64,000 nt of DNA. Source: Massalongia carnosa (Eukaryota). A program made the position numbers and the translations under genes. A model generated the notes under the pieces. That model saw only the letters and a list, made by a program, of their open reading frames with translations, did not search any database and had not been told where the DNA came from. Location: positions 1,674,001-1,738,000 of the forward strand of contig OZ287074.1 of the NCBI GenBank assembly GCA_965645245.1, written 5' to 3'. Positions 1 through 64,000 of the stretch are shown here, in pieces (position 1 is the first letter of the stretch; the number at the start of each line of letters is the position of its first letter).

Positions 1-77
1 TGCATCCTTAACATCATGGTCATACAGGCCCCTATCTTTACATAGTCATATAGCCATAGTCATAGACCTATTCAACA
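1..77 (-). mobile_element. LTR fragment, family F (TGTTGAA terminus), cut by window edge
   Basis: Reverse complement (tgttgaataggtctatgactatggctatatgactatg...gttaaggatg) matches the LTR starts at 9133 and 42955. Confidence 0.8.
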
Positions 78-1667
78 CGGAGTTTTTGTACTAATTGAGG
101 TGCTATATGAGACGGAGTTGAAGTTGGAGTTGATTCACGAGGACGAGAAAGAAGTTCTCGAACTTTATCGAGAACAATTTCCGGATTGTATGAAATCAAG
201 CCCGATTGTTTCCAAGCGAACTTTATTGTTGATAATTAAAACGCTCGCGATCGAAACGAGTTAAATGCAGCAAAAAATTCGACTTTGGAGAACGTTTCGT
301 TTTCGTTCTGAATTGCCTCATTGACGGCCTCGAAGTGCCAGTGTTTCAGAGGCTGAAACACACACACATTCAATGACTGCAAGAAATGTGTAGTATGAGA
401 AGATAATCCGAATGGAACAATGTTTTTGATTTCACAATACTCTATAAATTCACGAGTATGATGCGACCCAATACCGTCCATGATCAAAAGTCTTCAAGCC
501 CCTCTCTGGATTTTTTCTGTGTGTTTATCAAAGTGTTTTATCTATTGCAAGCTCAACTAACTATTGGTACAACCCGAGTCAGACGTAGAGATGACAACAT
601 CATCATTCAGGTCATTTTTTACCCAGGGAGCGAGTATGTTAACGCCAGTCACAATTAGAAAAGGGAGAATGTCCTGCCCGGCCCCATTGATACAATCCAC
701 GGCAGTCAGCGATTCTCGATTCGATGGATCAGCACTGTATAATCTTCGAGAATTATCAGCAGTAATTATCTAATCATTTCGTGCCATGCCGATACGATAA
801 CCCGTTTCATCAAAATTCTACTGATCGTCCGAGATTATGCCATATTTGTTCACCACCTCTTGATATTTTTCGAAATGTGCCTTAAACAACTCCAAATCAT
901 GCGCATTTTTGCGATCAGCAGTTACAGGCTTGCTTTTAACCTTGTGAAGATCCGGATGACGTTTCAACCATCTTTTGGTCCAATGCAAGCCGAGAGGAGA
1001 AGAAGACACTAAATCGGGAGCAGTTTGTCGAAAGGATGGAGTTTGCAGCACTTTTCATCATGTGCAAGCGGGTGTCAGGGTCTCGACACGGGGACGAGGA
1101 TCCTCGCCTCGATCGGGGACAGAACGTCTAGACCCTGACAACGCGTCATCGGAGTTATCAGGATAGGAATTTCTTAGGAGTAGGACATCAGAGAGGGGTA
1201 TATATTAGTCGTTTCGGTTCTTATAGATAGCTAGTTGTCAGTTTATTCATTCTATCCTCGCATGCCATAGCCCTATAGGGCTCCCTCCCATCGCCTGTCA
1301 CAATAACCTTACAATTCTGACAACTTTCCCCGAAGGGGGTGACAGTCCGTGGGAGGGGTGAAAACATCACATCGTCGCCTCGAAGTTTTTTTTTTCCCTT
1401 CGTCCAACGCCTATCGCAAATTCGTGTACAGGAAATCGAGCGAGGCCCTACAACATTCGACATCTTCTCCTCATCAGAGATCCCCTGTTCGTCACTACAC
1501 CACTGCCGACAACACCTCGCGAGAACGAACCCAAGGATACACCGAGGATCGTCGACTGAGAGCTCGCCTCAGCGCAACGAAAATATAGACAGCCCCAATC
1601 CACAACCCTACCATCCTCACGCTCGTGTCATCCACTACCAATCAACGAGTCAAGCGACCGAAAATTA

Positions 1668-3299
1668 ATGGCAGGCCGCCAGACAAGAGCAATGGCAACA
1701 GCGAGGCTCACCAGATCGGACGAAGAGATCGAGGACTCTACAAGGAATAATCCGATAGAGCACGGAACCACGAAAAGACGACCCGAGGATAATCCCGAGA
1801 AAGATGAGGACGACGAGGATAAGGAAGATCCCAAAAGGGGAAGAGCACGACGGATCAGCCCATCCGACTCGTCTAGCCTATCAGACACAGATCAACCAGA
1901 AGAGCTACGGAAGATGCCGGAGACACATGAAGTGCAAGAGGTACAGGAGACACAGCTGATCGATAATCTCAGCGACCAGATCACAAGACTAGCTAAGAGG
2001 AACAGGGGTAAGGCAATATCAGACGAGGAGATGGCTGACGCGACTCAACAGAGAGACATGGAATACTCAAGGCGGCAAAAACTCGACGATAGGCTCAGGC
2101 AGGCTCATAACAGGAAATTATCGACGGAGGAAGAAATTGAGCTAATAGAACAGGAGAAACAAAAAGAGAAGAACCGTCAGAAACTACTGACTCTTCAGAT
2201 CGAGAGAGCTCAATTACGGCAGGAAAATCCATTGAAAGAGGAAGAATTACGAAACCTGTTATCTCTACCCGCTAATTCGACCTTTTTCGCCAGCCGAGCA
2301 CATCCGAGGACAGCAAAACCCGCCCTTCCAAGTCAGCAAAAGAGAACCAGTACAGATCGACTGGACTCAAGCGAGGAGGCTATGCTCAATAGAGCGAGGA
2401 AGAAGTCGGGGCTGAAACTTAAACAGCCCAAAGAGTTCACGGGAGAAGAGTCTGATCCAGCCGTTTTCAAACAAAACCTGAAACGGTTCAAACGAGACAT
2501 AAGAGCAAATCTGTACAAGGAGGAGATAACGGACGAACGAGAGAAGATTGACTACGCCGAGGGGTTCCTCGGGGGTAGGGCGGATCGACAATGGGACAAA
2601 GCCAAGCTCGGAATGTCACAACCAACACTAGAGGAGCTGTTCAACGTGATCGAACAATGCCGAGGAGACCCACATCTCATCATGTTAAAGGCACAACAAA
2701 CGTGGCTCGAGGTAAGGCAAGGCCTCTATCAGACAGCTCGGGAACACTGGGACGCCCTCGAGCGGATTCAAAGCACACTGCCACTCCAAGACGACAACGA
2801 GACAGATTTAAAAATCCGCTTCGTTCGAACAATTCGAAAGCCGAGCATAATTCCTTTCACAGCACATCAAGTAGCAAACATGGCAGAATCTGAACTCATC
2901 GATTATGTGGAAGAAAGAGACCCGACTAAGAACACCTCTCAACAGAACAGACGGGATGATAAAGAAGGACAGCCATCATACGATCACACTAGAGGAGGTT
3001 TCCGAGGAGAACAACGAAGCGGGCCTTCATCGAGGCCAATGGACTTGAGACCCAAATCCGTGGAAAACGACAGGACTCTCGCATCGGACAAAGTGCCAAA
3101 CGAGGAGAAAGATCGCAGACGTCAGGCGGGACTATGTATCAAGTGTGGTAAAGGCCCACATCGGATGGAGGAATGCAAAACAGGATGGTTCTATAGAGGA
3201 GGAGATCCTCGGATCAACAAACACCAGTCGACGAACATTGATTCCAACCCTAATCTACTACCGATTAGAGAAGAACAGGGAAAAGGCCGGGCTCAGTAG
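1668..3299 (+). CDS. gag: Gag of element A
   Basis: 543-aa ORF with CIKCGKGPHRMEEC zinc knuckle, just after 5' LTR. Confidence 0.92.
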   Translation: MAGRQTRAMATARLTRSDEEIEDSTRNNPIEHGTTKRRPEDNPEKDEDDEDKEDPKRGRARRISPSDSSSLSDTDQPEELRKMPETHEVQEVQETQLIDNLSDQITRLAKRNRGKAISDEEMADATQQRDMEYSRRQKLDDRLRQAHNRKLSTEEEIELIEQEKQKEKNRQKLLTLQIERAQLRQENPLKEEELRNLLSLPANSTFFASRAHPRTAKPALPSQQKRTSTDRLDSSEEAMLNRARKKSGLKLKQPKEFTGEESDPAVFKQNLKRFKRDIRANLYKEEITDEREKIDYAEGFLGGRADRQWDKAKLGMSQPTLEELFNVIEQCRGDPHLIMLKAQQTWLEVRQGLYQTAREHWDALERIQSTLPLQDDNETDLKIRFVRTIRKPSIIPFTAHQVANMAESELIDYVEERDPTKNTSQQNRRDDKEGQPSYDHTRGGFRGEQRSGPSSRPMDLRPKSVENDRTLASDKVPNEEKDRRRQAGLCIKCGKGPHRMEECKTGWFYRGGDPRINKHQSTNIDSNPNLLPIREEQGKGRAQ

Positions 3300-6019
3300 A
3301 CGACCCCTCTCTACTGGGAATCATAACCTCGGGGGGAGAAATACGAGAAATACCGCAGTCGGCAAACAATTCCGACAGACAGAAACCCCAGCCGAGGAGC
3401 GACGAGGAGGATGAGTCACAATCCGGAGTAGAAACCACAAGCGCCTCCCCTATTCAACTCCACGTATACTTAAAGTCAAAGGACAGTCAATCGATAAAGG
3501 CTAATGCATTCACCGACACATGCGCTGAAGTCAATATTATCACTCTTTCACTGCTACAAAAGCTAGATCTTACGGCAAAAATAAATCGATTTCAGGCTCA
3601 AGGAAGAAACTTTGATGGAAGCATCATCAAGTTGGTCGGGTCAATCGAATTAAAAGCTTCTATCTGCGATACCGAAAACAATAAACTAGAAACAACCGAC
3701 ACTTATATTGTAGCCGGAACCGCACCAAATGATATCATGCTAGGACTACCATTTCTCGAGAAACACGACCCAGAGTATAACCTCAAAAAACGGAGACTGC
3801 GATGGAGGATTCAGGCATGCCAGCACAGAAGAAAAACAAAAAGACAAAGAGGATATGGACTACCATCGTATCCAGAACATATCAATTCGATACAGGCAAA
3901 AATCTTCCCGACACTAGCAGCCCTAAACATACGGTGTCCTATCCTACTCGGCGCACTTACACAGATAATTACTCCGCCATCAATGCCAAAATTCTCAAAC
4001 AACAACGAGGACAAAACCGAGGACGCCGAGGACGAGACCGAGGAGACCGAGGACGAACTCAATAAGAAATTATCCTCGTCAAAAATTATCGACCCTCTAC
4101 CAACAGAACTTCAGGATTTTTGGGAACTCTTCAATCGAAAGGATAAGCCATTACCCGAACACTCACAATGGGATCACGCCATCAACATCGAACCCGGAAA
4201 GAAACCACCATTTGTGTCCCTGTACAATCAATCATCAACGGAGCTGCAGTCTCAAAAACAATACCTACAAGACCATCTCCGAGAAGGCCTCATACGACAC
4301 TCACAATCCTCGGCTGGAGCCTCGATGCTCTTTCGACCAAAGAAAGACGGAGGCCTTCGACCCTGTATAGACTACAGAGGATTGAACAATATCACCATCA
4401 AACATCGATGTCCATTACCGCTGATAACAGAAAGCCTAGATCAATTAGGAGGCGCAAGATGGTTTACAAAGTTAGACATCAAGGATGCATTCAATCGACT
4501 TCGAATAAAAATGGGAGATGAATGGAAGACAGCATTCCGGACCCGATTCGGACTCTTCGAATATTTAGTTATGCCCTTCGGATTAACGAACGCACCCGCA
4601 TCCTGGCAAGCGTTTATGAATCGCTCCTTCGCCGAATTTCTAGACATATTCGTTCTCGTTTATCTAGACGATATATTAATCTACAGCAAGACACGAGGGA
4701 CATATAGAACACGTCCGAAAGATTCTGAAGCGTCTCGAAGAACTCAATTTATACCTCAAACTATCTAAATGCGAATTCTTCAAGAATGAGTTGTCCTTTC
4801 TAGGATTCATCGTGAGCGAAAATGGGATTAGTATGGAGGAAGAACGAGTCAAAGCAATACTAGAATGGGCCATACCAAAATCAGTCAAAGACATTCAGAT
4901 ATTTATAGGATTCACCAACTTTTACAGACGATTCGTAAGAAATTACGCACGTACAGCAACGCCACTACTAGAACTGCTCAAAACGGGACCAGGCAAGAGG
5001 AAGAAGAAAGCACATAAGACGAGCGAGGCCAATAAAAATGCCTCGGGAGGACGCTCGCGAGGAGAGCCGAGGAAAACAAAGCAAGGATTCGGCCTAACAA
5101 AAGAAGCCGAGGAAGCCTTCCTGAAACTCAAAGCGATTTTTACCAAAAAGCCGTTGCTGCGACATTCGACCCTAAGAAACCTACAAGAGTGGAGATAGAC
5201 GCTTCAGACGATGCAGGGGGAGCTGTCCTTTCTCAACCACACGGAGAAGGGTCGGAGAAGCATTGGCAACCAGTAGCATACTGGAGCAAGAAATGGGACA
5301 CAGCGGAACGGAACTACGGGACCCACGACCAGGAATTGCTAGCAATCGTATTATCCATGACCCATTGGCGACACTACTTGGAGGGGGCCCTATACAAAAT
5401 CAGCGTCATAAGCGATCATGCAAATCTACAGTACTTTATGACAACCAAACAACTTTCACGAAGGCAAGTCAAATGGGCAAACAAGCTGACAGCATTTGAT
5501 TTCAGAATCACATACCAGAAGGGCACAGCAAATCCAGCGGATGGACTATCCAGACGGCCCGACTACAAAGGAAACAATGAGGATACTTCACAAGACACCG
5601 CTAGCCTAAATTATCTCAAAGACATTCTCAGCAGCAAACCCCGAGGCGAGCGCTCGACCTCACGAGGACCACTTCTAGCAATCATGACCAGGGCAGCGAT
5701 GAAAGCCAAGAAGAAGCCGACAGGAGACACAACAGTTCGAAAACCAATTCACCCCTTCGGAAAGGCCAAACGTCTACAACAGGTAGCTCAGGGTCTTCAA
5801 AGGGCACATTTGGGTGAAGGGCTTGATCAACCCTCAAAGGTGCTGACACCGAGCCTTGAGCAAGCCGGTGTTAGCAAGGTCATCAGCGGCGTCAGGCAAG
5901 AAGCCTCGGCGATAGCGCAGAGTCTCCCATCAGCGGAACTCGAGCAAGTGGTCCTCGTGGGACCACGTGTGATTGTGGGCGCGACACAGTCACACCCTAA
6001 GTTCGAAAGAACAAGGGAC

Positions 6020-6099
6020 GGGTCAAAAGGTCAGGCAAAATCTGGGTCGAAAGGTCAGGCAAAATCTGGGTCAAAAGGTCAGGCAAAATCTGGGTCAAA
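6020..6099 (+). repeat. 24-bp tandem repeat x3.3 (GSKGQAKS) inside pol A
   Basis: gggtcaaaaggtcaggcaaaatct repeated. Confidence 0.9.
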
Positions 6100-6861
6100 T
6101 GGAAAATACACCAGAACATCAGGACATCTAGGGAGACAGGAAGAGGACACACAAAGCACAATGACGAAACGCAGACGTTCAAGCACGAACGGGAGCAGAC
6201 ACGAGGACAGAGTAAGCGAAGGCGAGGACACCGAGGCGAGGGCCTCGCGGGCAAACACCTCTAAAACAAAGGAAGACACTTCGATAGATGGCGTCATAGG
6301 AAACAACTCGAAACGACTCAAAATCTCAGAGACTCAAGACACAGAGCTCAATAAGGGACTCAACAGCATTAACATAGGCACAACGACACACACCGAAGAC
6401 TCCTCCGAGGACCTCGTACAAGAAATTTGCACACAGAAAAACAGGGACGAGGAAGTACAAACTGTACGCAAGCACTGGACATCATCATCAAAGAATCCCA
6501 AAACATCAGCCCGCTTCAGTCGGTGGAGTGAAGGATCGAATAATATTCCTCTATTCGATAATGCAATCTACGTACCCGACTTTAATGGTCTGAGAACAGA
6601 AATTATACGCCGACATCACGATGATATGATAGCAGGACATCTAGGAGCGACACGCACAATGGATTTAATCAAACGAGTCTTCATGTGGCCATCAATCAGA
6701 AAAGATGTGAAAACATATTGTCAAACCTGTCACTCTTGTCAGCAAAACAAGACACTTCGACATAAACCATGGGGACAATTGAAGCCACTACCAATCGCAA
6801 AACGAATATGGGGAAGCATAACCATGGACTTCATAACGGACTTGCCCTCAAGTCTTGATAC

Positions 6862-7405
6862 TGTCATGAAACGGCTTCGAACCAAAAGGATCTCGGCCTT
6901 ATCCCTAGTTGCCCCCTCTATCCTGTCCCTACCTACCGTACCGCAGGTTCATTGGAGCTACCGCGGGTTCATTGGACCTAACGCAGGTTCATTGGACCTA
7001 ACGCAGGTTCATTGGAACTACCGCGGGTTCATTGGACCTACCGCGGGTTCATTGGACCTACCGCAGGTTCATTAGACCTACCACAGGTTCATTGGTCAGT
7101 GCGCGCTGTTCCAACCTTTCTCGATGCGGTTAGATCGAGTACGGCTCCGCCTCCGATCTTCGAAACCATAATTACCCGGTCCCCATTAGGTGTCTTCGTA
7201 TTAACTTAGGAAAAGGAGATGAATAGGAGACATCGAAGATCAAGGAAACAAAGGGGTAAGGAGGTGAGGAACAGATATAAAAGAAGGGGTCGAGTCTCGA
7301 AAGTTCTGGCTCCTTGTCCGACGTCTTGAATAGCCAATCTAGCCTAGCTGTAGCTATAGACTCAGTCAATTAGAAAGCTTGACCATCCAATCCAGTCCCT
7401 TGACA
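6862..7405 (+). mobile_element. Solo LTR (544 bp) in integrase of A, related to C/D LTRs
   Basis: tgtcatgaaa...ccttgaca, TSD GATAC (6857-61, 7406-10); shares ctccttgtccgacgtcttg with the C/D LTR; integrase rejoins as LPSSLDTWNTSFDSI. Confidence 0.93.
6940..7096 (+). repeat. 20-bp tandem array x~8 within solo LTR
   Basis: accgcaggttcattggacct variants, no spacers. Confidence 0.92.
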
Positions 7406-10272
7406 GATACATGGAACACGTCGTTCGATAGCATAATGGTTATAGTGGATAGATTATCCAAAATGGCTTACTACCTACCATGTCGCAAAACGATGAAGGC
7501 CTCGGACCTCGCGAGCATCTTCCTCGATCGAATAGTTCGTTATCACGGCATTCCAGACGACATAATCACAGACCGAGGAAGCTTATTCACGTCAGAATTT
7601 TGGACCTCGCTTTGTTATCACCTGGTGATAAAACGAAAACTCAGTACCGCTTTTCATCCATCAACCGACGGTCAGACTGAGCGGCAGAACCAGACTCTAG
7701 AAGCCTACCTCCGTGCTTTCTGCAACAGTACACAAGATGATTGGGTAAAACTACTCGCCACCGCAGAATTCGCATACAACAACAGCAAACATACGGCAAC
7801 CGGTTATACACCATTTTTTATAATCACTGGAAGACATCTAAAAATGGAGTTTGCGATAGAAAAACACGAGAAAGAATCTCAATCAGCTACAGAACACGCA
7901 GAGCATCTCAGCAACCTCCGCGAGGAACTGAAATATCGCCTTGCCGAGGCAAACGTTCAGTACTCGACTCATTATAATAAGAAGAGACTTCCAAAAAGTT
8001 ATAATGTAGGAGAAATGGTTTGGTTAAACGCAAAGAACATCAAGACCAAAAAACCATCAAAGAAATTGGAGGCTCGTCGCTACGGACCCTACAAAATAGT
8101 CGAAAGAATAGGAAGACAGGCTTATCGACTAGACCTGCCATCAAGATCTCGAATTCACCCGGTGTTCAACGTCAATCTGATAGAATCGTTTCATCCTCGC
8201 GAGGGAGAGGAAAATCGACCGCCAGCCACAGAACTGCTAGTAGAAGATGCCGGCAACGAGTCATGGGAAGTAGACGGAATTCTAGACTCGCGAAGAACAA
8301 CAAACGGACGAGTGGAGTACTTGGTAAAATGGACGGACTTCGGGATAGAGGACTGCACGTGGGAACCCTTAGACAACCTGACCACATGTCAAGCTACTGT
8401 CCGGGCCTTTCACAAGAAAAATCCCGATAAACCAAACGGAGCTACGATCAGGAAAGAAAGAAACACGAGGAAAGAAGCGGGCGAGAAAAAGACTGCACAC
8501 ATTCAAGAAGAAATCGAGGGCTAAAATGAACACACGAGGGCAACGAGGACGTCGTCATATAAAGGGGGGAGGTAATTGTCAGGGTCTCGACACGGGGACG
8601 AGGATCCTCGCCTCGATCGGGGACAGAACGTCTAGACCCTGACAACGCGTCATCGGAGTTATCAGGATAGGAATTTCTTAGGAGTAGGACATCAGAGAGG
8701 GGTATATATTAGTCGTTTCGGTTCTTATAGATAGCTAGTTGTCAGTTTATTCATTCTATCCTCGCATGCCATAGCCCTATAGGGCTCCCTCCCATCGTCT
8801 GTCACAATAACCTTACAGCGGGCCGGTATGCCAAAAGCGTCCAGTTTCAGAAGATATAGACGTAGGGCCAGGTCCTGATCGGGTTTCTGTCACGATAATA
8901 TAATATACACATCACTACTCCTGTTACCTACAAGCTTTTGATAGCATGCTTTCGTATTCTAACACTTGCTTATCTCCGTTATAAGCCCGGCTTAACCGGG
9001 TAACTCTTTAGTCCTTCCATGATGGGAGCAGGTCCAGATTGGGACTTGTCCAGATTAGCTGTATATAGACGAGCTTGCTCGCATATCTCAATAGACACAC
9101 CCTTATTATGATGATTAACTCAGTTTAAGAATTGTTGAAATAGGTATATGACTATGGCTATATGGCTATGTAATAATAAAGGTATGTATGACCGTGATGT
9201 TAAGGATGAAGAGTTGCTAGGCAGCAATCTTTTCCTATTACTGGTCACCCCCTTCTAAGCGAGGTGATCTTATCTTATCTTGGGACTAAGCCTAATGCGG
9301 CATTGTAAGAGTCAGACCTGGCGATTATCAGACACCAGGCCTAGGGATATGTGACAATGTGAAGACACTAATGATTTGCTATACTAATATACTAAAAGAA
9401 GTATGTAGGTAAAGCGGAAGACTAATCGTTGAAGATTGCATCTCCCTCGAGCAGCCTCCTTATATACCCGGACCGAAGCCCTTGACCCTCTGGGCCCTTG
9501 ATACTGTAACTATCTTGACCGCCCATTACTCCTACCGGATAAGCCGGCTAAACACTCTGCTGACTGCATCGTGGACACTGTGCTGACTGTATCGTGGACA
9601 CTGTGCTGACTGTATCGTACCATCCGCTCACTAATCGTACGAGCATCCTCGTATATCTCGATCGCTCGTACTATACTCTCGGCAGTAGATACCAGCCGCG
9701 TAACGCAGACCAACTGCTTTCCATATGACTAAGCCTAGCCGTAGAACTAAGCCCCGCTTAGTTAGCTTAGCCCTTATTCCTTCTATGCCCTGACAATTGC
9801 CTCCTCTCCTATAGTGCTGGTCCTCCAGCACGTACAGTACTCGAACGCGGAAGGGAGTGTGTAGGGACGTGATAGAAGATGTCGCGTAGATAGCAAGTTT
9901 GTTGTGTAGAAAGCGCGAATACCTGGCGCTTGACGTAGGTAGATGTAAATATCACTAGCTTCTCGGTAATGCTGGGTCGCCGATGCCGCTCCGAGCGCTA
10001 GAAGTAGCGGAGAAGGGGACGATGGCGATTAGCAGCAGAGATCCGAGCTCGGTAACGCTAGCGTTGATGGTTTGTTGATTTAGGTGAAGACGGTGAGGAG
10101 TACGAGATTGTTGTCTCCGAAAGCTCCTCCAGCGAGAGTCTCAAGGAAGAAAAGGGTGATGAGGAGTCGGACGAGGAAGTAGAAGATACTGATGGTGATG
10201 ATGAGGTGCCGGACGAGAAAGCAGAAGGTTCCGATGGTGATGAGATGGCGAATAAGAAGGGTTTCGCTGGAT

Positions 10273-13200
10273 TCAGCGAGTAACATGTAGTTTCTTGATT
10301 CGCCTGCGCTTTGCTTTCGGCTTTGCATCGAAATCCTGCTTCAGTTCTAAGGCTCCATCCAGATCTTTCTCTGGTACCCACTCATCATATTCTTCAGGGT
10401 ATCCTACCCATTTTACCTTATAGAATATTTCCCCTTTCTCAGACCTTCTACCTATAATTTCTTCCACTTCCCATTCCTGTTCATCGTTAATAATTTCAGG
10501 TGGGGGTAGAAACGGTATATGCTCTTGACCATCTCTTCGCTTGTAAGGTTCTAGGTAAGAGACATGAAAGACCGGGTGAATTCTATAAGTCGTAGGAAGA
10601 GCAAGACGATACGCCTGCTTGCCGACTGCTTCTAGAATGCGAAAAGGACCTAAAAACTTATGTGAAAGTTTCTTACTAGGCCTTTTTTGTTTTAGATTCT
10701 TGGCAGATAACATTACCAAGTCCCCTTCATTGAAATCTTTCTCATGTTTCCTGTTGTAGTACTTGGCCTGCGCTTCGGATACGCTTTTCCAGCGTGCCTC
10801 TAAAGAATATCTGAACTCGTGTAATTGCTTTACTCGTTCTTTCGCAGCGGGCACCCTCTCCACAGCGATGTCGTCCCCGACTTCGTAGCGAATCTCCGGG
10901 TTATAGCCGTACATACAATAAAAGGGGCTGCACCCAAGCGTACTTTGATAACTGACTTGGTAGACAAATTGTGCTAGGGGCAATAGTGCCACCCAGTTGG
11001 ATTGATTGTCAGTGCAGTAAACTCTCAAATAGTGTTCAAGGGTCTGGTTTTGTCGTTCGGTTTGGCCATCAGTTTGAGGGTGAAAGACCGTGCTAAGCCG
11101 GCGTTTCGTCTTTAAATGAAAACAAATTTCTGACCAGTACTCACTGGTAAAGACCGACCCTCTATCCGATACTATGCCCTCAGGAGTGCCGAACTGTAAT
11201 ACTACCGATTCAAACAGAATTTCTGCAAGGTCCACTGCATTGATTTTTTTCGTAACCGGGATGTATAGCGCCATTTTGGTATATCTATCCACAATTACTA
11301 GGCACGAGTCATAAACCCGGCCGAAACGCTTGCTAGGTGGAAACCCAGTTATGAAATCCATAGTGATTTCTTTCCAAGGACCGGAAGGACGTGGAAGCGA
11401 TTGCATAACCCCGTAAGATCGGTGCCTAGGCGCCTTCGTCCTTTGACAAATGTCGCAGGATTCCGTGTACTTCTTCACAGTCATGTTAAGTCCTTTCCAA
11501 TAGTATTTGCGGGTAAGCAACTCAGCTGTTTTCTCCGCACCAAAATGACCCGCGAGCTCGTCGTCATGATGACGCCGCAACAGCTCCGCACGAATAGATT
11601 CTTCATCGGGCACGTAAATTCTGCCACGATGATTGAGAAGATCATTGCTATCTATAGTCCAAATTGCTTCGGGGGAGCGACCACCCTTGCGCTTCAAAGA
11701 CTTAGCAACGGTCTCTCGCCTGCTAGACACGAATGCGTCTTTCCCCTGTAGCGCCTTGATGAGTTCAAGCACTGACTTGGAAGCACTTTCCAAAGGCTTT
11801 TCTTCATCTGATAAGGCAACAGCTACAGCCCGGGGAATACATTGCGTCAAGCCGACTTCAAAAGTATCACTCTCTTCGTCAAGAGAAGTAATTGATTTAG
11901 AGGTTTCACCCTCTAAATTCTCCAGGGGTTCAATCCCGGACGAAGCTATCTTTGAGCGAAGATCATACCTAAGTGCGGCAAGCACCGTACGAATCCCCGG
12001 CGTATAACCTACGCATAAGGAATCTATTTTGCTCAGCTTCTTTTGAAGAGTAGGCAACAATCTCGTCACCTCGGTGTTGATGCTCTGATAATCAGGGCGC
12101 CTAGACGGTGCATCGGCAGGATTGGTCTTTCCCGAGCGATGCATGATTACGAAATCATAAGCGGCTAATTTCATAGCCCATCGCGCTTGCCGACCACTCA
12201 ACACCTTAATATTCATAAAACCCCTCAAATTGTTGTGGTCTGTCAGGACCTCAACGGGGTGCAGGCTACCCTCCAGGTAATGCCTCCAGTGTTTAAAACA
12301 CATCACAATGGCCAGCAACTCTTGATCATGGGTTTCATGGTTGCGCTCGGCCGGTATCATCTTCCGCGAGTAGAAAGCGACGGGATGCCATTGCCCATCC
12401 TTCTGCAACTGGGAGATAATGCCAGAGATTCCGAAATCCGATGCATCGGTCTCTAGGCGAATGAGCAGTTCTGGATCGAAGTGAACCAAGATGGGCGCGC
12501 CCTGAAAGGCTTCTTTCAGCTTGCTAAACGCTTCCGCTCCTTCGGCCGTAAGATAAAAAGTACCCCTTTTTATCCCAGCCTGCATGCCTTTCAGCATGTC
12601 AGTCAATGGCCTAGTGATTTGAGAATAATGACGTATGAAACGTCGATAGAAATTGGCGAATCCTAGAAAGACCTGAATGTCTCGAAAGGACTGAAGTGCA
12701 GGCCAATCCCGCACGGTTTCAACCCGGCGTGGATCCATGGAGATACCATCGCTGCTAATGATAAACCCTAGATATTCCACGGCCGGAGCAAAGAACTCGC
12801 ACTTTTTAAGATTTGCATAGAGATCGTGTTTCCTTAGACGACGTAACACCTCTTTAACATGCTCCACATGGCTGGTTCTATCTTTGGAAAATACCAATAT
12901 ATCGTCCAGATAGACTACGCAGAAAACATCCACGATCCCAGATAAAGCTTTATTGATGTAAGCTTGAAAAGTTGCAGGGGCGTTGGCTAATCCAAAAGGC
13001 ATAACCATATACTCGTAGTGTCCGTAACGGGATCGAAATGCCGTCTTCCACTCGTCGCCCTTGCGGATTCGGAGACGATGATAAGCATCTCGCAAATCCA
13101 TTTTGGTAAAATAGGAACACCCGTTTAACTGATCCAGTATCTGCGTGATAAGAGGGAGCGGATGACGATTCTTCTTGGTCACCTTATTCAATCCTCGATA

Positions 13201-14076
13201 GTCAACGCAGAGGCGCAGAGTACCGTCCTTCTTAGGCACAAATAGTATTGGTGCACCTGCAGAACTGGTGGAGTGCCGGATCCAACCCTTCGCCAGGGCG
13301 TCGTCAAGATATTCCCGAAGAGTCTTAAGCTCCGTATTCGATAAGTTGTATAAAGGACCATAAGGTGGATCACCGCCTTCTAAATCGATAGCGTGGTCAC
13401 AGTCCTTGTGCGTAGCTAATTGATTGGCTCTGTCCTTAGAAAAAACATCCTGGAATTCAGCAAATTCCACAGGTATCCCCTGCGTTTCGTTGGTGTTCCG
13501 GCTGTTGTTCTCATCAACAGCGCCAACATTAACAGGTTGTCTTTCGGAAGAAGGTGCAATGGGTTGAGCCACTATAGCATAGAGTGGTGCCCCGGAATCC
13601 AGGGTCTTCGCAAACTGTTTAGGCTTGCACAACTCGAACATATCAGACTGAAAGCCATAACGCCAGCGCTTCGCTCCATAATCGATTACGATACCCAGCT
13701 GTTTGAGACCAGGGAGACCCAACACCAAGTCAGGGCCCTGTTTGTCAATTGCGTAAAACACGCTGGTAAAGGTGCGCTGTCGCTGCCAAGTATCCTCGAG
13801 AGCCATTACTACCTCATAAGCTCCATAGCAGTAAACCTCTTTACCATCCATGAATTGAGGAGCAGGTAGTTCGCTTTCAATAGGTCTAAGATCTGAAGCG
13901 ACGGCGAATCCCTGATTAATCACATTAATCTCGGCTGCTCCATCAAGCAACACTGTCGCCGGGTATTTTTGGACTCCCCTCGTTATAGTCCCCTCAGGAA
14001 TTAGGCTTGGCTCGCTTTCTACTGATCGTTTCCCTCCATCGGCTGGCGAGCTTTCCGTGGAGGTTTGGCTTTTCCC
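10273..14076 (-). CDS. pol: Pol of element B (PR-RT-RH-IN-chromodomain), -1 frame to gag
   Basis: Open from slippery site 14076 to stop; YLDD, ETDASD, HxxGHFG/CDIC, DGQTE, YKVKWVGY..DEWVP. Confidence 0.95.
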   Translation of the reverse strand, partial: GKSQTSTESSPADGGKRSVESEPSLIPEGTITRGVQKYPATVLLDGAAEINVINQGFAVASDLRPIESELPAPQFMDGKEVYCYGAYEVVMALEDTWQRQRTFTSVFYAIDKQGPDLVLGLPGLKQLGIVIDYGAKRWRYGFQSDMFELCKPKQFAKTLDSGAPLYAIVAQPIAPSSERQPVNVGAVDENNSRNTNETQGIPVEFAEFQDVFSKDRANQLATHKDCDHAIDLEGGDPPYGPLYNLSNTELKTLREYLDDALAKGWIRHSTSSAGAPILFVPKKDGTLRLCVDYRGLNKVTKKNRHPLPLITQILDQLNGCSYFTKMDLRDAYHRLRIRKGDEWKTAFRSRYGHYEYMVMPFGLANAPATFQAYINKALSGIVDVFCVVYLDDILVFSKDRTSHVEHVKEVLRRLRKHDLYANLKKCEFFAPAVEYLGFIISSDGISMDPRRVETVRDWPALQSFRDIQVFLGFANFYRRFIRHYSQITRPLTDMLKGMQAGIKRGTFYLTAEGAEAFSKLKEAFQGAPILVHFDPELLIRLETDASDFGISGIISQLQKDGQWHPVAFYSRKMIPAERNHETHDQELLAIVMCFKHWRHYLEGSLHPVEVLTDHNNLRGFMNIKVLSGRQARWAMKLAAYDFVIMHRSGKTNPADAPSRRPDYQSINTEVTRLLPTLQKKLSKIDSLCVGYTPGIRTVLAALRYDLRSKIASSGIEPLENLEGETSKSITSLDEESDTFEVGLTQCIPRAVAVALSDEEKPLESASKSVLELIKALQGKDAFVSSRRETVAKSLKRKGGRSPEAIWTIDSNDLLNHRGRIYVPDEESIRAELLRRHHDDELAGHFGAEKTAELLTRKYYWKGLNMTVKKYTESCDICQRTKAPRHRSYGVMQSLPRPSGPWKEITMDFITGFPPSKRFGRVYDSCLVIVDRYTKMALYIPVTKKINAVDLAEILFESVVLQFGTPEGIVSDRGSVFTSEYWSEICFHLKTKRRLSTVFHPQTDGQTERQNQTLEHYLRVYCTDNQSNWVALLPLAQFVYQVSYQSTLGCSPFYCMYGYNPEIRYEVGDDIAVERVPAAKERVKQLHEFRYSLEARWKSVSEAQAKYYNRKHEKDFNEGDLVMLSAKNLKQKRPSKKLSHKFLGPFRILEAVGKQAYRLALPTTYRIHPVFHVSYLEPYKRRDGQEHIPFLPPPEIINDEQEWEVEEIIGRRSEKGEIFYKVKWVGYPEEYDEWVPEKDLDGALELKQDFDAKPKAKRRRIKKLHVTR

Positions 14077-15260
14077 GACTTTGCGACGGCGTTCACACCG
14101 TGCTTCGGCTCCTTGTCGTCTTTAGGAGGGTTGGGACACTTGTTGGCGTAGTGACCCTGTTCTCCGCAGCGATAACATGTCACCTCGTCGGTACTTTCCT
14201 TTGTCTCAGCATGCTTTCTTTTCTGACCCCTTTTACCGTCTTTCGTAGGTTTTGGTTTGTCAGTGTCCTTTATCTCCTCGTTCCTCTTATCTCTATGTGA
14301 TTTAGTGCGAGGGGGGTGAGAACCATTTGGACGCTCATGCTTCGACGTCGTTAAGACATCGTTTTCTCTTTTCTGATTGTTTTCCAGCCTACTGGCCAGA
14401 GTCACCAGAGCTTCTCTAGTCCTTGGAATATTCTGATAGTTGCCTATAGCTGCTCTAATAGACGGCCGCAACTTAGTAAACAGATGAGTCGCTCTTTGTT
14501 CTTCGGTATAGGAGGGCAACTGGTCCTCGAGGCTACTCAAGTGCGCCTCGAAAGCTCTTACCGTTTGCTTCTCTCCTTGCTTGGCTTCGGCAAATAATTG
14601 GGCCATATGCAGACCTCGATTAACTGGGTCCTCGACAATATTTAACAAGAATTTCAAGTACTCTTCGAAGGTATAATTGTGCATTTCACCGTCTGCCTCA
14701 TATCGATGCCAAGCTTCCTTAGGCTCCCCTTCCAGCGATTGCATTGCGAAAGCGATCTTGGATTCATCATCTGGGAAATCCTCTTTTGCCACGCGAAACG
14801 CCACTCTGCAGTTCCGCTCATAATCCAGATGTTCCTTGACCGTTTTTCCATGATAGGGACTGACTTTCTCGGGTCTAGCAGCGCGTCTCCTGTAAACAAC
14901 AACAGGTACTGACTGGCTACTCGTCATCTCTACATTGTCGTCAGAACGAGGGTTAATGGCTCCTCTCATTACCGGTTCCTTGGATGATCCGGTAGGGTTT
15001 GGAGGTTTCGAAGGCTTTTGAGTTTGTTCTTGCAGTTGCTCAATACTGGCTTTCAAATTCCTCAGACGTACTTCCTTCTTAAGTTCGCTACGCCTGCGCT
15101 CAGCTTGCGCTATCTGTTCGTCCAACGTCAGGGGTTGAATGGGTTCGACTACTTTTTCCATTGGGGTCAGGGCTCCTCTTCCAGGGCCCTCAGAATCCGA
15201 AAGTTCTTCGATCCGCTCCTCCGGCATCATGGTATCAGAGGCAACTTCTTGCGCGGACAT
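14019..15260 (-). CDS. gag: Gag of element B
   Basis: 413 aa, CYRCGEQGHYANKC knuckle. Confidence 0.94.
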   Translation of the reverse strand: MSAQEVASDTMMPEERIEELSDSEGPGRGALTPMEKVVEPIQPLTLDEQIAQAERRRSELKKEVRLRNLKASIEQLQEQTQKPSKPPNPTGSSKEPVMRGAINPRSDDNVEMTSSQSVPVVVYRRRAARPEKVSPYHGKTVKEHLDYERNCRVAFRVAKEDFPDDESKIAFAMQSLEGEPKEAWHRYEADGEMHNYTFEEYLKFLLNIVEDPVNRGLHMAQLFAEAKQGEKQTVRAFEAHLSSLEDQLPSYTEEQRATHLFTKLRPSIRAAIGNYQNIPRTREALVTLASRLENNQKRENDVLTTSKHERPNGSHPPRTKSHRDKRNEEIKDTDKPKPTKDGKRGQKRKHAETKESTDEVTCYRCGEQGHYANKCPNPPKDDKEPKHGVNAVAKSGKAKPPRKARQPMEGNDQ

Positions 15261-16340
15261 GGCGGGACGATAGTGTATAGAAGGTGTATAAATGTGTCAA
15301 CGGATCGTCACTCCTTGAAGGATAGAACGATTAGAATTGTAAGAGTCAGACCTGGCGATTATCAGACACCAGGCCTAGGGATATGTGACAATGTGAAGAC
15401 ACTAATGATTTGCTATACTAATATACTAAAAGAAGTATGTAGGTAAAGCGGAAGACTAATCGTTGAAGATTGCATCTCCCTCGAGCAGCCTCCTTATATA
15501 CCCGGACCGAAGCCCTTGACCCTCTGGGCCCTTGATACTGTAACTATCTTGACCGCCCATTACTCCTACCGGATAAGCCGGCTAAACACTCTGCTGACTG
15601 CATCGTGGACACTGTGCTGACTGTATCGTACCATCCGCTCACTAATCGTACGAGCATCCTCGTATATCTCGATCGCTCGTACTATACTCTCGGCAGTAGA
15701 TACCAGCCGCGTAACGCAGACCAACTGCTTTCCATATGACTAAGCCTAGCCGTAGAACTAAGCCCCGCTTAGTTAGCTTAGCCCTTATTCCTTCTATGCC
15801 CTGACAGGCATCTACGGTTTCCGTAGATGATCTGTCCATCTAGGGGAGCCGTAGGTGCTATGTTCATCGTACTGATAGGTGTTCATTGTGCTGGTAGGAA
15901 TTGGATATTCAACAAGAATTGACTTTATATAATAACTCGGCTATCCAGCGACACAGTTACCTTTACAGTTTCAGACGTTGATTATGCAGTCCTAGTACTT
16001 TCGTTTTGGATGGAACTCCTTTGAATCGAGAACGAAGGCTTTCTCTAGGCACGTTAAATTCTCGCGCAATTGCACTTAGTTTGGCGTTCTTGCGCGAGTT
16101 CAAGGCGTCAATTGCCTTTGAAATACGATTCTCAATTATAGTATAAGCTTCAGCCATGACGGTGGTGGATTATGAATTTTCAAAGGTAGTGGGTAAAAGT
16201 TTGAAGGTTTTGGTTGTATGGCTGGTCCTGATTGTATGGCTAGCACTAAGCGAGGCCGACCGAGCGAAGGTGTGGGGCACGGATATTTTCTTGATATAAT
16301 TAAACTCGATTTTTTTTCAAGACTTTATCAAATTTAATTA

Positions 16341-16770
16341 CACCCGTTTGCAAAATGATGTGTCGAACTTTGAATCCCGAAACTGCGCGGTAAAAAAAAA
16401 TTAATAAGCGACAGAATTGAATCACACATCAGAATTTGATTCAGTAGTTAATGACTCTTCTCTCTTTTATATCATCTTTTGCACTCTGTAGAATAAATGA
16501 TATGTAATGTTTTCATGTAATCTTATTCTTGTTACCTTGTAGTTTTAAAAGCAAACATGAGACTATCATTCAAAATTATTAAACGTGATTATAAAGTTCA
16601 GACTGGAATCGAGTGAAGATGATAATACGATTATAACTACTATTGATATCAGCATCTGACAACTACGTAAAATGAGAGGTAATTGAGAACGATTCAATGA
16701 GATTGCAAAACCTCAACTTGCTACTGATCGGCGCAAGAAACTGAATCAACGACAAATCGATCAACTACTC
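16341..16770 (+). mobile_element. Degenerate left end of a Tc1-type transposon (same family as 31109-33727)
   Basis: TA|cacccgtttgcaaaatg TIR, then decayed KFRLES..QLRKMR..AKPQLA..RRKKLNQRQIDQLL; truncated at LTR 16771. Confidence 0.85.
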
Positions 16771-17362
16771 TGTAAGATTCCAAGGGGCTGTCTTTCCGCC
16801 ACAGGGGAATAGAGGCTTGGCAAAGATAGAGAGCAGACTTCAGAGCGATTGTCTTTGCTAAGTCTCTGTACGAGCTATTGATAAAGCTATAGTAGTTGAA
16901 CACTGCTGTTCCTATCTAGACATAACGAGCGTATATATAGGAGTTCAAGTCCTATTCAAAACAAGGTGCAGGGTACAAGTGATCAGAGGTGATCAGAGGT
17001 GATCAGACTATGCCGACCCCAGCGATGTTCCGTATAGCTAAACCTACCGCGGTAGATTTCCCCTTTAGGCAGACTGATCACGTCTGATCACGTCTGATCA
17101 CTATTGCTCTAAATCAACGTTGATATTTTCATAATATTTAATGTGATTCTCCCGTCCCACTCCTTCCTGTGTTGTCATTATGTTCCCGACTCTCGCAGAT
17201 GCCGATGTCAGAGTAGTCATGCCTGCGATAGTGTTTTAGGCTAGCAGGTGACACTAGGCCTAACTGAGCTCTTGTAACGGTATGCCAAAGGCAGATCGTA
17301 ACACTATACGGAGTACCCCCTAATTAGTGACTATAACTAGCCGTCCTTGCCGGTGAGTTTTT

Positions 17363-17935
17363 ATGGCCATCATGCCCGTCAAGAAAACTATTAAGAAAGT
17401 TAATTCTAGTACTCGTCGTGCTCGTCTCGCCTCTCGTCTCCGACTGAGAGTTGTCGTCATGTCTCTCTGTTTTCGCTGTAAGAGTTTGAACTCCGAATGT
17501 CGTTTGAGCCGTGGTTCCGATCGTTGTGCCAGTTGTGTAAAGGTTGATCATTTCAATTCTGATATGTTCGTCAGTGAACAGACTTGTGTTTTTCTTTTTA
17601 TTTCTTCTTAAAATATTAGTGCTTATTCTTCGTTAGGGGATCGTTTAGATTATGAGCGTAATGCGCTGTTGCGTCAATTAAAGGAAAATCATCGCCGTGT
17701 CCGGGCCGCCTCTCTTCGGTTTGCTCAACTTGCTCGTGAACTTTCTGAAAAGACTCGTGAGTACGAGGATTCTGTGAATGCTCAAGATTCTGCATTGCAC
17801 AAATCCCTCGAACTTGAGGAGTTACTGGAGAAGCTGCCAAGACGGGAGGTCGAGCTCGTGACTCATGAACTTTCGTCGATCGAAGCACAAGAAGCGGCTT
17901 CGTCGTTCGATTTCGACATCCGTGGCGGTTATTAA
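17363..17935 (+). CDS. Zn-cluster-like (Cx2Cx6Cx8Cx2C) plus coiled-coil protein, ~173 aa, one intron, antisense inside element I
   Basis: GT..AG intron 17586-17636 joins ORF 17363 and ORF 17669 in frame (SEQT-W-DRLDYER); CFRC..C..CASC; sixth Cys position reads TCT (Ser). Confidence 0.7.
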
Positions 17936-18729
17936 CACTGCTTCTCCTCCTGGGTTTTCCTTCGTTGTTTCGCTAGCGGAATCTTCGATTGTCGCTGCTA
18001 GCCATGCTTCGTCCTCACTGATGTCGGGTACTTCATCTAGCCAATATGATTCTTTCCAGGCTTCGAACTAGGCTGACCTTGATTGATCTCTTTTCCTGAT
18101 GATTCTGATATTGCTATGATAAGATCTCCAATGTCCTTGTTTGTCATTCGTTCTATAAACCTTTTCCATGATTCCATCATTTTCTTAGTTTCTTCTGATC
18201 GTGCTGCTAACTCATGAAACACTTTCCTTAACTGTTTTCATCTTTCAGTTGATGAGTCGCTCGGTGATTCGACAGACTCTGTATATTTCTGGGCATGTTT
18301 TATTCATTTCGCTAGGTATTCCATTAGTTTTTCGTGACTCAGTTGGGTTCCGATTTGTTGCTTTTCGCTTCTGGTGAATGAGTTCTCTTCTTGCTAGTTT
18401 CCCTTTACTTCGGGTAGTTCGATATTCTGTAGTTCCCTTAGCCTCTGCAAGAACTTATCTTCTGAGTTCGTCTCTTCTTCCTGAGATTACGACTCGACTG
18501 CCGTGTCCTGTCCTTCCTGTGCGGATAGTCTCGTCGGATCACGAAGCCCTTTTCACTGATCGTCGGTGTGGGGGCATCCTATCTCGAGGTCAAATTCGTT
18601 TCCTCCCATATCGCAATGTAGTCCTTGGGCCTTTCCGTTTGTATCGTAGACGGTGATTATTGGCATGAGTTCTTCATGTATGGATTCGAATTTCTCTATC
18701 CTCATATCCCGCAGTCCTGTAGCGCGTAT

Positions 18730-21659
18730 TCATACAATTCGAACGGTTTTAACTCTTTCGACTAACGCTTTTCCGAGTTGCGCTTTTTGTATTCCTTGAT
18801 GCACTTTGACTGTGATAGACTGTTCTTCTTCGTCTGTGATCGCTTTAGCCCGTAATTCTTTGATAGATGCGTCCAATCTTTCTCTTCTTAATTCGTTCCA
18901 TTCTTGTCTACCGATCTTTCCTAACCCGATGCTTATATCCCATTGATTGTCGTCACTTGTTCTCATTTGATGTCTTTCGTATTCTTGTCCTCTAATGGTA
19001 ACTTTTAGCTTTTCTTCGAACGCCTCGATACCTAGTTTTCTGACTCCTTTTTCCGATATGGTTCCTAGTAAAACCCTGGTCTGATTTGTACCTCGATTTC
19101 TCGGTTGTCTCATTTGTCGTATTTGGCTTCCCCTGTTACTATGATAGGATCGTTTGTTTCGCTGGCGTACTGCATTATTTTATTTTTCCTGGGGTATCAT
19201 CCTGATCCGTCCTTTGAGGATATATGTACCTGGCAGTCGTCTTCGTAGCATGCGGTCCAATGAAGGTTTGCGTGTTTATCTTGATCTGACCTTTCTTCCT
19301 GTGTCGCATTGATATTCTCTTTTTGCTTGCAGTATCTGGCTATATGTCCTTGTTTTCCGCAATTGTAACAGGTTCTTTTCTGCCATTCTTCCTGGGTCGC
19401 GTCTATTTTCAAGAAGTCTCCTCGATCTTGTTTCTTGTATGGTTTTCAAGGTACGATTTGTCTTCTTCTTTCCTGTCGGCGTTCGTAGTGCCGTTCATCT
19501 ACTCTTATGACTGCTTCTATCATTTCTTGTAGTGAATCTGATCTTTCTCCTCTGACTATGTCGTCTTTGATTTCTTCCTTCAATCCTTGATAGAATGTTC
19601 TCGCTAGTGCCGTATCGTCCCATCCTGTTGTGATTGTTCATTGTTGGAATTCTACTGCATAGCTGGCCGCGGACCCTAACTGTCTCAACTCCAGCATTCT
19701 TCTTTCTGCTGTACGTTCCTCGTCGACGTCTCCGAACGAGATGCCTAGGGACAGTCCCCCCGTGTAAATCTTTACTAGTAAACAGCCATTTTACTACTCA
19801 TCCAGGCTGCATACAAGCTAGCAGTTACACTACGTATTAATAATGTTGCTGTTACTGACTAAGTGTATTCAACACCTACAAATCTACCGATTGCGATAAC
19901 TTCAACTCCAAAAACTCGTCAGCCAATTGCGATACATCATCTTTTCTAGGCTTCATAGTTTTAGCTACCTTTCTCATCGCCGTTTCCTTTCTCGCTTGAG
20001 CCCTAGCCTGTTTGACTGATTTCTCGACTCTTTGCTGAGATCCCAACTCCAACTGAGCCTTTGATTCTTCGCCACACCCCGAGACCTTCGCGTTGTTGCA
20101 GAGGAAGTATTCTAGGAATAATTTGACCGGCGCGCACGTTTTGGCTAAGACTATAAAGAGATAGAGGCGGCGCTGCCTGAGGTAGGATTAAGTTATATAG
20201 CAATAAGCGACGAGAAACGAAAGGTCGGTGTTAATGATTCCAACCAAAACGAATAAAGGCAGGTTCAATATATTAATATTGAACTTTGCATCCGTTTCTA
20301 ATAGAAACCCACCCCACGAAACGTCGAGCTAGCCTAATTTGCTCCGCATTGTAAAAAAAAAAAGTTCTATCACCCGTCTCTCACGCACATTATTCTTAAC
20401 AATATATTTTTCCTTACACCGTACATGAAAACCTCTGTCTTTCAACGAGCCCAAGGCAAAAAGAAGCTCTTCTTCAGGCATGTAAGCTCCCTCCGAATGA
20501 GCGAGATTATAATAATCGCTCCTCGACAGACGGAGTCCTTGGATTCCTAATATTTTCGCTGCTTGGCCATATTGGGTTGACGATGCACGGAGACTCTTCC
20601 CTTGATCAAGGGCATCTGTTCGATCAGGGCCCCTACTACGATGTTCTCTGAATGCAAAGGGATCAGTGGCCATGTCATGATTGTGCTCGGAGTTAGTAAC
20701 TATTAGTCTCCATGCATTGTCTTTATTTTTTTTGAGACGGAGGCGATAAGGGCACTCATTGAACGAAACTTTGGTATTGGCTCCCACCCGGTCTTCCTCC
20801 TCTACTTTTCTAGTGTTTCTAACTCTTTTGTGATGGCGTGTGTAGTCTAATACGCTTAAATGGTTTTTCTTATGATAGTCTTGAAGACGAGTCTTTGCCT
20901 TCTTTCAAGACGAAAGTAACTCATTCTCTAGCGGAGGGAGGAGGTGAGGTGAGGGTAGAAGGGCAATGGCATGTTGCTTTCGTGCATTCAAAGAAGTGGG
21001 ATCGAACTCCATCGCGATGAGGAGTAGTAAAATATATAATATGAGGTATAGCATAAGTGGAAGTAAAGATTTAGAGAGGGCAAAGGGTTAGGACAAGGGC
21101 AAGGGCAAATGATAAGTGAGGGTAAGAGTATGCTTTATCAGACCGAGTAGGATAATTATAAGTAGCAATAACAGGTCATACATTTAAACCGAAAAGAGTT
21201 TAATGTGCTGTTGGCAGTTGCATTACTAGCTTGTACGCACCCTGGATGAGCAGTGAAATGATTTACACAGGGGGTGGGGACGGTCGGGGGGGACTGTCCC
21301 TAAGCATCTCGGTCTCCGATAGATCGTAACTCGTTTTCGAATCTTTCATAGTTCTGGAATACTTTTCTTGTGACGTCTTCCCACTCGGCCCGGTCATTTT
21401 CTAAGTAATCTCTGACTAGAGGGTTCATTCATCTGACAGCCTTGTCTCGCATGAATGATAAGGCGTATAATATCCTCTCCTGGTCGTCTGGAAATGATCC
21501 TCTGTTGAATCGCATGTATAATTTCAGCTGAATCAGGAAGTCCTTGATCTTTCCTGGCTCTTCCTTGAATAGATCTGATGTGGATAGTTTGAGTTGTTTG
21601 ACTGTAACTTCCCTTTCTTCGTAGAAGGATTCCTGAATGATGCCTGCCATACTGGACAT
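18730..21659 (-). pseudogene. gag: gag(-protease-like) remnant of element I, split by a MULE
   Basis: DFLIQLKLY..ILYALSFMRDKA capsid-like segment; CYNCGKQGHIARYC knuckle; many stops and frameshifts. Confidence 0.8.
19737..21311 (-). mobile_element. Internally deleted Mutator-like element (MULE)
   Basis: TIRs cgagatgcctagggacagtcccccc / gggggactgtccctaagcatctcg, 9-bp TSD GTCTCCGA(A/T); FAR1-like CPYRL..W..HNH fragment at 20329-20787. Confidence 0.88.
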
Positions 21660-22709
21660 GTTCTCGGTGGTGAAATGTTGCTCTGTAAGGAGTGTTCAAA
21701 GTGTAAGATTCCAAGGGACTGTCTTTCCGCCACAGGGGAATGGGCGCTTGGCAAAGATGAAGAGCAGACTTCAGAGCGATTATCTTTGATAAGACTCTGT
21801 ACGAGCTATTGATAAGCTATAGTAGTTGAACATTGCTGTTCCTATCTAGACATAACGAGCGTATATATAGGAGTTCAAGTCCTATCCCAAACAAGATGCA
21901 GACTATGCCGACCGCAGCGATGTCCCATAACGTTATCGCTAAATCTACCGCGGTAGATTTTCCCTTTAGGCAGACTGATCACGTCTGATCACGTCTGATC
22001 ACTGTTCCTCTAAATCAACGCTGATGTGTTCATAATATCCAATGAGATTCTCCCGTCCCACTCCTTCCTGTATTGTCATCGCTTGTCCTTCGTTCCCGAC
22101 TCCTGTGCTCGCAGTTACCGATGTCATGCCTGCGATAGCGTGTTAGGCTAGCAGGCGGCACTATGCCTAACTGAGCTCTTGTTACGGTATATGTCATGAA
22201 ATCGAACCAACCCGATCCAGAATCAATCCCGCAGATGAATCTGACTAAGCTCCCGTTCCTCTATTCAGCTTAGTCAGAATCTCATTAACTAAATCGAGTT
22301 TAGACCCCTCTCAACGGCTTCAGGTCAAAGCTGTACCATCACCATCAAAGCGTACCAACGACAGGAGAACCTCATCTCCACCTTTTATCGTCAAACACCT
22401 CGTCAAACCTTCGTGCCGTACGTCTCCTAATAGGGGGAGATGAACACTGATCGAATCTTCATGCAAAGGGGTTCGAGACAAATATAAAAGGAAGGACAAG
22501 TTAATTAGATTGTTGACTCCTTGTCCGACGTCTTGTATAGCAATCCATCACCTAGCTATAGCCTTATTAATAAAGACATCTTGATCACCCAATCCAATTC
22601 CTAGGAACATTAGTTCAATCCCCTGCCCAGTCCTTGACATTACGTCGGACCTACATCGAAAGGTGCCTTTCATAGCACTAGCCCCTGTCCCCCCTCATAT
22701 TCCACCATC

Positions 22710-23903
22710 ATGTCTTCGTCTTCAGAAGAGATGACCGTCCCCCAAAATCCTCTCATCGACGAGAACGTGAAGTTGTTTCAAAACCAGTTCCAAACCAATC
22801 CTGAAGCATTCGTCGCGGAAATACGACGACTTCAAGACGAGGTGGCCCGGTTGCAGGCCGCCCCAGCTCCCGACCCCCCTATACCCACTCCAGCATCAAC
22901 CTCGTCTCCCTCGTCCGTTCCGGCAATGGACCCTCAGATAGCTGCCCTCCTGCAGCTCCTTTTGACCCGGAATTCCGAGTCCAAAACCGATCTTCGTTCC
23001 GAAAAACTTCCCGACATCTCCGAGTACGATGGAGATGAAGCCAAGTTGGACTCCTGGGAACAGAGCCTGATTCAACGGATGCACGTTAATCATGATCGAT
23101 ACTCCACCGATGCCTCCAAGATTGCATACGCGGAGAATCGGCTCACCATCGGGAAACGAGCTCACAACCTTATGAATGCGTATCGAGTGGATGGCATTTG
23201 TAGACTCACCACCTTCTCCGAATGGCGTTCTGCTCTTCGCCTAGCCTGCGGCAACCCCTTCGAACAAGAGGATGCCCGTAAGTACCTTCGAGAAACCCTC
23301 AAGCAGGGCTCTCTGAGTTTCGAAGAGTACAACACTCTCTTCTCTCAGAAAAAAGACCGATCCAGAATGGAAGACGCTTCGTTGATTGATGCCATGAAGG
23401 CAAACATCAACTACTCCGTTCAAACAGCGGCCGTCCACTACCGAGTCCCCGGCACCAATCTGGAGCCAATCACCTTCGACGAGCACGTCGCAATGTGGTT
23501 AAGCACGGACCGGAAAATCCGTCAGATCCGTCATCTGGCACCCAAGGCCACGACTCCGGCCACATCAGCTCCCGCCAATCGAAGAAACGGCACCAACCTT
23601 CCTGCTGCCCCTTTCCCCCGCACTGTCGTCACGGGCACGGTCACCCCATTGATCCCAACCCCCGCCTTCCCCCCAGCTGGAGACCCCATGGACCTAAGTC
23701 AGGCCATGGCGGCTGTCAAAGGTCAGTCGTTGAAAACCGAGGGAGTAAGGAAGATCTGCGAGAATTGGAACCTGTGCTTCTATTGCAAATTGCAACACCT
23801 CGGGTCGGCCTCCGACTGTCCAAATAAGCCTACCAAACGCCTTCGCAACATGGAAGTCGTCTCGACCCTCACTCCCGAGACTGACGACTCGGGAAACGTC
23901 TAG
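22710..23903 (+). CDS. gag: Gag of element C
   Basis: 397 aa, GDPMDL motif and CFYCKLQH..C knuckle-like end. Confidence 0.93.
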   Translation: MSSSSEEMTVPQNPLIDENVKLFQNQFQTNPEAFVAEIRRLQDEVARLQAAPAPDPPIPTPASTSSPSSVPAMDPQIAALLQLLLTRNSESKTDLRSEKLPDISEYDGDEAKLDSWEQSLIQRMHVNHDRYSTDASKIAYAENRLTIGKRAHNLMNAYRVDGICRLTTFSEWRSALRLACGNPFEQEDARKYLRETLKQGSLSFEEYNTLFSQKKDRSRMEDASLIDAMKANINYSVQTAAVHYRVPGTNLEPITFDEHVAMWLSTDRKIRQIRHLAPKATTPATSAPANRRNGTNLPAAPFPRTVVTGTVTPLIPTPAFPPAGDPMDLSQAMAAVKGQSLKTEGVRKICENWNLCFYCKLQHLGSASDCPNKPTKRLRNMEVVSTLTPETDDSGNV

Positions 23904-23928
23904 ACTCTGCGCATCGTCGCGCGCAGAG
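23891..23928 (+). promoter_or_regulatory. -1 ribosomal frameshift signal
   Basis: G GGA AAC in gag phase, 7-nt spacer, 8-bp stem ctctgcgc/gcgcagag; same signal at 50208 in D. Confidence 0.85.
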
Positions 23929-26900
23929 CCCTATTTTAATTTCTTCTTGTCTGTTAGCCAACTCGTTTTCTCCCCCCCTTCAATCAAACACTCGTTTTTC
24001 CGCAGCCTCCGCTTTGGAGCTGTTTGAAACCGAAGAAGCGTTTCGAGATAGCCACCTAGTGGTATCATGTATCTTACGTTTAGGTAGATCTCGAATTCAA
24101 GCTCTCAATCTGATTGATTGTGGTGCATCTGGCTATGCATTCATTGACAAGAAGTTTGCGCAAACTCACCAAATCCCCCTTCATCCCCTCAAATACGCCC
24201 GACGCCTTGAAGGCTTCGACGGTCAGCCGGCTCTGACTGGAAATATCACTCATGTGGCCGAGGTAATCATGGACTTAAACGGACATGTAGAAAGATTATT
24301 CCTTTTCGTAACAGGACTGAAAACCTACCCCATCGTCCTGGGACACCCGTGGTTGCGACGACATCAAGCTCTCGCTGATTTCGAGTCCAACTCTCTCTCC
24401 CTGTCTTCCTCTTTCTGCCTGGCTCATTGTAGCCCTCATCCAGTCAAGGTGAAGGCCTACACGGGCGAGAAATTCCTATCTCCTGCGGAAAGTCAGGAAG
24501 TATGGGAATCGGAAAACTACTCGTCCAATAGTCAAATCCTGTCCGAAAAACCTGTCCTGTCCGATAAAACCACGCCGCGCGATAGTAAGACAACTTCTCT
24601 CGAAAATCAGGACATCAGTCGTATCGAAAAAGCGATTGAACAGGGCGACTCACCGAAAATCCGATATCGAAGTCCCTCTTCGTATCGCACCTCCACTCAG
24701 CGACATGCTGCCCAGCAGAATCGCAATCCTCCTGTTTTGGACGTCTGTGAAATCGGCGCCCTCAACTTCAACTATCTCGGACGAAAAAAGAGTCACGAGA
24801 TGTTTGCTCTCTCCTTGAAAGAAATCGATCACTTTCTCGGCCTGACTCAACCTGAACCTAAGCCTGAACCCAAACCCGAATCTCGCCTTCGTCAAGAGAC
24901 TGACTGGGCACACTCGAAACCAACCTACCAACCCAACCCCCGGTCCAGCCCTAGTGAAAAGAAATATCACTTAGCCCTGTTCCGTATGAACCAGGCTCTG
25001 ACACAGTTATGTTCAGTGACCGAACCCGAACCTCAACCCTTGACACTGCAATCATCAGTGACCGCCGAAGAACTGAACGCTTATCGTGAGCGAAAGAACG
25101 TCGACCCAGCCCCCCTTCTACCCAAACAGTATCACGACTTTCTGGATGTCTTCTCCAAAAAAGAATCGGACGTCCTGCCCGAACACCGACCCTACGACCA
25201 TGCCATAAAGCTAAAAGAAGGCTCTCCAATCCCGAATCAAGCTCTTTATGGCATGAGTCGAACCGAAATCGAAGAACTCCGACGCTACCTTGATGAGAAC
25301 CTGTCGAAAGGCTTCATCCGAGCTAGTAAATCCCCCGCTGCCTCCCCAGTCATGTTCGTAAAGAAGCCAGGAGGAGGACTTCGCTTCTGTGTCGACTATC
25401 GAGGCCTCAATGCCATCACGATTAAGAATCGGTATCCGCTTCCCCTGATCACCGAAACCCTGAATCGCCTGAGTCGGGCTAAGATATTCACCAAGCTGGA
25501 CATTATTTCAGCGTTCAATCGGCTCCGCATCAAGGAAGGAGATGAAGAACTCACCGCATTCAGAACCCGTTTTGGCCTCTTCGAATCCCTGGTCCTACCA
25601 TTCGGCCTCTGTAACGGCCCCGCCTCCTTTCAACACTTCATCAATGATACTCTTCGAGAGTATCTCGACGACTTTTGCACGGCCTATCTAGATGACATTC
25701 TCATCTACAGCGAAATTGAAAGCGAGCATGAAATCCACGTCAAACGTATCCTCATCAAGCTGAGAGAAGCCGGGCTGCAAGTAGACATCACCAAATGCAA
25801 ATTTCATGTCACAGAAGTTGCCTATCTCGGACTAATCGTAACCACCGAGGGAATCAAAATGGACCCCGCTAAAATCGAAACAGTAACTCATTGGCCAATA
25901 CCGATCAATATGAAAGATGTACAAAGCTTTCTGGGATTTGCTAACTTCTATAGACGATTCGTATACGGCTTTAGTAAGATAGCCGGCCCACTGACGAATC
26001 TAACCAAAAAGGAGGTCAGCTTTCAATGGACTGACAAATGTCAACAGGCATTCGAAACTCTAAAAAAAGCTTTCACCTCGGAACTAATACTGATGCATTT
26101 CGATCCCGATCGTCCTATCATCGTGGAAACCGATGCTTCGGACTACGTCTCTGGTGGTATCCTTTCTCAGTATGACAACGAGAACGTGCTTCGCCCCATC
26201 GCATACTTCTCCAAGAAACACAACCCGGCCGAATGCAATTATGAGATCTATGACAAGGAACTCATGGCCATCGTCCGATGCTTCGAAGAATGGAGACCGG
26301 AATTGGAAGGTTCTGCTCACCCCATCAGCGTTATCTCAGATCATAAGAATTTGGAATACTTCGCTTCAACCAAACAACTCAGTCGTCGTCAAGCTCGCTG
26401 GTCCGAATTCTTATCCCGATTTGACTTTAAAATAGTCTATCGACCCGGAAAAGCTGGTGGAAAACCAGATGCACTGACTCGTCGCTCAGGAGACCTCCCT
26501 AAAGAGGGGGATGAAACTGATGAAAGACATAAACATCAGCATCAAACCATCCTGAAAACTCATAACCTGGACGACGAAGTGGCGAAAAGTTTCTTATCCA
26601 CGATTATCCTAGCCCCCGCGTTCATCGAACAGGATCCCGAGTCCGTTGAACATGATCACGAGTTCATTGAACCTGAACCACAGCTGGATCAGCCTGCCGA
26701 GCAAACCAATCCTGGCCAAGACCCGACCGACGTCCCAACTCAGCTGTTATGGGAACAAGCTCTGGAACAGGATCAATTCTCTCTGAAAGTTCTAGACATG
26801 CTTCGCAATAATGTCAGATATCATAACGGCATTCAGCTAGCCGAATGTGAAGATAAAGAAGGGATTCTTTATTTTCGAAACCGTCGATACGTCCCCAATT

Positions 26901-28282
26901 CGGATCGGCTCCGTCTCCGTCTCATTCAACAGGCACACGACAGCGTAGCAGGTGGCCATCCCGGTCGTTCCAAATGCTACGAACTAATGAATCGATCATA
27001 CTGGTGGCCCAGTATGCATCAAACCGTCAAACGATTCATTCGTAACTGTCACACCTGTAGACGATCCAAACCATCCCGCCAACGATACCAAGGATGGCTA
27101 CGCCCTCTGTCCCCACCCGAACGTCGATGGCGTGACGTTTCCATGGACTACGTAGGTCCGCTGCCTCCGAGCACCTTCATGGGTATAACCTATCGTTATA
27201 TCCTCGTCTTCATCGATCGCCTTTCCAAGATGCGACATTTCGTCCCCACCACCTCCATGGAGGTAGAAGAGGCTGCTAATTCCTTCTACCAAAATGTATG
27301 GAAATTACACGGTCTCCCAGACGCCTTGATTTCGGATCGAGGCACCCAATTCACCTCCGATTTCTGGGACATCATGTGTAAACGGCTTAGAATTGATGCT
27401 AGGCTATCAACCAGTTTTCATCCCGAGACAGATGGCCAAACCGAGAGGGCTAATGCAACCATGGAGCACTATCTTCGGGCATACGTCAATTACATGCAAG
27501 ATGACTGGGCCCAGTACTTACCCGGTGCCGAATTCTCCAGCAATAACACCGACTCCTCCAGCATTCTCGCCTCTCCCTTCCTGGCTAATTATGGACAACA
27601 CCCCAGGGTAGGATTCGAACCCGAAGGGCCCCTTCCGCAAGACCTGACCGCCCAGGGAATCGCTAACCTGATCGCCGCCAATCGATTCGTAGACAAGATG
27701 CGAGACGTAGACACTCACCTACGAGAAGAGATGTTGATCGCGCAGGCCTCATACGAATCTTCCGCCAATGAGAACCGCCGTCCCTGTCCTCGTTATCTTG
27801 TAGGAGACATGGTATGGCTGAACACCCGAAATATCCAGACAGCCCGTCCGGCAGCCAAACTGGACGATCGAAATGTCGGTCCTTACCGAGTCTGTAAGGT
27901 GTTCGCCAACCCTCTTGTTGTTCAACTGGAACTCCCCGACACGGTTAAAATTCATCCGGTCTTTCATGTAAATCTGCTACAACACGACGCAGACGACCCC
28001 CTCCCAGGACAAATTCCCGAGCTTCGCGACCCAATAATAGCCGAAGATGGACAGCGAGAATGGTATGTCAACAGCATTCTGAACTCGAAACTGGACAGAC
28101 GTTATCAACCTCCGCTTCTCAAGTATTTCGTCAACTGGGAAGGACATACCCCCACCTGGGAGCCATTTCACCTACTAACCAACTGTCAACAAGCTCTGGA
28201 CGAATTCCACGAAGCCTATCCTGGTGCATCCGGCCCACATCTCACCCCCTGTTCCATTCCTCGATGTCGCTGTCATGAATAA
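23891..28282 (+). CDS. pol: Pol of element C (PR-RT-RH-IN-chromodomain)
   Basis: Open in -1 frame from GGGAAAC; LIDCGA, YLDD, ETDASD, GGHPG/CHTC, DGQTE, YFVNWEG..TWEP. Confidence 0.96.
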   Translation, partial: GKRLDSAHRRAQSPILISSCLLANSFSPPLQSNTRFSAASALELFETEEAFRDSHLVVSCILRLGRSRIQALNLIDCGASGYAFIDKKFAQTHQIPLHPLKYARRLEGFDGQPALTGNITHVAEVIMDLNGHVERLFLFVTGLKTYPIVLGHPWLRRHQALADFESNSLSLSSSFCLAHCSPHPVKVKAYTGEKFLSPAESQEVWESENYSSNSQILSEKPVLSDKTTPRDSKTTSLENQDISRIEKAIEQGDSPKIRYRSPSSYRTSTQRHAAQQNRNPPVLDVCEIGALNFNYLGRKKSHEMFALSLKEIDHFLGLTQPEPKPEPKPESRLRQETDWAHSKPTYQPNPRSSPSEKKYHLALFRMNQALTQLCSVTEPEPQPLTLQSSVTAEELNAYRERKNVDPAPLLPKQYHDFLDVFSKKESDVLPEHRPYDHAIKLKEGSPIPNQALYGMSRTEIEELRRYLDENLSKGFIRASKSPAASPVMFVKKPGGGLRFCVDYRGLNAITIKNRYPLPLITETLNRLSRAKIFTKLDIISAFNRLRIKEGDEELTAFRTRFGLFESLVLPFGLCNGPASFQHFINDTLREYLDDFCTAYLDDILIYSEIESEHEIHVKRILIKLREAGLQVDITKCKFHVTEVAYLGLIVTTEGIKMDPAKIETVTHWPIPINMKDVQSFLGFANFYRRFVYGFSKIAGPLTNLTKKEVSFQWTDKCQQAFETLKKAFTSELILMHFDPDRPIIVETDASDYVSGGILSQYDNENVLRPIAYFSKKHNPAECNYEIYDKELMAIVRCFEEWRPELEGSAHPISVISDHKNLEYFASTKQLSRRQARWSEFLSRFDFKIVYRPGKAGGKPDALTRRSGDLPKEGDETDERHKHQHQTILKTHNLDDEVAKSFLSTIILAPAFIEQDPESVEHDHEFIEPEPQLDQPAEQTNPGQDPTDVPTQLLWEQALEQDQFSLKVLDMLRNNVRYHNGIQLAECEDKEGILYFRNRRYVPNSDRLRLRLIQQAHDSVAGGHPGRSKCYELMNRSYWWPSMHQTVKRFIRNCHTCRRSKPSRQRYQGWLRPLSPPERRWRDVSMDYVGPLPPSTFMGITYRYILVFIDRLSKMRHFVPTTSMEVEEAANSFYQNVWKLHGLPDALISDRGTQFTSDFWDIMCKRLRIDARLSTSFHPETDGQTERANATMEHYLRAYVNYMQDDWAQYLPGAEFSSNNTDSSSILASPFLANYGQHPRVGFEPEGPLPQDLTAQGIANLIAANRFVDKMRDVDTHLREEMLIAQASYESSANENRRPCPRYLVGDMVWLNTRNIQTARPAAKLDDRNVGPYRVCKVFANPLVVQLELPDTVKIHPVFHVNLLQHDADDPLPGQIPELRDPIIAEDGQREWYVNSILNSKLDRRYQPPLLKYFVNWEGHTPTWEPFHLLTNCQQALDEFHEAYPGASGPHLTPCSIPRCRCHE

Positions 28283-28860
28283 AACTGCTTCGCAGGAGCT
28301 CAGCTCTTGAAAGGGGAGCTACTGTCATGAAATCGAACCAACCCGATCCAGAATCAATCCCGCAGATGAATCTGACTAAGCTCCCGTTCCTCTATTCAGC
28401 TTAGTCAGAATCTCATTAACTAAATCGAGTTTAGACCCCTCTCAACGGCTTCAGGTCAAAGCTGTACCATCACCATCAAAGCGTACCAACGACAGGAGAA
28501 CCTCATCTCCACCTTTTATCGTCAAACACCTCGTCAAACCTTCGTGCCGTACGTCTCCTAATAGGGGGAGATGAACACTGATCGAATCTTCATGCAAAGG
28601 GGTTCGAGACAAATATAAAAGGAAGGACAAGTTAATTAGATTGTTGACTCCTTGTCCGACGTCTTGTATAGCAATCCATCACCTAGCTATAGCCTTATTA
28701 ATAAAGACATCTTGATCACCCAATCCAATTCCTAGGAACATTAGTTCAATCCCCTGCCCAGTCCTTGACAGTATAACTTACCGAAGGCGGATCGTAACAG
28801 ATACCAAAAATCGTACGATTCGTCATAAACGGGATTGGGTTTTCCGTAGAGAAACTCGAC

Positions 28861-29010
28861 TACGCCGCGCAACGGATCGGGTTTCTTTACTGAAAACATA
28901 ACCCGTTTGTGGCGAACCCTATGATTTTTGGTGTCCTGGTTGAGTTTGAAAGAAAGACCCGGTGGCGAAAAAGCAATTTTGTGGCAAAACCTAACCCGTT
29001 GCGCGGCGTA
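28861..29010. mobile_element. ~150-bp MITE (copy 1)
   Basis: TIR tacgccgcgcaacgg...ccgttgcgcggcgta; inverted homolog of 42989-43140; an older fragment of the same family lies at 28801-28860. Confidence 0.88.
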
Positions 29011-29220
29011 AATATGTTTATTTTTAACGGGTTTTTTAGACGTTTTAAAAACATTTAAGTTTTATTGAAATTCGGGAAATTAAATTTTCAAGAAGTGTTG
29101 ATTAGTAAGCAAATTCTGATCATTTCAAACGTTATATTTTCGTCGAATTTTTATAACGTAATTTACCGCTATTCGGAATACCCGCTTATTCGGAACTAAC
29201 AAATTTGATACCAACCTTCG

Positions 29221-30239
29221 TGTAATGGGCTACGAGACCAGTAAGCTAATCACGAGCGACACTGATCTCGATAGGGGAAATGCTCAGCGTGAGAGGTGGA
29301 AGATAGCTACTACGTGCTAGTCTCCGAGAGTATACGAGATCCAAAGAACTAATAGAAGTGGAAGTGCTCAGACCAAGAGATCTCGTCCGAGACCCAAACG
29401 TAGGTTGTTCATAGAATAAAGACTAATTGCTAACGAATACTACAGGATTCGTTCTGGTATTTATCCTACTCACCCCAAGCCTATAGCCTTGGGAGCCTTG
29501 GAACCTTAGGAGCCTTGCAACCCACTTCTGACCTTATCGCCTTACATCTAACTATCCCTCAGGATCCATCTACGAACTCGGCGTTCGCTGGATCATCTAG
29601 TCAGCCTCGAGCAGCCTTCTAGACCTTCCCTTGCAAGGTAGAACACTTCTACCTCCGGCTAGATCCCTCACTACATTGCTAGCCCGCCTCTAAACATAAA
29701 GTCTAGACGCCGAGGCTATGTAGCTTCATTTCGCCGTCACCACTACCAACGTAGCGATGGAAGGTTACCTCCGACTGAATCTCTATCTACACTGCGGACC
29801 TGCCTCTAGACACAAGGTCTAGACCACAAGGTCATGTAGGTTGATTCAGCCGACATCACTACCAACGTAGCAATAAAGGTTGAAGCTGAAGTTTACACCG
29901 GGGAGGCCGAGCTCAAGCTGCGTCCAGCTAGCCGTGCCTCCTGCTACAACTCTTGATCCATCAAGAGATCGAGTAGCTCCGAGTAGGCCAGCAGATCCCA
30001 TATAGAGTTCGCGGCTTCTCCACAGGAGTACACCTTACTCCATGGCAATCTACCACCACGGCCTCGACAGGTGTTTGATCTGTAAGCAGTCTAGAACGTA
30101 GGATTCGGAGTTGTATGGCAAGGTGGCGTCGTGTCAACCTCGACGGCTGTGCGACTAAGTACTACGGCCTAGCTCATGCTAGTTAATCCCACAACCGCCG
30201 TAGGCGATCACGTATCCTTCTAGCGCCATCCGTATTACA
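29221..30239. mobile_element. Solo LTR H (1019 bp)
   Basis: tgtaat...attaca, TSD CTTCG; inverted homolog at 43412-44429. Confidence 0.88.
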
Positions 30240-31334
30240 CTTCGTAATTTATTATCACCGCCGCATCCACAAAACTTCCAGCACATGTACTCGGGAATTG
30301 ATGAACAGGTTCTAGAGAACATATGTAACGAGCATAAGCTTGTAGAGCTATACTTTACGAGTGTTACGAATAACACGACCGCGTGAGCTAACCCGAACCT
30401 CTAAAACTTCCTCCTTCTCCCCCTTTCCTACAATTTCCAAATCCCCCTGTACCAACTCAGTAGTATTTTTCTTTCTTGATATATATTTTCGTTTATTCAG
30501 AGCAGTTTTTTAAACCCTAGGTCATCCTCAACTGTCTCCTCAAAAATATTAGGTGTAATCTGAAGAAGGTCGTGAAAAGCGTTTTGAAAGATAGAATCGT
30601 CTCGTTTCTTATTTTTAGGTAAAGATCGAGATGTTACAGGATCAGGCCCGTATATCAGGTCGGGTTCAAGTCGCATAAGGTCTTTAGATACCTGAGAAAA
30701 TAATCGATCGTTCTGTTTTTCTTTCCTTACCTATGATCTAGCCTCTTTCTCATTTTTCTTATTTTCAGCTAATCGTCGGCTAGTCGCTCGCTTAATCCTC
30801 TCCCTCCAAGAAGCATCCGCTTCTAGTCGGGGAAAGCAAACTTCGTAGGAAAGCGAAGCTACGTAGGCTCGCAACGTTAAACTACTACCACATCACTAAA
30901 GCACCACCGCATCATTTAAATTACTATTACATTTACTATCACATTATTATATTAGGGTACGGATAGAAGCACACCCCTTTGGTTACCCACACACCCCCCT
31001 CGGTTACCCACACACCCCCGGTGGTTACCCACGCACCCTACCCTAAAGTAGCTTAAGTTTCTTCGGCCACTTTCCCTTATTGGCTGACCACCTTTCCTAA
31101 CTAGGTTACACCCGTTTGCAAAATGGTGTGCCGAACTTTGAACCCCGAAACTGCGCGGTAAAAAAAAAAATAATAAGCGACAGAATTGGACCACACACTA
31201 GAATTTGGTGCAGTACATAGCTAATAGCCCTCCTCCCCTTCACACTGCCCTTTGCAGTCTATAGGATAATATAGTTAATGATATCCTTTTGATTGTCGTT
31301 TGTATGAACTTTCAACGTAGTTATTCCAGTCATC

Positions 31335-32151
31335 ATGCCTCGAAAACAGCCTCCTAAACAGCCTTCAAAACAGCCCCCCAAACAGCCCTCCAAACAATCA
31401 TGAAAACGAGCATCTACTACTGAATTACCTAGGAACTCAGCACCTTCATTTAAACAAAGGCTTAGAATCAATCCTCCTAGATCATCATCACCAGTTTTAA
31501 ATGCCCGTATTCCTGATCTTCTATCACGTCCACCTTTACCATCTCCTCCAGCTTCTCCTTCGGCTTCGCCTTTACCTCCTCATCGTCTCCTCCTCCCCGA
31601 GCCAAGGAATGTTCGTCCGACTCGCAGTAGTACGCCTTCTCCTTGTCTTTCCGAGCTATCTAGTGCTCCTGAACCTGAGCCTGAGCCTGAGCCCGAGCCT
31701 GTTTTGTTTACTCTGATTTACAAACCAAACCATTCAGCAGTGGAAAGGTACTGTTTATGAGGAAAAATGGGAGAAAATGGGAATCGAACCTGGCATCGGC
31801 ATACGTTTGGCTCGCGATGTCAGCAAATTTGCTAGACAATTGAAGCAGCAATCATCCGAGCACGATTCTGAACCTATAATTGTTCCTCCTCCTCCATCAG
31901 AATCACGTTCCTCCAGTCAATCTTTGCCAAAGAATTTCCGGCCAAGCTTCAATGTACGTCCGCTAACTACTAGGACTACACAAAAGGCTTTGAATGACGA
32001 GGAGGAGGGAGAGGAGAAGGAGGAGGACCTTGACGAGGACGAGGAGGAGGAAGAGGAGGAGGACAATCAGGAGGACGAGGAGGACGAGGATGACGAGGAG
32101 GATGAGGAGGATGAGGAGGACGAGGAGGATGATACGGAAGACAGTAGCTGA
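31335..32151 (+). pseudogene. Second (cargo) ORF remnant in Tc1 element: Pro/Ser-rich N-terminus, MGIEPGIGIRLARDVSKF core, acidic tail
   Basis: ATG at 31335, broken frame; intact C-terminal ORF 31777-32151 converging on transposase stop at 32176. Confidence 0.55.
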
Positions 32152-32175
32152 TGAGGAAATTGATTTTTATGAGTT

Positions 32176-33510
32176 TTATTCAATACTAGACTGTCGAAAC
32201 AATGCACCTGCATCATGTGAAACATCTTCACTTATAGCCTGTAGTGCTATGAAAATATAGCTTCACTTTGTAGGTATAATAGCATGATTGTCATTGAAGG
32301 TGTGGATTATATGTGAGCTATCTACTCATTATATAGCAGTCACATTGAAGACTTTCCGGCGACCCTCTTTCATAGGGAGTCAGCTGGTCCACTGATTCTC
32401 GGTCCCCAGAGGTCACTTCGGCCCCCGTGGTAGGGTCACCAAAGATAGGCACTAGACGGATGCCCATGATGGTAGTCTAACAGTTCTTACCATCTAACAC
32501 TTACCCTCTAACAGTTCTTACCATCTAATAACTAGATGAATGTTAGATGTTAGTCCTTACCATCTAACAAGTGCATATTCTAAAAATCTCCCAAATCCAC
32601 CAGATTCCTCTATATATAAATCAATTAAACTACTGTGACGTTTAATCCAGGCCTTAAGAATAGAGAATGAAGTCTCTATTGGATTAAAATCGGGTGATTA
32701 CGGAGGCAAATGAACCAGCAAAACATATGCATCCTGACACATGATCCTCAATTCCTCACTCCAATGTATAGAGGCATTATCCATAATCAAAACCGAACGA
32801 GGACCATTACCTCCAGCGCAGTATGGTAAAGCCTTGAGCCTGACGAATTCATTCAGAATATCTGATATTATAGAGCCATGATGCACCTCCCAAGCTATGA
32901 AACCGTCGATGGTGAACGCTAGTAATATACTCCATCTCTTAGAAAGTTTGAGCGCTTGAATCATGGTCGGTTTGATTCCTGGTGCGGCCCATCCATATCG
33001 ACGATCACCTAAAGTAATAACAATTAGCAAAGAAACTGAAGTTCTTCAAATAGTACTGACCAGTATGCTCGCATGTAGCGCTTTCGTCCAGAAAATCAAC
33101 TGATCAGCCCTCCATCCTCCCAGTCTAATCATCTTCTCATCACGCAAAGATTGGTTGCGTTGTTATGCTATACGAATAGCCATCTTTCGATTCCAGGCCA
33201 TCTGCTTAAGAGTTCGAGAAACCGTAGACTCGCTCACCAAGACGTCGAATTCATCATACAAAAACCAGCATATCTCGTCCAAATAAGAGGTAGGTCTCTG
33301 ATCCAGATACATGAGTAGTTGCTCGATTTGTTGTTGATTCATTTTCTTGCGCCGGCCACTAGCAAGCTGAGGTTTTGCAACCTCACTAAAATGTTCCCAA
33401 TTATGTCTCATCTTACGTAGTTGTCTAATGCTGACACCAGTAGCATCTTCATCCGATTCCAGTCTGAACTTTATAGCCTGGCGTTTGATGATGCTGAATG
33501 ATCGTCCCAT
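32176..33510 (-). pseudogene. Tc1 transposase, disrupted
   Basis: HTH (YLDEI..VSESTVSRTLK), FLDESA, IMDNASIH-x-LPP*SPDFNPIE giving D(34)E; C-terminus rejoins across the 32248-32569 insert. Confidence 0.9.
32248..32569. mobile_element. Solo LTR (322 bp) in Tc1 transposase
   Basis: t(a)tgaaa...ctaaca, TSD AGTGC; removal restores GFGRFLEYALQAIS..LFRQSSIE*. Confidence 0.8.
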
Positions 33511-33869
33511 GTTTGCTTTTGAAACTACGAGGTAGCAAGAGTAAAGATCTACATGAAAACACTACATATCATTTATCCTACAGACTGCAAAAGGTGGTGT
33601 GAAAGGGAGGAGGGTCATTAGCTACTGCACCAAATTCTGCTGTGTGGTCCAATTCTGTCGCTTAATATTTTTTTTTACCGCGCAGTTTCGGGGTTCAAAG
33701 TTCGGCACACCATTTTGCAAACGGGTGTAAGCCGTTAAACTTTTTCCCACAACCTAATATTTTACTTAATCACCTGGCACGTGCCAAGCTGTACACCCCT
33801 TGCCAGCTCTGACCCAACTTTTTCAAACGGAGTCGATTGAGACCATCTTCGTCAATCAGACCACGATTT

Positions 33870-36037
33870 GATTAGACCAGTCTTTTTGCAGCCTAGCTAC
33901 TCCGCCTGTGCCTGTATCCCGTGCCAGCTGATTCTGATTATCCCCCCGTGCCAGCTAATTCTGATTATCCCCCCGTGCCAGCTAATTCTGATTGTCCCCC
34001 TGTGCCAGCTAATTCTGATTGTCCCCCCATGCCAGCTGATTTCGGTTGTTTCTTTCTTCCACCTTGTCCCGTCTCTTTTCCTACACCTCGGGGTCGACCT
34101 CGTGGCCTTCCTCGTTTTCCGGGTGCTGGATCGGCTCTTTGTATAACACGTTCCACCTCTGGATCGACTATCTCGTTTATCCCAGCTGTCTCCATCTCGA
34201 CACGTTCGAATTGAGAAGGTACTCGATTGGTAGAGGCCTCAAATGCGATGGTCCTTCTGTTGAGATTCTCAGCTCCTTGAGGACGTCCTCGAGTTCTTGC
34301 CATCTCCGGTTCTTGCACCAATAGTAAGTCATTCCTCGTATTGGCAGGCATGGTTCTCTGAAACCTACAATAGTTAGTAATATCAGGGAAACTCTGAATG
34401 TATCCAATAACCTACCTCCAATGTGGATGAACGTCTTCAATCAACAGACTTCCTTCCTCATACAACCTTTCCTGGATTTTATGACTACATGGAAGTCCAG
34501 TTGTGATGGTGTAAGCATGGGTGCAAGGCCCCAATACTATGGGTCGTCCGACCACAAGATTGTACTGAAGAAGCATCTTTCGTAGGGCATGAGGGGTGAC
34601 GAATCCGGTTAATCGCTGAAACACTGGTTTTCGAAGATCCATGGGAAGTCGGTCTCTGGCTTCGTTGAATGTAATAAGATAGTTGTGAAGTTCATTGATC
34701 AATAGTAAGTTAATGCAATCCACCACCGTCTTCAGATCTCCGGTCGATGATCCCAGCTGACGTTTCAAAACTGCATGACCGCCTTTACCTCGAGATGTCG
34801 TCGTGGTATCAAAATGCAACATCTTGTCAGTGTAGCATTTGACGAAATGATGCCGAAAAGACAAATAAGTTGAGGTGATATACTCCACGCAATTTCCAGG
34901 AATCGTACCACAAAACCGCCCCCATAGTTGCTAGAATTCCGGTTCGGTAGTGGCGTATACGATGGATTTCCAATCAGCAAAGAAGGCATCCCATGCTTCT
35001 TTGGTATCAAAGCTTTTCTTACAACTGGCTACGATGTTGTTGTTGATGTGCCAAATACAAAGAAGATGATTAGTGTTCGGAAATGTCTGATCAATAGCGG
35101 ACATCAAAGCACGTTCCATATCAGTGACGATAACGACTGGATTAGGAAGTTCGAGTTGCAAATACAATGCCTTCAGATGAGACAATACCCACGTGTAATC
35201 GGCGGTGGTTTCTGATGCCATGAAACAGAAAGCCACATAGAAATTTGTATGCAGACTGGTCTGACCACTTACAATAAGAAGAGGCATGCGATATCGATTT
35301 GTCTTGTAGGTGCAGTCCATTACCAACACCTCATAGTTTGTCTTCAGAAGAGTTTGTGAGCTTTCTCTGACGAAGAAGAGATGAGTGATGCGATTCAGCT
35401 CATCTTTCTGCATGTGGTATGTCCAATGCCCTCGATCCAACTCTTGAATCAATGCCTGCACGGGGGTAAGCGGTCCCAGAATGTCGCGACGCATCTGAGC
35501 TTTGTGATTATAGATATCTCGAGGTTTGAAAAGAGGATTAATAATCTGAGGATCGGCCGGATCGTCCGTGTTGACTGATCCCAAAGTGGGATCAGGAATG
35601 CGAAGACTAGATAAAACTTTGGAAGGTGCTACTTGCACTGTTAATTGACGAGATATCTCACTTTTCACTTCTGCTGTCATCGCCATTCTTCTATGAACCG
35701 GATGGGCGCCAGCGAGACTGGACGAATGATTATGTTCCTCATTTACCACCTCCAGAATCCAGGCACCTCCATCTTCTTCTATTCGCTTAGCAGTCAGAAG
35801 AAACGGACATTCTATGCATCTACTGCTGGTATGACGTCTTTTCTGTCCCTGAGGACCTCGGGGCTTTCCTCCTCGATCACAAATCAACCAGGCCTTTCTT
35901 CTTATTCCGAGTTTCGATTTCTTGGTCCGGCTTAACACAATGGCATATCCTTGTGGGGCGGCATGCTCATTAACACGAATAACAAGGTCATCCAGTGATT
36001 CGAAGGATTGTCCATCTTCTGGAGGACGAAGACTCAT
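33870..36037 (-). pseudogene. MULE transposase (FAR1 + MULE DDE), one stop/frameshift near 34930, intron 34365-34415
   Basis: CDRGG..CPF..HNH, MDCTYKTN, VTDMERAL, LCIWHI, TGLPCSH; AT-hook-like GRPRGRPRG; 3' end approximate. Confidence 0.9.
33919..34045 (-). repeat. 27-bp tandem repeat x~4.5 (GGQSELAGT)
   Basis: cgtgccagctaattctgattatccccc variants. Confidence 0.85.
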
Positions 36038-36357
36038 GATGACGACGTGGCGTCAGTAATGCGGGGTATCAATGCAGGGAAAACGCAGAATGAAGATGCA
36101 GGATCAAAATTCCCTAGTTAGGAAAGATGGTCACCCGATAAGGGAAAGTGGCCGAAGAAACTTTTCAAACTTAAGCTACTTTAGGGTGGGGTGTGTGGGT
36201 AACCACCGGGGGTGTGTGGGTAACCGAGGGGGGGTGTGGGTAACCGAGGGGGGTGTGTGGGTAACTGAGGGGTGTGTGTGGGTAACCAAAGGGGTGTGCT
36301 TCTATCCGTACCCTTATATTATTATCACATCATAAATCATTGCTATCTATATCTACA

Positions 36358-38927
36358 ATGGATTTTGTATCCTTACAAACACGTATTAGTGATGCTAAAA
36401 CATTCTTGTTAGAAAATCCTGACGAACGAACTGCATGCGCAGCTCAGATATTCAAAATTCAGCCTATAACGTTGTACAGCTCTATTGCGACTGATAAGAA
36501 ATCTTCTTTTTCTGATATGAAATCTTCTTCTAACAAGAAATCTTCTTCCAGTGCAAAAAGTGCAAGAGGTAGACAAAACAAAATACTTGAGGAGCCATCA
36601 AGTAAAAGCGATTCATCACTTTATTTGATCGTTACTTGCACAGGGTATTCAACCATCGCACAGAGTTGTATTCAATGCAATTGTCAGTTTAAAACGCGGG
36701 CAAAATCCTGAGTCGAGTGGACCTACTCTACGCTGGTTCAGAACATGGTGGAAAAAGAATAACCTATACAAGATCAAGACTAAGCCATTAGCAATGATAC
36801 GATTCACCGCTGCACAAGAGAAGGATATACAAGCATGGTTTATAGATTATAGATAAGCTTTAAAGACGTTACAGATCAAAACAAAGAAGAATCTTGTCAA
36901 TTTCGATGAGGCAGGCTTTCGTATTGGGTGTATGAAAGGGCATCAAATTCTGGCACCCACAGACGTATTAGAAGTTAGATTCTATATTATTATTCATTTA
37001 TTCAGCAAGTTAAATATATATTTTAGTTCTATGCGATAAGTCCTGAAAATCGTAAATCTCTCACGATATTTAAATGCATCAATGCAGCGGGCGACTATCC
37101 TCCACTACCTTTAATTCTTATACAAGGACATGAAATCATGATGGACTGGTTTTCAAAAGAGCTGCCAAAGGGAACTCGAATTATACCTTCAGAAAACGGA
37201 TTTACCTCTGACAAGATAGCACAGGTATTTCTTCAGCATTATATTGATCATTCAGACTCTAGACCAGAAGCAGACTGGAAAATAATGCTTATGGATAATG
37301 ATGGCAGTCATTGTACTCCTGAGTTCATAGCTCTTGCTAACATAAATCACATTCGTCCTTATCTGAAACGGGGAGACCTTCTCCCAGCAGGCATTCACTA
37401 CTGGAAGATAGGATCCACAGGGGCTACACAACGTAATGGTCACAATTGAGGTACAAATAGGTTGGGTCGGGTCAAAGGGTAGACTAAATGCTACCCTTTT
37501 AAAGTGCTTGATCATTGATCTATATAGGATAGGACAATCCATAACCTAAGCTCTTCTTCCATACCTTGCCCATACTACCTGGTATTTTCGGACTCCGAAA
37601 TACTTCGGACACCGAAAGACACGGGTAGATAAGACTAGGCAGGTGAGCTAGGGGAGGTGAGGCGAGGCGAGGGGATACTTCGTGTACTACGAAAACACCT
37701 CCATAATAAGTTAAGTCCCCACACTATGCCTAACTGGGTTAGGCGGGACCTTATTGTCTTGGTGGTTGTTTTGGCTGTACGTATCCCACATAGCCACATA
37801 GGCCAGTCTTACGTTCAACGAACGCATACTAGGCCTACCCTATTACATTATCCACTTATACCGCATCTTACATACTGTATGCAGCCGCTTGATGTTGGAG
37901 TATTTCAACCTTATAAACACTGGCATGATATGGCAATTCAAGATGCTCTACTGGAATTTAATGTTGAGTATACATTACAGCGATTTCTTGCGGATCTTAC
38001 TATGATACGTGATAATACATTCAAGAAATGTACTATTCGAAGTGCTTCTGAGAAATCAGGAATGTGGCCTGTTAATGCTAAAAACTGCATCTCACTGCTT
38101 AAAACTTTCAAGCCGCCTGCTGCTCAAGAAAAGCTACACAATAAAGAAAAAGAGCCTACTCTTCCACTCTTGCCTCATATTTAGCCAACATCCTCAATGG
38201 ATATTGAAATAGGACTTCAAACATGGCAGAAGAAAATTCAACAAGGAATGTTGTGGAGTGATCTGGCTCGCTCAGAGCAATTTGAGTTGTTTATTAATAA
38301 TACAAAACCGTTTGTACACAAGCTACGTTTAATGATATTCAATTATCTATATATCAGAAAAGAAGAGAAGATGACTTAAAACAGAAATCTACCTCTCGTA
38401 AGCGTTTACGAACCTTAGGTTCAGAATTAGGGCTTACTAAAGAGAATGCTGAGGAGATGATTATAGCAAAGGAAAAACAAGCTAAAGAAACAGAAGCAAA
38501 GAAGCAGCATCAGACATGGATGAAGATTTGGCGTATGGAAAGAGACGCCAAATATGCCGAAGGAGTGATTGCTCGAAAGCAAGAAAGAAATCGTTTACAA
38601 CAAATTAAAGAGCTTTCAAAACAAGATCTTACTATTTCCTCCAAGCATCTTATTCCTATTCGCGATCCCGAAGCAATTTGGAAGGCAACAGATGATACTT
38701 GGCAAGAAGAAGAGAGAAAGAAAGCGAAAAGGACTAAATCTCAAGTATATAATGAAGATGAAGATGAAGATGAGGCGGAGACAATATTCATCACAGATAT
38801 TACAGGTGATTCTTCCTTGCAAAGAGATTTTCTGCCGTTTGATGAAGACGATACTAATAGATGCAACGAGTCTGACAATGATTTACAAGAACAATTAGGA
38901 TATTACTATGTTTCAGCTCTTTATTAA
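36358..38927 (+). pseudogene. P4 transposase, disrupted; intron 36974-37026
   Basis: NFDEAGFRIG, LMDNDGSH, PHLTYCMQPLDVGVFQPYKHWH. Confidence 0.88.
37364..37847. mobile_element. Solo LTR (484 bp) in P4 transposase
   Basis: tg...attaca, TSD TTATC; rejoins HIRPYPLIPHLT. Confidence 0.87.
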
Positions 38928-39896
38928 AGCGGCAATAGTAATTTAACGATATGATAATAAATAATAATATGATAGTAAATGTAATAGTAATTTAAATGAT
39001 GCGGTGGTGCTTTAGTGATATGGTGGTGGTTTAACGTTGCGAGCCTACGCAGCTTCGCTTTCCTACGAAGTTTGCTTTCCCCGACTAGAAGCGAATGCTT
39101 CTTGGAGGGAGAGGATTAAGCGAGCGACTAGCTGACGATTAGTTGTCTTCTTTTCTCTACATCTTCTAAACTCAATAAGCGAGCCCCTTAACCATTGTAT
39201 TGAGTGCCCGTACGTTAAACTCGTTGTTTTTTTCGTGTATTGGCTGCTAAAAGCTCCGTATAAGTACGATTCAAGATAATACGATCAGCCATAGCAAGTT
39301 TAGCTGCTTTAAGGGTTTTTTGTAGAAGAGTAAGCTTAGGGGAATCGAGAGTCTGATAGCGAAATAGTAATATAAGCTCCTCAACCTCTGATACTTGTTC
39401 TATGTTTCCTGGTGTTGGTAGTATTTAAGCTGAAAGATAAGGCGTTTGAATAGGAGTACTAGCGTCAGGTAGAGTGTCATCGTTCGCATGAGGCTTAGCT
39501 GATATTTTGTAAAAGACAGCGGAAAGATTGTATGGAATAAGTCCAGTAGCTCGCTTTGCTGATTTTATATTTCGAGCAGTAATACCCTGTTGCCAAGCTT
39601 TTTGTTTTAAAGAAACAAAATCAGCCTTGTCGATATTGAAGGTTGTAAAGCGTGTTTTCTCAGGTAGACACGTTTTATAGTTTTGTTTTAAAGGGCCAAA
39701 TACCCCAATATCAAGAGACTATAATAAGTGTTTTGAGTGTGCTGGTAGATATAGACAAACAATTTTATGTTCCCGGGTAAATCGGATAAACTCAGTCGGC
39801 ATATGAGATGCATGCCCGTCAACAATTTACATTCGATATTTACCACGGAGGTAAGCTCTTGTTGTTGGCTTAAAACAGTCACGCATCCACTCCATA

Positions 39897-40353
39897 CGTC
39901 ATGGAATTACCTCGCACCCTTCCACGTTTCCTGATTGGGTAAGTATTTAACAGGCTCTCTTGCCGTGAAACCTGCCCTGCATGTTGAATAGAACCGTAGC
40001 CCGTTATTCCAAACGATCTTGAAACCTCATCCCATGTGTTTAGACGTTCTTCCGCTGCCTTCAGTGCACTCCTAAACTCCTATATCCCGAATCCAACCTC
40101 AACGTCTCCACTATCCAAGCCTGGGACTGGGATTGCCCAGCAGAGAGAGATTGCTTCGGCATGTTTGGAAATTAGAATAGGAACAGAAATGAGGGCAAGT
40201 CAAGAATAGGGGAGTTGGAAGCCATAGCTATAAAACCTATGTCGTTTCTCAGGTGTTTAGAGCTCTTCGTCGGACGTCTTGTATACTATCCCTAGACCTA
40301 GCTTTCTAATAGTAACTCTTGCATATCTCCCTATCTGGACCTTGTCCGTGACA
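39897..40353 (+). mobile_element. Solo LTR J1
   Basis: (c)gtcatgg...ccgtgaca; flanks CCATA/TTATA (TSD with two C>T). Confidence 0.82.
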
Positions 40354-40440
40354 TTATACAGAGCTTGTTATCAGTCTAGCCGTTTTCACGTAGTGAAATA
40401 CGAGCACCCGGTTCCTTATTACTAGGATACCAATCATCTT

Positions 40441-40928
40441 TGTCACGGACAAGGTCCAGATAGGGAGATATTCAAGAGTTACTATTAGAAAGCTAGGTCT
40501 ACGGATAGTATACAAGACGTCCGACGAAGAGCTCCAAACACCTGAGAAACTACATACGTTTTATAGCCATGGCTTCCAACTCCCCTATTCTTGACTTGCC
40601 CTCATCTCTGTTCCTGTTCTAATTTCCTAACCATGATCGCTTTGACCTGTTCCGCCTTTCTCTATGCCGAAGCAATCTCTCTCTGCTGGGCAATCCCAGT
40701 CGTAGGCTTAGATAGTGGAGACGTTGAGATTTGATTCGGGATATAGGAGTTTGGGAGTGCACTGAAGGCAGCGGAAGAACGTCTGAACACATGGGGTGAG
40801 GTTTCAGGATAGTTCGGAATAACGGGCCACGGTTCTATTCAACATGCAGGGCAGGTTTCACGGCAAGAGAGCCTGTTAAATACTAACCCGATCAGGAAAC
40901 GTGGAGGGTACGAGGTAATTCCATGACA
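40441..40928 (-). mobile_element. Solo LTR J2, inverted homolog of J1
   Basis: tgtcacgg...ccatgaca, TSD ATCTT. Confidence 0.9.
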
Positions 40929-41659
40929 ATCTTTCCATCTCTTACCCTTTAAAATAACAAATAACGGTAATCGACGACCAGTGCATCAATAAGGGACGCC
41001 TATTCCCGATTACCAGCTTGATTTATAAATGCCTGTTTCCGGTATTTTTAAAATACCACCTTTGAACTCCCCACAATACCTATCATATAACAGTTTTCGT
41101 CTATGTTGTATATATCCTCGTCTAATATACCATGTTGGGCCTTAATGGACAGATACAGATCGAACAACTGCTGTATTATATCCCGATTTTGAGCTAAAAA
41201 CCGTTCTTGATCAAGCGTACGGCTATATTTCGACTGTAGTATAGGATAACAGTTGAGGAATTTTTCTGTCCAGTTTTTGTCCAGTTCTTTAAAATCCTGT
41301 TTGGCTCGTAATAATTCCTCTGCCATTTCGCGTAACTGCGCTATTCTAGGCGGAAATCCCCAAGACTGAAGTTGTAGCACCTAACTCTGAAGAGATCCTT
41401 CCTCCTCGGGCGTTAACCTCTGCTTTAAAGTAACGTACGATACCTGGTCCTGGCGACCGTTTATCCTGTGATACAGTGTTGTTTTCGGTACCGCATGGAG
41501 CCAAGCAGCTTGCGTAATAGATAACGACCTTTCTGCCTCCTTATAGACCTTAACAGCCTGTTTTAAACGATCTCTAATCTCGTCTTTCAAGGTGGTACGC
41601 AATCCTGATTTCGTAACTCGGAACTGCCGGGAAGAAGCCATTTCAGCGATGTAATTTAT

Positions 41660-42698
41660 TATAAGAGGGACAGTAGACACTAGTCCTTATGGGTTATAAT
41701 GCTCAGTGTGACTGCCTAGTTCGGCTATGCTGAGAGCTAGTGCGTCGTTAATCGAGACAGCTCCCGCTTTGATTTCGGCACCGCATGGATCTCTCGGACG
41801 GCATAGATGTCTCAGCACCATAAGGATGTCTCAGCACGGCATAGAGATCTTAGCACCGCATCGATCCTTCGGACGACAGTTAGGTTTCGGATTTGTGTAT
41901 GCCTTGCTATGGGCCGCGTTGATGGGGCATACTGGGATGGTAGAGTAGGACAAGGAGAATAGGAAGAAGATATATAAAGAGGAGGTCCCAGACGGTATCC
42001 CTCATCATCTCACATCTCAAGACAATCAAAAAGCATAGCATTTTGATAGCACTGTTTGCAACGTTTTCTTTCCCACCCACCCACTCCAGTTCTTCTGTCG
42101 CTTAGATAGAGGGAGTCTGTTCACAGCCCAAGGCCTGCGAGAGGGTCTTACATTAGTAGACAGCAAGGCCCTTATCGAGTCCCCCTCTCGAGGCCGGGGG
42201 CTGTGAGCAATAGCCCAAACATACTTAGTAGCAATATAACGAGATTGACACGAACTAGTAATAGATTAGTAGGTGCTAAAGCTAAAAGCTGATTCCCTGA
42301 AGATGGGAATCGAGCTTTCTATATACCCCTTGGGGTCCTATTTACTAACTACTTGTCTGGTTACCTGTCTGCCTTGTTGCCTTCAGCTGAGGTCTAGTAG
42401 ATAGCCTTGCTGCCTTCAGCTGAGGTCTAGCAGATAACCTTGTTGCCTTCAGCTTAGGTCTAGCAGATAGCCTTGTTGCCTTCAGCTGAGGTCTCCTAGG
42501 CGTCCCAGGCCTCTCATGAGATCGAGGCTTATCTGAATAGCTTCAGTTGCTGCCTAACAAACTAGTAAGGCTGATTGCTGATGGGTTAGTATTGCTATCC
42601 GCCTTATCATGAGTAAGCATCCGGATTATCAGTCACCCGGTCTTCTTGGGTGAGTCATCCCAGGAGCTAGCGCAGTCCTGTATTGCCGCGCTATTATA
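41660..42698. mobile_element. Composite of two unrelated LTR-like units (41660-42152, 42202-42698)
   Basis: t(a)taag..cttaca and tgtgag..atta(t)a ends, a TATA box in each, outer flanks TTTAT/TTTAT; 33-bp repeat x~3.8 at 42371-42494. Confidence 0.6.
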
Positions 42699-42988
42699 TT
42701 TATAGATAATTAGCTATTATAATGATTATTATACCCTTTGCCTCATTAAATCAATTTTAGGGTTTTGCTTAATAAGTTATAGAAGAGATAATGGTTAAAA
42801 GTAAGTTTCGTGGTTTTGTTAGTTCCGAAAAAGCGGGTGTTCCGAATACAGGTAAATTACGTTATTTAATTTGCAAAAAAACTGGATCAGGTTGAACAGT
42901 TTAATTTAGAAACTCGCATTATAAACCCGAACCCGACTTAAACGCGACGAATTGTGTTAAAATAGATATATGACTATGGCTATATGAC

Positions 42989-43140
42989 TACGCCGCACAA
43001 CGGGTTAGGGGTTCGCTACAAAATTGCTTTTTCGCCCCCGGGTTTTTCTTTCAAAACTCAACCCGGACCATAAAAATTATAGGGTCCGCCACATACGGGC
43101 TGGTTTTTCAGTAGAGAGACCCAACCCGTTGCGCGGCGTA
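42989..43140. mobile_element. 152-bp MITE with 8-bp TSD (hAT-type)
   Basis: TIR tacgccgc(a/g)caacgggtt; TSD TATATGAC (42981-88, 43141-48); empty site visible in the F copy at 9141-9175. Confidence 0.88.
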
Positions 43141-43311
43141 TATATGACTATGTAATAATAAGTGTATATATAACCGTTATGTTAAGGATGAAGAGTACTG
43201 TTCAGCAGTCTTTATCCTATTACTGGTCATCTTCTGTTAAGCGAGGTGATCTTTATCTTATCTTGGGACTAGGCCTAATGCGACTTCTACGGTTTCCTAG
43301 ATAATATGTTC

Positions 43312-44505
43312 TGTAACGGTTCGACTATGCGTGGTATAGATGGCAGGACCTATAGCGAACATAGCATGAGTCCTAGTTATAATAGAATAGAGCTTTGTCT
43401 GCGGACTAAGTTGGAATACGGATGGCGCTAGAAGGATACGTGATCGCCTACGGCGGTTGCGAGATTAACTAGCATGAGCCAGGCCGTAGTACTTAGTCGC
43501 ACAGCCGTCGAGGTTGACACGACGCCACCTTGCCATACAACTCCGAATCCTACGTTCTAGACTGCTTACAGATCAAACACCTGTCGAGGCCGTGGTGGTA
43601 GATTGCCATGGAGTAAGGCGAACTCCTGTGGAGAAGCCGTGAACTCTATATGGGATCTACTGGCCTACTCGGAGCTACTCGATCTCTTGATGGATCAAGA
43701 GTTGTAGCAGGAGGCACGGCTAGCTGGACGCAGCTTGAGCTAGGCTCCCCGGTGTAAACTTCAGCTTCAACCTTTATTACTACGTTGGTAGTGATGTCGG
43801 CTGAATGAACCTACATGACCTCGTTGTCTAGACCTTGTGTCTAGAGGCAGGTCCGCAGTGTAGCGAGGTATTCAGTCGGAGGTAACCTTCCATCACTAGG
43901 TAGTGGTGACGGCGAAATGAAGCTACATAGCCTGAGGCATGTAGTGAGGGATCTAGCCGGGGGTAGGATTGTTCTACCTTGCAAGGGAAGATCTAGAAGG
44001 CTGCTCGAGGCTGACTAGATGATCCAGCGAACGCCAAGTTCGCGGATGGATCCTGAGGGATGGTTGGATGTAATGCGATAAAGTCGGATGTGGATTGCAA
44101 GGCTGTAAGGCTCGCAAGGCTCCCAAGGCTTGCAAGGCTCCTAAGGTTCCAAGGCTCCCAAGGCTATAGGCTTAGGGTGAGTAGGATAAATATCAGAACG
44201 AATCTTGTAGTATTCGTTAGCAATTAGTCTTTATTCTATGAACAACCTACGTTTGGGTCTCGGACCAGATCTCTTAGTCCAAGCACTTCCACATCCATTA
44301 GTTCTTTGGATCACATATACTCTCGGAGACTAGCACGTAGTAGCTATCTTCCTCCTCTCACGCTGAGCATTTCCCCTTTCGAGATCAGTGTCGCTCGTGA
44401 TAAGCTTACTGGTCTCGTAGCCCATTATATAAGTATTGTACCTTTTGGTCGGGAAGGATAGGTGGCGCAATGGTAGAAATCTATTTACTATCTTGCTTCG
44501 TCACA
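43312..44505 (+). mobile_element. Solo LTR G (~171 bp) split by LTR H
   Basis: Diverged reverse complement of the 45940/46340 repeats; TSD TGTT(C/T). Confidence 0.87.
43412..44429. mobile_element. Solo LTR H copy 2 (1018 bp)
   Basis: TSD TAAGT; inverted homolog of 29221-30239. Confidence 0.88.
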
Positions 44506-44767
44506 TGTTTACTATACTGATATAAGTTGGATATTAAACAAATTGAGTAACCCGACGGGTTTAATTCAACCCGGAAGTTTTTTACTAACGCGTTATAAAC
44601 AGGAAATATGAAAACGCAATAGTATTTGTCAATTTTACATTGATTTATCAATTAAGTTTATGATATGTTTTTAAGAATTGATCTTGAATATTGACACGTT
44701 GTTATCCTTATTTGTATCGCGCTAACAAAAAACCTACCGAGTACCACAGTGCCTAGCGTGCAGAGGG

Positions 44768-44787
44768 CTAGGGTTAGGGTTAGGGTT
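44768..44787 (+). repeat. Interstitial (TTAGGG)~3 tract
   Basis: ctagggttagggttagggtt. Confidence 0.6.
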
Positions 44788-45939
44788 GGAGTCACCACAG
44801 TCTAATTTGTGAGTGGTACGATAGGATCCCTGCTAGAGGAGCTGTTGGAAGCAGAGCAGGCCAATATTTATCTAATTACGTTCATCGCCCTCACAGATCC
44901 TATAGTTTATCCGATCTATCGTGAGCCGTGGCTTAGAGCCCTGTTAGATAAGGTTTTGACCTACGAAATCCCTAAGGAAGACTTGGCCGAGCTCTACAGA
45001 TTTGAAGAAGAGAAGCTCCCCCGGAACAAATCGATATATAACTACGGATACCTCCTCGATAATTGCATGAAGACAAACGCCGAGTTGATAACCATCGTGG
45101 TGTAACAGGGGTAGTAATAAGTCACCTAAGCCACTGAGCCAAAAGACTACTATAGTAGTTCTCCTATGGAGACACTACCGCTTATTACACTACATATAGG
45201 TGCCCCGCGCCCGGTACGTCACCGTACCTCCTTAGGCGCTCATGTATTGCGCCCGCTGGCTAGCAGTACTGAGTACCGCTGTAACACGTAGAGGACGATG
45301 TAACTGTAAGGGCAGGGTAGTATGGCAAGGCGATGACCTCGTTAGGAAAAGCCTAGGCGCAAGCAGGAGGTGCGAGTTGGCTATACCTGCGAATTTTTTA
45401 TACAAAGATTTTCTTTGGCTATGTTAGCGAACATTGGCCGCGTTATCTTAGCGCATATCTTGTTTTGTCTGTGGTACTACTTGCCGCCCTTATTAAGTCG
45501 CGTACGCGGTCGTCATTCCTTCGACGAAACCTCTCCCACGTGGGAATTGGTGTAATCGTGCGACACCACCAGTAATCGTTTTCGCTTACTATGCACCCTT
45601 CATTATCTGGTGTGAGGCTAATACTAGACTTCGGATGCTGTTTACAAGGCTTTATCCTTCCTTACGATATCGTATCTGCTTCAGCATATAGGCTTGAAGT
45701 GTTTAAAAGGCCTTGATTACGATGGAAGTGCCGGAGAATTATTCAATTTCGAATTCGAGACATTTCGACCCTGACTTGAAAGCCGGCAGTCTTTAGGCCC
45801 TCATAACATTCGAGAGTGAGATCTAAGTTTAATTAAACCCAGAAACGACCTATCAAGTAGGAGATGCTACTAATTGCCGTTATAGCCTATGGCCGTCATG
45901 CGATATTGCGTTGACGGCTGACCCACTCTTGTGCCAAGG

Positions 45940-46510
45940 TGTGACGAAGCGAGATAGTGAATAGATTTCTACCATTGCGCCACCTGTCCTTCCCGACCAA
46001 AAGGCACAATACTTAGTCCGCAGACCAAGCTCTATTCTACTATAACTGGGTCTCCTGCTATGTTTGCTGTAGGTCCTGCCGTCCGCACCACGCTTGGTCG
46101 AACCGTTACACTACCGCCCGTCTAGCTGCGGCTAGCCCCTAGCCGCTTCCAGTTATAGTTAGCCCCGAAGAATGGGCTCTTCTTAGCGTACCGCCCTCGC
46201 CGATCCGACTTAGAGAGTTTTCATCCAACGCTTTCCCGTTTCGTCCTAGCTTCAGTCCGTCGAAGCAAGGCGAAAAAGCGAGGAACTCAGGTCAGGAATC
46301 GAACTCACGACTAGTACACCAATTGATGACTAAGTATTCTGCGACGAAGCGAGATAGTGAATAGATTTCTACCTTTGCGCCACCTGTCCTTCCCGACCAA
46401 AAGGCACAATACTTAGTCCGCAGACCAAGCTCTATTCTACTATAACTGGGTCTCCTGCTATGTTTGCTGTAGGTCCTGCCGTCCGCACCACGCTTGGTCG
46501 AACCGTTACA
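45940..46510 (-). mobile_element. TRIM-like miniature LTR element (571 bp)
   Basis: 171-bp LTRs 45940-46110 and 46340-46510 (2 differences seen), 229-bp non-coding interior, TSD CAAGG. Confidence 0.92.
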
Positions 46511-46790
46511 CAAGGTTCCGCTTGCAAATGAAGGGAGTCTGGGAACTGCGGAATTAGGAAACAGCTCTTGAAACTTAAAGTATAGAGATACCCCACTCGG
46601 CTTCTTAATAGTATAGAATATGTGACTCTGAAAAACTATCTTGTGTATAACATGTAGAAGATAGCTTGACATCTGAGGACTTGTTTTCTAGGCAGCCCTT
46701 CAATGTAATCCTATCGTGCTTTTCGAAACGTGCATATAACTTTCTGTGACTATTATTCAGATGTTATTTTCGGCAACATGATGTCCTGTA

Positions 46791-48508
46791 TCCGTGCCAC
46801 CCACATCGCTCGGATCGCCTCGCTTAGTGCTAGCCAGCCATACAACCCAAAATGCTACTCCTCTACATACATCGGGGTTTTTTTCAACAATTCCTTCATT
46901 ACTTCCTCCTATCTTTTATGCTATTCATACTTTTGGTCATCTTCAACTTTCGATGAGCTTTGGTTTGTTTAGCAACCTTGCCCAGTGCCAAAGAATATCG
47001 CTTTTCCCATGCGATCATTCGATCCTTCTCCCTCTGAGCCTCCTGATTCTGTCTATAACGAATCATTGATCGAGCCTTTCGTGCAGTAAGTATGCCCCCA
47101 ATCCGAAGTACCTTATTGCTCTCTCGTTTGCGTGCTTTTCGAACTTTTTTGGCCTTTGTTTGTTGATCCCATCGTTGTTCGAGAAGTTTTCCTTTTCGGA
47201 CTTCCGAAACAGCCCCATTTAAAAATTTTGCTATCATTTGTGTAAGTTCATCCGAATAACGGGAATGCATCATAATGTCTGCGGCTACTGTACTCAATTG
47301 TCTGACAGTCCTAGGGGTCTCTTGTATTGATTGAATCGACGAGGGTAGGGTAATCTCGCGGGGGGTAGTAAACTCTCTCTGACCTTTTGAAGAACCACCT
47401 CTGAATTATATGGAATTAGGCCGGTTTTTCTCCATGCAGACGTAATCGTTGTTGATTGGAAGGCCTTTGCCCGAAAGATGTTGAATGCAGCTAGAAATTC
47501 AACTTTCGAGAACGTTTCATCACCGTTCTGAATTGCCTCATTGACAGCCTCGGAATGCCAATGCTTTAAAGGCTGAAACACATATACATCAAGCGGTTGC
47601 AATAAGTGAGTAGTATGTAATGGTAATCCAAATGGAATGATGTTATAAGCGTCCCAATACTCTAAAAACTCACGAGTATGATGAGATCCATGTCCATCCA
47701 TAATCAACTGTCTCCATGCCCCCTTTCGAATGTTTCGAGAGTGTTTATCGAAGTGTTTAATCCATTGCAAGGCAAGCCAGTCATTTGAAGAACCTGATTC
47801 AGCAGTAGTAATAAGAACATCATTGCTAAGATCGTTGAGGAAAAAGGGAGCGAGAATGCTGATACCAGTCAAAATCAGCATAAGGGGAATATCTCGTCTA
47901 GTCCCATTGATACATTCCATTCCGGTCAGTGATTCTCTGTTTGATGGATCTTTATTGTAGATACTTCGGTCTTTTGATGTACTGACTATCCAATCATTAC
48001 GTGCCATGCCAATGCGATACCCGGTTTCATCAAAATTCCACTGATCTTGAGGATCTATGCCATACTCATTAATTATCTCTTTGTATTTTGTAAAGTGAGG
48101 CATTAGCAACTCTAAATCATGCGCATTTTTTCGCTTAACAGCTAGAGGTTTTCGTCGAACTTTGAATAAATCGGGCTGACGATTTAACCATATCTTGGTC
48201 CACTGCGACCCGATCAAAGGAGGCGGTTCCGAAACAGGAGATGATTGACGAGGAATAGAATTTGCTGCGATTTCCATCATGTGCAATCGGGCAGGTATGT
48301 TCAAAGAGTCCAGTTTCTTGATATATATATATAAGGCCGACTCTTGATCCGGTTTCAGACGTCTAGTATGCGGTCCTCGTATCTCTGATTTAGATGGGGC
48401 CCCATGATATCGAGAACGAAGTCTTTCTCTAGGCACTTCAAATTCTCGTGCAATTGCTCGAACTTTCGCGTTTTTCCGCGTGTTTAAGGCGTCAATAGCC
48501 TTCGTAAT
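46791..48508 (-). mobile_element. pogo/Fot1-type transposon P2 (related to P1), 5' end missing beyond element D
   Basis: TA|tccgtgcc..gcctcgcttagtgctagcc TIR; WNFDETG, IMDGHGSH, HLLQPLDV; frameshift near 47300-47350. Confidence 0.92.
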
Positions 48509-49026
48509 TGTCATGAAATCGAACCAACCCGATCCAGAATCAATCCCGCAGATGAATCTGACTAAGCTCCCGTTCCTCTATTCAGCTTAGTCAGAATCTC
48601 ATTAACTAAATCGAGTTTAGACCCCTCTCAACGGCTTCAGGTCAAAGCTGTACCATCACCATCAAAGCGTACCAACGACAGGAGAACCTCATCTCCACCT
48701 TTTATCGTCAAACACCTCGTCAAACCTTCGTGCCGTACGTCTCCTAATAGTGGGAGATGAACACTGATGGAATCTTCATGCAAAGGGGTTCGAGACAAAT
48801 ATAAAAGGAAGGACAAGTTAATTAGATAGTTGACTCCTTGTCCGACGTCTTGTATAGCAATCCATCACCTAGCTATAGCCTTATTAATAAAGACATCTTG
48901 ATCACCCAATCCAATTCCTAGGAACATTAGTTCAATCCCCTGCCCAGTCCTTGACATTACGTCGGACCTACATCGAAAGGTGCCTTTCATAGCACTAGCC
49001 CCTGTCCCCCCTCATATTCCACCATC

Positions 49027-50220
49027 ATGTCTTCGTCTTCAGAAGAGATGACCGTCCCCCAAAATCCTCTCATCGACGAGAACGTGAAGTTGTTTCAAAA
49101 CCAGTTCCAAACCAATCCTGAAGCATTCGTCGCGGAAATACGACGACTTCAAGACGAGGTGGCCCGGTTGCAGGCCGCCCCAGCTCCCGACCCCCCTATA
49201 CCCACTCCAGCATCAACCTCGTCTCCCTCGTCCGTTCCGGCAATGGACCCTCAGATAGCTGCCCTCCTGCAGCTCCTTTTGACCCGGAATTCCGAGTCCA
49301 AAACCGATCTTCGTTCCGAAAAACTTCCCGACATCTCCGAGTACGATGGAGATGAAGCCAAGTTGGACTCCTGGGAACAGAGCCTGATTCAACGGATGCA
49401 CGTTAATCATGATCGATACTCCACCGATGCCTCCAAGATTGCATACGCGGAGAATCGGCTCACCATCGGGAAACGAGCTCACAACCTTATGAATGCGTAT
49501 CGAGTGGATGGCATTTGTAGACTCACCACCTTCTCCGAATGGCGTTCTGCTCTTCGCCTAGCCTGCGGCAACCCCTTCGAACAAGAGGATGCCCGTAAGT
49601 ACCTTCGAGAAACCCTCAAGCAGGGCTCTCTGAGTTTCGAAGAGTACAACACTCTCTTCTCTCAGAAAAAAGACCGATCCAGAATGGAAGACGCTTCGTT
49701 GATTGATGCCATGAAGGCAAACATCAACTACTCCGTTCAAACCGCGGCCGTCCACTACCGAGTCCCCGGCACCAATCTGGAGCCAATCACCTTCGACGAG
49801 CACGTCGCAATGTGGTTAAGCACGGACCGGAAAATCCGTCAGATCCGTCATCTGGCACCCAAGGCCACGACTCCGGCCACATCAGCTCCCGCCAATCGAA
49901 GAAACGGCACCAACCTTCCTGCTGCCCCTTTCCCCCGCACTGTCGTCACGGGCACGGTCACCCCATTGATCCCAACCCCCGCCTTCCCCCCAGCTGGAGA
50001 CCCCATGGACCTAAGTCAGGCCATGGCGGCTGTCAAAGGTCAGTCGTTGAAAACCGAGGGAGTAAGGAAGATCTGCGAGAATTGGAACCTGTGCTTCTAT
50101 TGCAAATTGCAACACCTCGGGTCGGCCTCCGACTGTCCAAATAAGCCTACCAAACGCCTTCGCAACATGGAAGTCGTCTCGACCCTCACTCCCGAGACTG
50201 ACGACTCGGGAAACGTCTAG
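49027..50220 (+). CDS. gag: Gag of element D
   Basis: Protein identical to 22710-23903. Confidence 0.93.
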   Translation: MSSSSEEMTVPQNPLIDENVKLFQNQFQTNPEAFVAEIRRLQDEVARLQAAPAPDPPIPTPASTSSPSSVPAMDPQIAALLQLLLTRNSESKTDLRSEKLPDISEYDGDEAKLDSWEQSLIQRMHVNHDRYSTDASKIAYAENRLTIGKRAHNLMNAYRVDGICRLTTFSEWRSALRLACGNPFEQEDARKYLRETLKQGSLSFEEYNTLFSQKKDRSRMEDASLIDAMKANINYSVQTAAVHYRVPGTNLEPITFDEHVAMWLSTDRKIRQIRHLAPKATTPATSAPANRRNGTNLPAAPFPRTVVTGTVTPLIPTPAFPPAGDPMDLSQAMAAVKGQSLKTEGVRKICENWNLCFYCKLQHLGSASDCPNKPTKRLRNMEVVSTLTPETDDSGNV

Positions 50221-53200
50221 ACTCTGCGCATCGTCGCGCGCAGAGCCCTATTTTAATTTCTTCTTGTCTGTTAGCCAACTCGTTTTCTCCCCCCCTTCAA
50301 TCAAACACTCGTTTTTCCGCAGCCTCCGCTTTGGAGCTGTTTGAAACCGAAGAAGCGTTTCGAGATAGCCACCTAGTGGTATCATGTATCTTACGTATAG
50401 GTAGATCTCGAATTCAAGCTCTCAATCTGATTGATTGTGGTGCATCTGGCTATGCATTCATTGACAAGAAGTTTGCGCAAACTCACCAAATCCCCCTTCA
50501 TCCCCTCAAATACGCCCGACGCCTTGAAGGCTTCGACGGTCAGCCGGCTCTGACTGGAAATATCACTCATGTGGCCGAGGTAATCATGAACTTAAACGGA
50601 CATGTAGAAAGATTATTCCTTTTCGTAACAGAACTGAAAACCTACCCCATCGTCCTGGGACACCCGTGGTTGCGACGACATCAAGCTCTCGCTGATTTCG
50701 AGTCCAACTCTCTCTCCCTGTCTTCCTCTTTCTGCCTGGCTCATTGTAGCCCTCATCCAGTCAAGGTGAAGGCCTACACGGGCGAGAAATTCCTATCTCC
50801 TGCGGAAAGTCAGGAAGTATGGGAATCGGAAAACTACTCGTCCAATAGTCAAATCCTGTCCGAAAAACCTGTCCTGTCCGATAAAACCACGCCGCGCGAT
50901 AGTAAGACAACTTCTCTCGAAAATCAGGACATCAGTCGTATCGAAAAAGCGATTGAACAGGGCGACTCACCGAAAATCCGATATCGAAGTCCCTCTTCGT
51001 ATCGCACCTCCACTCAGCGACATGCTGCCCAGCAGAATCGCAATCCTCCTGTTTTGGACGTCTGTGAAATCGGCGCCCTCAACTTCAACTATCTCGGACG
51101 AAAAAAGAGTCACGAGATGTTTGCTCTCTCCTTGAAAGAAATCGATCACTTTCTCGGCCTGACTCAACCTGAACCTAAGCCTGAACCCAAACCCGAATCT
51201 CGCCTTCGTCAAGAGACTGACTGGGCACACTCGAAACCAACCTACCAACCCAACCCCCGGTCCAGCCCTAGTGAAAAGAAATATCACTTAGCCCTGTTCC
51301 GTATGAACCAGGCTCTGACACAGTTATGTTCAGTGACCGAACCCGAACCTCAACCCTTGACACTGCAATCATCAGTGACCGCCGAAGAACTGAACGCTTA
51401 TCGTGAGCGAAAGAACGTCGACCCAGCCCCCCTTCTACCCAAACAGTATCACGACTTTCTGGATGTCTTCTCCAAAAAAGAATCGGACGTCCTGCCCGAA
51501 CACCGACCCTACGACCATGCCATAAAGCTAAAAGAAGGCTCTCCAATCCCGAATCAAGCTCTTTATGGCATGAGTCGAACCGAAATCGAAGAACTCCGAC
51601 GCTACCTTGATGAGAACCTGTCGAAAGGCTTCATCCGAGCTAGTAAATCCCCCGCTGCCTCCCCAGTCATGTTCGTAAAAAAGCCAGGAGGAGGACTTCG
51701 CTTCTGTGTCGACTATCGAGGCCTCAATGCCATCACGATTAAGAATCGGTATCCGCTTCCCCTGATCACCGAAACCCTGAATCGCCTGAGTCGGGCTAAG
51801 ATATTCACCAAGCTGGACATTATTTCAGCGTTCAATCGGCTCCGCATCAAGGAAGGAGATGAAGAACTCACCGCATTCAGAACCCGTTTTGGCCTCTTCG
51901 AATCCCTGGTCCTACCATTCGGCCTCTGTAACGGCCCCGCCTCCTTTCAACACTTCATCAATGATACTCTTCGAGAGTATCTCGACGACTTTTGCACGGC
52001 CTATCTAGATGACATTCTCATCTACAGCGAAATTGAAGGCGAGCATGAAATCCACGTCAAACGTATCCTCATCAAGCTGAGAGAAGCCGGGCTGCAAGTA
52101 GACATCACCAAATGCAAATTTCATGTCACAGAAGTTGCCTATCTCGGACTAATCGTAACCACCGAGGGAATCAAAATGGACCCCGCTAAAATCGAAACAG
52201 TAACTCATTGGCCAATACCGATCAATATGAAAGATGTACAAAGCTTTCTGGGATTTGCTAACTTCTATAGACGATTCGTATACGGCTTTAGTAAGATAGC
52301 CGGCCCACTGACGAATCTAACCAAAAAGGAGGTCAGCTTTCAATGGACTGACAAATGTCAACAGGCATTCGAAACTCTAAAAAAAGCTTTCACCTCGGAA
52401 CTAATACTGATGCATTTCGATCCCGATCGTCCTATCATCGTGGAAACCGATGCTTCGGACTACGTCTCTGGTGGTATCCTTTCTCAGTATGACAACGAGA
52501 ACGTGCTTCGCCCCATCGCATACTTCTCCAAGAAACACAACCCGGCCGAATGCAATTATGAGATCTATGACAAGGAACTCATGGCCATCGTCCGATGCTT
52601 CGAAGAATGGAGACCGGAATTGGAAGGTTCTGCTCACCCTATCAGCGTTATCTCAGATCATAAGAATTTGGAATACTTCGCTTCAACCAAACAACTCAGT
52701 CGTCGTCAAGCTCGCTGGTCCGAATTCTTATCCCGATTTGACTTTAAAATAGTCTATCGACCCGGAAAAGCTGGTGGAAAACCAGATGCACTGACTCGTC
52801 GCTCAGGAGACCTCCCTAAAGAGGGGGATGAAACTGATGAAAGACATAAACATCAGCATCAAACCATCCTGAAAACTCATAACCTGGACGACGAAGTGGC
52901 GAAAAGTTTCTTATCCACGATTATCCTAGCCCCCGCGTTCATCGAACAGGATCCCGAGTCCGTTGAACATGATCACGAGTTCATTGAACCTGAACCACAG
53001 CTGGATCAGCCTGCCGACCAAACCAATCCTGGCCAAGACCCGACCGACGTCCCAACTCAGCTGTTATGGGAACAAGCTCTGGAACAGGATCAATTCTCTC
53101 TGAAAGTTCTAGACATGCTTCGCAATAATGTCAGATATCATAACGGCATTCAGCTAGCCGAATGTGAAGATAAAGAAGGGATTCTTTATTTTCGAAACCG

Positions 53201-54536
53201 TCGATACGTACCCAATTCGGATCGGCTCCGTCTCCGTCTCATTCAACAGGCACACGACAGCGTAGCAGGTGGCCATCCCGGTCGTTCCAAATGCTACGAA
53301 CTAATGAATCGATCATACTGGTGGCCCAGTATGCATCAAACCGTCAAACGATTCATTCGTAACTGTCACACCTGTAGACGATCCAAACCATCCCGCCAAC
53401 GATACCAAGGATGGCTACGCCCTCTGTCCCCACCCGAACGTCGATGGCGTAACGTTTCCATGGACTACGTAGGTCCGCTGCCTCCGAGCACCTTCATGGG
53501 TATAACCTATCGTTATATCCTCGTCTTCATCGATCGCCTTTCCAAGATGCGACATTTCGTCCCCACCACCTCCATGGAGGTAGAAGAGGCTGCTAACTCC
53601 TTCTACCAAAATGTATGGAAATTACACGGTCTCCCAGACGCCTTGATTTCGGATCGAGGCACCCAATTCACCTCCGATTTCTGGGACATCATGTGTAAAC
53701 GGCTTAGAATTGATGCTAGGCTATCAACCAGTTTTCATCCCGAGACAGATGGCCAAACCGAGAGGGCTAATGCAACCATGGAACACTATCTTCGGGCATA
53801 CGTCAATTACATGCAAGATGACTGGGCCCAGTACTTACCCGGTGCCGAATTCTCCAGCAATAACACCGACTCCTCCAGCATTCTCGCCTCTCCCTTCCTG
53901 GCTAATTATGGACAACACCCCAGGGTAGGATTCGAACCCGAAGAGCCCCTTCCGCAAGACCTGACCGCCCAGGGAATCGCTAACCTGATCGCCGCCAATC
54001 GATTCGTAGACAAGATGCGAGACGTAGACACTCACCTACGAGAAGAGATGTTGATCGCGCAGGCCTCATACGAATCTTCCGCCAATGAGAACCGCCGTCC
54101 CTGTCCTCGTTATCTTGTAGGAGACATGGTATGGCTGAACACCCGAAATATCCAGACAGCCCGTCCGGCAGCCAAACTGGACGATCGAAATGTCGGTCCT
54201 TACCGAGTCTGTAAGGTGTTCGCCAACCCTCTTGTTGTTCAACTGGAACTCCCCGACACGGTTAAAATTCATCCGGTCTTTCATGTAAATCTGCTACAAC
54301 ACGACGCAGACGACCCCCTCCCAGGACAAATTCCCGAGCTTCGCGACCCAATAATAGCCGAAGATGGACAGCGAGAATGGTATGTCAACAGCATTCTGAA
54401 CTCGAAACTGGACAGACGTTATCAACCTCCGCTTCTCAAACTGTCAACAAGCTCTGGACGAATTCCACGAAGCCTATCCTGGTGCATCCGGCCCACATCT
54501 CACCCCCTGTTCCATTCCTCGATGTCGCTGTCATGA
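50208..54536 (+). CDS. pol: Pol of element D; chromodomain destroyed by a 59-bp deletion at 54439/54440
   Basis: Seven amino-acid differences from C plus frameshifted C-terminus. Confidence 0.93.
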   Translation, partial: GKRLDSAHRRAQSPILISSCLLANSFSPPLQSNTRFSAASALELFETEEAFRDSHLVVSCILRIGRSRIQALNLIDCGASGYAFIDKKFAQTHQIPLHPLKYARRLEGFDGQPALTGNITHVAEVIMNLNGHVERLFLFVTELKTYPIVLGHPWLRRHQALADFESNSLSLSSSFCLAHCSPHPVKVKAYTGEKFLSPAESQEVWESENYSSNSQILSEKPVLSDKTTPRDSKTTSLENQDISRIEKAIEQGDSPKIRYRSPSSYRTSTQRHAAQQNRNPPVLDVCEIGALNFNYLGRKKSHEMFALSLKEIDHFLGLTQPEPKPEPKPESRLRQETDWAHSKPTYQPNPRSSPSEKKYHLALFRMNQALTQLCSVTEPEPQPLTLQSSVTAEELNAYRERKNVDPAPLLPKQYHDFLDVFSKKESDVLPEHRPYDHAIKLKEGSPIPNQALYGMSRTEIEELRRYLDENLSKGFIRASKSPAASPVMFVKKPGGGLRFCVDYRGLNAITIKNRYPLPLITETLNRLSRAKIFTKLDIISAFNRLRIKEGDEELTAFRTRFGLFESLVLPFGLCNGPASFQHFINDTLREYLDDFCTAYLDDILIYSEIEGEHEIHVKRILIKLREAGLQVDITKCKFHVTEVAYLGLIVTTEGIKMDPAKIETVTHWPIPINMKDVQSFLGFANFYRRFVYGFSKIAGPLTNLTKKEVSFQWTDKCQQAFETLKKAFTSELILMHFDPDRPIIVETDASDYVSGGILSQYDNENVLRPIAYFSKKHNPAECNYEIYDKELMAIVRCFEEWRPELEGSAHPISVISDHKNLEYFASTKQLSRRQARWSEFLSRFDFKIVYRPGKAGGKPDALTRRSGDLPKEGDETDERHKHQHQTILKTHNLDDEVAKSFLSTIILAPAFIEQDPESVEHDHEFIEPEPQLDQPADQTNPGQDPTDVPTQLLWEQALEQDQFSLKVLDMLRNNVRYHNGIQLAECEDKEGILYFRNRRYVPNSDRLRLRLIQQAHDSVAGGHPGRSKCYELMNRSYWWPSMHQTVKRFIRNCHTCRRSKPSRQRYQGWLRPLSPPERRWRNVSMDYVGPLPPSTFMGITYRYILVFIDRLSKMRHFVPTTSMEVEEAANSFYQNVWKLHGLPDALISDRGTQFTSDFWDIMCKRLRIDARLSTSFHPETDGQTERANATMEHYLRAYVNYMQDDWAQYLPGAEFSSNNTDSSSILASPFLANYGQHPRVGFEPEEPLPQDLTAQGIANLIAANRFVDKMRDVDTHLREEMLIAQASYESSANENRRPCPRYLVGDMVWLNTRNIQTARPAAKLDDRNVGPYRVCKVFANPLVVQLELPDTVKIHPVFHVNLLQHDADDPLPGQIPELRDPIIAEDGQREWYVNSILNSKLDRRYQPPLLKLSTSSGRIPRSLSWCIRPTSHPLFHSSMSLS

Positions 54537-55028
54537 ATAAAACTGCTTCGCAGGAGCTCAGCTCTTGAAAGGGGAGCTACTGTCATGAAATCGAACCAAC
54601 CCGATCCAGAATCAATCCCGCAGATGAATCTGACTAAGCTCCCGTTCCTCTATTCAGCTTAGTCAGAATCTCATTAACTAAATCGAGTTTAGACCCCTCT
54701 CAACGGCTTCAGGTCAAAGCTGTACCATCACCATCAAAGCGTACCAACGACAGGAGAACCTCATCTCCACCTTTTATCGTCAAACACCTCGTCAAACCTT
54801 CGTGCCGTACGTCTCCTAATAGGGGGAGATGAACACTGATGGAATCTTCATGCAAAGGGGTTCGAGACAAATATAAAAGGAAGGACAAGTTAATTAGATA
54901 GTTGACTCCTTGTCCGACGTCTTGTATAGCAATCCATCACCTAGCTATAGCCTTATTAATAAAGACATCTTGATCACCCAATCCAATTCCTAGGAACATT
55001 AGTTCAATCCCCTGCCCAGTCCTTGACA

Positions 55029-55277
55029 GTCAAACACCTCGTCAAACCTTCGTGCCGTACGTCTCCTAATAAGGGGAGATGAACACTGATCGAATCTTCA
55101 TGCAAAGGGGTTCGAGACAAATATAAAAGGAAGGACAAGTTAATTAGATAGTTGACTCCTTGTCCGACGTCTTGTATAGCAATCATCACCTAGCTATAGC
55201 CTTATTAATAAAGACATCTTGATCACCCAATCCAATTCCTAGGAACATTAGTTCAATCCCCTGCCCAGTCCTTGACA
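55029..55277 (+). mobile_element. 3' half of another C/D-family LTR
   Basis: Begins mid-LTR (gtcaaacacctc), ends ccttgaca, carries private variants. Confidence 0.92.
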
Positions 55278-56471
55278 CTTCCCATATTTCTACCGAATTC
55301 ATCAAGTTTTGCAACGAAAAGAAAATCTTTCTTTTGTGTCTACCTCCACATACTACCCATATGTTGCAACCTCTAGACGTGAGTGTTTTTGGGCCCTTAT
55401 CACGGGAGTACAAAAAACAATTGGAGGTCGTCACCCGATTCAACGTCTGTTCAGTGGACAAGGTAGATTTTCTGAAGATCATTCAAAAAGCAAGAAAAGA
55501 AGCAATCAACACAAAAAACGTGCTGACTGCATGGAGAGCAATCGGATTAGTACCATACAATCCGTCATCAGTTCTTCAAAAACTCACTAATAAACAATCG
55601 GTGTTGCGAAAGACTGATAGCATTATCACCACCACCACCACTACTACCACCACCACGAATATCACCTCCTCTCATCCTAACACTCCGACAACCCTTCAAA
55701 ACTCTCACGAAATTGAAAAGACACCTGCAAATATCGATCAAATAAATCAACTGATTCGTCGAATTCGAAATGATGAAGAATCAGACTCGACTCCCGTTCG
55801 AGCGCTAAATAAATTGATAAAAGGCGCTAAATATGCCTTCGCAGACTCTACCTTGCTACGTATCACCAACAACGAGCTTCTTCAGGCCAATGTACGGCGC
55901 CATCATCGAGCCAATCGTAGCGGGGCTCACTATGGAGGAAAGGCTCGAGTTCTAAGCCTTGAAGACGTTCAACAAAGACAGCAATGGGCCAAAGATAAAC
56001 AAAAGGTGAAAGACGAAAAAAAGAATGCCGCTCAGCTAAAACGAGCTGAGCAGGACCTTATCAAAACTTTCAGGGAAATGTGTCGATTTGGACCTGATTT
56101 ACTAGGACAAACGTCTACTGTATCTTCGACGAAAAGTCCTCAGAAAAGTCCTTAGAAAGCACCTGATAGTTCACAAAGTAAGCCTATTTGTTCTTTTCAA
56201 AGACGATTACTACCTCCTCCCGTGCTTCAACCAATGACAGAAGAGGTAGAGGGGGTGGAGGAGGTAAAGGTCAGTGGGGGGTAGAGGTGGAGGTGGAGGT
56301 GGTGGAGGAGGTGAAGAAGGTTCAAACTACCAGACGGGGTCGTATTGTATGCATGCAGACAAAATATCAATTTCACGACGAATTTGTATGTGAGAGGAAG
56401 GCTGTAGAAATTAAGCGAAATTTAGTTAGTCCTGTTGCCCAGTGAGTTACGTTAAGCGAGGCCGACCGAGT
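55278..56471 (+). mobile_element. 3' part of pogo/Fot1-type transposon P3
   Basis: SHISTEFIKFC..LPPHTTHMLQPLDVSVFGPL (ORF to 56155); terminus taagcgaggccgaccgagt|TA. Confidence 0.87.
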
Positions 56472-56782
56472 TATGCTTGAATCATTGAAAATACTATTTT
56501 TCGTAAATTTCAGCTAAATTTCAAACGAATTTTCAAACAGCCGATTACAATATTACGTGCGACTATTAGATTGACTAGAAATAATTATATAACATGCGTA
56601 TTTTCAATTTTACAATCCTTTGTTAACAGTAACAATCTTGACAACTGGAAATCTTTTCGAGCATCACAGTTCTAAGATGATACGGACTCGTTGGGGATAC
56701 AAACATATCGTAACGAGTAACCTCGTTCCCAATAGGCGATAGTATTTAACCAAAAGCCCAAGTGCAAATGTTATTGAAATGA

Positions 56783-59700
56783 ATGAAAGATAACTGTTTA
56801 TCGAGTCGGACAGCTAACGAAGAGGTCATGGAAAACTCCCTTTCATCAGCGCCAAAGTTGCCAGCGGCTCAGGAGAATGACACGCAAGATCCCGCCGCAG
56901 GTTGTAACATAGTCAACCATCTGAATCCTTCCCAACCTCCCCGGGCTCTCGATTCACTGGGTAGCGACCTTGACACGTCCTATCCCCAGCTCCGGAACAC
57001 TTCTTCGCCCACGTCTTCCAAACCTGCGCTGCACCGACCTCAATCCGACGGTGAGGACGAGGAGCCAGGGACGGAGAAAGGGTTCCAGAGGTTTTCGGGT
57101 CCGCCTTCGGTCGCGCAGAAGGCCAGGGATGCTGTGCACCACAGTATCGAGGGGGAAGGGGTCTGCAAGATGCACAGGTTCACCTTGTACGAGACGGCAA
57201 GCAGGTTCTACTTGGTGGGAGGCGACATTGTGGATCGCAGGTTCAAGATCTTGAAGATTGACCGCACGGTGGAGTCGGGGGATTTGAGCATGGCGGAAGA
57301 CGAGGTTGTGTACACTAAGAAGGAGAAGAACAAGATTCTCAACACTGTGGATAACGGCAACAGGAGTTCGGGAGGGCTGAAGTTGCGATGCCGCAACTCG
57401 GGTCTGCTGGGCTTTATTCGTTTTACGGGTGCGTATTACATGCTGGTCATTACTAAACGAAGCCAGGTCGCTTTGATAGGAGGTCATTACATCTATCAAG
57501 TGGATGACACAGACCTTGTGCCTCTGACCACAACCACAATAACGTCGTCGTCGTCGTCTCGAGGGAGGATAGATCGAGACCCCGAGGAAGCTCGCTTTCT
57601 CGGCATCTTGAACAACCTCGATCTTTCACATTCCTTTTATTTCAGCTATTCGTATGACATCACGCGCACGCTGCAGCACAACATGATTTATGAGCGCCAC
57701 GCTCTGCGTGAAGGTTCGACGTCTTCGCTTCCGGGGCCGCGTAATGCAATGTTTATCTGGAACCACCATCTCCTAGAACCTGCATCAAAAACGCTAAAGA
57801 ACACCCATGACTGGTGCTTGCCCATAGTGCATGGATTTGTAGATCAAGCAAGTACACCACCCGCACCCGCCCTGGCGCTTCCTCTTTTTGACGTGCCGCA
57901 CAGCGCTCTCAATCTTCGGGCGTACCGTCTACATAACGATCATTGCAAGACGTTCGCGATGTTTTGCTGGTGCAAGATTCCTGAAACGTGGTGCCAACGA
58001 TCTAGTATATCATACTCCGTCGGATTCGGTGTCAGGGGCTGACGTATTAAAATAGGGTTATGTCGCTAATGACGTGGAAACCGAGCAAATTGTTTCGGAG
58101 ATGCTGACAACATCCTTCCATGCTCCTGGCCCTGAACTCTTTGCCAATCCATACTACACTTCTTATGTACAACATCGCGGAAGTATCCCGCTGTATTGGA
58201 CTCAGGACAATACTGGAGTCACCCCCAAGCCTGCCATTGAGAGTACAGCACCTTCGTAGTATCTTTGGAGATAACTATTAACATGGTTTTGGCAGTGTAT
58301 TTAGAAGACCCCTTTTACAGCGCTGCGGCTCTCCACTTTGATGATCTCTTCGAGCGTTACGGAGCGCCTTTGTATATTGTGAATTTAGTAAAAGTTAGTC
58401 TCCGTCATGTGACATCCAGCTGTTGATATAGAATGTCTGATAGTATTCAGGCTCGCGAGCGAACACCTCGTGAATCCATTTTACTAAAGGAGTTCACCAA
58501 TGCTATCGAGTACCTAAATCAATTTTTACCTGAGGGTAAGAAGCTTCTCTACAAGGCGTGGGATATGAGTCGAGCGTCAAAAAGGTATGTTGTAGGTGGG
58601 GAGCGGTGGTAAGTACAAGGAGAAACAGAGCCCCTGCTTACTCATTTACTAGCCGAGACCAAAATGTTATTAGAACCTTGGAGTCAATAGCAGAAGACGT
58701 GATGAAATCCACAGGATTTTTCCATAATGGTAACAACCACTCTGCTGACCTTCGTCTGCAAAACGGAGTGGCAAGGACAAACTGTATCGACTGCTTGGAC
58801 AGGACCAACGCTGCCCAATTCGTTATAGGTAAGTGTGCGCTCGGACATCAGTTGCATGCCCTCGGTGTTATCGATGATGTTTCCATTGATTATGATACTG
58901 ATGCGGTAAATCTGTTTACCCACATGTAAGGATAGCTGTGTTGGGTTCTTAACACGTGTATATATGGCTAAAAAGACAATTATTAGGTACCACGATCATG
59001 GCGACACGATCGCAATCCAGTATGGCGGTTCACATCTAGTGAATACAATGGCCACGTATAGAAAGATTAACCAGTGGACCAGCCATTCGCGGGACATGGT
59101 GGAGAGCTTCAAACGCTATTACAACAACTCATTTCTTGATCGTCAGCGGCAGGAAGCATATAATCTCTTTCTCGGGAATTATAAATTTGCCCAGGGAGAA
59201 CCCATGTTATGGGACCTGTCGACGGATTATTACCTCCATCATGCGGATCCCCGAACGTTATCGGAGAAGAAAAGAAACAGTTACATTGACTGGTTCAAAC
59301 CTGAAAACCTCAAGCCACGGGAAATGCCGGACATTCCGCATCTTCGAGCGAGCCTTGCGGAGAAACCGCTCCAGTTTTTCGATGACTATTGGCTTGAGTA
59401 TTATCGTCCTCTCGCCCTGTCCTCGTTCGACAAGATGTTTACTTACAGAATGAACTCCACCTTGCGATACATCCCCATCAAACCGACCCAGGAGGGTAAG
59501 TACGACTTAAGCCCATTTCGTGTTCGGTCCGCAAATGAGCACGACTCTCCGGAGAAAAGTCGTTCGAGGAAGGGAGTCGCGTTCATCGCCCTGCAAAAGG
59601 AAGTCACGGGAGATAGATCAATGCACATCGCATATCGAAAAGTTCAGTCACAGAGCTCGCCGTTGTCTGGCTCGTCACATTCCCCGCTACGGAAGCAGAT

Positions 59701-60175
59701 ATTACCAGAGCAGATTTATTCGGTGGACGTGCAGCATAATGCTGAAAACATGTCCTACAATACTCCGACAGCAACGTCCAGCCAGGAGAAAGCTCCGAAA
59801 GACCAGTCTGGGATAACGCAGTGGACGTTGGATCAGTTTGTCGCAAGTTCGCTCAATCCCTCGGTAGCGGAGAATGAGGCGCACGAGTATCAGCGATACA
59901 TCAATCATCCGCTAAATCTCCCACTCGTGATATCGGCTGACGTGCCGCCCAACCCAAACAGGGAACTCTTGGGTTATATCAACAGCATTTCCCTCGATGC
60001 TGTCACAAGCATGCGATCGATCGAAGATGACATCGCCGATTACACCGAATTCTTAGACGTGGGAGATGAGCCCTTAACGGTTACCGAGGCGGACCCTCTC
60101 AAAAAGCGATACAAAGCTTATCGCCAGTGGCTGAAAGGCAAGTCGCTCTTCAAGCAACAACGTGTCGACACTTGA
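56783..60175 (+). CDS. FIG4: SAC-domain polyphosphoinositide phosphatase (Fig4/Sac3 type), 7 exons
   Basis: [51 protein letters not shown] (CX5RT), QYGGSHLVN. Introns 57852-57903, 58005-58055, 58243-58295, 58394-58450, 58585-58652, 58926-58986; start may be ATG 56828. Confidence 0.93.
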
Positions 60176-60406
60176 GACACTTTTTCAATTATTGGCATTA
60201 TCGAAGTGCAAATTGGGGTCTCGCTTCTTGCAGTGTACCTTGTGAAGTAGAGAACTACCTAGGTAAGGTCTTGAGATGTGTGTCGGATTATCCAAACGGA
60301 AGGAGCGGGCACTCTGTTCATTTATCATAGTAGCGTGGTTTATGCGGTTATACCCTAGACATCTTGCCACCTCTATGCTTTCCTACCCGTAGGCCCCAAC
60401 CCTAGA

Positions 60407-62336
60407 TTAAATAGCCAGTAGACACTGAAGTCTGCTATCGGACTGTAGTAATATCTGGTACTCGATCGCCACGTCCATCTGAGTTTTCAGTATGGCAGTA
60501 ACCATTCGTACCGTTTGCTCGATGTTGGATTTTATACTCTGCAGATCCGCAGTTTGTGCCGCTTCGTCATGAAGCCGGCCCCAACAGCAGAGGAGGCCTT
60601 CCAGTATCTCACCTCTATGATACGCAACTCTTGGCCAGATGTTGACCACCACGGTTCTGAGAGCGCGTACCGACACCTCGATTAGGGGGGGGTATGCCGT
60701 GGCGAATGGCGATGACAGGATCTGCGAGAGCATAGGAATGATGTGCTTGATCAATCATAAGCCGCAAGGAATGTCGACGGGAAGAAGTCTGTAGAACTTA
60801 GATACCTTCAAGTGCTTCGCAGCCTCGAGTCCCATCGCGTCTATCAAATCCGTCATCTTTCCCACAAGGAGCTGTGCGATCCGAACATTCTCCCCGCCGT
60901 GAGCGTAGCCCTTGAAAATCCCATCTCTCATCAACTTGTCCAACGCCTGCATCCGAAGCGCGTGATGCGTGTCGCCGGGAAATAACGTGTGGTACAAGGT
61001 GATCAAGGTCGGGTAGGCCCCGTTGAGCATTGCAATGGACTCGGTTTCTTCGGTCAGGGAGGGGAGATACAGGAGACAGGGCATCAGAGCGCCTTGAAAG
61101 ACTTCTCCGAGTCCGGTGCGCGCAAGGAGCGGCTGGGGAACTTTCTCGAGAAGGATGGTCAGGAGCTCGCAGCCTCGGACTTTGACCTTTATGGTCGCGT
61201 CGTCGATAAAGGCGAGGATTGGAGGAATAAGCAATGGCCAATGGGACTCGATGGTGGATGCCTGTCCCAAAATGATTAGCTTCTTCCTACCGTGGGGAGT
61301 GGGGGGTGACCATAAAGCGGGGAGCTTTACGGTTAAACTTTGAAGAATCCATCGCAGTACTGTGACGATGTAGATATCATGAAACTTCCATGGTTTGATC
61401 TCCGTGTCGGGGTCGCTGGCCATATAAGTGCTTGGCGGAGGCTCCAGGACCCTCCGGCCTCGGGCGGTAACGGCCGGATTCTTTGTCTTGACGAAGAGGG
61501 GCTTTACGTGCTCTTCCAGCAATCTAGATATCAAGGCTTGAAATCTTTCAGGTTCGCCTTTAAGCTGCGAAAGCATCGTGTTTAGAAGAAGATAAGCCTG
61601 CTCCGAGGCCTCTGGGCATGACCATTTCTCGCGCGTGTCTGTGAACGAAGCCAAACATGAGACTACATTCACCGTGATCTCGTCGTCCGAAGCTGGGCTG
61701 ATCTTCTCCAAAAGAGACAGCAGGTGCAGGCCTGCTACGTTCATAGCACGTACCCGGGAAAACTCAGTAAAGCTCGTCGCAGCAATTGGGTCTGCCACAG
61801 ATCATCAGCCATTCTGTCAACATCCAAAGCTCGTAGACTGATTAGCGGTAAAACCTGTAGAATATGGTGATCTCTCCGCCCACAAAGCAGTGGGAAGAAT
61901 GGCATCCCGGACTCGTTGCTTGAGCACATCGACCGTCGCCGCGTGCCGGCTCGAAAGCCCCTCGGCGTCTCGGAACAATGCTTCCAGTACCAGCAATTCC
62001 TCGTGTGACTAAAAAAAAACCATCCAAACAATAGTTAAAGGATTGAAAATACTGATAGATCTGCTTGAAAAAATTCGAAAAGCTAAACACAAACGTTTTC
62101 GTTGCCTCACTCACATGAATACTACTACTGCTCGCCTGGTGTTCTTGAGTAGCGCGCAGCAGCTCCCGGGCAACTTCAAGCCTTGCGTCTAGGGTCGCGT
62201 CCGGGAGGAGGCGGTCGGGAAGCCGAACGGAGGAGGAAATTTCTTTTTTATTTTTGGTGATGGTCTCCTCCACATACCTTTGAGCAAGGCTGAGTAGCTG
62301 TGTAATCCTCGTCCGATCGGGGGTACTTGGCGGCAT
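60407..62336 (-). CDS. TTI2: TTI2-like (TEL2-TTI1-TTI2 complex) HEAT-type protein, multi-exon
   Basis: KPWK, HWPLLIPPILAFIDD..K.RGC.LL, LARTGLGEVF..ALMPCLLYLPSLT, recognised as fungal Tti2-like from memory; introns 60746-60805 and 61262-61330; 5' exons uncertain. Confidence 0.75.
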
Positions 62337-63243
62337 GTTGAAGGGAATGTGTATATATATTTTTTCTTTTTTTCATATCATCTTTATTTCATATCAGAGG
62401 GGAGGTTGGGTTTTGCTGAGAGGGAGTTGTAACTAACTAGTATCCTGGGGTCAAAGAAAAAAAGAAAAGGAAGAAGGTCCTAAGAATAACCGTCAATATT
62501 TACCTATCTATTGACAAAGCATCCTATTGTTTAGTTGGTTAGTAGCCTAGGTATAGTTTTGTAGGGTTTTTCGTGACGGGAGGGACAGACGAGTTCTGTC
62601 CTTCTTTGATAAGGTTTTCGGATGTTTGGTTATTCTTGAGACATTACAGGAAAAGAAACGGTGAAGATCTTGAGTAGGTAGTTAGGTAGTTAGGTACTTC
62701 GTAGTTGTTGCAAAGCAATTGGAATAAATAAATCCCGCGTATATACATGCAGTAGCTACTGTACCATCTCAGAACCGAGATTTTCGAACCGATTTCAAGT
62801 TTTTACGATTGATACAATTCTTTACGAAGTGAAACGATCCGATACAATCGAGACTTTTTGATCCTGTCCGCACGACGTCCTCTCCGCATTAAACGGTAAT
62901 TCAGTACTTCGTACTATATGGATTACATACGTACTGTACATACATACAACAAAAACCCAGTTTAACGTTTTTATTCTAATTCTATAACTCAAGCATGCAA
63001 TTACGAAATCCCAATATTGTTTCTAGGCTTACTTACAATAGGGGTTTTCACGGTTGCTTTTCAAATTTCAGGTTTTCAGGGTTTTATTTTTCAGGTTATC
63101 AGGGTTTGGCGTTTAGGCATGAGTGCCCCGAAATTATTAGAAAATTTTAATTCTAATGCTTAGTCATTCAATCAGATGTTACCAACCTATTTTCTAACTT
63201 CTTATCTTCGATCGAGGGGACATTCTTGTCATTTTAAATAGTT

Positions 63244-64000
63244 ATGCCTCGTGTCAGCTGCAAAGTGCAGCTAGAAAGAGATTTGCGTTGTCTTTACTTT
63301 CTACATGATGCTACTGCATCATCATCGGATGAATCGGATGAAGCATTGAATTTCCTACTTCTAGCAGAAGGAATTCAAGAACAGCGTTATTTAACTCCCC
63401 GATTATTCGTTCCCAAATCCAATTGGGCATCAGCTGTCCTTCCCAACCTTTCGGATGATCGATTCCGAAGTCTGCTACGCATGAATCGCTTTCCTTTTGA
63501 TCATGTTCTCGGCTTAATTCGAAATGATCCCGTCTTTTTCAATAAATCTCGTGTCCCTCAAGCCTCCGTGGAACATCAGCTAAAATACGCTCTTTTTGGA
63601 ATGAGACATGACGGTAGTGCTAGTGGATTCCTTCCTACAGCTACCATGTGGGGGATATCAGAAGGGCATGTTTTTAACTGCACCAAACGGGTGATAGAAG
63701 CACTGTGTCGGCTAAAGAATGACTTCGTTCAATGGCCCAGTGAAAGAGCTAGGATAAGAGAAAGTTTGACCAATAATCAGAGACAAGATGGATTTATCGG
63801 GGTCGTTGGCAAGGTGGATGGTACCGACGTTGTTCTACATACAAAACCAGGTGGTAAATACGAAGGCGAGCTATTCTTCAACAGAAAAAAGAGATACGCG
63901 ATGGATTTGTGTGCCGTATGTGACTCGAATAAAAGGTTTATTTACTTTCTCAGTGGATGGCCAAATTCTCAGCATGATCAGCGTATATTCGCCGCAGGTG
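63244..64000 (+). CDS. PIF/Harbinger transposase (DDE_Tnp_4/HARBI1-like), runs off window
   Basis: Open frame from ATG 63244: FRSLLRM, WGISEGHV, GKVDGT, FFNRKKRYA..AVCD, GWPNSQHD; short ttttcagg repeats upstream (63040-63110). Confidence 0.9.
   Translation, partial: MPRVSCKVQLERDLRCLYFLHDATASSSDESDEALNFLLLAEGIQEQRYLTPRLFVPKSNWASAVLPNLSDDRFRSLLRMNRFPFDHVLGLIRNDPVFFNKSRVPQASVEHQLKYALFGMRHDGSASGFLPTATMWGISEGHVFNCTKRVIEALCRLKNDFVQWPSERARIRESLTNNQRQDGFIGVVGKVDGTDVVLHTKPGGKYEGELFFNRKKRYAMDLCAVCDSNKRFIYFLSGWPNSQHDQRIFAAG

Follow-up and report, generated by a model that had tools for sequence, protein, structure and literature searches.

Whether an open reading frame (ORF) that runs against gag at the 3' end of a long terminal repeat (LTR) element is a working accessory gene, the relic of one, or a piece of host sequence captured once, is the question raised by the locus at 17363-17935 on the plus strand of the window (the whole stretch of DNA analysed here, 64,000 nucleotides long, to whose first letter all coordinates refer). 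The sequence-only reading of this locus had seen in it an intron-containing gene for a GAL4-type zinc cluster and coiled coil, kept open and perhaps serving as a dedicated accessory gene of a class of non-autonomous retroelements, and had considered it a candidate for an undescribed system.

A gag-only LTR element on the minus strand

The ORF lies in a minus-strand LTR element with the following recognisable parts.

16771..17303, minus strand: 3' LTR, with TG...CA ends, a direct repeat of 21702-22191
18556..19179, minus strand: second sense-strand ORF remnant, after gag (149 + 58 codons, one stop)
19200..19737, minus strand: gag, 3' half, containing a CCHC knuckle (26.6 bits with zf-CCHC against a cutoff of 20.8, E 5.8e-6)
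19736..21311, unstranded: non-autonomous MULE-like DNA transposon with imperfect terminal inverted repeats of ~80 nt
21319..21695, minus strand: 5' half of gag (sub-threshold DUF4939/Ty3_capsid matches), in one frame with 19200-19737
21702..22191, with a remainder of ~22 nt at 28778-~28799, minus strand: 5' LTR, the other direct repeat, split near its outer end

The end of the left LTR was set by its match with 28778-~28799, which lies past a younger gypsy element (22192-28772, target duplication GTATA) that splits the right LTR, the old LTR resuming at 28778. Identity between the two LTRs is no more than 88% (over 16771-17288, 424 matches in 481 ungapped columns, plus 50 gap columns), which marks the insertion as old. 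Once a nested insert of ~1.58 kb is excised, gag is a single minus-strand frame of 305 codons with 3 in-frame stops, and from these stops together with the LTR identity it follows that the whole element is old and decaying evenly. No target-site duplication, primer-binding site or polypurine tract was recognised by eye at the LTR edges, where the short signals of the old element may have been eroded by age.

The element had been described as an LTR pair with gag but without reverse transcriptase (RT), and this description holds. Ten minus-strand ORF translations gave no Pfam match to protease, RT, RNase H or integrase at E <= 1, and tblastn with the three Pol proteins of the window returned nothing better than E 0.96, with the proviso that weak pol remnants could be masked by decay. 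The sense ORF remnant that follows gag (18556-19179) matches no Pfam family, and a word search of the protein collection recovered only the remnant itself. The nearest gag in the window is 46% identical over 39 residues, and no autonomous partner was identified there. As the element is gag-only, RT-less and on the minus strand, the ORF of interest is antisense to it and stands at its 3' end.

The left LTR contains a dyad block (16979-17101) made of three copies of GTGATCAGAG, a perfect 12-bp palindrome, CTACCGCGGTAG, and then three copies of CTGATCACGT, the two tandem arrays being mutual reverse complements. Its counterpart in the other LTR lies at 21945-22002; the first array is absent from this right LTR, and the palindrome, which is centred on CCGCGG, is present in both. 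This core resembles the everted CGG sites of zinc-cluster factors, and is a candidate site for such a protein.

The transposon nested in gag is flanked by an 8-bp target duplication, GTCTCCGA, at 19728-19735 and 21312-19. Contig joints skip 19738-21318 in all four runs X1, X3, X4 and X5, with a joint of 1581 nt in each of them and one of 1585 nt in X1, X3 and X4. Depth over the insert is ~50-300 times that of its flanks in the four runs, and the insert is among the most abundant repeats of the organism. It carries an ORF at 20329-20904 (minus strand) with sub-threshold matches to FAR1/AFT DNA-binding families, and a tblastn match relates it to the MULE transposase at 34931-36037.

Other mobile elements surround the locus. 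The younger element at 22192-28772, inserted into the old 5' LTR at a distance of ~22 nt from its outer end, belongs to Ty3/gypsy and looks intact, with a gag of 397 aa, a pol of 1337 aa and LTRs that agree at 98% over 475 nt; a sister copy with a gag of equal length lies at ~49027-54536. A third gypsy element, at 9302-15806 on the minus strand, has LTRs that are 99-100% identical, a gag of 413 aa and a pol of at least 1192 aa, and shows no notable antisense ORF in the 477-nt gap between its pol and 3' LTR. The remainder of the window is a transposon island beside host genes (1668-8524, 34931-36037, 47294-48514, 55361-62372), containing a broken gypsy pol (RVT_1, RNase H, integrase, chromodomain), a MULE transposase and a DDE_1 (pogo-like) transposase; the host genes that come after the island have SacI-homology and Tti2 domains.

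The antisense ORF in the window

Four parts of the ORF can be told apart, the last of them only by comparison with other copies.

17363..17585, plus strand: exon 1 as read, with a basic N-terminus and a five-cysteine cluster, Ser standing at the place of the sixth Cys
17586..17636, plus strand: putative 51-nt GT-AG intron, in frame, 59% T, with one TAA at 17609-17611
17637..17935, plus strand: exon 2 as read, a heptad-rich helical region with an early end from a T-run length difference at 17911-17913
17912..18086, plus strand: C-terminal part of the ancestral ORF, rich in Ser, which in the window falls into the next frame, with TAG at 18069-18071 and the shared stop at 18084-18086

As had been proposed, two plus-strand ORFs that share one frame (17363-17611 and 17612-17935) are joined by excision of the 51-nt GT...AG stretch into a coding sequence of 522 nt and 173 aa. 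The start described as ~60 bp inside the 3' LTR, opposite gag, was likewise recovered: 60 nt separate the end of that LTR from the ATG at 17363, on the strand opposite gag, so that the ORF is placed after the last sense ORF and before the 3' LTR. The cysteine motif of the window copy reads C-x2-C-x6-C-x8-C-x2-C-x7-S, again as stated. Its first five cysteines occur in this spacing once in the six frames of the window and in none of 100 shuffles, and the motif is therefore not due to chance. The heptad-rich helix that had been noted after the cluster is also present: exon 2 opens with 42 residues in which 7 of the 12 a/d positions are hydrophobic, a value reached by 74 of 2000 shuffles. No second copy exists inside the window, where tblastn with the spliced product returned only the locus itself, the 10 other rows having E >= 1.2.

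A second copy and other relatives

An exhaustive phmmer search with exon 2 against 1,835,955,588 representative proteins (E <= 1e-3) yielded 4 proteins, named P0001 to P0004 here. The window locus accounts for P0001 (contig of 2.44 Mb), whereas P0002 and P0003 lie together on another contig (1.63 Mb) and constitute a second copy of the ORF; each of the three is a single-member cluster. P0004 is a protein of 1121 aa, 44 residues of which were matched, and looks spurious. The known loci of the antisense ORF among these 1.84 billion proteins are consequently two, the window locus and one other, which gives no support to the proposal of a dedicated accessory gene of a retroelement class. Word-based protein searches added no further locus: exon 1 found nothing among longer proteins, and P0002, at near lengths, recovered no locus beyond its own and that of the window. 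JGI metagenome contigs were also scanned, with no relative found. In the ESM Atlas, the cysteine part leads to Ascomycota clusters at 0.85-0.87, which are leads only.

P0002 starts at a Met that matches 17459, has all six cysteines in Zn2Cys6 spacing, meets no stop in the 51 nt and terminates at ~17765, where the window has Tyr. P0003 restarts at 17774 and follows window frame +2 to 17911, then frame +3 (aligned from 17880) to 18083. Together they share the frame of the window over 17459-18083, with identities of 80/101, 37/46 and 47/68. On the strength of these alignments with the window frames, the ancestral ORF is taken to extend from ~17459 (perhaps 17363) to the shared stop at 18084-18086, with six cysteines and a tail rich in Ser.

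The contigs of the second copy cease to match the window left of ~17421-17428 and right of ~18210, and the second copy may lie in another context. Diverged contigs of the gag 5' end and of the mid region (80-89% identity) also exist, and it is equally possible that the second copy is part of a second whole element. Window copy and second copy are each at about single-copy depth in the runs of one organism; by contig depth, the ORF region is at ~2-3 times single-copy level, against ~10 times for the LTR.

Yet another copy, ~97% identical to that of the window, is found in a run labelled lichen metagenome, with 15 differing letters in 566 nt and, over 848 nt, 15 differing letters and one gap. 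It reads G at three places: at 17559, where Cys is encoded; at 17590; and at 18070, where the TAG is absent.

Decay of the window copy

The ORF had been said to stay open while gag is riddled with stops, and this contrast does not stand. As counted above, gag has 3 stops in 305 codons, and the ORF of the window has suffered at least as visibly. The sixth Cys has become Ser, position 17559 being C in the window and G in other copies; the T run at 17911-17913 differs by one base in length, with a frameshift near 17912 as the result; the TAG at 18069-18071 results from position 18070, which is A in the window and G in other copies; and the TAA at 17609-17611 lies inside the putative intron. Lesions come at similar rates in the two, about one per 240 nt for the antisense ORF and about one per 300 nt for gag. 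The second copy has a nonsense codon of its own (P0002, ~17765), both known loci being disabled. Several of the window lesions must be recent, as the ~97% identical copy is free of them, and the same copy, with its sixth Cys kept and no TAG, means that 'dead everywhere' does not follow from the state of the window.

Between the window and P0002, residues differ at 12/42 positions in the cysteine part, 6/18 in the putative intron and 3/41 at the start of exon 2. In all, 21 of 101 codons differ in amino acid, while the matching contig has, over 356 nt, 39 differing bases and 17 gap letters; by a rough estimate, the differences between the two copies would fit approximately neutral drift since their separation. 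Over 17100-21700, copy differences in X1 are mostly transitions (A>G 60, T>C 53, C>T 46, G>A 40), with 3-12 transversions per class, and the window is more often A/T where other copies have G/C. This transition bias hints at RIP-like or methylation-driven decay.

The cysteine cluster

The full pattern C-x2-C-x6-C-x5-12-C-x2-C-x6-8-C is present in P0002, and the window copy has Ser at its sixth place. Factors of GAL4 type carry a dimerisation coil after their cysteine cluster, and the second copy is like these Zn(II)2Cys6 proteins in its C-x2-C-x6-C-x8-C-x2-C-x7-C spacing and in the helical heptad region that follows. To this extent the GAL4-type layout that had been assigned to the ORF stands. 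It is not backed by family assignment: the pieces of the window copy score 12.6 and 14.4 bits and P0002 12.4 bits with Pfam Zn_clus (PF00172), below its gathering threshold of 21, and the alignment covers only model positions 17-38, about half of the model. Pfam gave no significant match of the ORF to any zinc-finger family. Basic residues between Cys2 and Cys3 are few, as judged by eye against the family consensus.

An AlphaFold2 model of P0002, made from the single sequence and without zinc, shows the cluster as a helix plus two-strand hairpin (pLDDT 72-75) and residues 31-100 as one long helix (pLDDT 95-98). Neither Foldseek nor VIA-align found a match for the cysteine part alone (42 aa), and with the model of 101 aa the fold searches gave generic long-helix matches (Z ~7). 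The PDB sequence search returned weak coiled-coil matches with E >= 0.04. The module appears to be a zinc-binding-type cysteine cluster with GAL4-type spacing, and a reading as a four-cysteine zinc knuckle (C-x2-C...C-x2-C) is equally possible. Given that there is no significant family or fold match, a putative DNA-binding role for the product is drawn from the spacing alone.

Is the 51-nt stretch an intron?

The putative intron consists of 59% T, compared with 27-34% in the exons, and the most T-rich 51-nt stretch of the ORF starts at 17584; GT and AG thereby stand at the edges of an island of distinct composition. At position +5 of the putative 5' splice site (17590), other copies have a G that was lost in the window lineage. 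The Tti2 gene at 60755-62372, from which the splice-site habits of the genome might have been learned, gave no consistent intron by eye. The sequence-only reading had looked to other copies for conservation of the cysteines and of the intron. P0002 bears out the former, having all six, and not the latter, as the 51 nt are open in it and the GT is not kept: it has Tyr for the window's Cys at the 5' edge, so that the GT at 17586 is probably AT there.

On balance, a real ancestral intron seems to us moderately probable, and its survival through reverse transcription by virtue of its antisense orientation, as had been proposed, is plausible. Splicing is not required for the layout of the protein, as the 51 nt are in frame and open in the second copy. 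An ancestor without intron, in which the 51 nt encoded a hydrophobic linker from cluster to helix and in which the window has since acquired a nonsense mutation, is hence a possibility to be considered, if a rather unlikely one. It would account for a stretch that is a multiple of three, has a single stop, is of equal length between copies and lacks its 5' GT in P0002, and the AlphaFold2 model, which is weak on this point because it is based on a single sequence, includes the stretch in the long helix. Against it, the T content rises exactly between GT and AG, and an 18-residue hydrophobic stretch would be odd between a zinc module and a zipper. Openness of the 51 nt in P0002 says little in this respect, as 17 codons of such composition are stop-free by chance about half the time, by our estimate.

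Origin of the antisense ORF

The reading we favour, with a probability of roughly 0.55, is that the ORF is the pseudogenised remnant of an antisense additional ORF borne by the element, decaying neutrally in an old, low-copy, gag-only (TR-GAG-like) element of Ty3/gypsy type, whose host is probably a fungus and perhaps one associated with lichens. When the element was last copied, the ORF would have been intact, with ~210-240 codons, and would have been transcribed antisense to gag from the side of the 3' LTR. The ancestral gene would have encoded a six-cysteine zinc-binding module, then, probably after a short intron, a leucine-zipper-like helix with an Asn at one core position, and a Ser-rich tail. 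Its product might have been a small protein that bound nucleic acid as a dimer and regulated how the element itself was expressed, a role that would parallel proposals made for plant antisense aORFs, Boty brtn and HTLV-1 HBZ. Since insertion, all parts of the element, the ORF included, would have drifted neutrally, leaving the window copy inactive today. That such an ORF was carried by an element family would be a generalisation from one element with visible context and from two known loci.

A different origin, which we consider unlikely, is that a fragment of a host gene of zinc-cluster type (exon 1, intron, exon-2 start and tail) was captured once, or recombined into the 3' end of the element, the second copy being its donor or a remnant, and that the ORF never served the element. 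The very low copy number of the ORF relative to the LTR and the loss of similarity of the second copy's contigs outside ~17421-18210 would suit such an event, a kept intron fits capture at the DNA level, and extra ORFs seen in one or a few copies are usually ascribed to gene capture, or transduction, in the passages cited (PMC7264820, PMC11963269). The presumed donor (P0002/P0003) has a disabling stop of its own, however; no other paralogue or orthologue came to light, the four phmmer proteins being three from two loci and one that looks spurious; and the diverged contigs of gag and mid region make a second whole element an equally possible home for the second copy. The sequence-only reading's own proposal, a live, spliced, antisense mini transcription factor of GAL4 type (173 aa) under selection in a non-autonomous retroelement, can appeal to a spliced frame that is open for 173 codons, to the first 41 residues of exon 2 with their mere 3 differences from the second copy, and to the T-rich, intron-like island with GT..AG edges. 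We nevertheless regard it as very improbable: the window lacks a sixth Cys that is kept elsewhere, a frameshift shortens the ORF, a TAG stands in the tail, the +5 G of the 5' splice site was lost in the window lineage, the LTRs have diverged and gag is broken, and Zn_clus stays below its Pfam threshold. Less credible still, to the point of being nearly negligible, is the view that there never was a gene and that the T-rich antisense strand of a decayed retroelement is open here by chance. Frames of 118, 102 and 81 codons are open on the minus strand as well, and ORFs of ~100 codons are common in 64 kb, but the window shows the five-cysteine pattern only once and none of the shuffles has it, and the frame is kept for ~200 codons, with six canonically spaced cysteines, in a copy that is ~11-14% diverged.

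The favoured reading, a neutrally decaying remnant of an element-borne ORF, could be carried further. In a bolder version, which is speculative and in our opinion doubtful, the ancestor was an active gag-only fungal element with a spliced antisense gene for a zinc-cluster/leucine-zipper dimer, expressed from the 3' LTR and acting on the dyad of the LTR as a counterpart of HBZ, and more intact, expressed copies may survive in relatives, the ~97% identical copy from the lichen metagenome run, with its sixth Cys and no TAG, being a case in point. For the window copy itself, a dead relic, the annotation 'degenerate LTR element with antisense ORF remnant' suffices.

Comparison with known systems

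Antisense extra ORFs between pol and the 3' LTR have been described in maize Grande, rice RIRE2, Silene Retand and bean PvRetro13, and in fungi in the form of the Boty gene brtn of Botrytis and Sclerotinia, according to the passages cited (PMC7264820, PMC8365987, PMC4227169). The idea of an undescribed system finds no support in view of these plant and fungal cases (in the cited parts of PMC7264820 and PMC8365987). The same sources, as far as the passages go, present the proteins of known antisense ORFs as orphan or poorly characterised, some of them nuclear or predicted to bind DNA, with a regulatory role proposed (PMC7264820, PMC11963269, PMC8365987), and report that the antisense TRP28 ORFs of Retand, predicted to bind DNA, are present in 97% of clusters (PMC11963269).

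The window ORF is like these aORF-3R (brtn of Boty/BcGypsy1, gene23 of Grande, and those of RIRE2 and of Retand, TRP28), as they appear in the passages cited, in adjoining the 3' LTR and running opposite to gag. It differs from them in that its host element has gag only and no pol, and in its Zn2Cys6-spaced cluster, its zipper-like helix and a possible intron; the known copies here are two, both decayed, against classic cases that most members of a family retain, again as described in those passages. With brtn and gene23, the likeness is one of position and orientation, by their descriptions, and not of sequence, and for TRP28 (PF04195) the Pfam scan of the window ORF gave no row at E <= 10. 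Among the literature matches listed, no paper joins a binuclear cluster with an antisense or captured ORF of an LTR retrotransposon.

The element as a whole is best compared with TR-GAG, gag-only non-autonomous LTR retrotransposons of plants (PMC13570524, in the passages cited). It has two direct LTRs around a gag ORF with a CCHC knuckle, and no detectable protease, RT, RNase H or integrase, as TR-GAG elements are described there. It differs from those plant elements in belonging to a probable fungus and in having a further ~1.9 kb of orphan sequence, which includes the second sense ORF remnant and the antisense ORF.

A more distant parallel, by analogy only, is found among retroviruses. HBZ of HTLV-1 is a bZIP protein made from a spliced antisense transcript that starts in the 3' LTR, and the window ORF recalls it in its antisense position at the 3' LTR end, its putative splice, and a dimerising helix beside a nucleic-acid-binding module. 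The two have no relation of sequence or family: the window ORF has no bZIP match in Pfam, and has a cysteine cluster where HBZ has a basic region. The host here is a retrotransposon without env or pol, and splicing and transcription of its ORF are putative. The cited passages (PMC11963269, PMC7264820) mention HBZ too.

If the ORF was indeed borne by the element, it would be the second fungal antisense accessory gene in LTR retrotransposons, after brtn of Boty, and the first of them to show a recognisable zinc-cluster-like module; its host element has lost pol. Accessory regulators would then not be limited to autonomous elements, to retroviruses or to plants.

Follow-up and report, generated by a model that had tools for sequence, protein, structure and literature searches.

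Structure of the element and its locus

In the window (the whole stretch of DNA analysed, 64,000 nucleotides), Ty3/gypsy elements and DNA transposons form a nest next to genes of Sac1 type and Tti2. For the Tti2 piece, the closest named relatives belonged to lichen-forming ascomycetes (45–47% identity), and the host was therefore taken to be a filamentous ascomycete. Within the nest, a 571-bp element lies on the minus strand at 45940–46510; element positions 1–571 run along that strand (window coordinate = 46511 minus position), and the features given below by element position are on it. The TSD CAAGG was read at 46511–46515 on the 5′ side and at 45935–45939 on the 3′ side. Between these are a 171-bp 5′ LTR (TGTAAC...CA, positions 1–171, 46340–46510), a 229-bp interior without an ORF of its own and a 171-bp 3′ LTR (45940–46110, minus strand), the two LTRs differing by mismatches at positions 137 and 169. 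The sole listed frame touching the interior (46292–46687, 131 aa) had no match in Pfam, and a search of the element against Rfam found nothing, its one match having E = 3.9.

The 5′ LTR contains a TATA-like motif of putative function, the non-canonical TATAGTA (positions 67–73, 46438–46444), 26 nt upstream of the predicted self-primer GACTAAGTATT (positions 93–103, 46408–46418), which would form the 5′ end of the RNA. After the LTR, a single spacer base, G (46339, minus strand), precedes the PBS AATACTTAGTC (positions 173–183, 46328–46338), which is the exact reverse complement of the predicted primer (46338–46328 against 46418–46408); pairing ends at 11 nt. A purine-rich tract, AGACGGGCGGTAG (46111–46123, minus strand, 10 of 13 purines), adjoins the 3′ LTR and is the predicted plus-strand primer. 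A preliminary description of this DNA had reported the LTRs, TSD and non-coding interior, the 11-nt complementarity to the element's own 5′ LTR and the purine-rich tract, and all were read as described; the TATA-like motif that it placed about 25 nt before the primer is present, although not in canonical form. Its view that the element keeps only cis signals has to be extended by a pair of boxes, A and B, of tRNA-like type, which it missed.

A second 11-nt inverted repeat has one arm in the interior (46149–46159, minus strand) and the other in U3 of the 3′ LTR (46039–46049), where the TATA-like motif doubles as part of the arm. This repeat encloses the purine-rich tract in the predicted RNA fold (z = −3.3 for a region picked after the repeat was seen).

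The element has the structural features of a TRIM: a length below 1000 bp, LTRs within 100–250 bp, no coding sequence, a PBS and a PPT. The narrower wording in the accessible part of PMC6934838 asks that the PBS complement a tRNA, and the PBS here matches tRNAs over no more than 8 nt (31 host tRNA loci); the element is filed as a TRIM variant on the structural definition in the accessible part of PMC10886601 only. An older solo LTR of the same family (86–95% identity) lies in the window at 43312–44505 on the plus strand, split by a 1018-bp LTR of another family (43412–44429, TSD TAAGT).

Copy number, insertions and solo LTRs

The genome search covered a 52-Mb assembly in 25 contigs. All 40 copies scored, out of 463 candidates, were near full length and 95–100% identical to the element. 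Thirty copies were read: 23 had exact 5-bp TSDs, all different, and nine had identical LTRs. The exact junction between LTR end and PBS occurred 53 times in the genome (30 + 11 loci read and 12 coinciding with copies from the similarity search), and every one leads into the TRIM interior; a few of these loci are interrupted by later insertions. A 14-mer from the B box of the interior had 71 exact sites, 70 in TRIM interiors and one in a tRNA-Met gene (12 previously unseen sites were read and the remainder matched by place). LTR candidates numbered 561 against 91 interiors, and 15 of 17 young unpaired LTRs were solo LTRs with a TSD; two have common flanks.

These results establish a real, young, non-autonomous multi-copy family that was recently mobile. 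They show that the 571-bp unit spreads through insertions of integrase type, which leave 5-bp TSDs, and that it decays to solo LTRs. The preliminary description had called for a search for copies with distinct TSDs, and had named as fatal a single copy produced by deletion of a full-length element after insertion. A one-off deletion is almost certainly wrong, and for the family it is refuted: the interior is common to dozens of independent insertions with distinct TSDs, it holds 70 of the 71 B-box 14-mers, and no long element with this LTR was present among the 53 junctions and 17 unpaired LTRs.

Some loci were related to one another. The pairs L111/L112 and L051/L072 have identical solo-LTR flanks or the same break point at position 249, which suggests segmental duplications. 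TRIM copies were often hit by later insertions (L071, L310, L320, L053, L063, L061, L074 and window 43312–44505), some of which are TRIM LTRs that entered the LTR of a TRIM copy, facing one way or the other; several of the insertions lie between positions 40 and 130. A locus on contig C9 at 713 kb, considered as a tandem array, was rejected as such and is a case of self-nesting. Assembled contigs from four sequencing runs cover the element, a kind of data that cannot reveal RNA starts; none of the variants listed for them touches the primer or the PBS, and a fold-back joint was likewise not listed, which was counted neither way.

Primer-binding site and priming route

Shuffling the LTR produced a PBS match of at least 11 nt, starting 0–5 nt after the LTR, in 6 of 20,000 shuffles. 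The PBS does not start with TGG, and its longest antisense match to host tRNAs was 8 nt among 31 loci, an incomplete set in which Tyr, Ile, His, Trp and Val tRNAs were not identified. Conservation was counted over the 40 copies found by similarity: departures occupied 1 of 440 cells in the 5′ primer, 2 of 440 in the PBS and 6 of 440 in the 3′-LTR twin of the 11-mer. Primer and PBS together thus had 3 departures in 880 cells, against 1.85% at all non-CpG sites; in the comparison with the twin, the fairest control, the signal was weak, Fisher's test giving p = 0.07 on copies that share ancestry and are not independent. No compensatory primer/PBS change was present in 40 + 12 copies, which are too alike to reveal one. 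In one copy (L014, G000:C21:1249350-1249920) the spacer is C instead of G and the primer/PBS pairing grows to 14 nt; this may be a longer-primer copy or a plain mutation, and two other copies have A at that base.

In Tf1, the RNA's initial 11 bases pair with the PBS and RNase H cuts between bases 11 and 12 (PMC7175516, accessible part). The present element has the arrangement of Tf1/sushi elements, with 11 of 11 PBS bases complementary to a segment of the 5′ LTR. For Tf1, a "pretzel" of three duplexes around the PBS is described (10.1101/2022.12.06.519325, accessible part); in the TRIM it is not clearly recognizable, since the best R-leader helix is 9 bp and was equalled by 34 of 500 shuffles, the U5 hairpin is weak and shuffled versions of the 5′ region fold equally well (z = −0.3). 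From its sequence, the element probably self-primes in the manner of Tf1, and self-priming is the best-supported of the priming routes.

The following course is proposed. The RNA would start at or near position 93, 26 nt past the TATA-like motif, and its first 11 nt, which are complementary to the PBS, would pair with it. By analogy with Tf1, helper RNase H would cut after nt 11, reverse transcriptase would extend the 11-mer through U5 and R and then jump to the 3′ R, and the purine tract would prime the plus strand. Gag, reverse transcriptase and integrase would be supplied in trans by a self-priming Ty3/gypsy family.

Priming might instead come from outside, a tRNA 3′ end or anticodon half binding the PBS while the LTR match is structural or a relic. 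Fungal Helenus elements, Ty5 and copia are precedents, and the incomplete tRNA set leaves room for such a primer; it was the anticodon loop that was tested, because most fungal Helenus use anticodon-loop primers (PMC10886601, accessible part). Against an outside primer, however, stand the 8-nt limit and the start other than TGG, and it leaves the self-match found in 6 of 20,000 shuffles unexplained. Anticodon registers were tested with the tRNA invariants at positions 33 and 37: the sole register with U at 33 is Leu(AAG), which requires a pyrimidine at 37, and the host tRNA-Leu(AAG) (L180) does not match. An outside primer is accordingly regarded as improbable.

Putative Pol III signals

The LTR/PBS junction is flanked by tRNA-type A and B boxes, which may be a Pol III promoter, a TFIIIC barrier or a relic. 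The A box region (positions 129–142, 46369–46382; TGGCGCAATGGTAG in most copies) matches host tRNA-Arg(CCT) in sense at 14 of 14 bases, and the B box region (positions 200–215, 46296–46311; GTCGTGAGTTCGATTC) matches the T arm of host elongator tRNA-Met in sense at 16 of 16. Of 20,000 resampled sequences, 19 contained an A + B box pair, and a 16-nt match was seen in 0 of 2,000; the pair was present in none of seven other LTR families tested. The A box proper (129–139) is in the LTR and the B box (207–215) in the interior, so that the two are not both within the LTR as in Helenus. Promoter motifs derived from a small RNA and of Pol III type, as in TRIMp3, are present. In the copy studied, the A box of the 5′ LTR is mutated (T to A at position 137); that of the 3′ LTR is intact (45972–45982) and has no B box after it.

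The boxes are 78 nt apart (43–127 in host tRNA genes), and, with G-U counted, 5 of the 7 positions in the acceptor stem and 3 of the 5 in the T stem can pair in register. A T5 run (positions 234–238, 46273–46277) lies at the place expected of a tRNA-gene terminator and is kept in 29 of 30 copies. Host tRNA bodies had T5 in 0 of 28 cases and T4 in five, and the first run of at least five T after a host tRNA gene was exactly T5 in 9 of 18 (L172 and L184 were omitted from the box lists, and L184 from the spacing and T-run counts); for this reason the T5 run probably terminates Pol III in the element.

Other observations argue against a Pol III promoter for full-length RNA: the A box, with 9 departures in 440 cells, is no more conserved than background (B box, 3 of 440), the 5′ A box is mutated in this copy, the T5 run intervenes, and the geometry is unfavourable. 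Usual A-box geometry would put a Pol III start near 104–113, past the primer, in conflict with an RNA start at 93. In favour of such a promoter, the TATA-like motif would set the start near 93–97; by eye, it lies about 5–20 nt further from the A box than the AT-rich tracts upstream of four host tRNA genes. Judged from the sequence, it is doubtful that Pol III drives the genomic RNA.

A primer of the element's own sequence on another molecule or end was also weighed. A short Pol III RNA ending at 234–238 would make strong-stop DNA that jumps to full-length RNA, or the 11-mer in the 3′ R would fold back. The tRNA-gene order and spacing of the A box, B box and T5 run, and the T5 statistics above, suit the short RNA; a primer at the 3′ end, however, has little or no terminal redundancy for the strand jump, and the cis route of Tf1 accounts for the same sequence in fewer steps. 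This possibility has a low probability, and priming in cis is retained.

A more far-reaching proposal, possible and on balance unlikely, would dispense with both a tRNA primer and a Pol II promoter. A split tRNA-type promoter would exist only at the junction of 5′ LTR and interior (A box in the LTR, B box in the interior), so that the 3′ LTR and solo LTRs would be silent. The TATA-set start at 93 would give the exact 5′ end needed for self-priming, the T5 run would divide the transcripts between a short RNA that bears the primer and genomes made by read-through, and the same self-match would yield integrating fold-back dimers and hence long perfect inverted repeats in the genome.

As to where the boxes came from, no tRNA-SINE donor was found: all 12 unseen B-box sites were older TRIM copies. 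In a metagenome contig, a tRNA-Met-like gene (L285:300-390, minus strand) was observed to hold both the TRIM's A-box 12-mer and the T-arm motif, so that a single Met-type tRNA could be the source of both boxes. A metagenome scan for the layout of A box, LTR end and B box gave 0 of 120 loci resembling the element, among the loci listed.

Inverted dimeric insertions

One locus (L041, contig C7, 2359172–2360038) consists, in order, of an inverted 3′ LTR, inverted interior and PBS, inverted U5-R, PBS, interior and 3′ LTR. Its arms are identical over 388 of 388 bp, both of its ends are U5 ends, and the TSD CAAAA is on both flanks. The two arms meet within the primer/PBS match, where the spacer base replaces R position 104. 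Among 21 full-length copies, only 1 of 210 pairs is identical over that 388-bp stretch, which makes two insertions fused by deletion unlikely, and unique flanks argue against an assembly fold-back. A pattern search gave two further fold-back junctions, L061 and L063, which have the R base and the spacer base, respectively; the right end of L061 was lost to a nested element and L063 has no TSD, so that one of the three junctions has a valid TSD. A 229-bp stretch beside L063, considered as a second interior, was rejected: it is mostly the LTR of another family, and its length is therefore taken as a coincidence.

The two-U5-end structure may be explained by nascent cDNA ends that sometimes anneal at the inverted LTR twin of the PBS, this twin being the reason why inverted dimers can arise. 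The minus-strand end, having copied the PBS, would anneal to primer-region cDNA rather than to the plus-strand end; a second annealing at the PBS would lead to the interior being copied again, and the one-base mismatch would be settled in favour of either base. In Tf1, the PBS at the 3′ end stays single-stranded on about half of the cDNA (PMC11042837, accessible part), and such an end would serve this path. The dimers indicate that reverse-transcription intermediates use the primer/PBS match. The junction itself requires just an inverted match, and neither maps the RNA start nor excludes an outside primer, under which the same product would form. An integrated dimer preserves, as a genomic fossil, a reverse-transcription intermediate that mis-annealed, and it is one way in which long perfect inverted repeats can arise; such repeats are a possible source of hairpin RNA or instability.

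Coexisting LTR families and candidate helpers

The window contains four full-length Ty3/gypsy elements, at 1073–8817 (+), 9302–15806 (−), 22192–28770 (+) and 48509–55028 (+), in three families that each have a 9-nt self-complementary PBS of their own sequence. Chromodomains are present in 1073–8817 and 9302–15806, and 22192–28770 and 48509–55028 are 99.7% identical; an extra 250-bp LTR piece (55029–55277) follows the last. Element A (7.7 kb; window 1560–8524) has short tandem repeats inside pol, with 20-bp units at 6919–7115, an extended region separating RNase H from the integrase zinc finger, and pol in several frames. PBSs of self-complementary type are frequent across the genome: in window elements A, B and C they are 9 nt long and follow a 2–3-nt spacer, and in families N, L092 and L084 they have 11–12 nt and a spacer of one base. 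The translated families are Ty3/gypsy with a Tf2-type SH3 domain and, in two, a chromodomain. Family N is a 6.3-kb Ty3/gypsy with LTRs 98–100% identical and a stop interrupting pol in the copy translated.

The autonomous element with the same LTR that the preliminary description had proposed to find was absent: no such parent occurred among the 53 junctions and 17 young unpaired LTRs, and no coding element with the TRIM's LTR was found in the genome. Sequence in common with elements A, B, C, N and X did not exceed 12–14 nt, the chance level. N and L092 match the layout of the TRIM (one base, AAT, 11 nt) and not its sequence, and they are candidate helpers on account of that layout. By architecture, the best fit for a helper would be the group in which a single spacer base precedes an 11-nt PBS that begins with AAT. 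A primer in cis means that the helper need not share primer sequence. The preliminary description had seen in the element a minimal parasite of self-priming chromoviruses; this is plausible in that such elements occupy the window and the genome, but none of them has the TRIM's LTR, primer or interior. For the same reason, simple deletion from one of the elements seen does not account for the TRIM; it may have arisen remotely, through deletion from a parent now extinct.

Family X, with a 1-kb LTR that begins TGTAATGG and holds GACTAAGTAC near its end, was rejected as a primer-sharing helper: no X LTR leads into a TRIM-type PBS, and after the 5′ LTR of X comes another self-complementary site. 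X has many solo copies with TSDs, including window 29221–30264 and 43412–44429. A full-length X (L308, G000:C21:1308100-1316900) is 8.3 kb long with a 5-bp TSD and an 8-nt self-complementary PBS; it has no ORF above 155 aa, and X may therefore be a large non-coding, LARD-like family.

Comparison with described elements

At the priming step the element is Tf1-like, in its boxes it is Helenus-like, and it is a member of neither group; structurally it is a TRIM. Citations in this section refer to the accessible parts of the sources. As in Tf1/sushi elements, the PBS comes right after the 5′ LTR, complements 11 nt inside the LTR downstream of a TATA-like motif, and has no tRNA complement, in the present case among 31 host tRNA loci (PMC7175516, PMC4600332, 10.1101/2022.12.06.519325, PMC6934838). 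Those elements encode Gag-Pol, whereas this one is non-coding and 571 bp long, and tRNA boxes are not mentioned for them in the text consulted.

Features in common with Helenus/TRIMp3 (Kojima 2024, PMC10886601) are a TRIM length below 1.3 kb, A and B boxes of tRNA-like type, TSDs of 5 bp in fungi, a large number of solo LTRs and a degenerate cloverleaf. Helenus, in contrast, has both boxes in each LTR and uses tRNA 3′-end or anticodon-loop primers, whereas here the boxes are divided between LTR and interior, the PBS is self-complementary, and no PBS of either tRNA type was recognized among the 31 host tRNA loci. In fungi, Helenus is linked to helpers of the Copia type, and reports of it are confined to rusts and Agaricomycetes (PMC10886601), whereas the present host is an ascomycete. 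The author found no complementarity between the tRNA-like part of the Helenus LTR and the PBS, and the words "self" and "Ascomyc" are absent from the main text (PMC10886601). Cassandra, a 5S-derived TRIM described in PMC10886601 as the validated Pol III TRIM, is likewise a short non-coding LTR element with Pol III promoter motifs; its promoter is of 5S type and wholly in the LTR, it is a plant element and its transcription has been shown.

Classical TRIMs of plants, bivalves, insects and cestodes are also below 1 kb with 100–250-bp terminal repeats, non-coding, provided with PBS, PPT and TSD, and often without an identified partner (PMC6934838, PMC13570524). By the definition quoted in PMC6934838, however, their PBS is tRNA-complementary, unlike that of this element. 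In a sugar-beet survey all six PBS motifs were of tRNA type, the screen having required this, and biv-TRIM has no canonical PBS, with no mechanism proposed in those texts (PMC6934838, PMC13570524). Screens that demand a tRNA-type PBS would overlook families such as the present one.

In the literature searched, with most subscription papers and Repbase outside its scope, neither a self-priming TRIM nor such a fold-back integrant was described in the text available. The element would combine two traits so far described apart in the texts consulted, the Tf1-type self-priming of autonomous elements and the tRNA-derived Pol III boxes of tRNA-primed Helenus TRIMs. With its 571 bp it is naturally suited, as a minimal substrate, to two questions: what a self-priming reverse transcriptase/RNase H acting in trans requires of the RNA, and whether helper and parasite need have any sequence in common.

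Other features of the locus

An element of about 990 bp at 39918–40908 in the window has inverted arms of about 435 bp (94–95% complementary) and a short centre, and is MITE- or foldback-like; part of it resembles the family C LTR near its primer. Frames for MULE transposase and DDE_1 (pogo/Tc1-type) transposase lie at 33965–36052 (−), 46899–48577 (−) and 55223–56155 (+), and the frame at 47294–48577 meets the end of a Ty3/gypsy copy at 48509. Elsewhere in the genome, ARAGORN called a nuclear tRNA (L175, G000:C4:350250-350430) whose anticodon is TCA and whose variable arm is long, labelled SeC; its body looks Leu/Ser-like, it is unusual in an ascomycete, and it may be a miscall or a suppressor.
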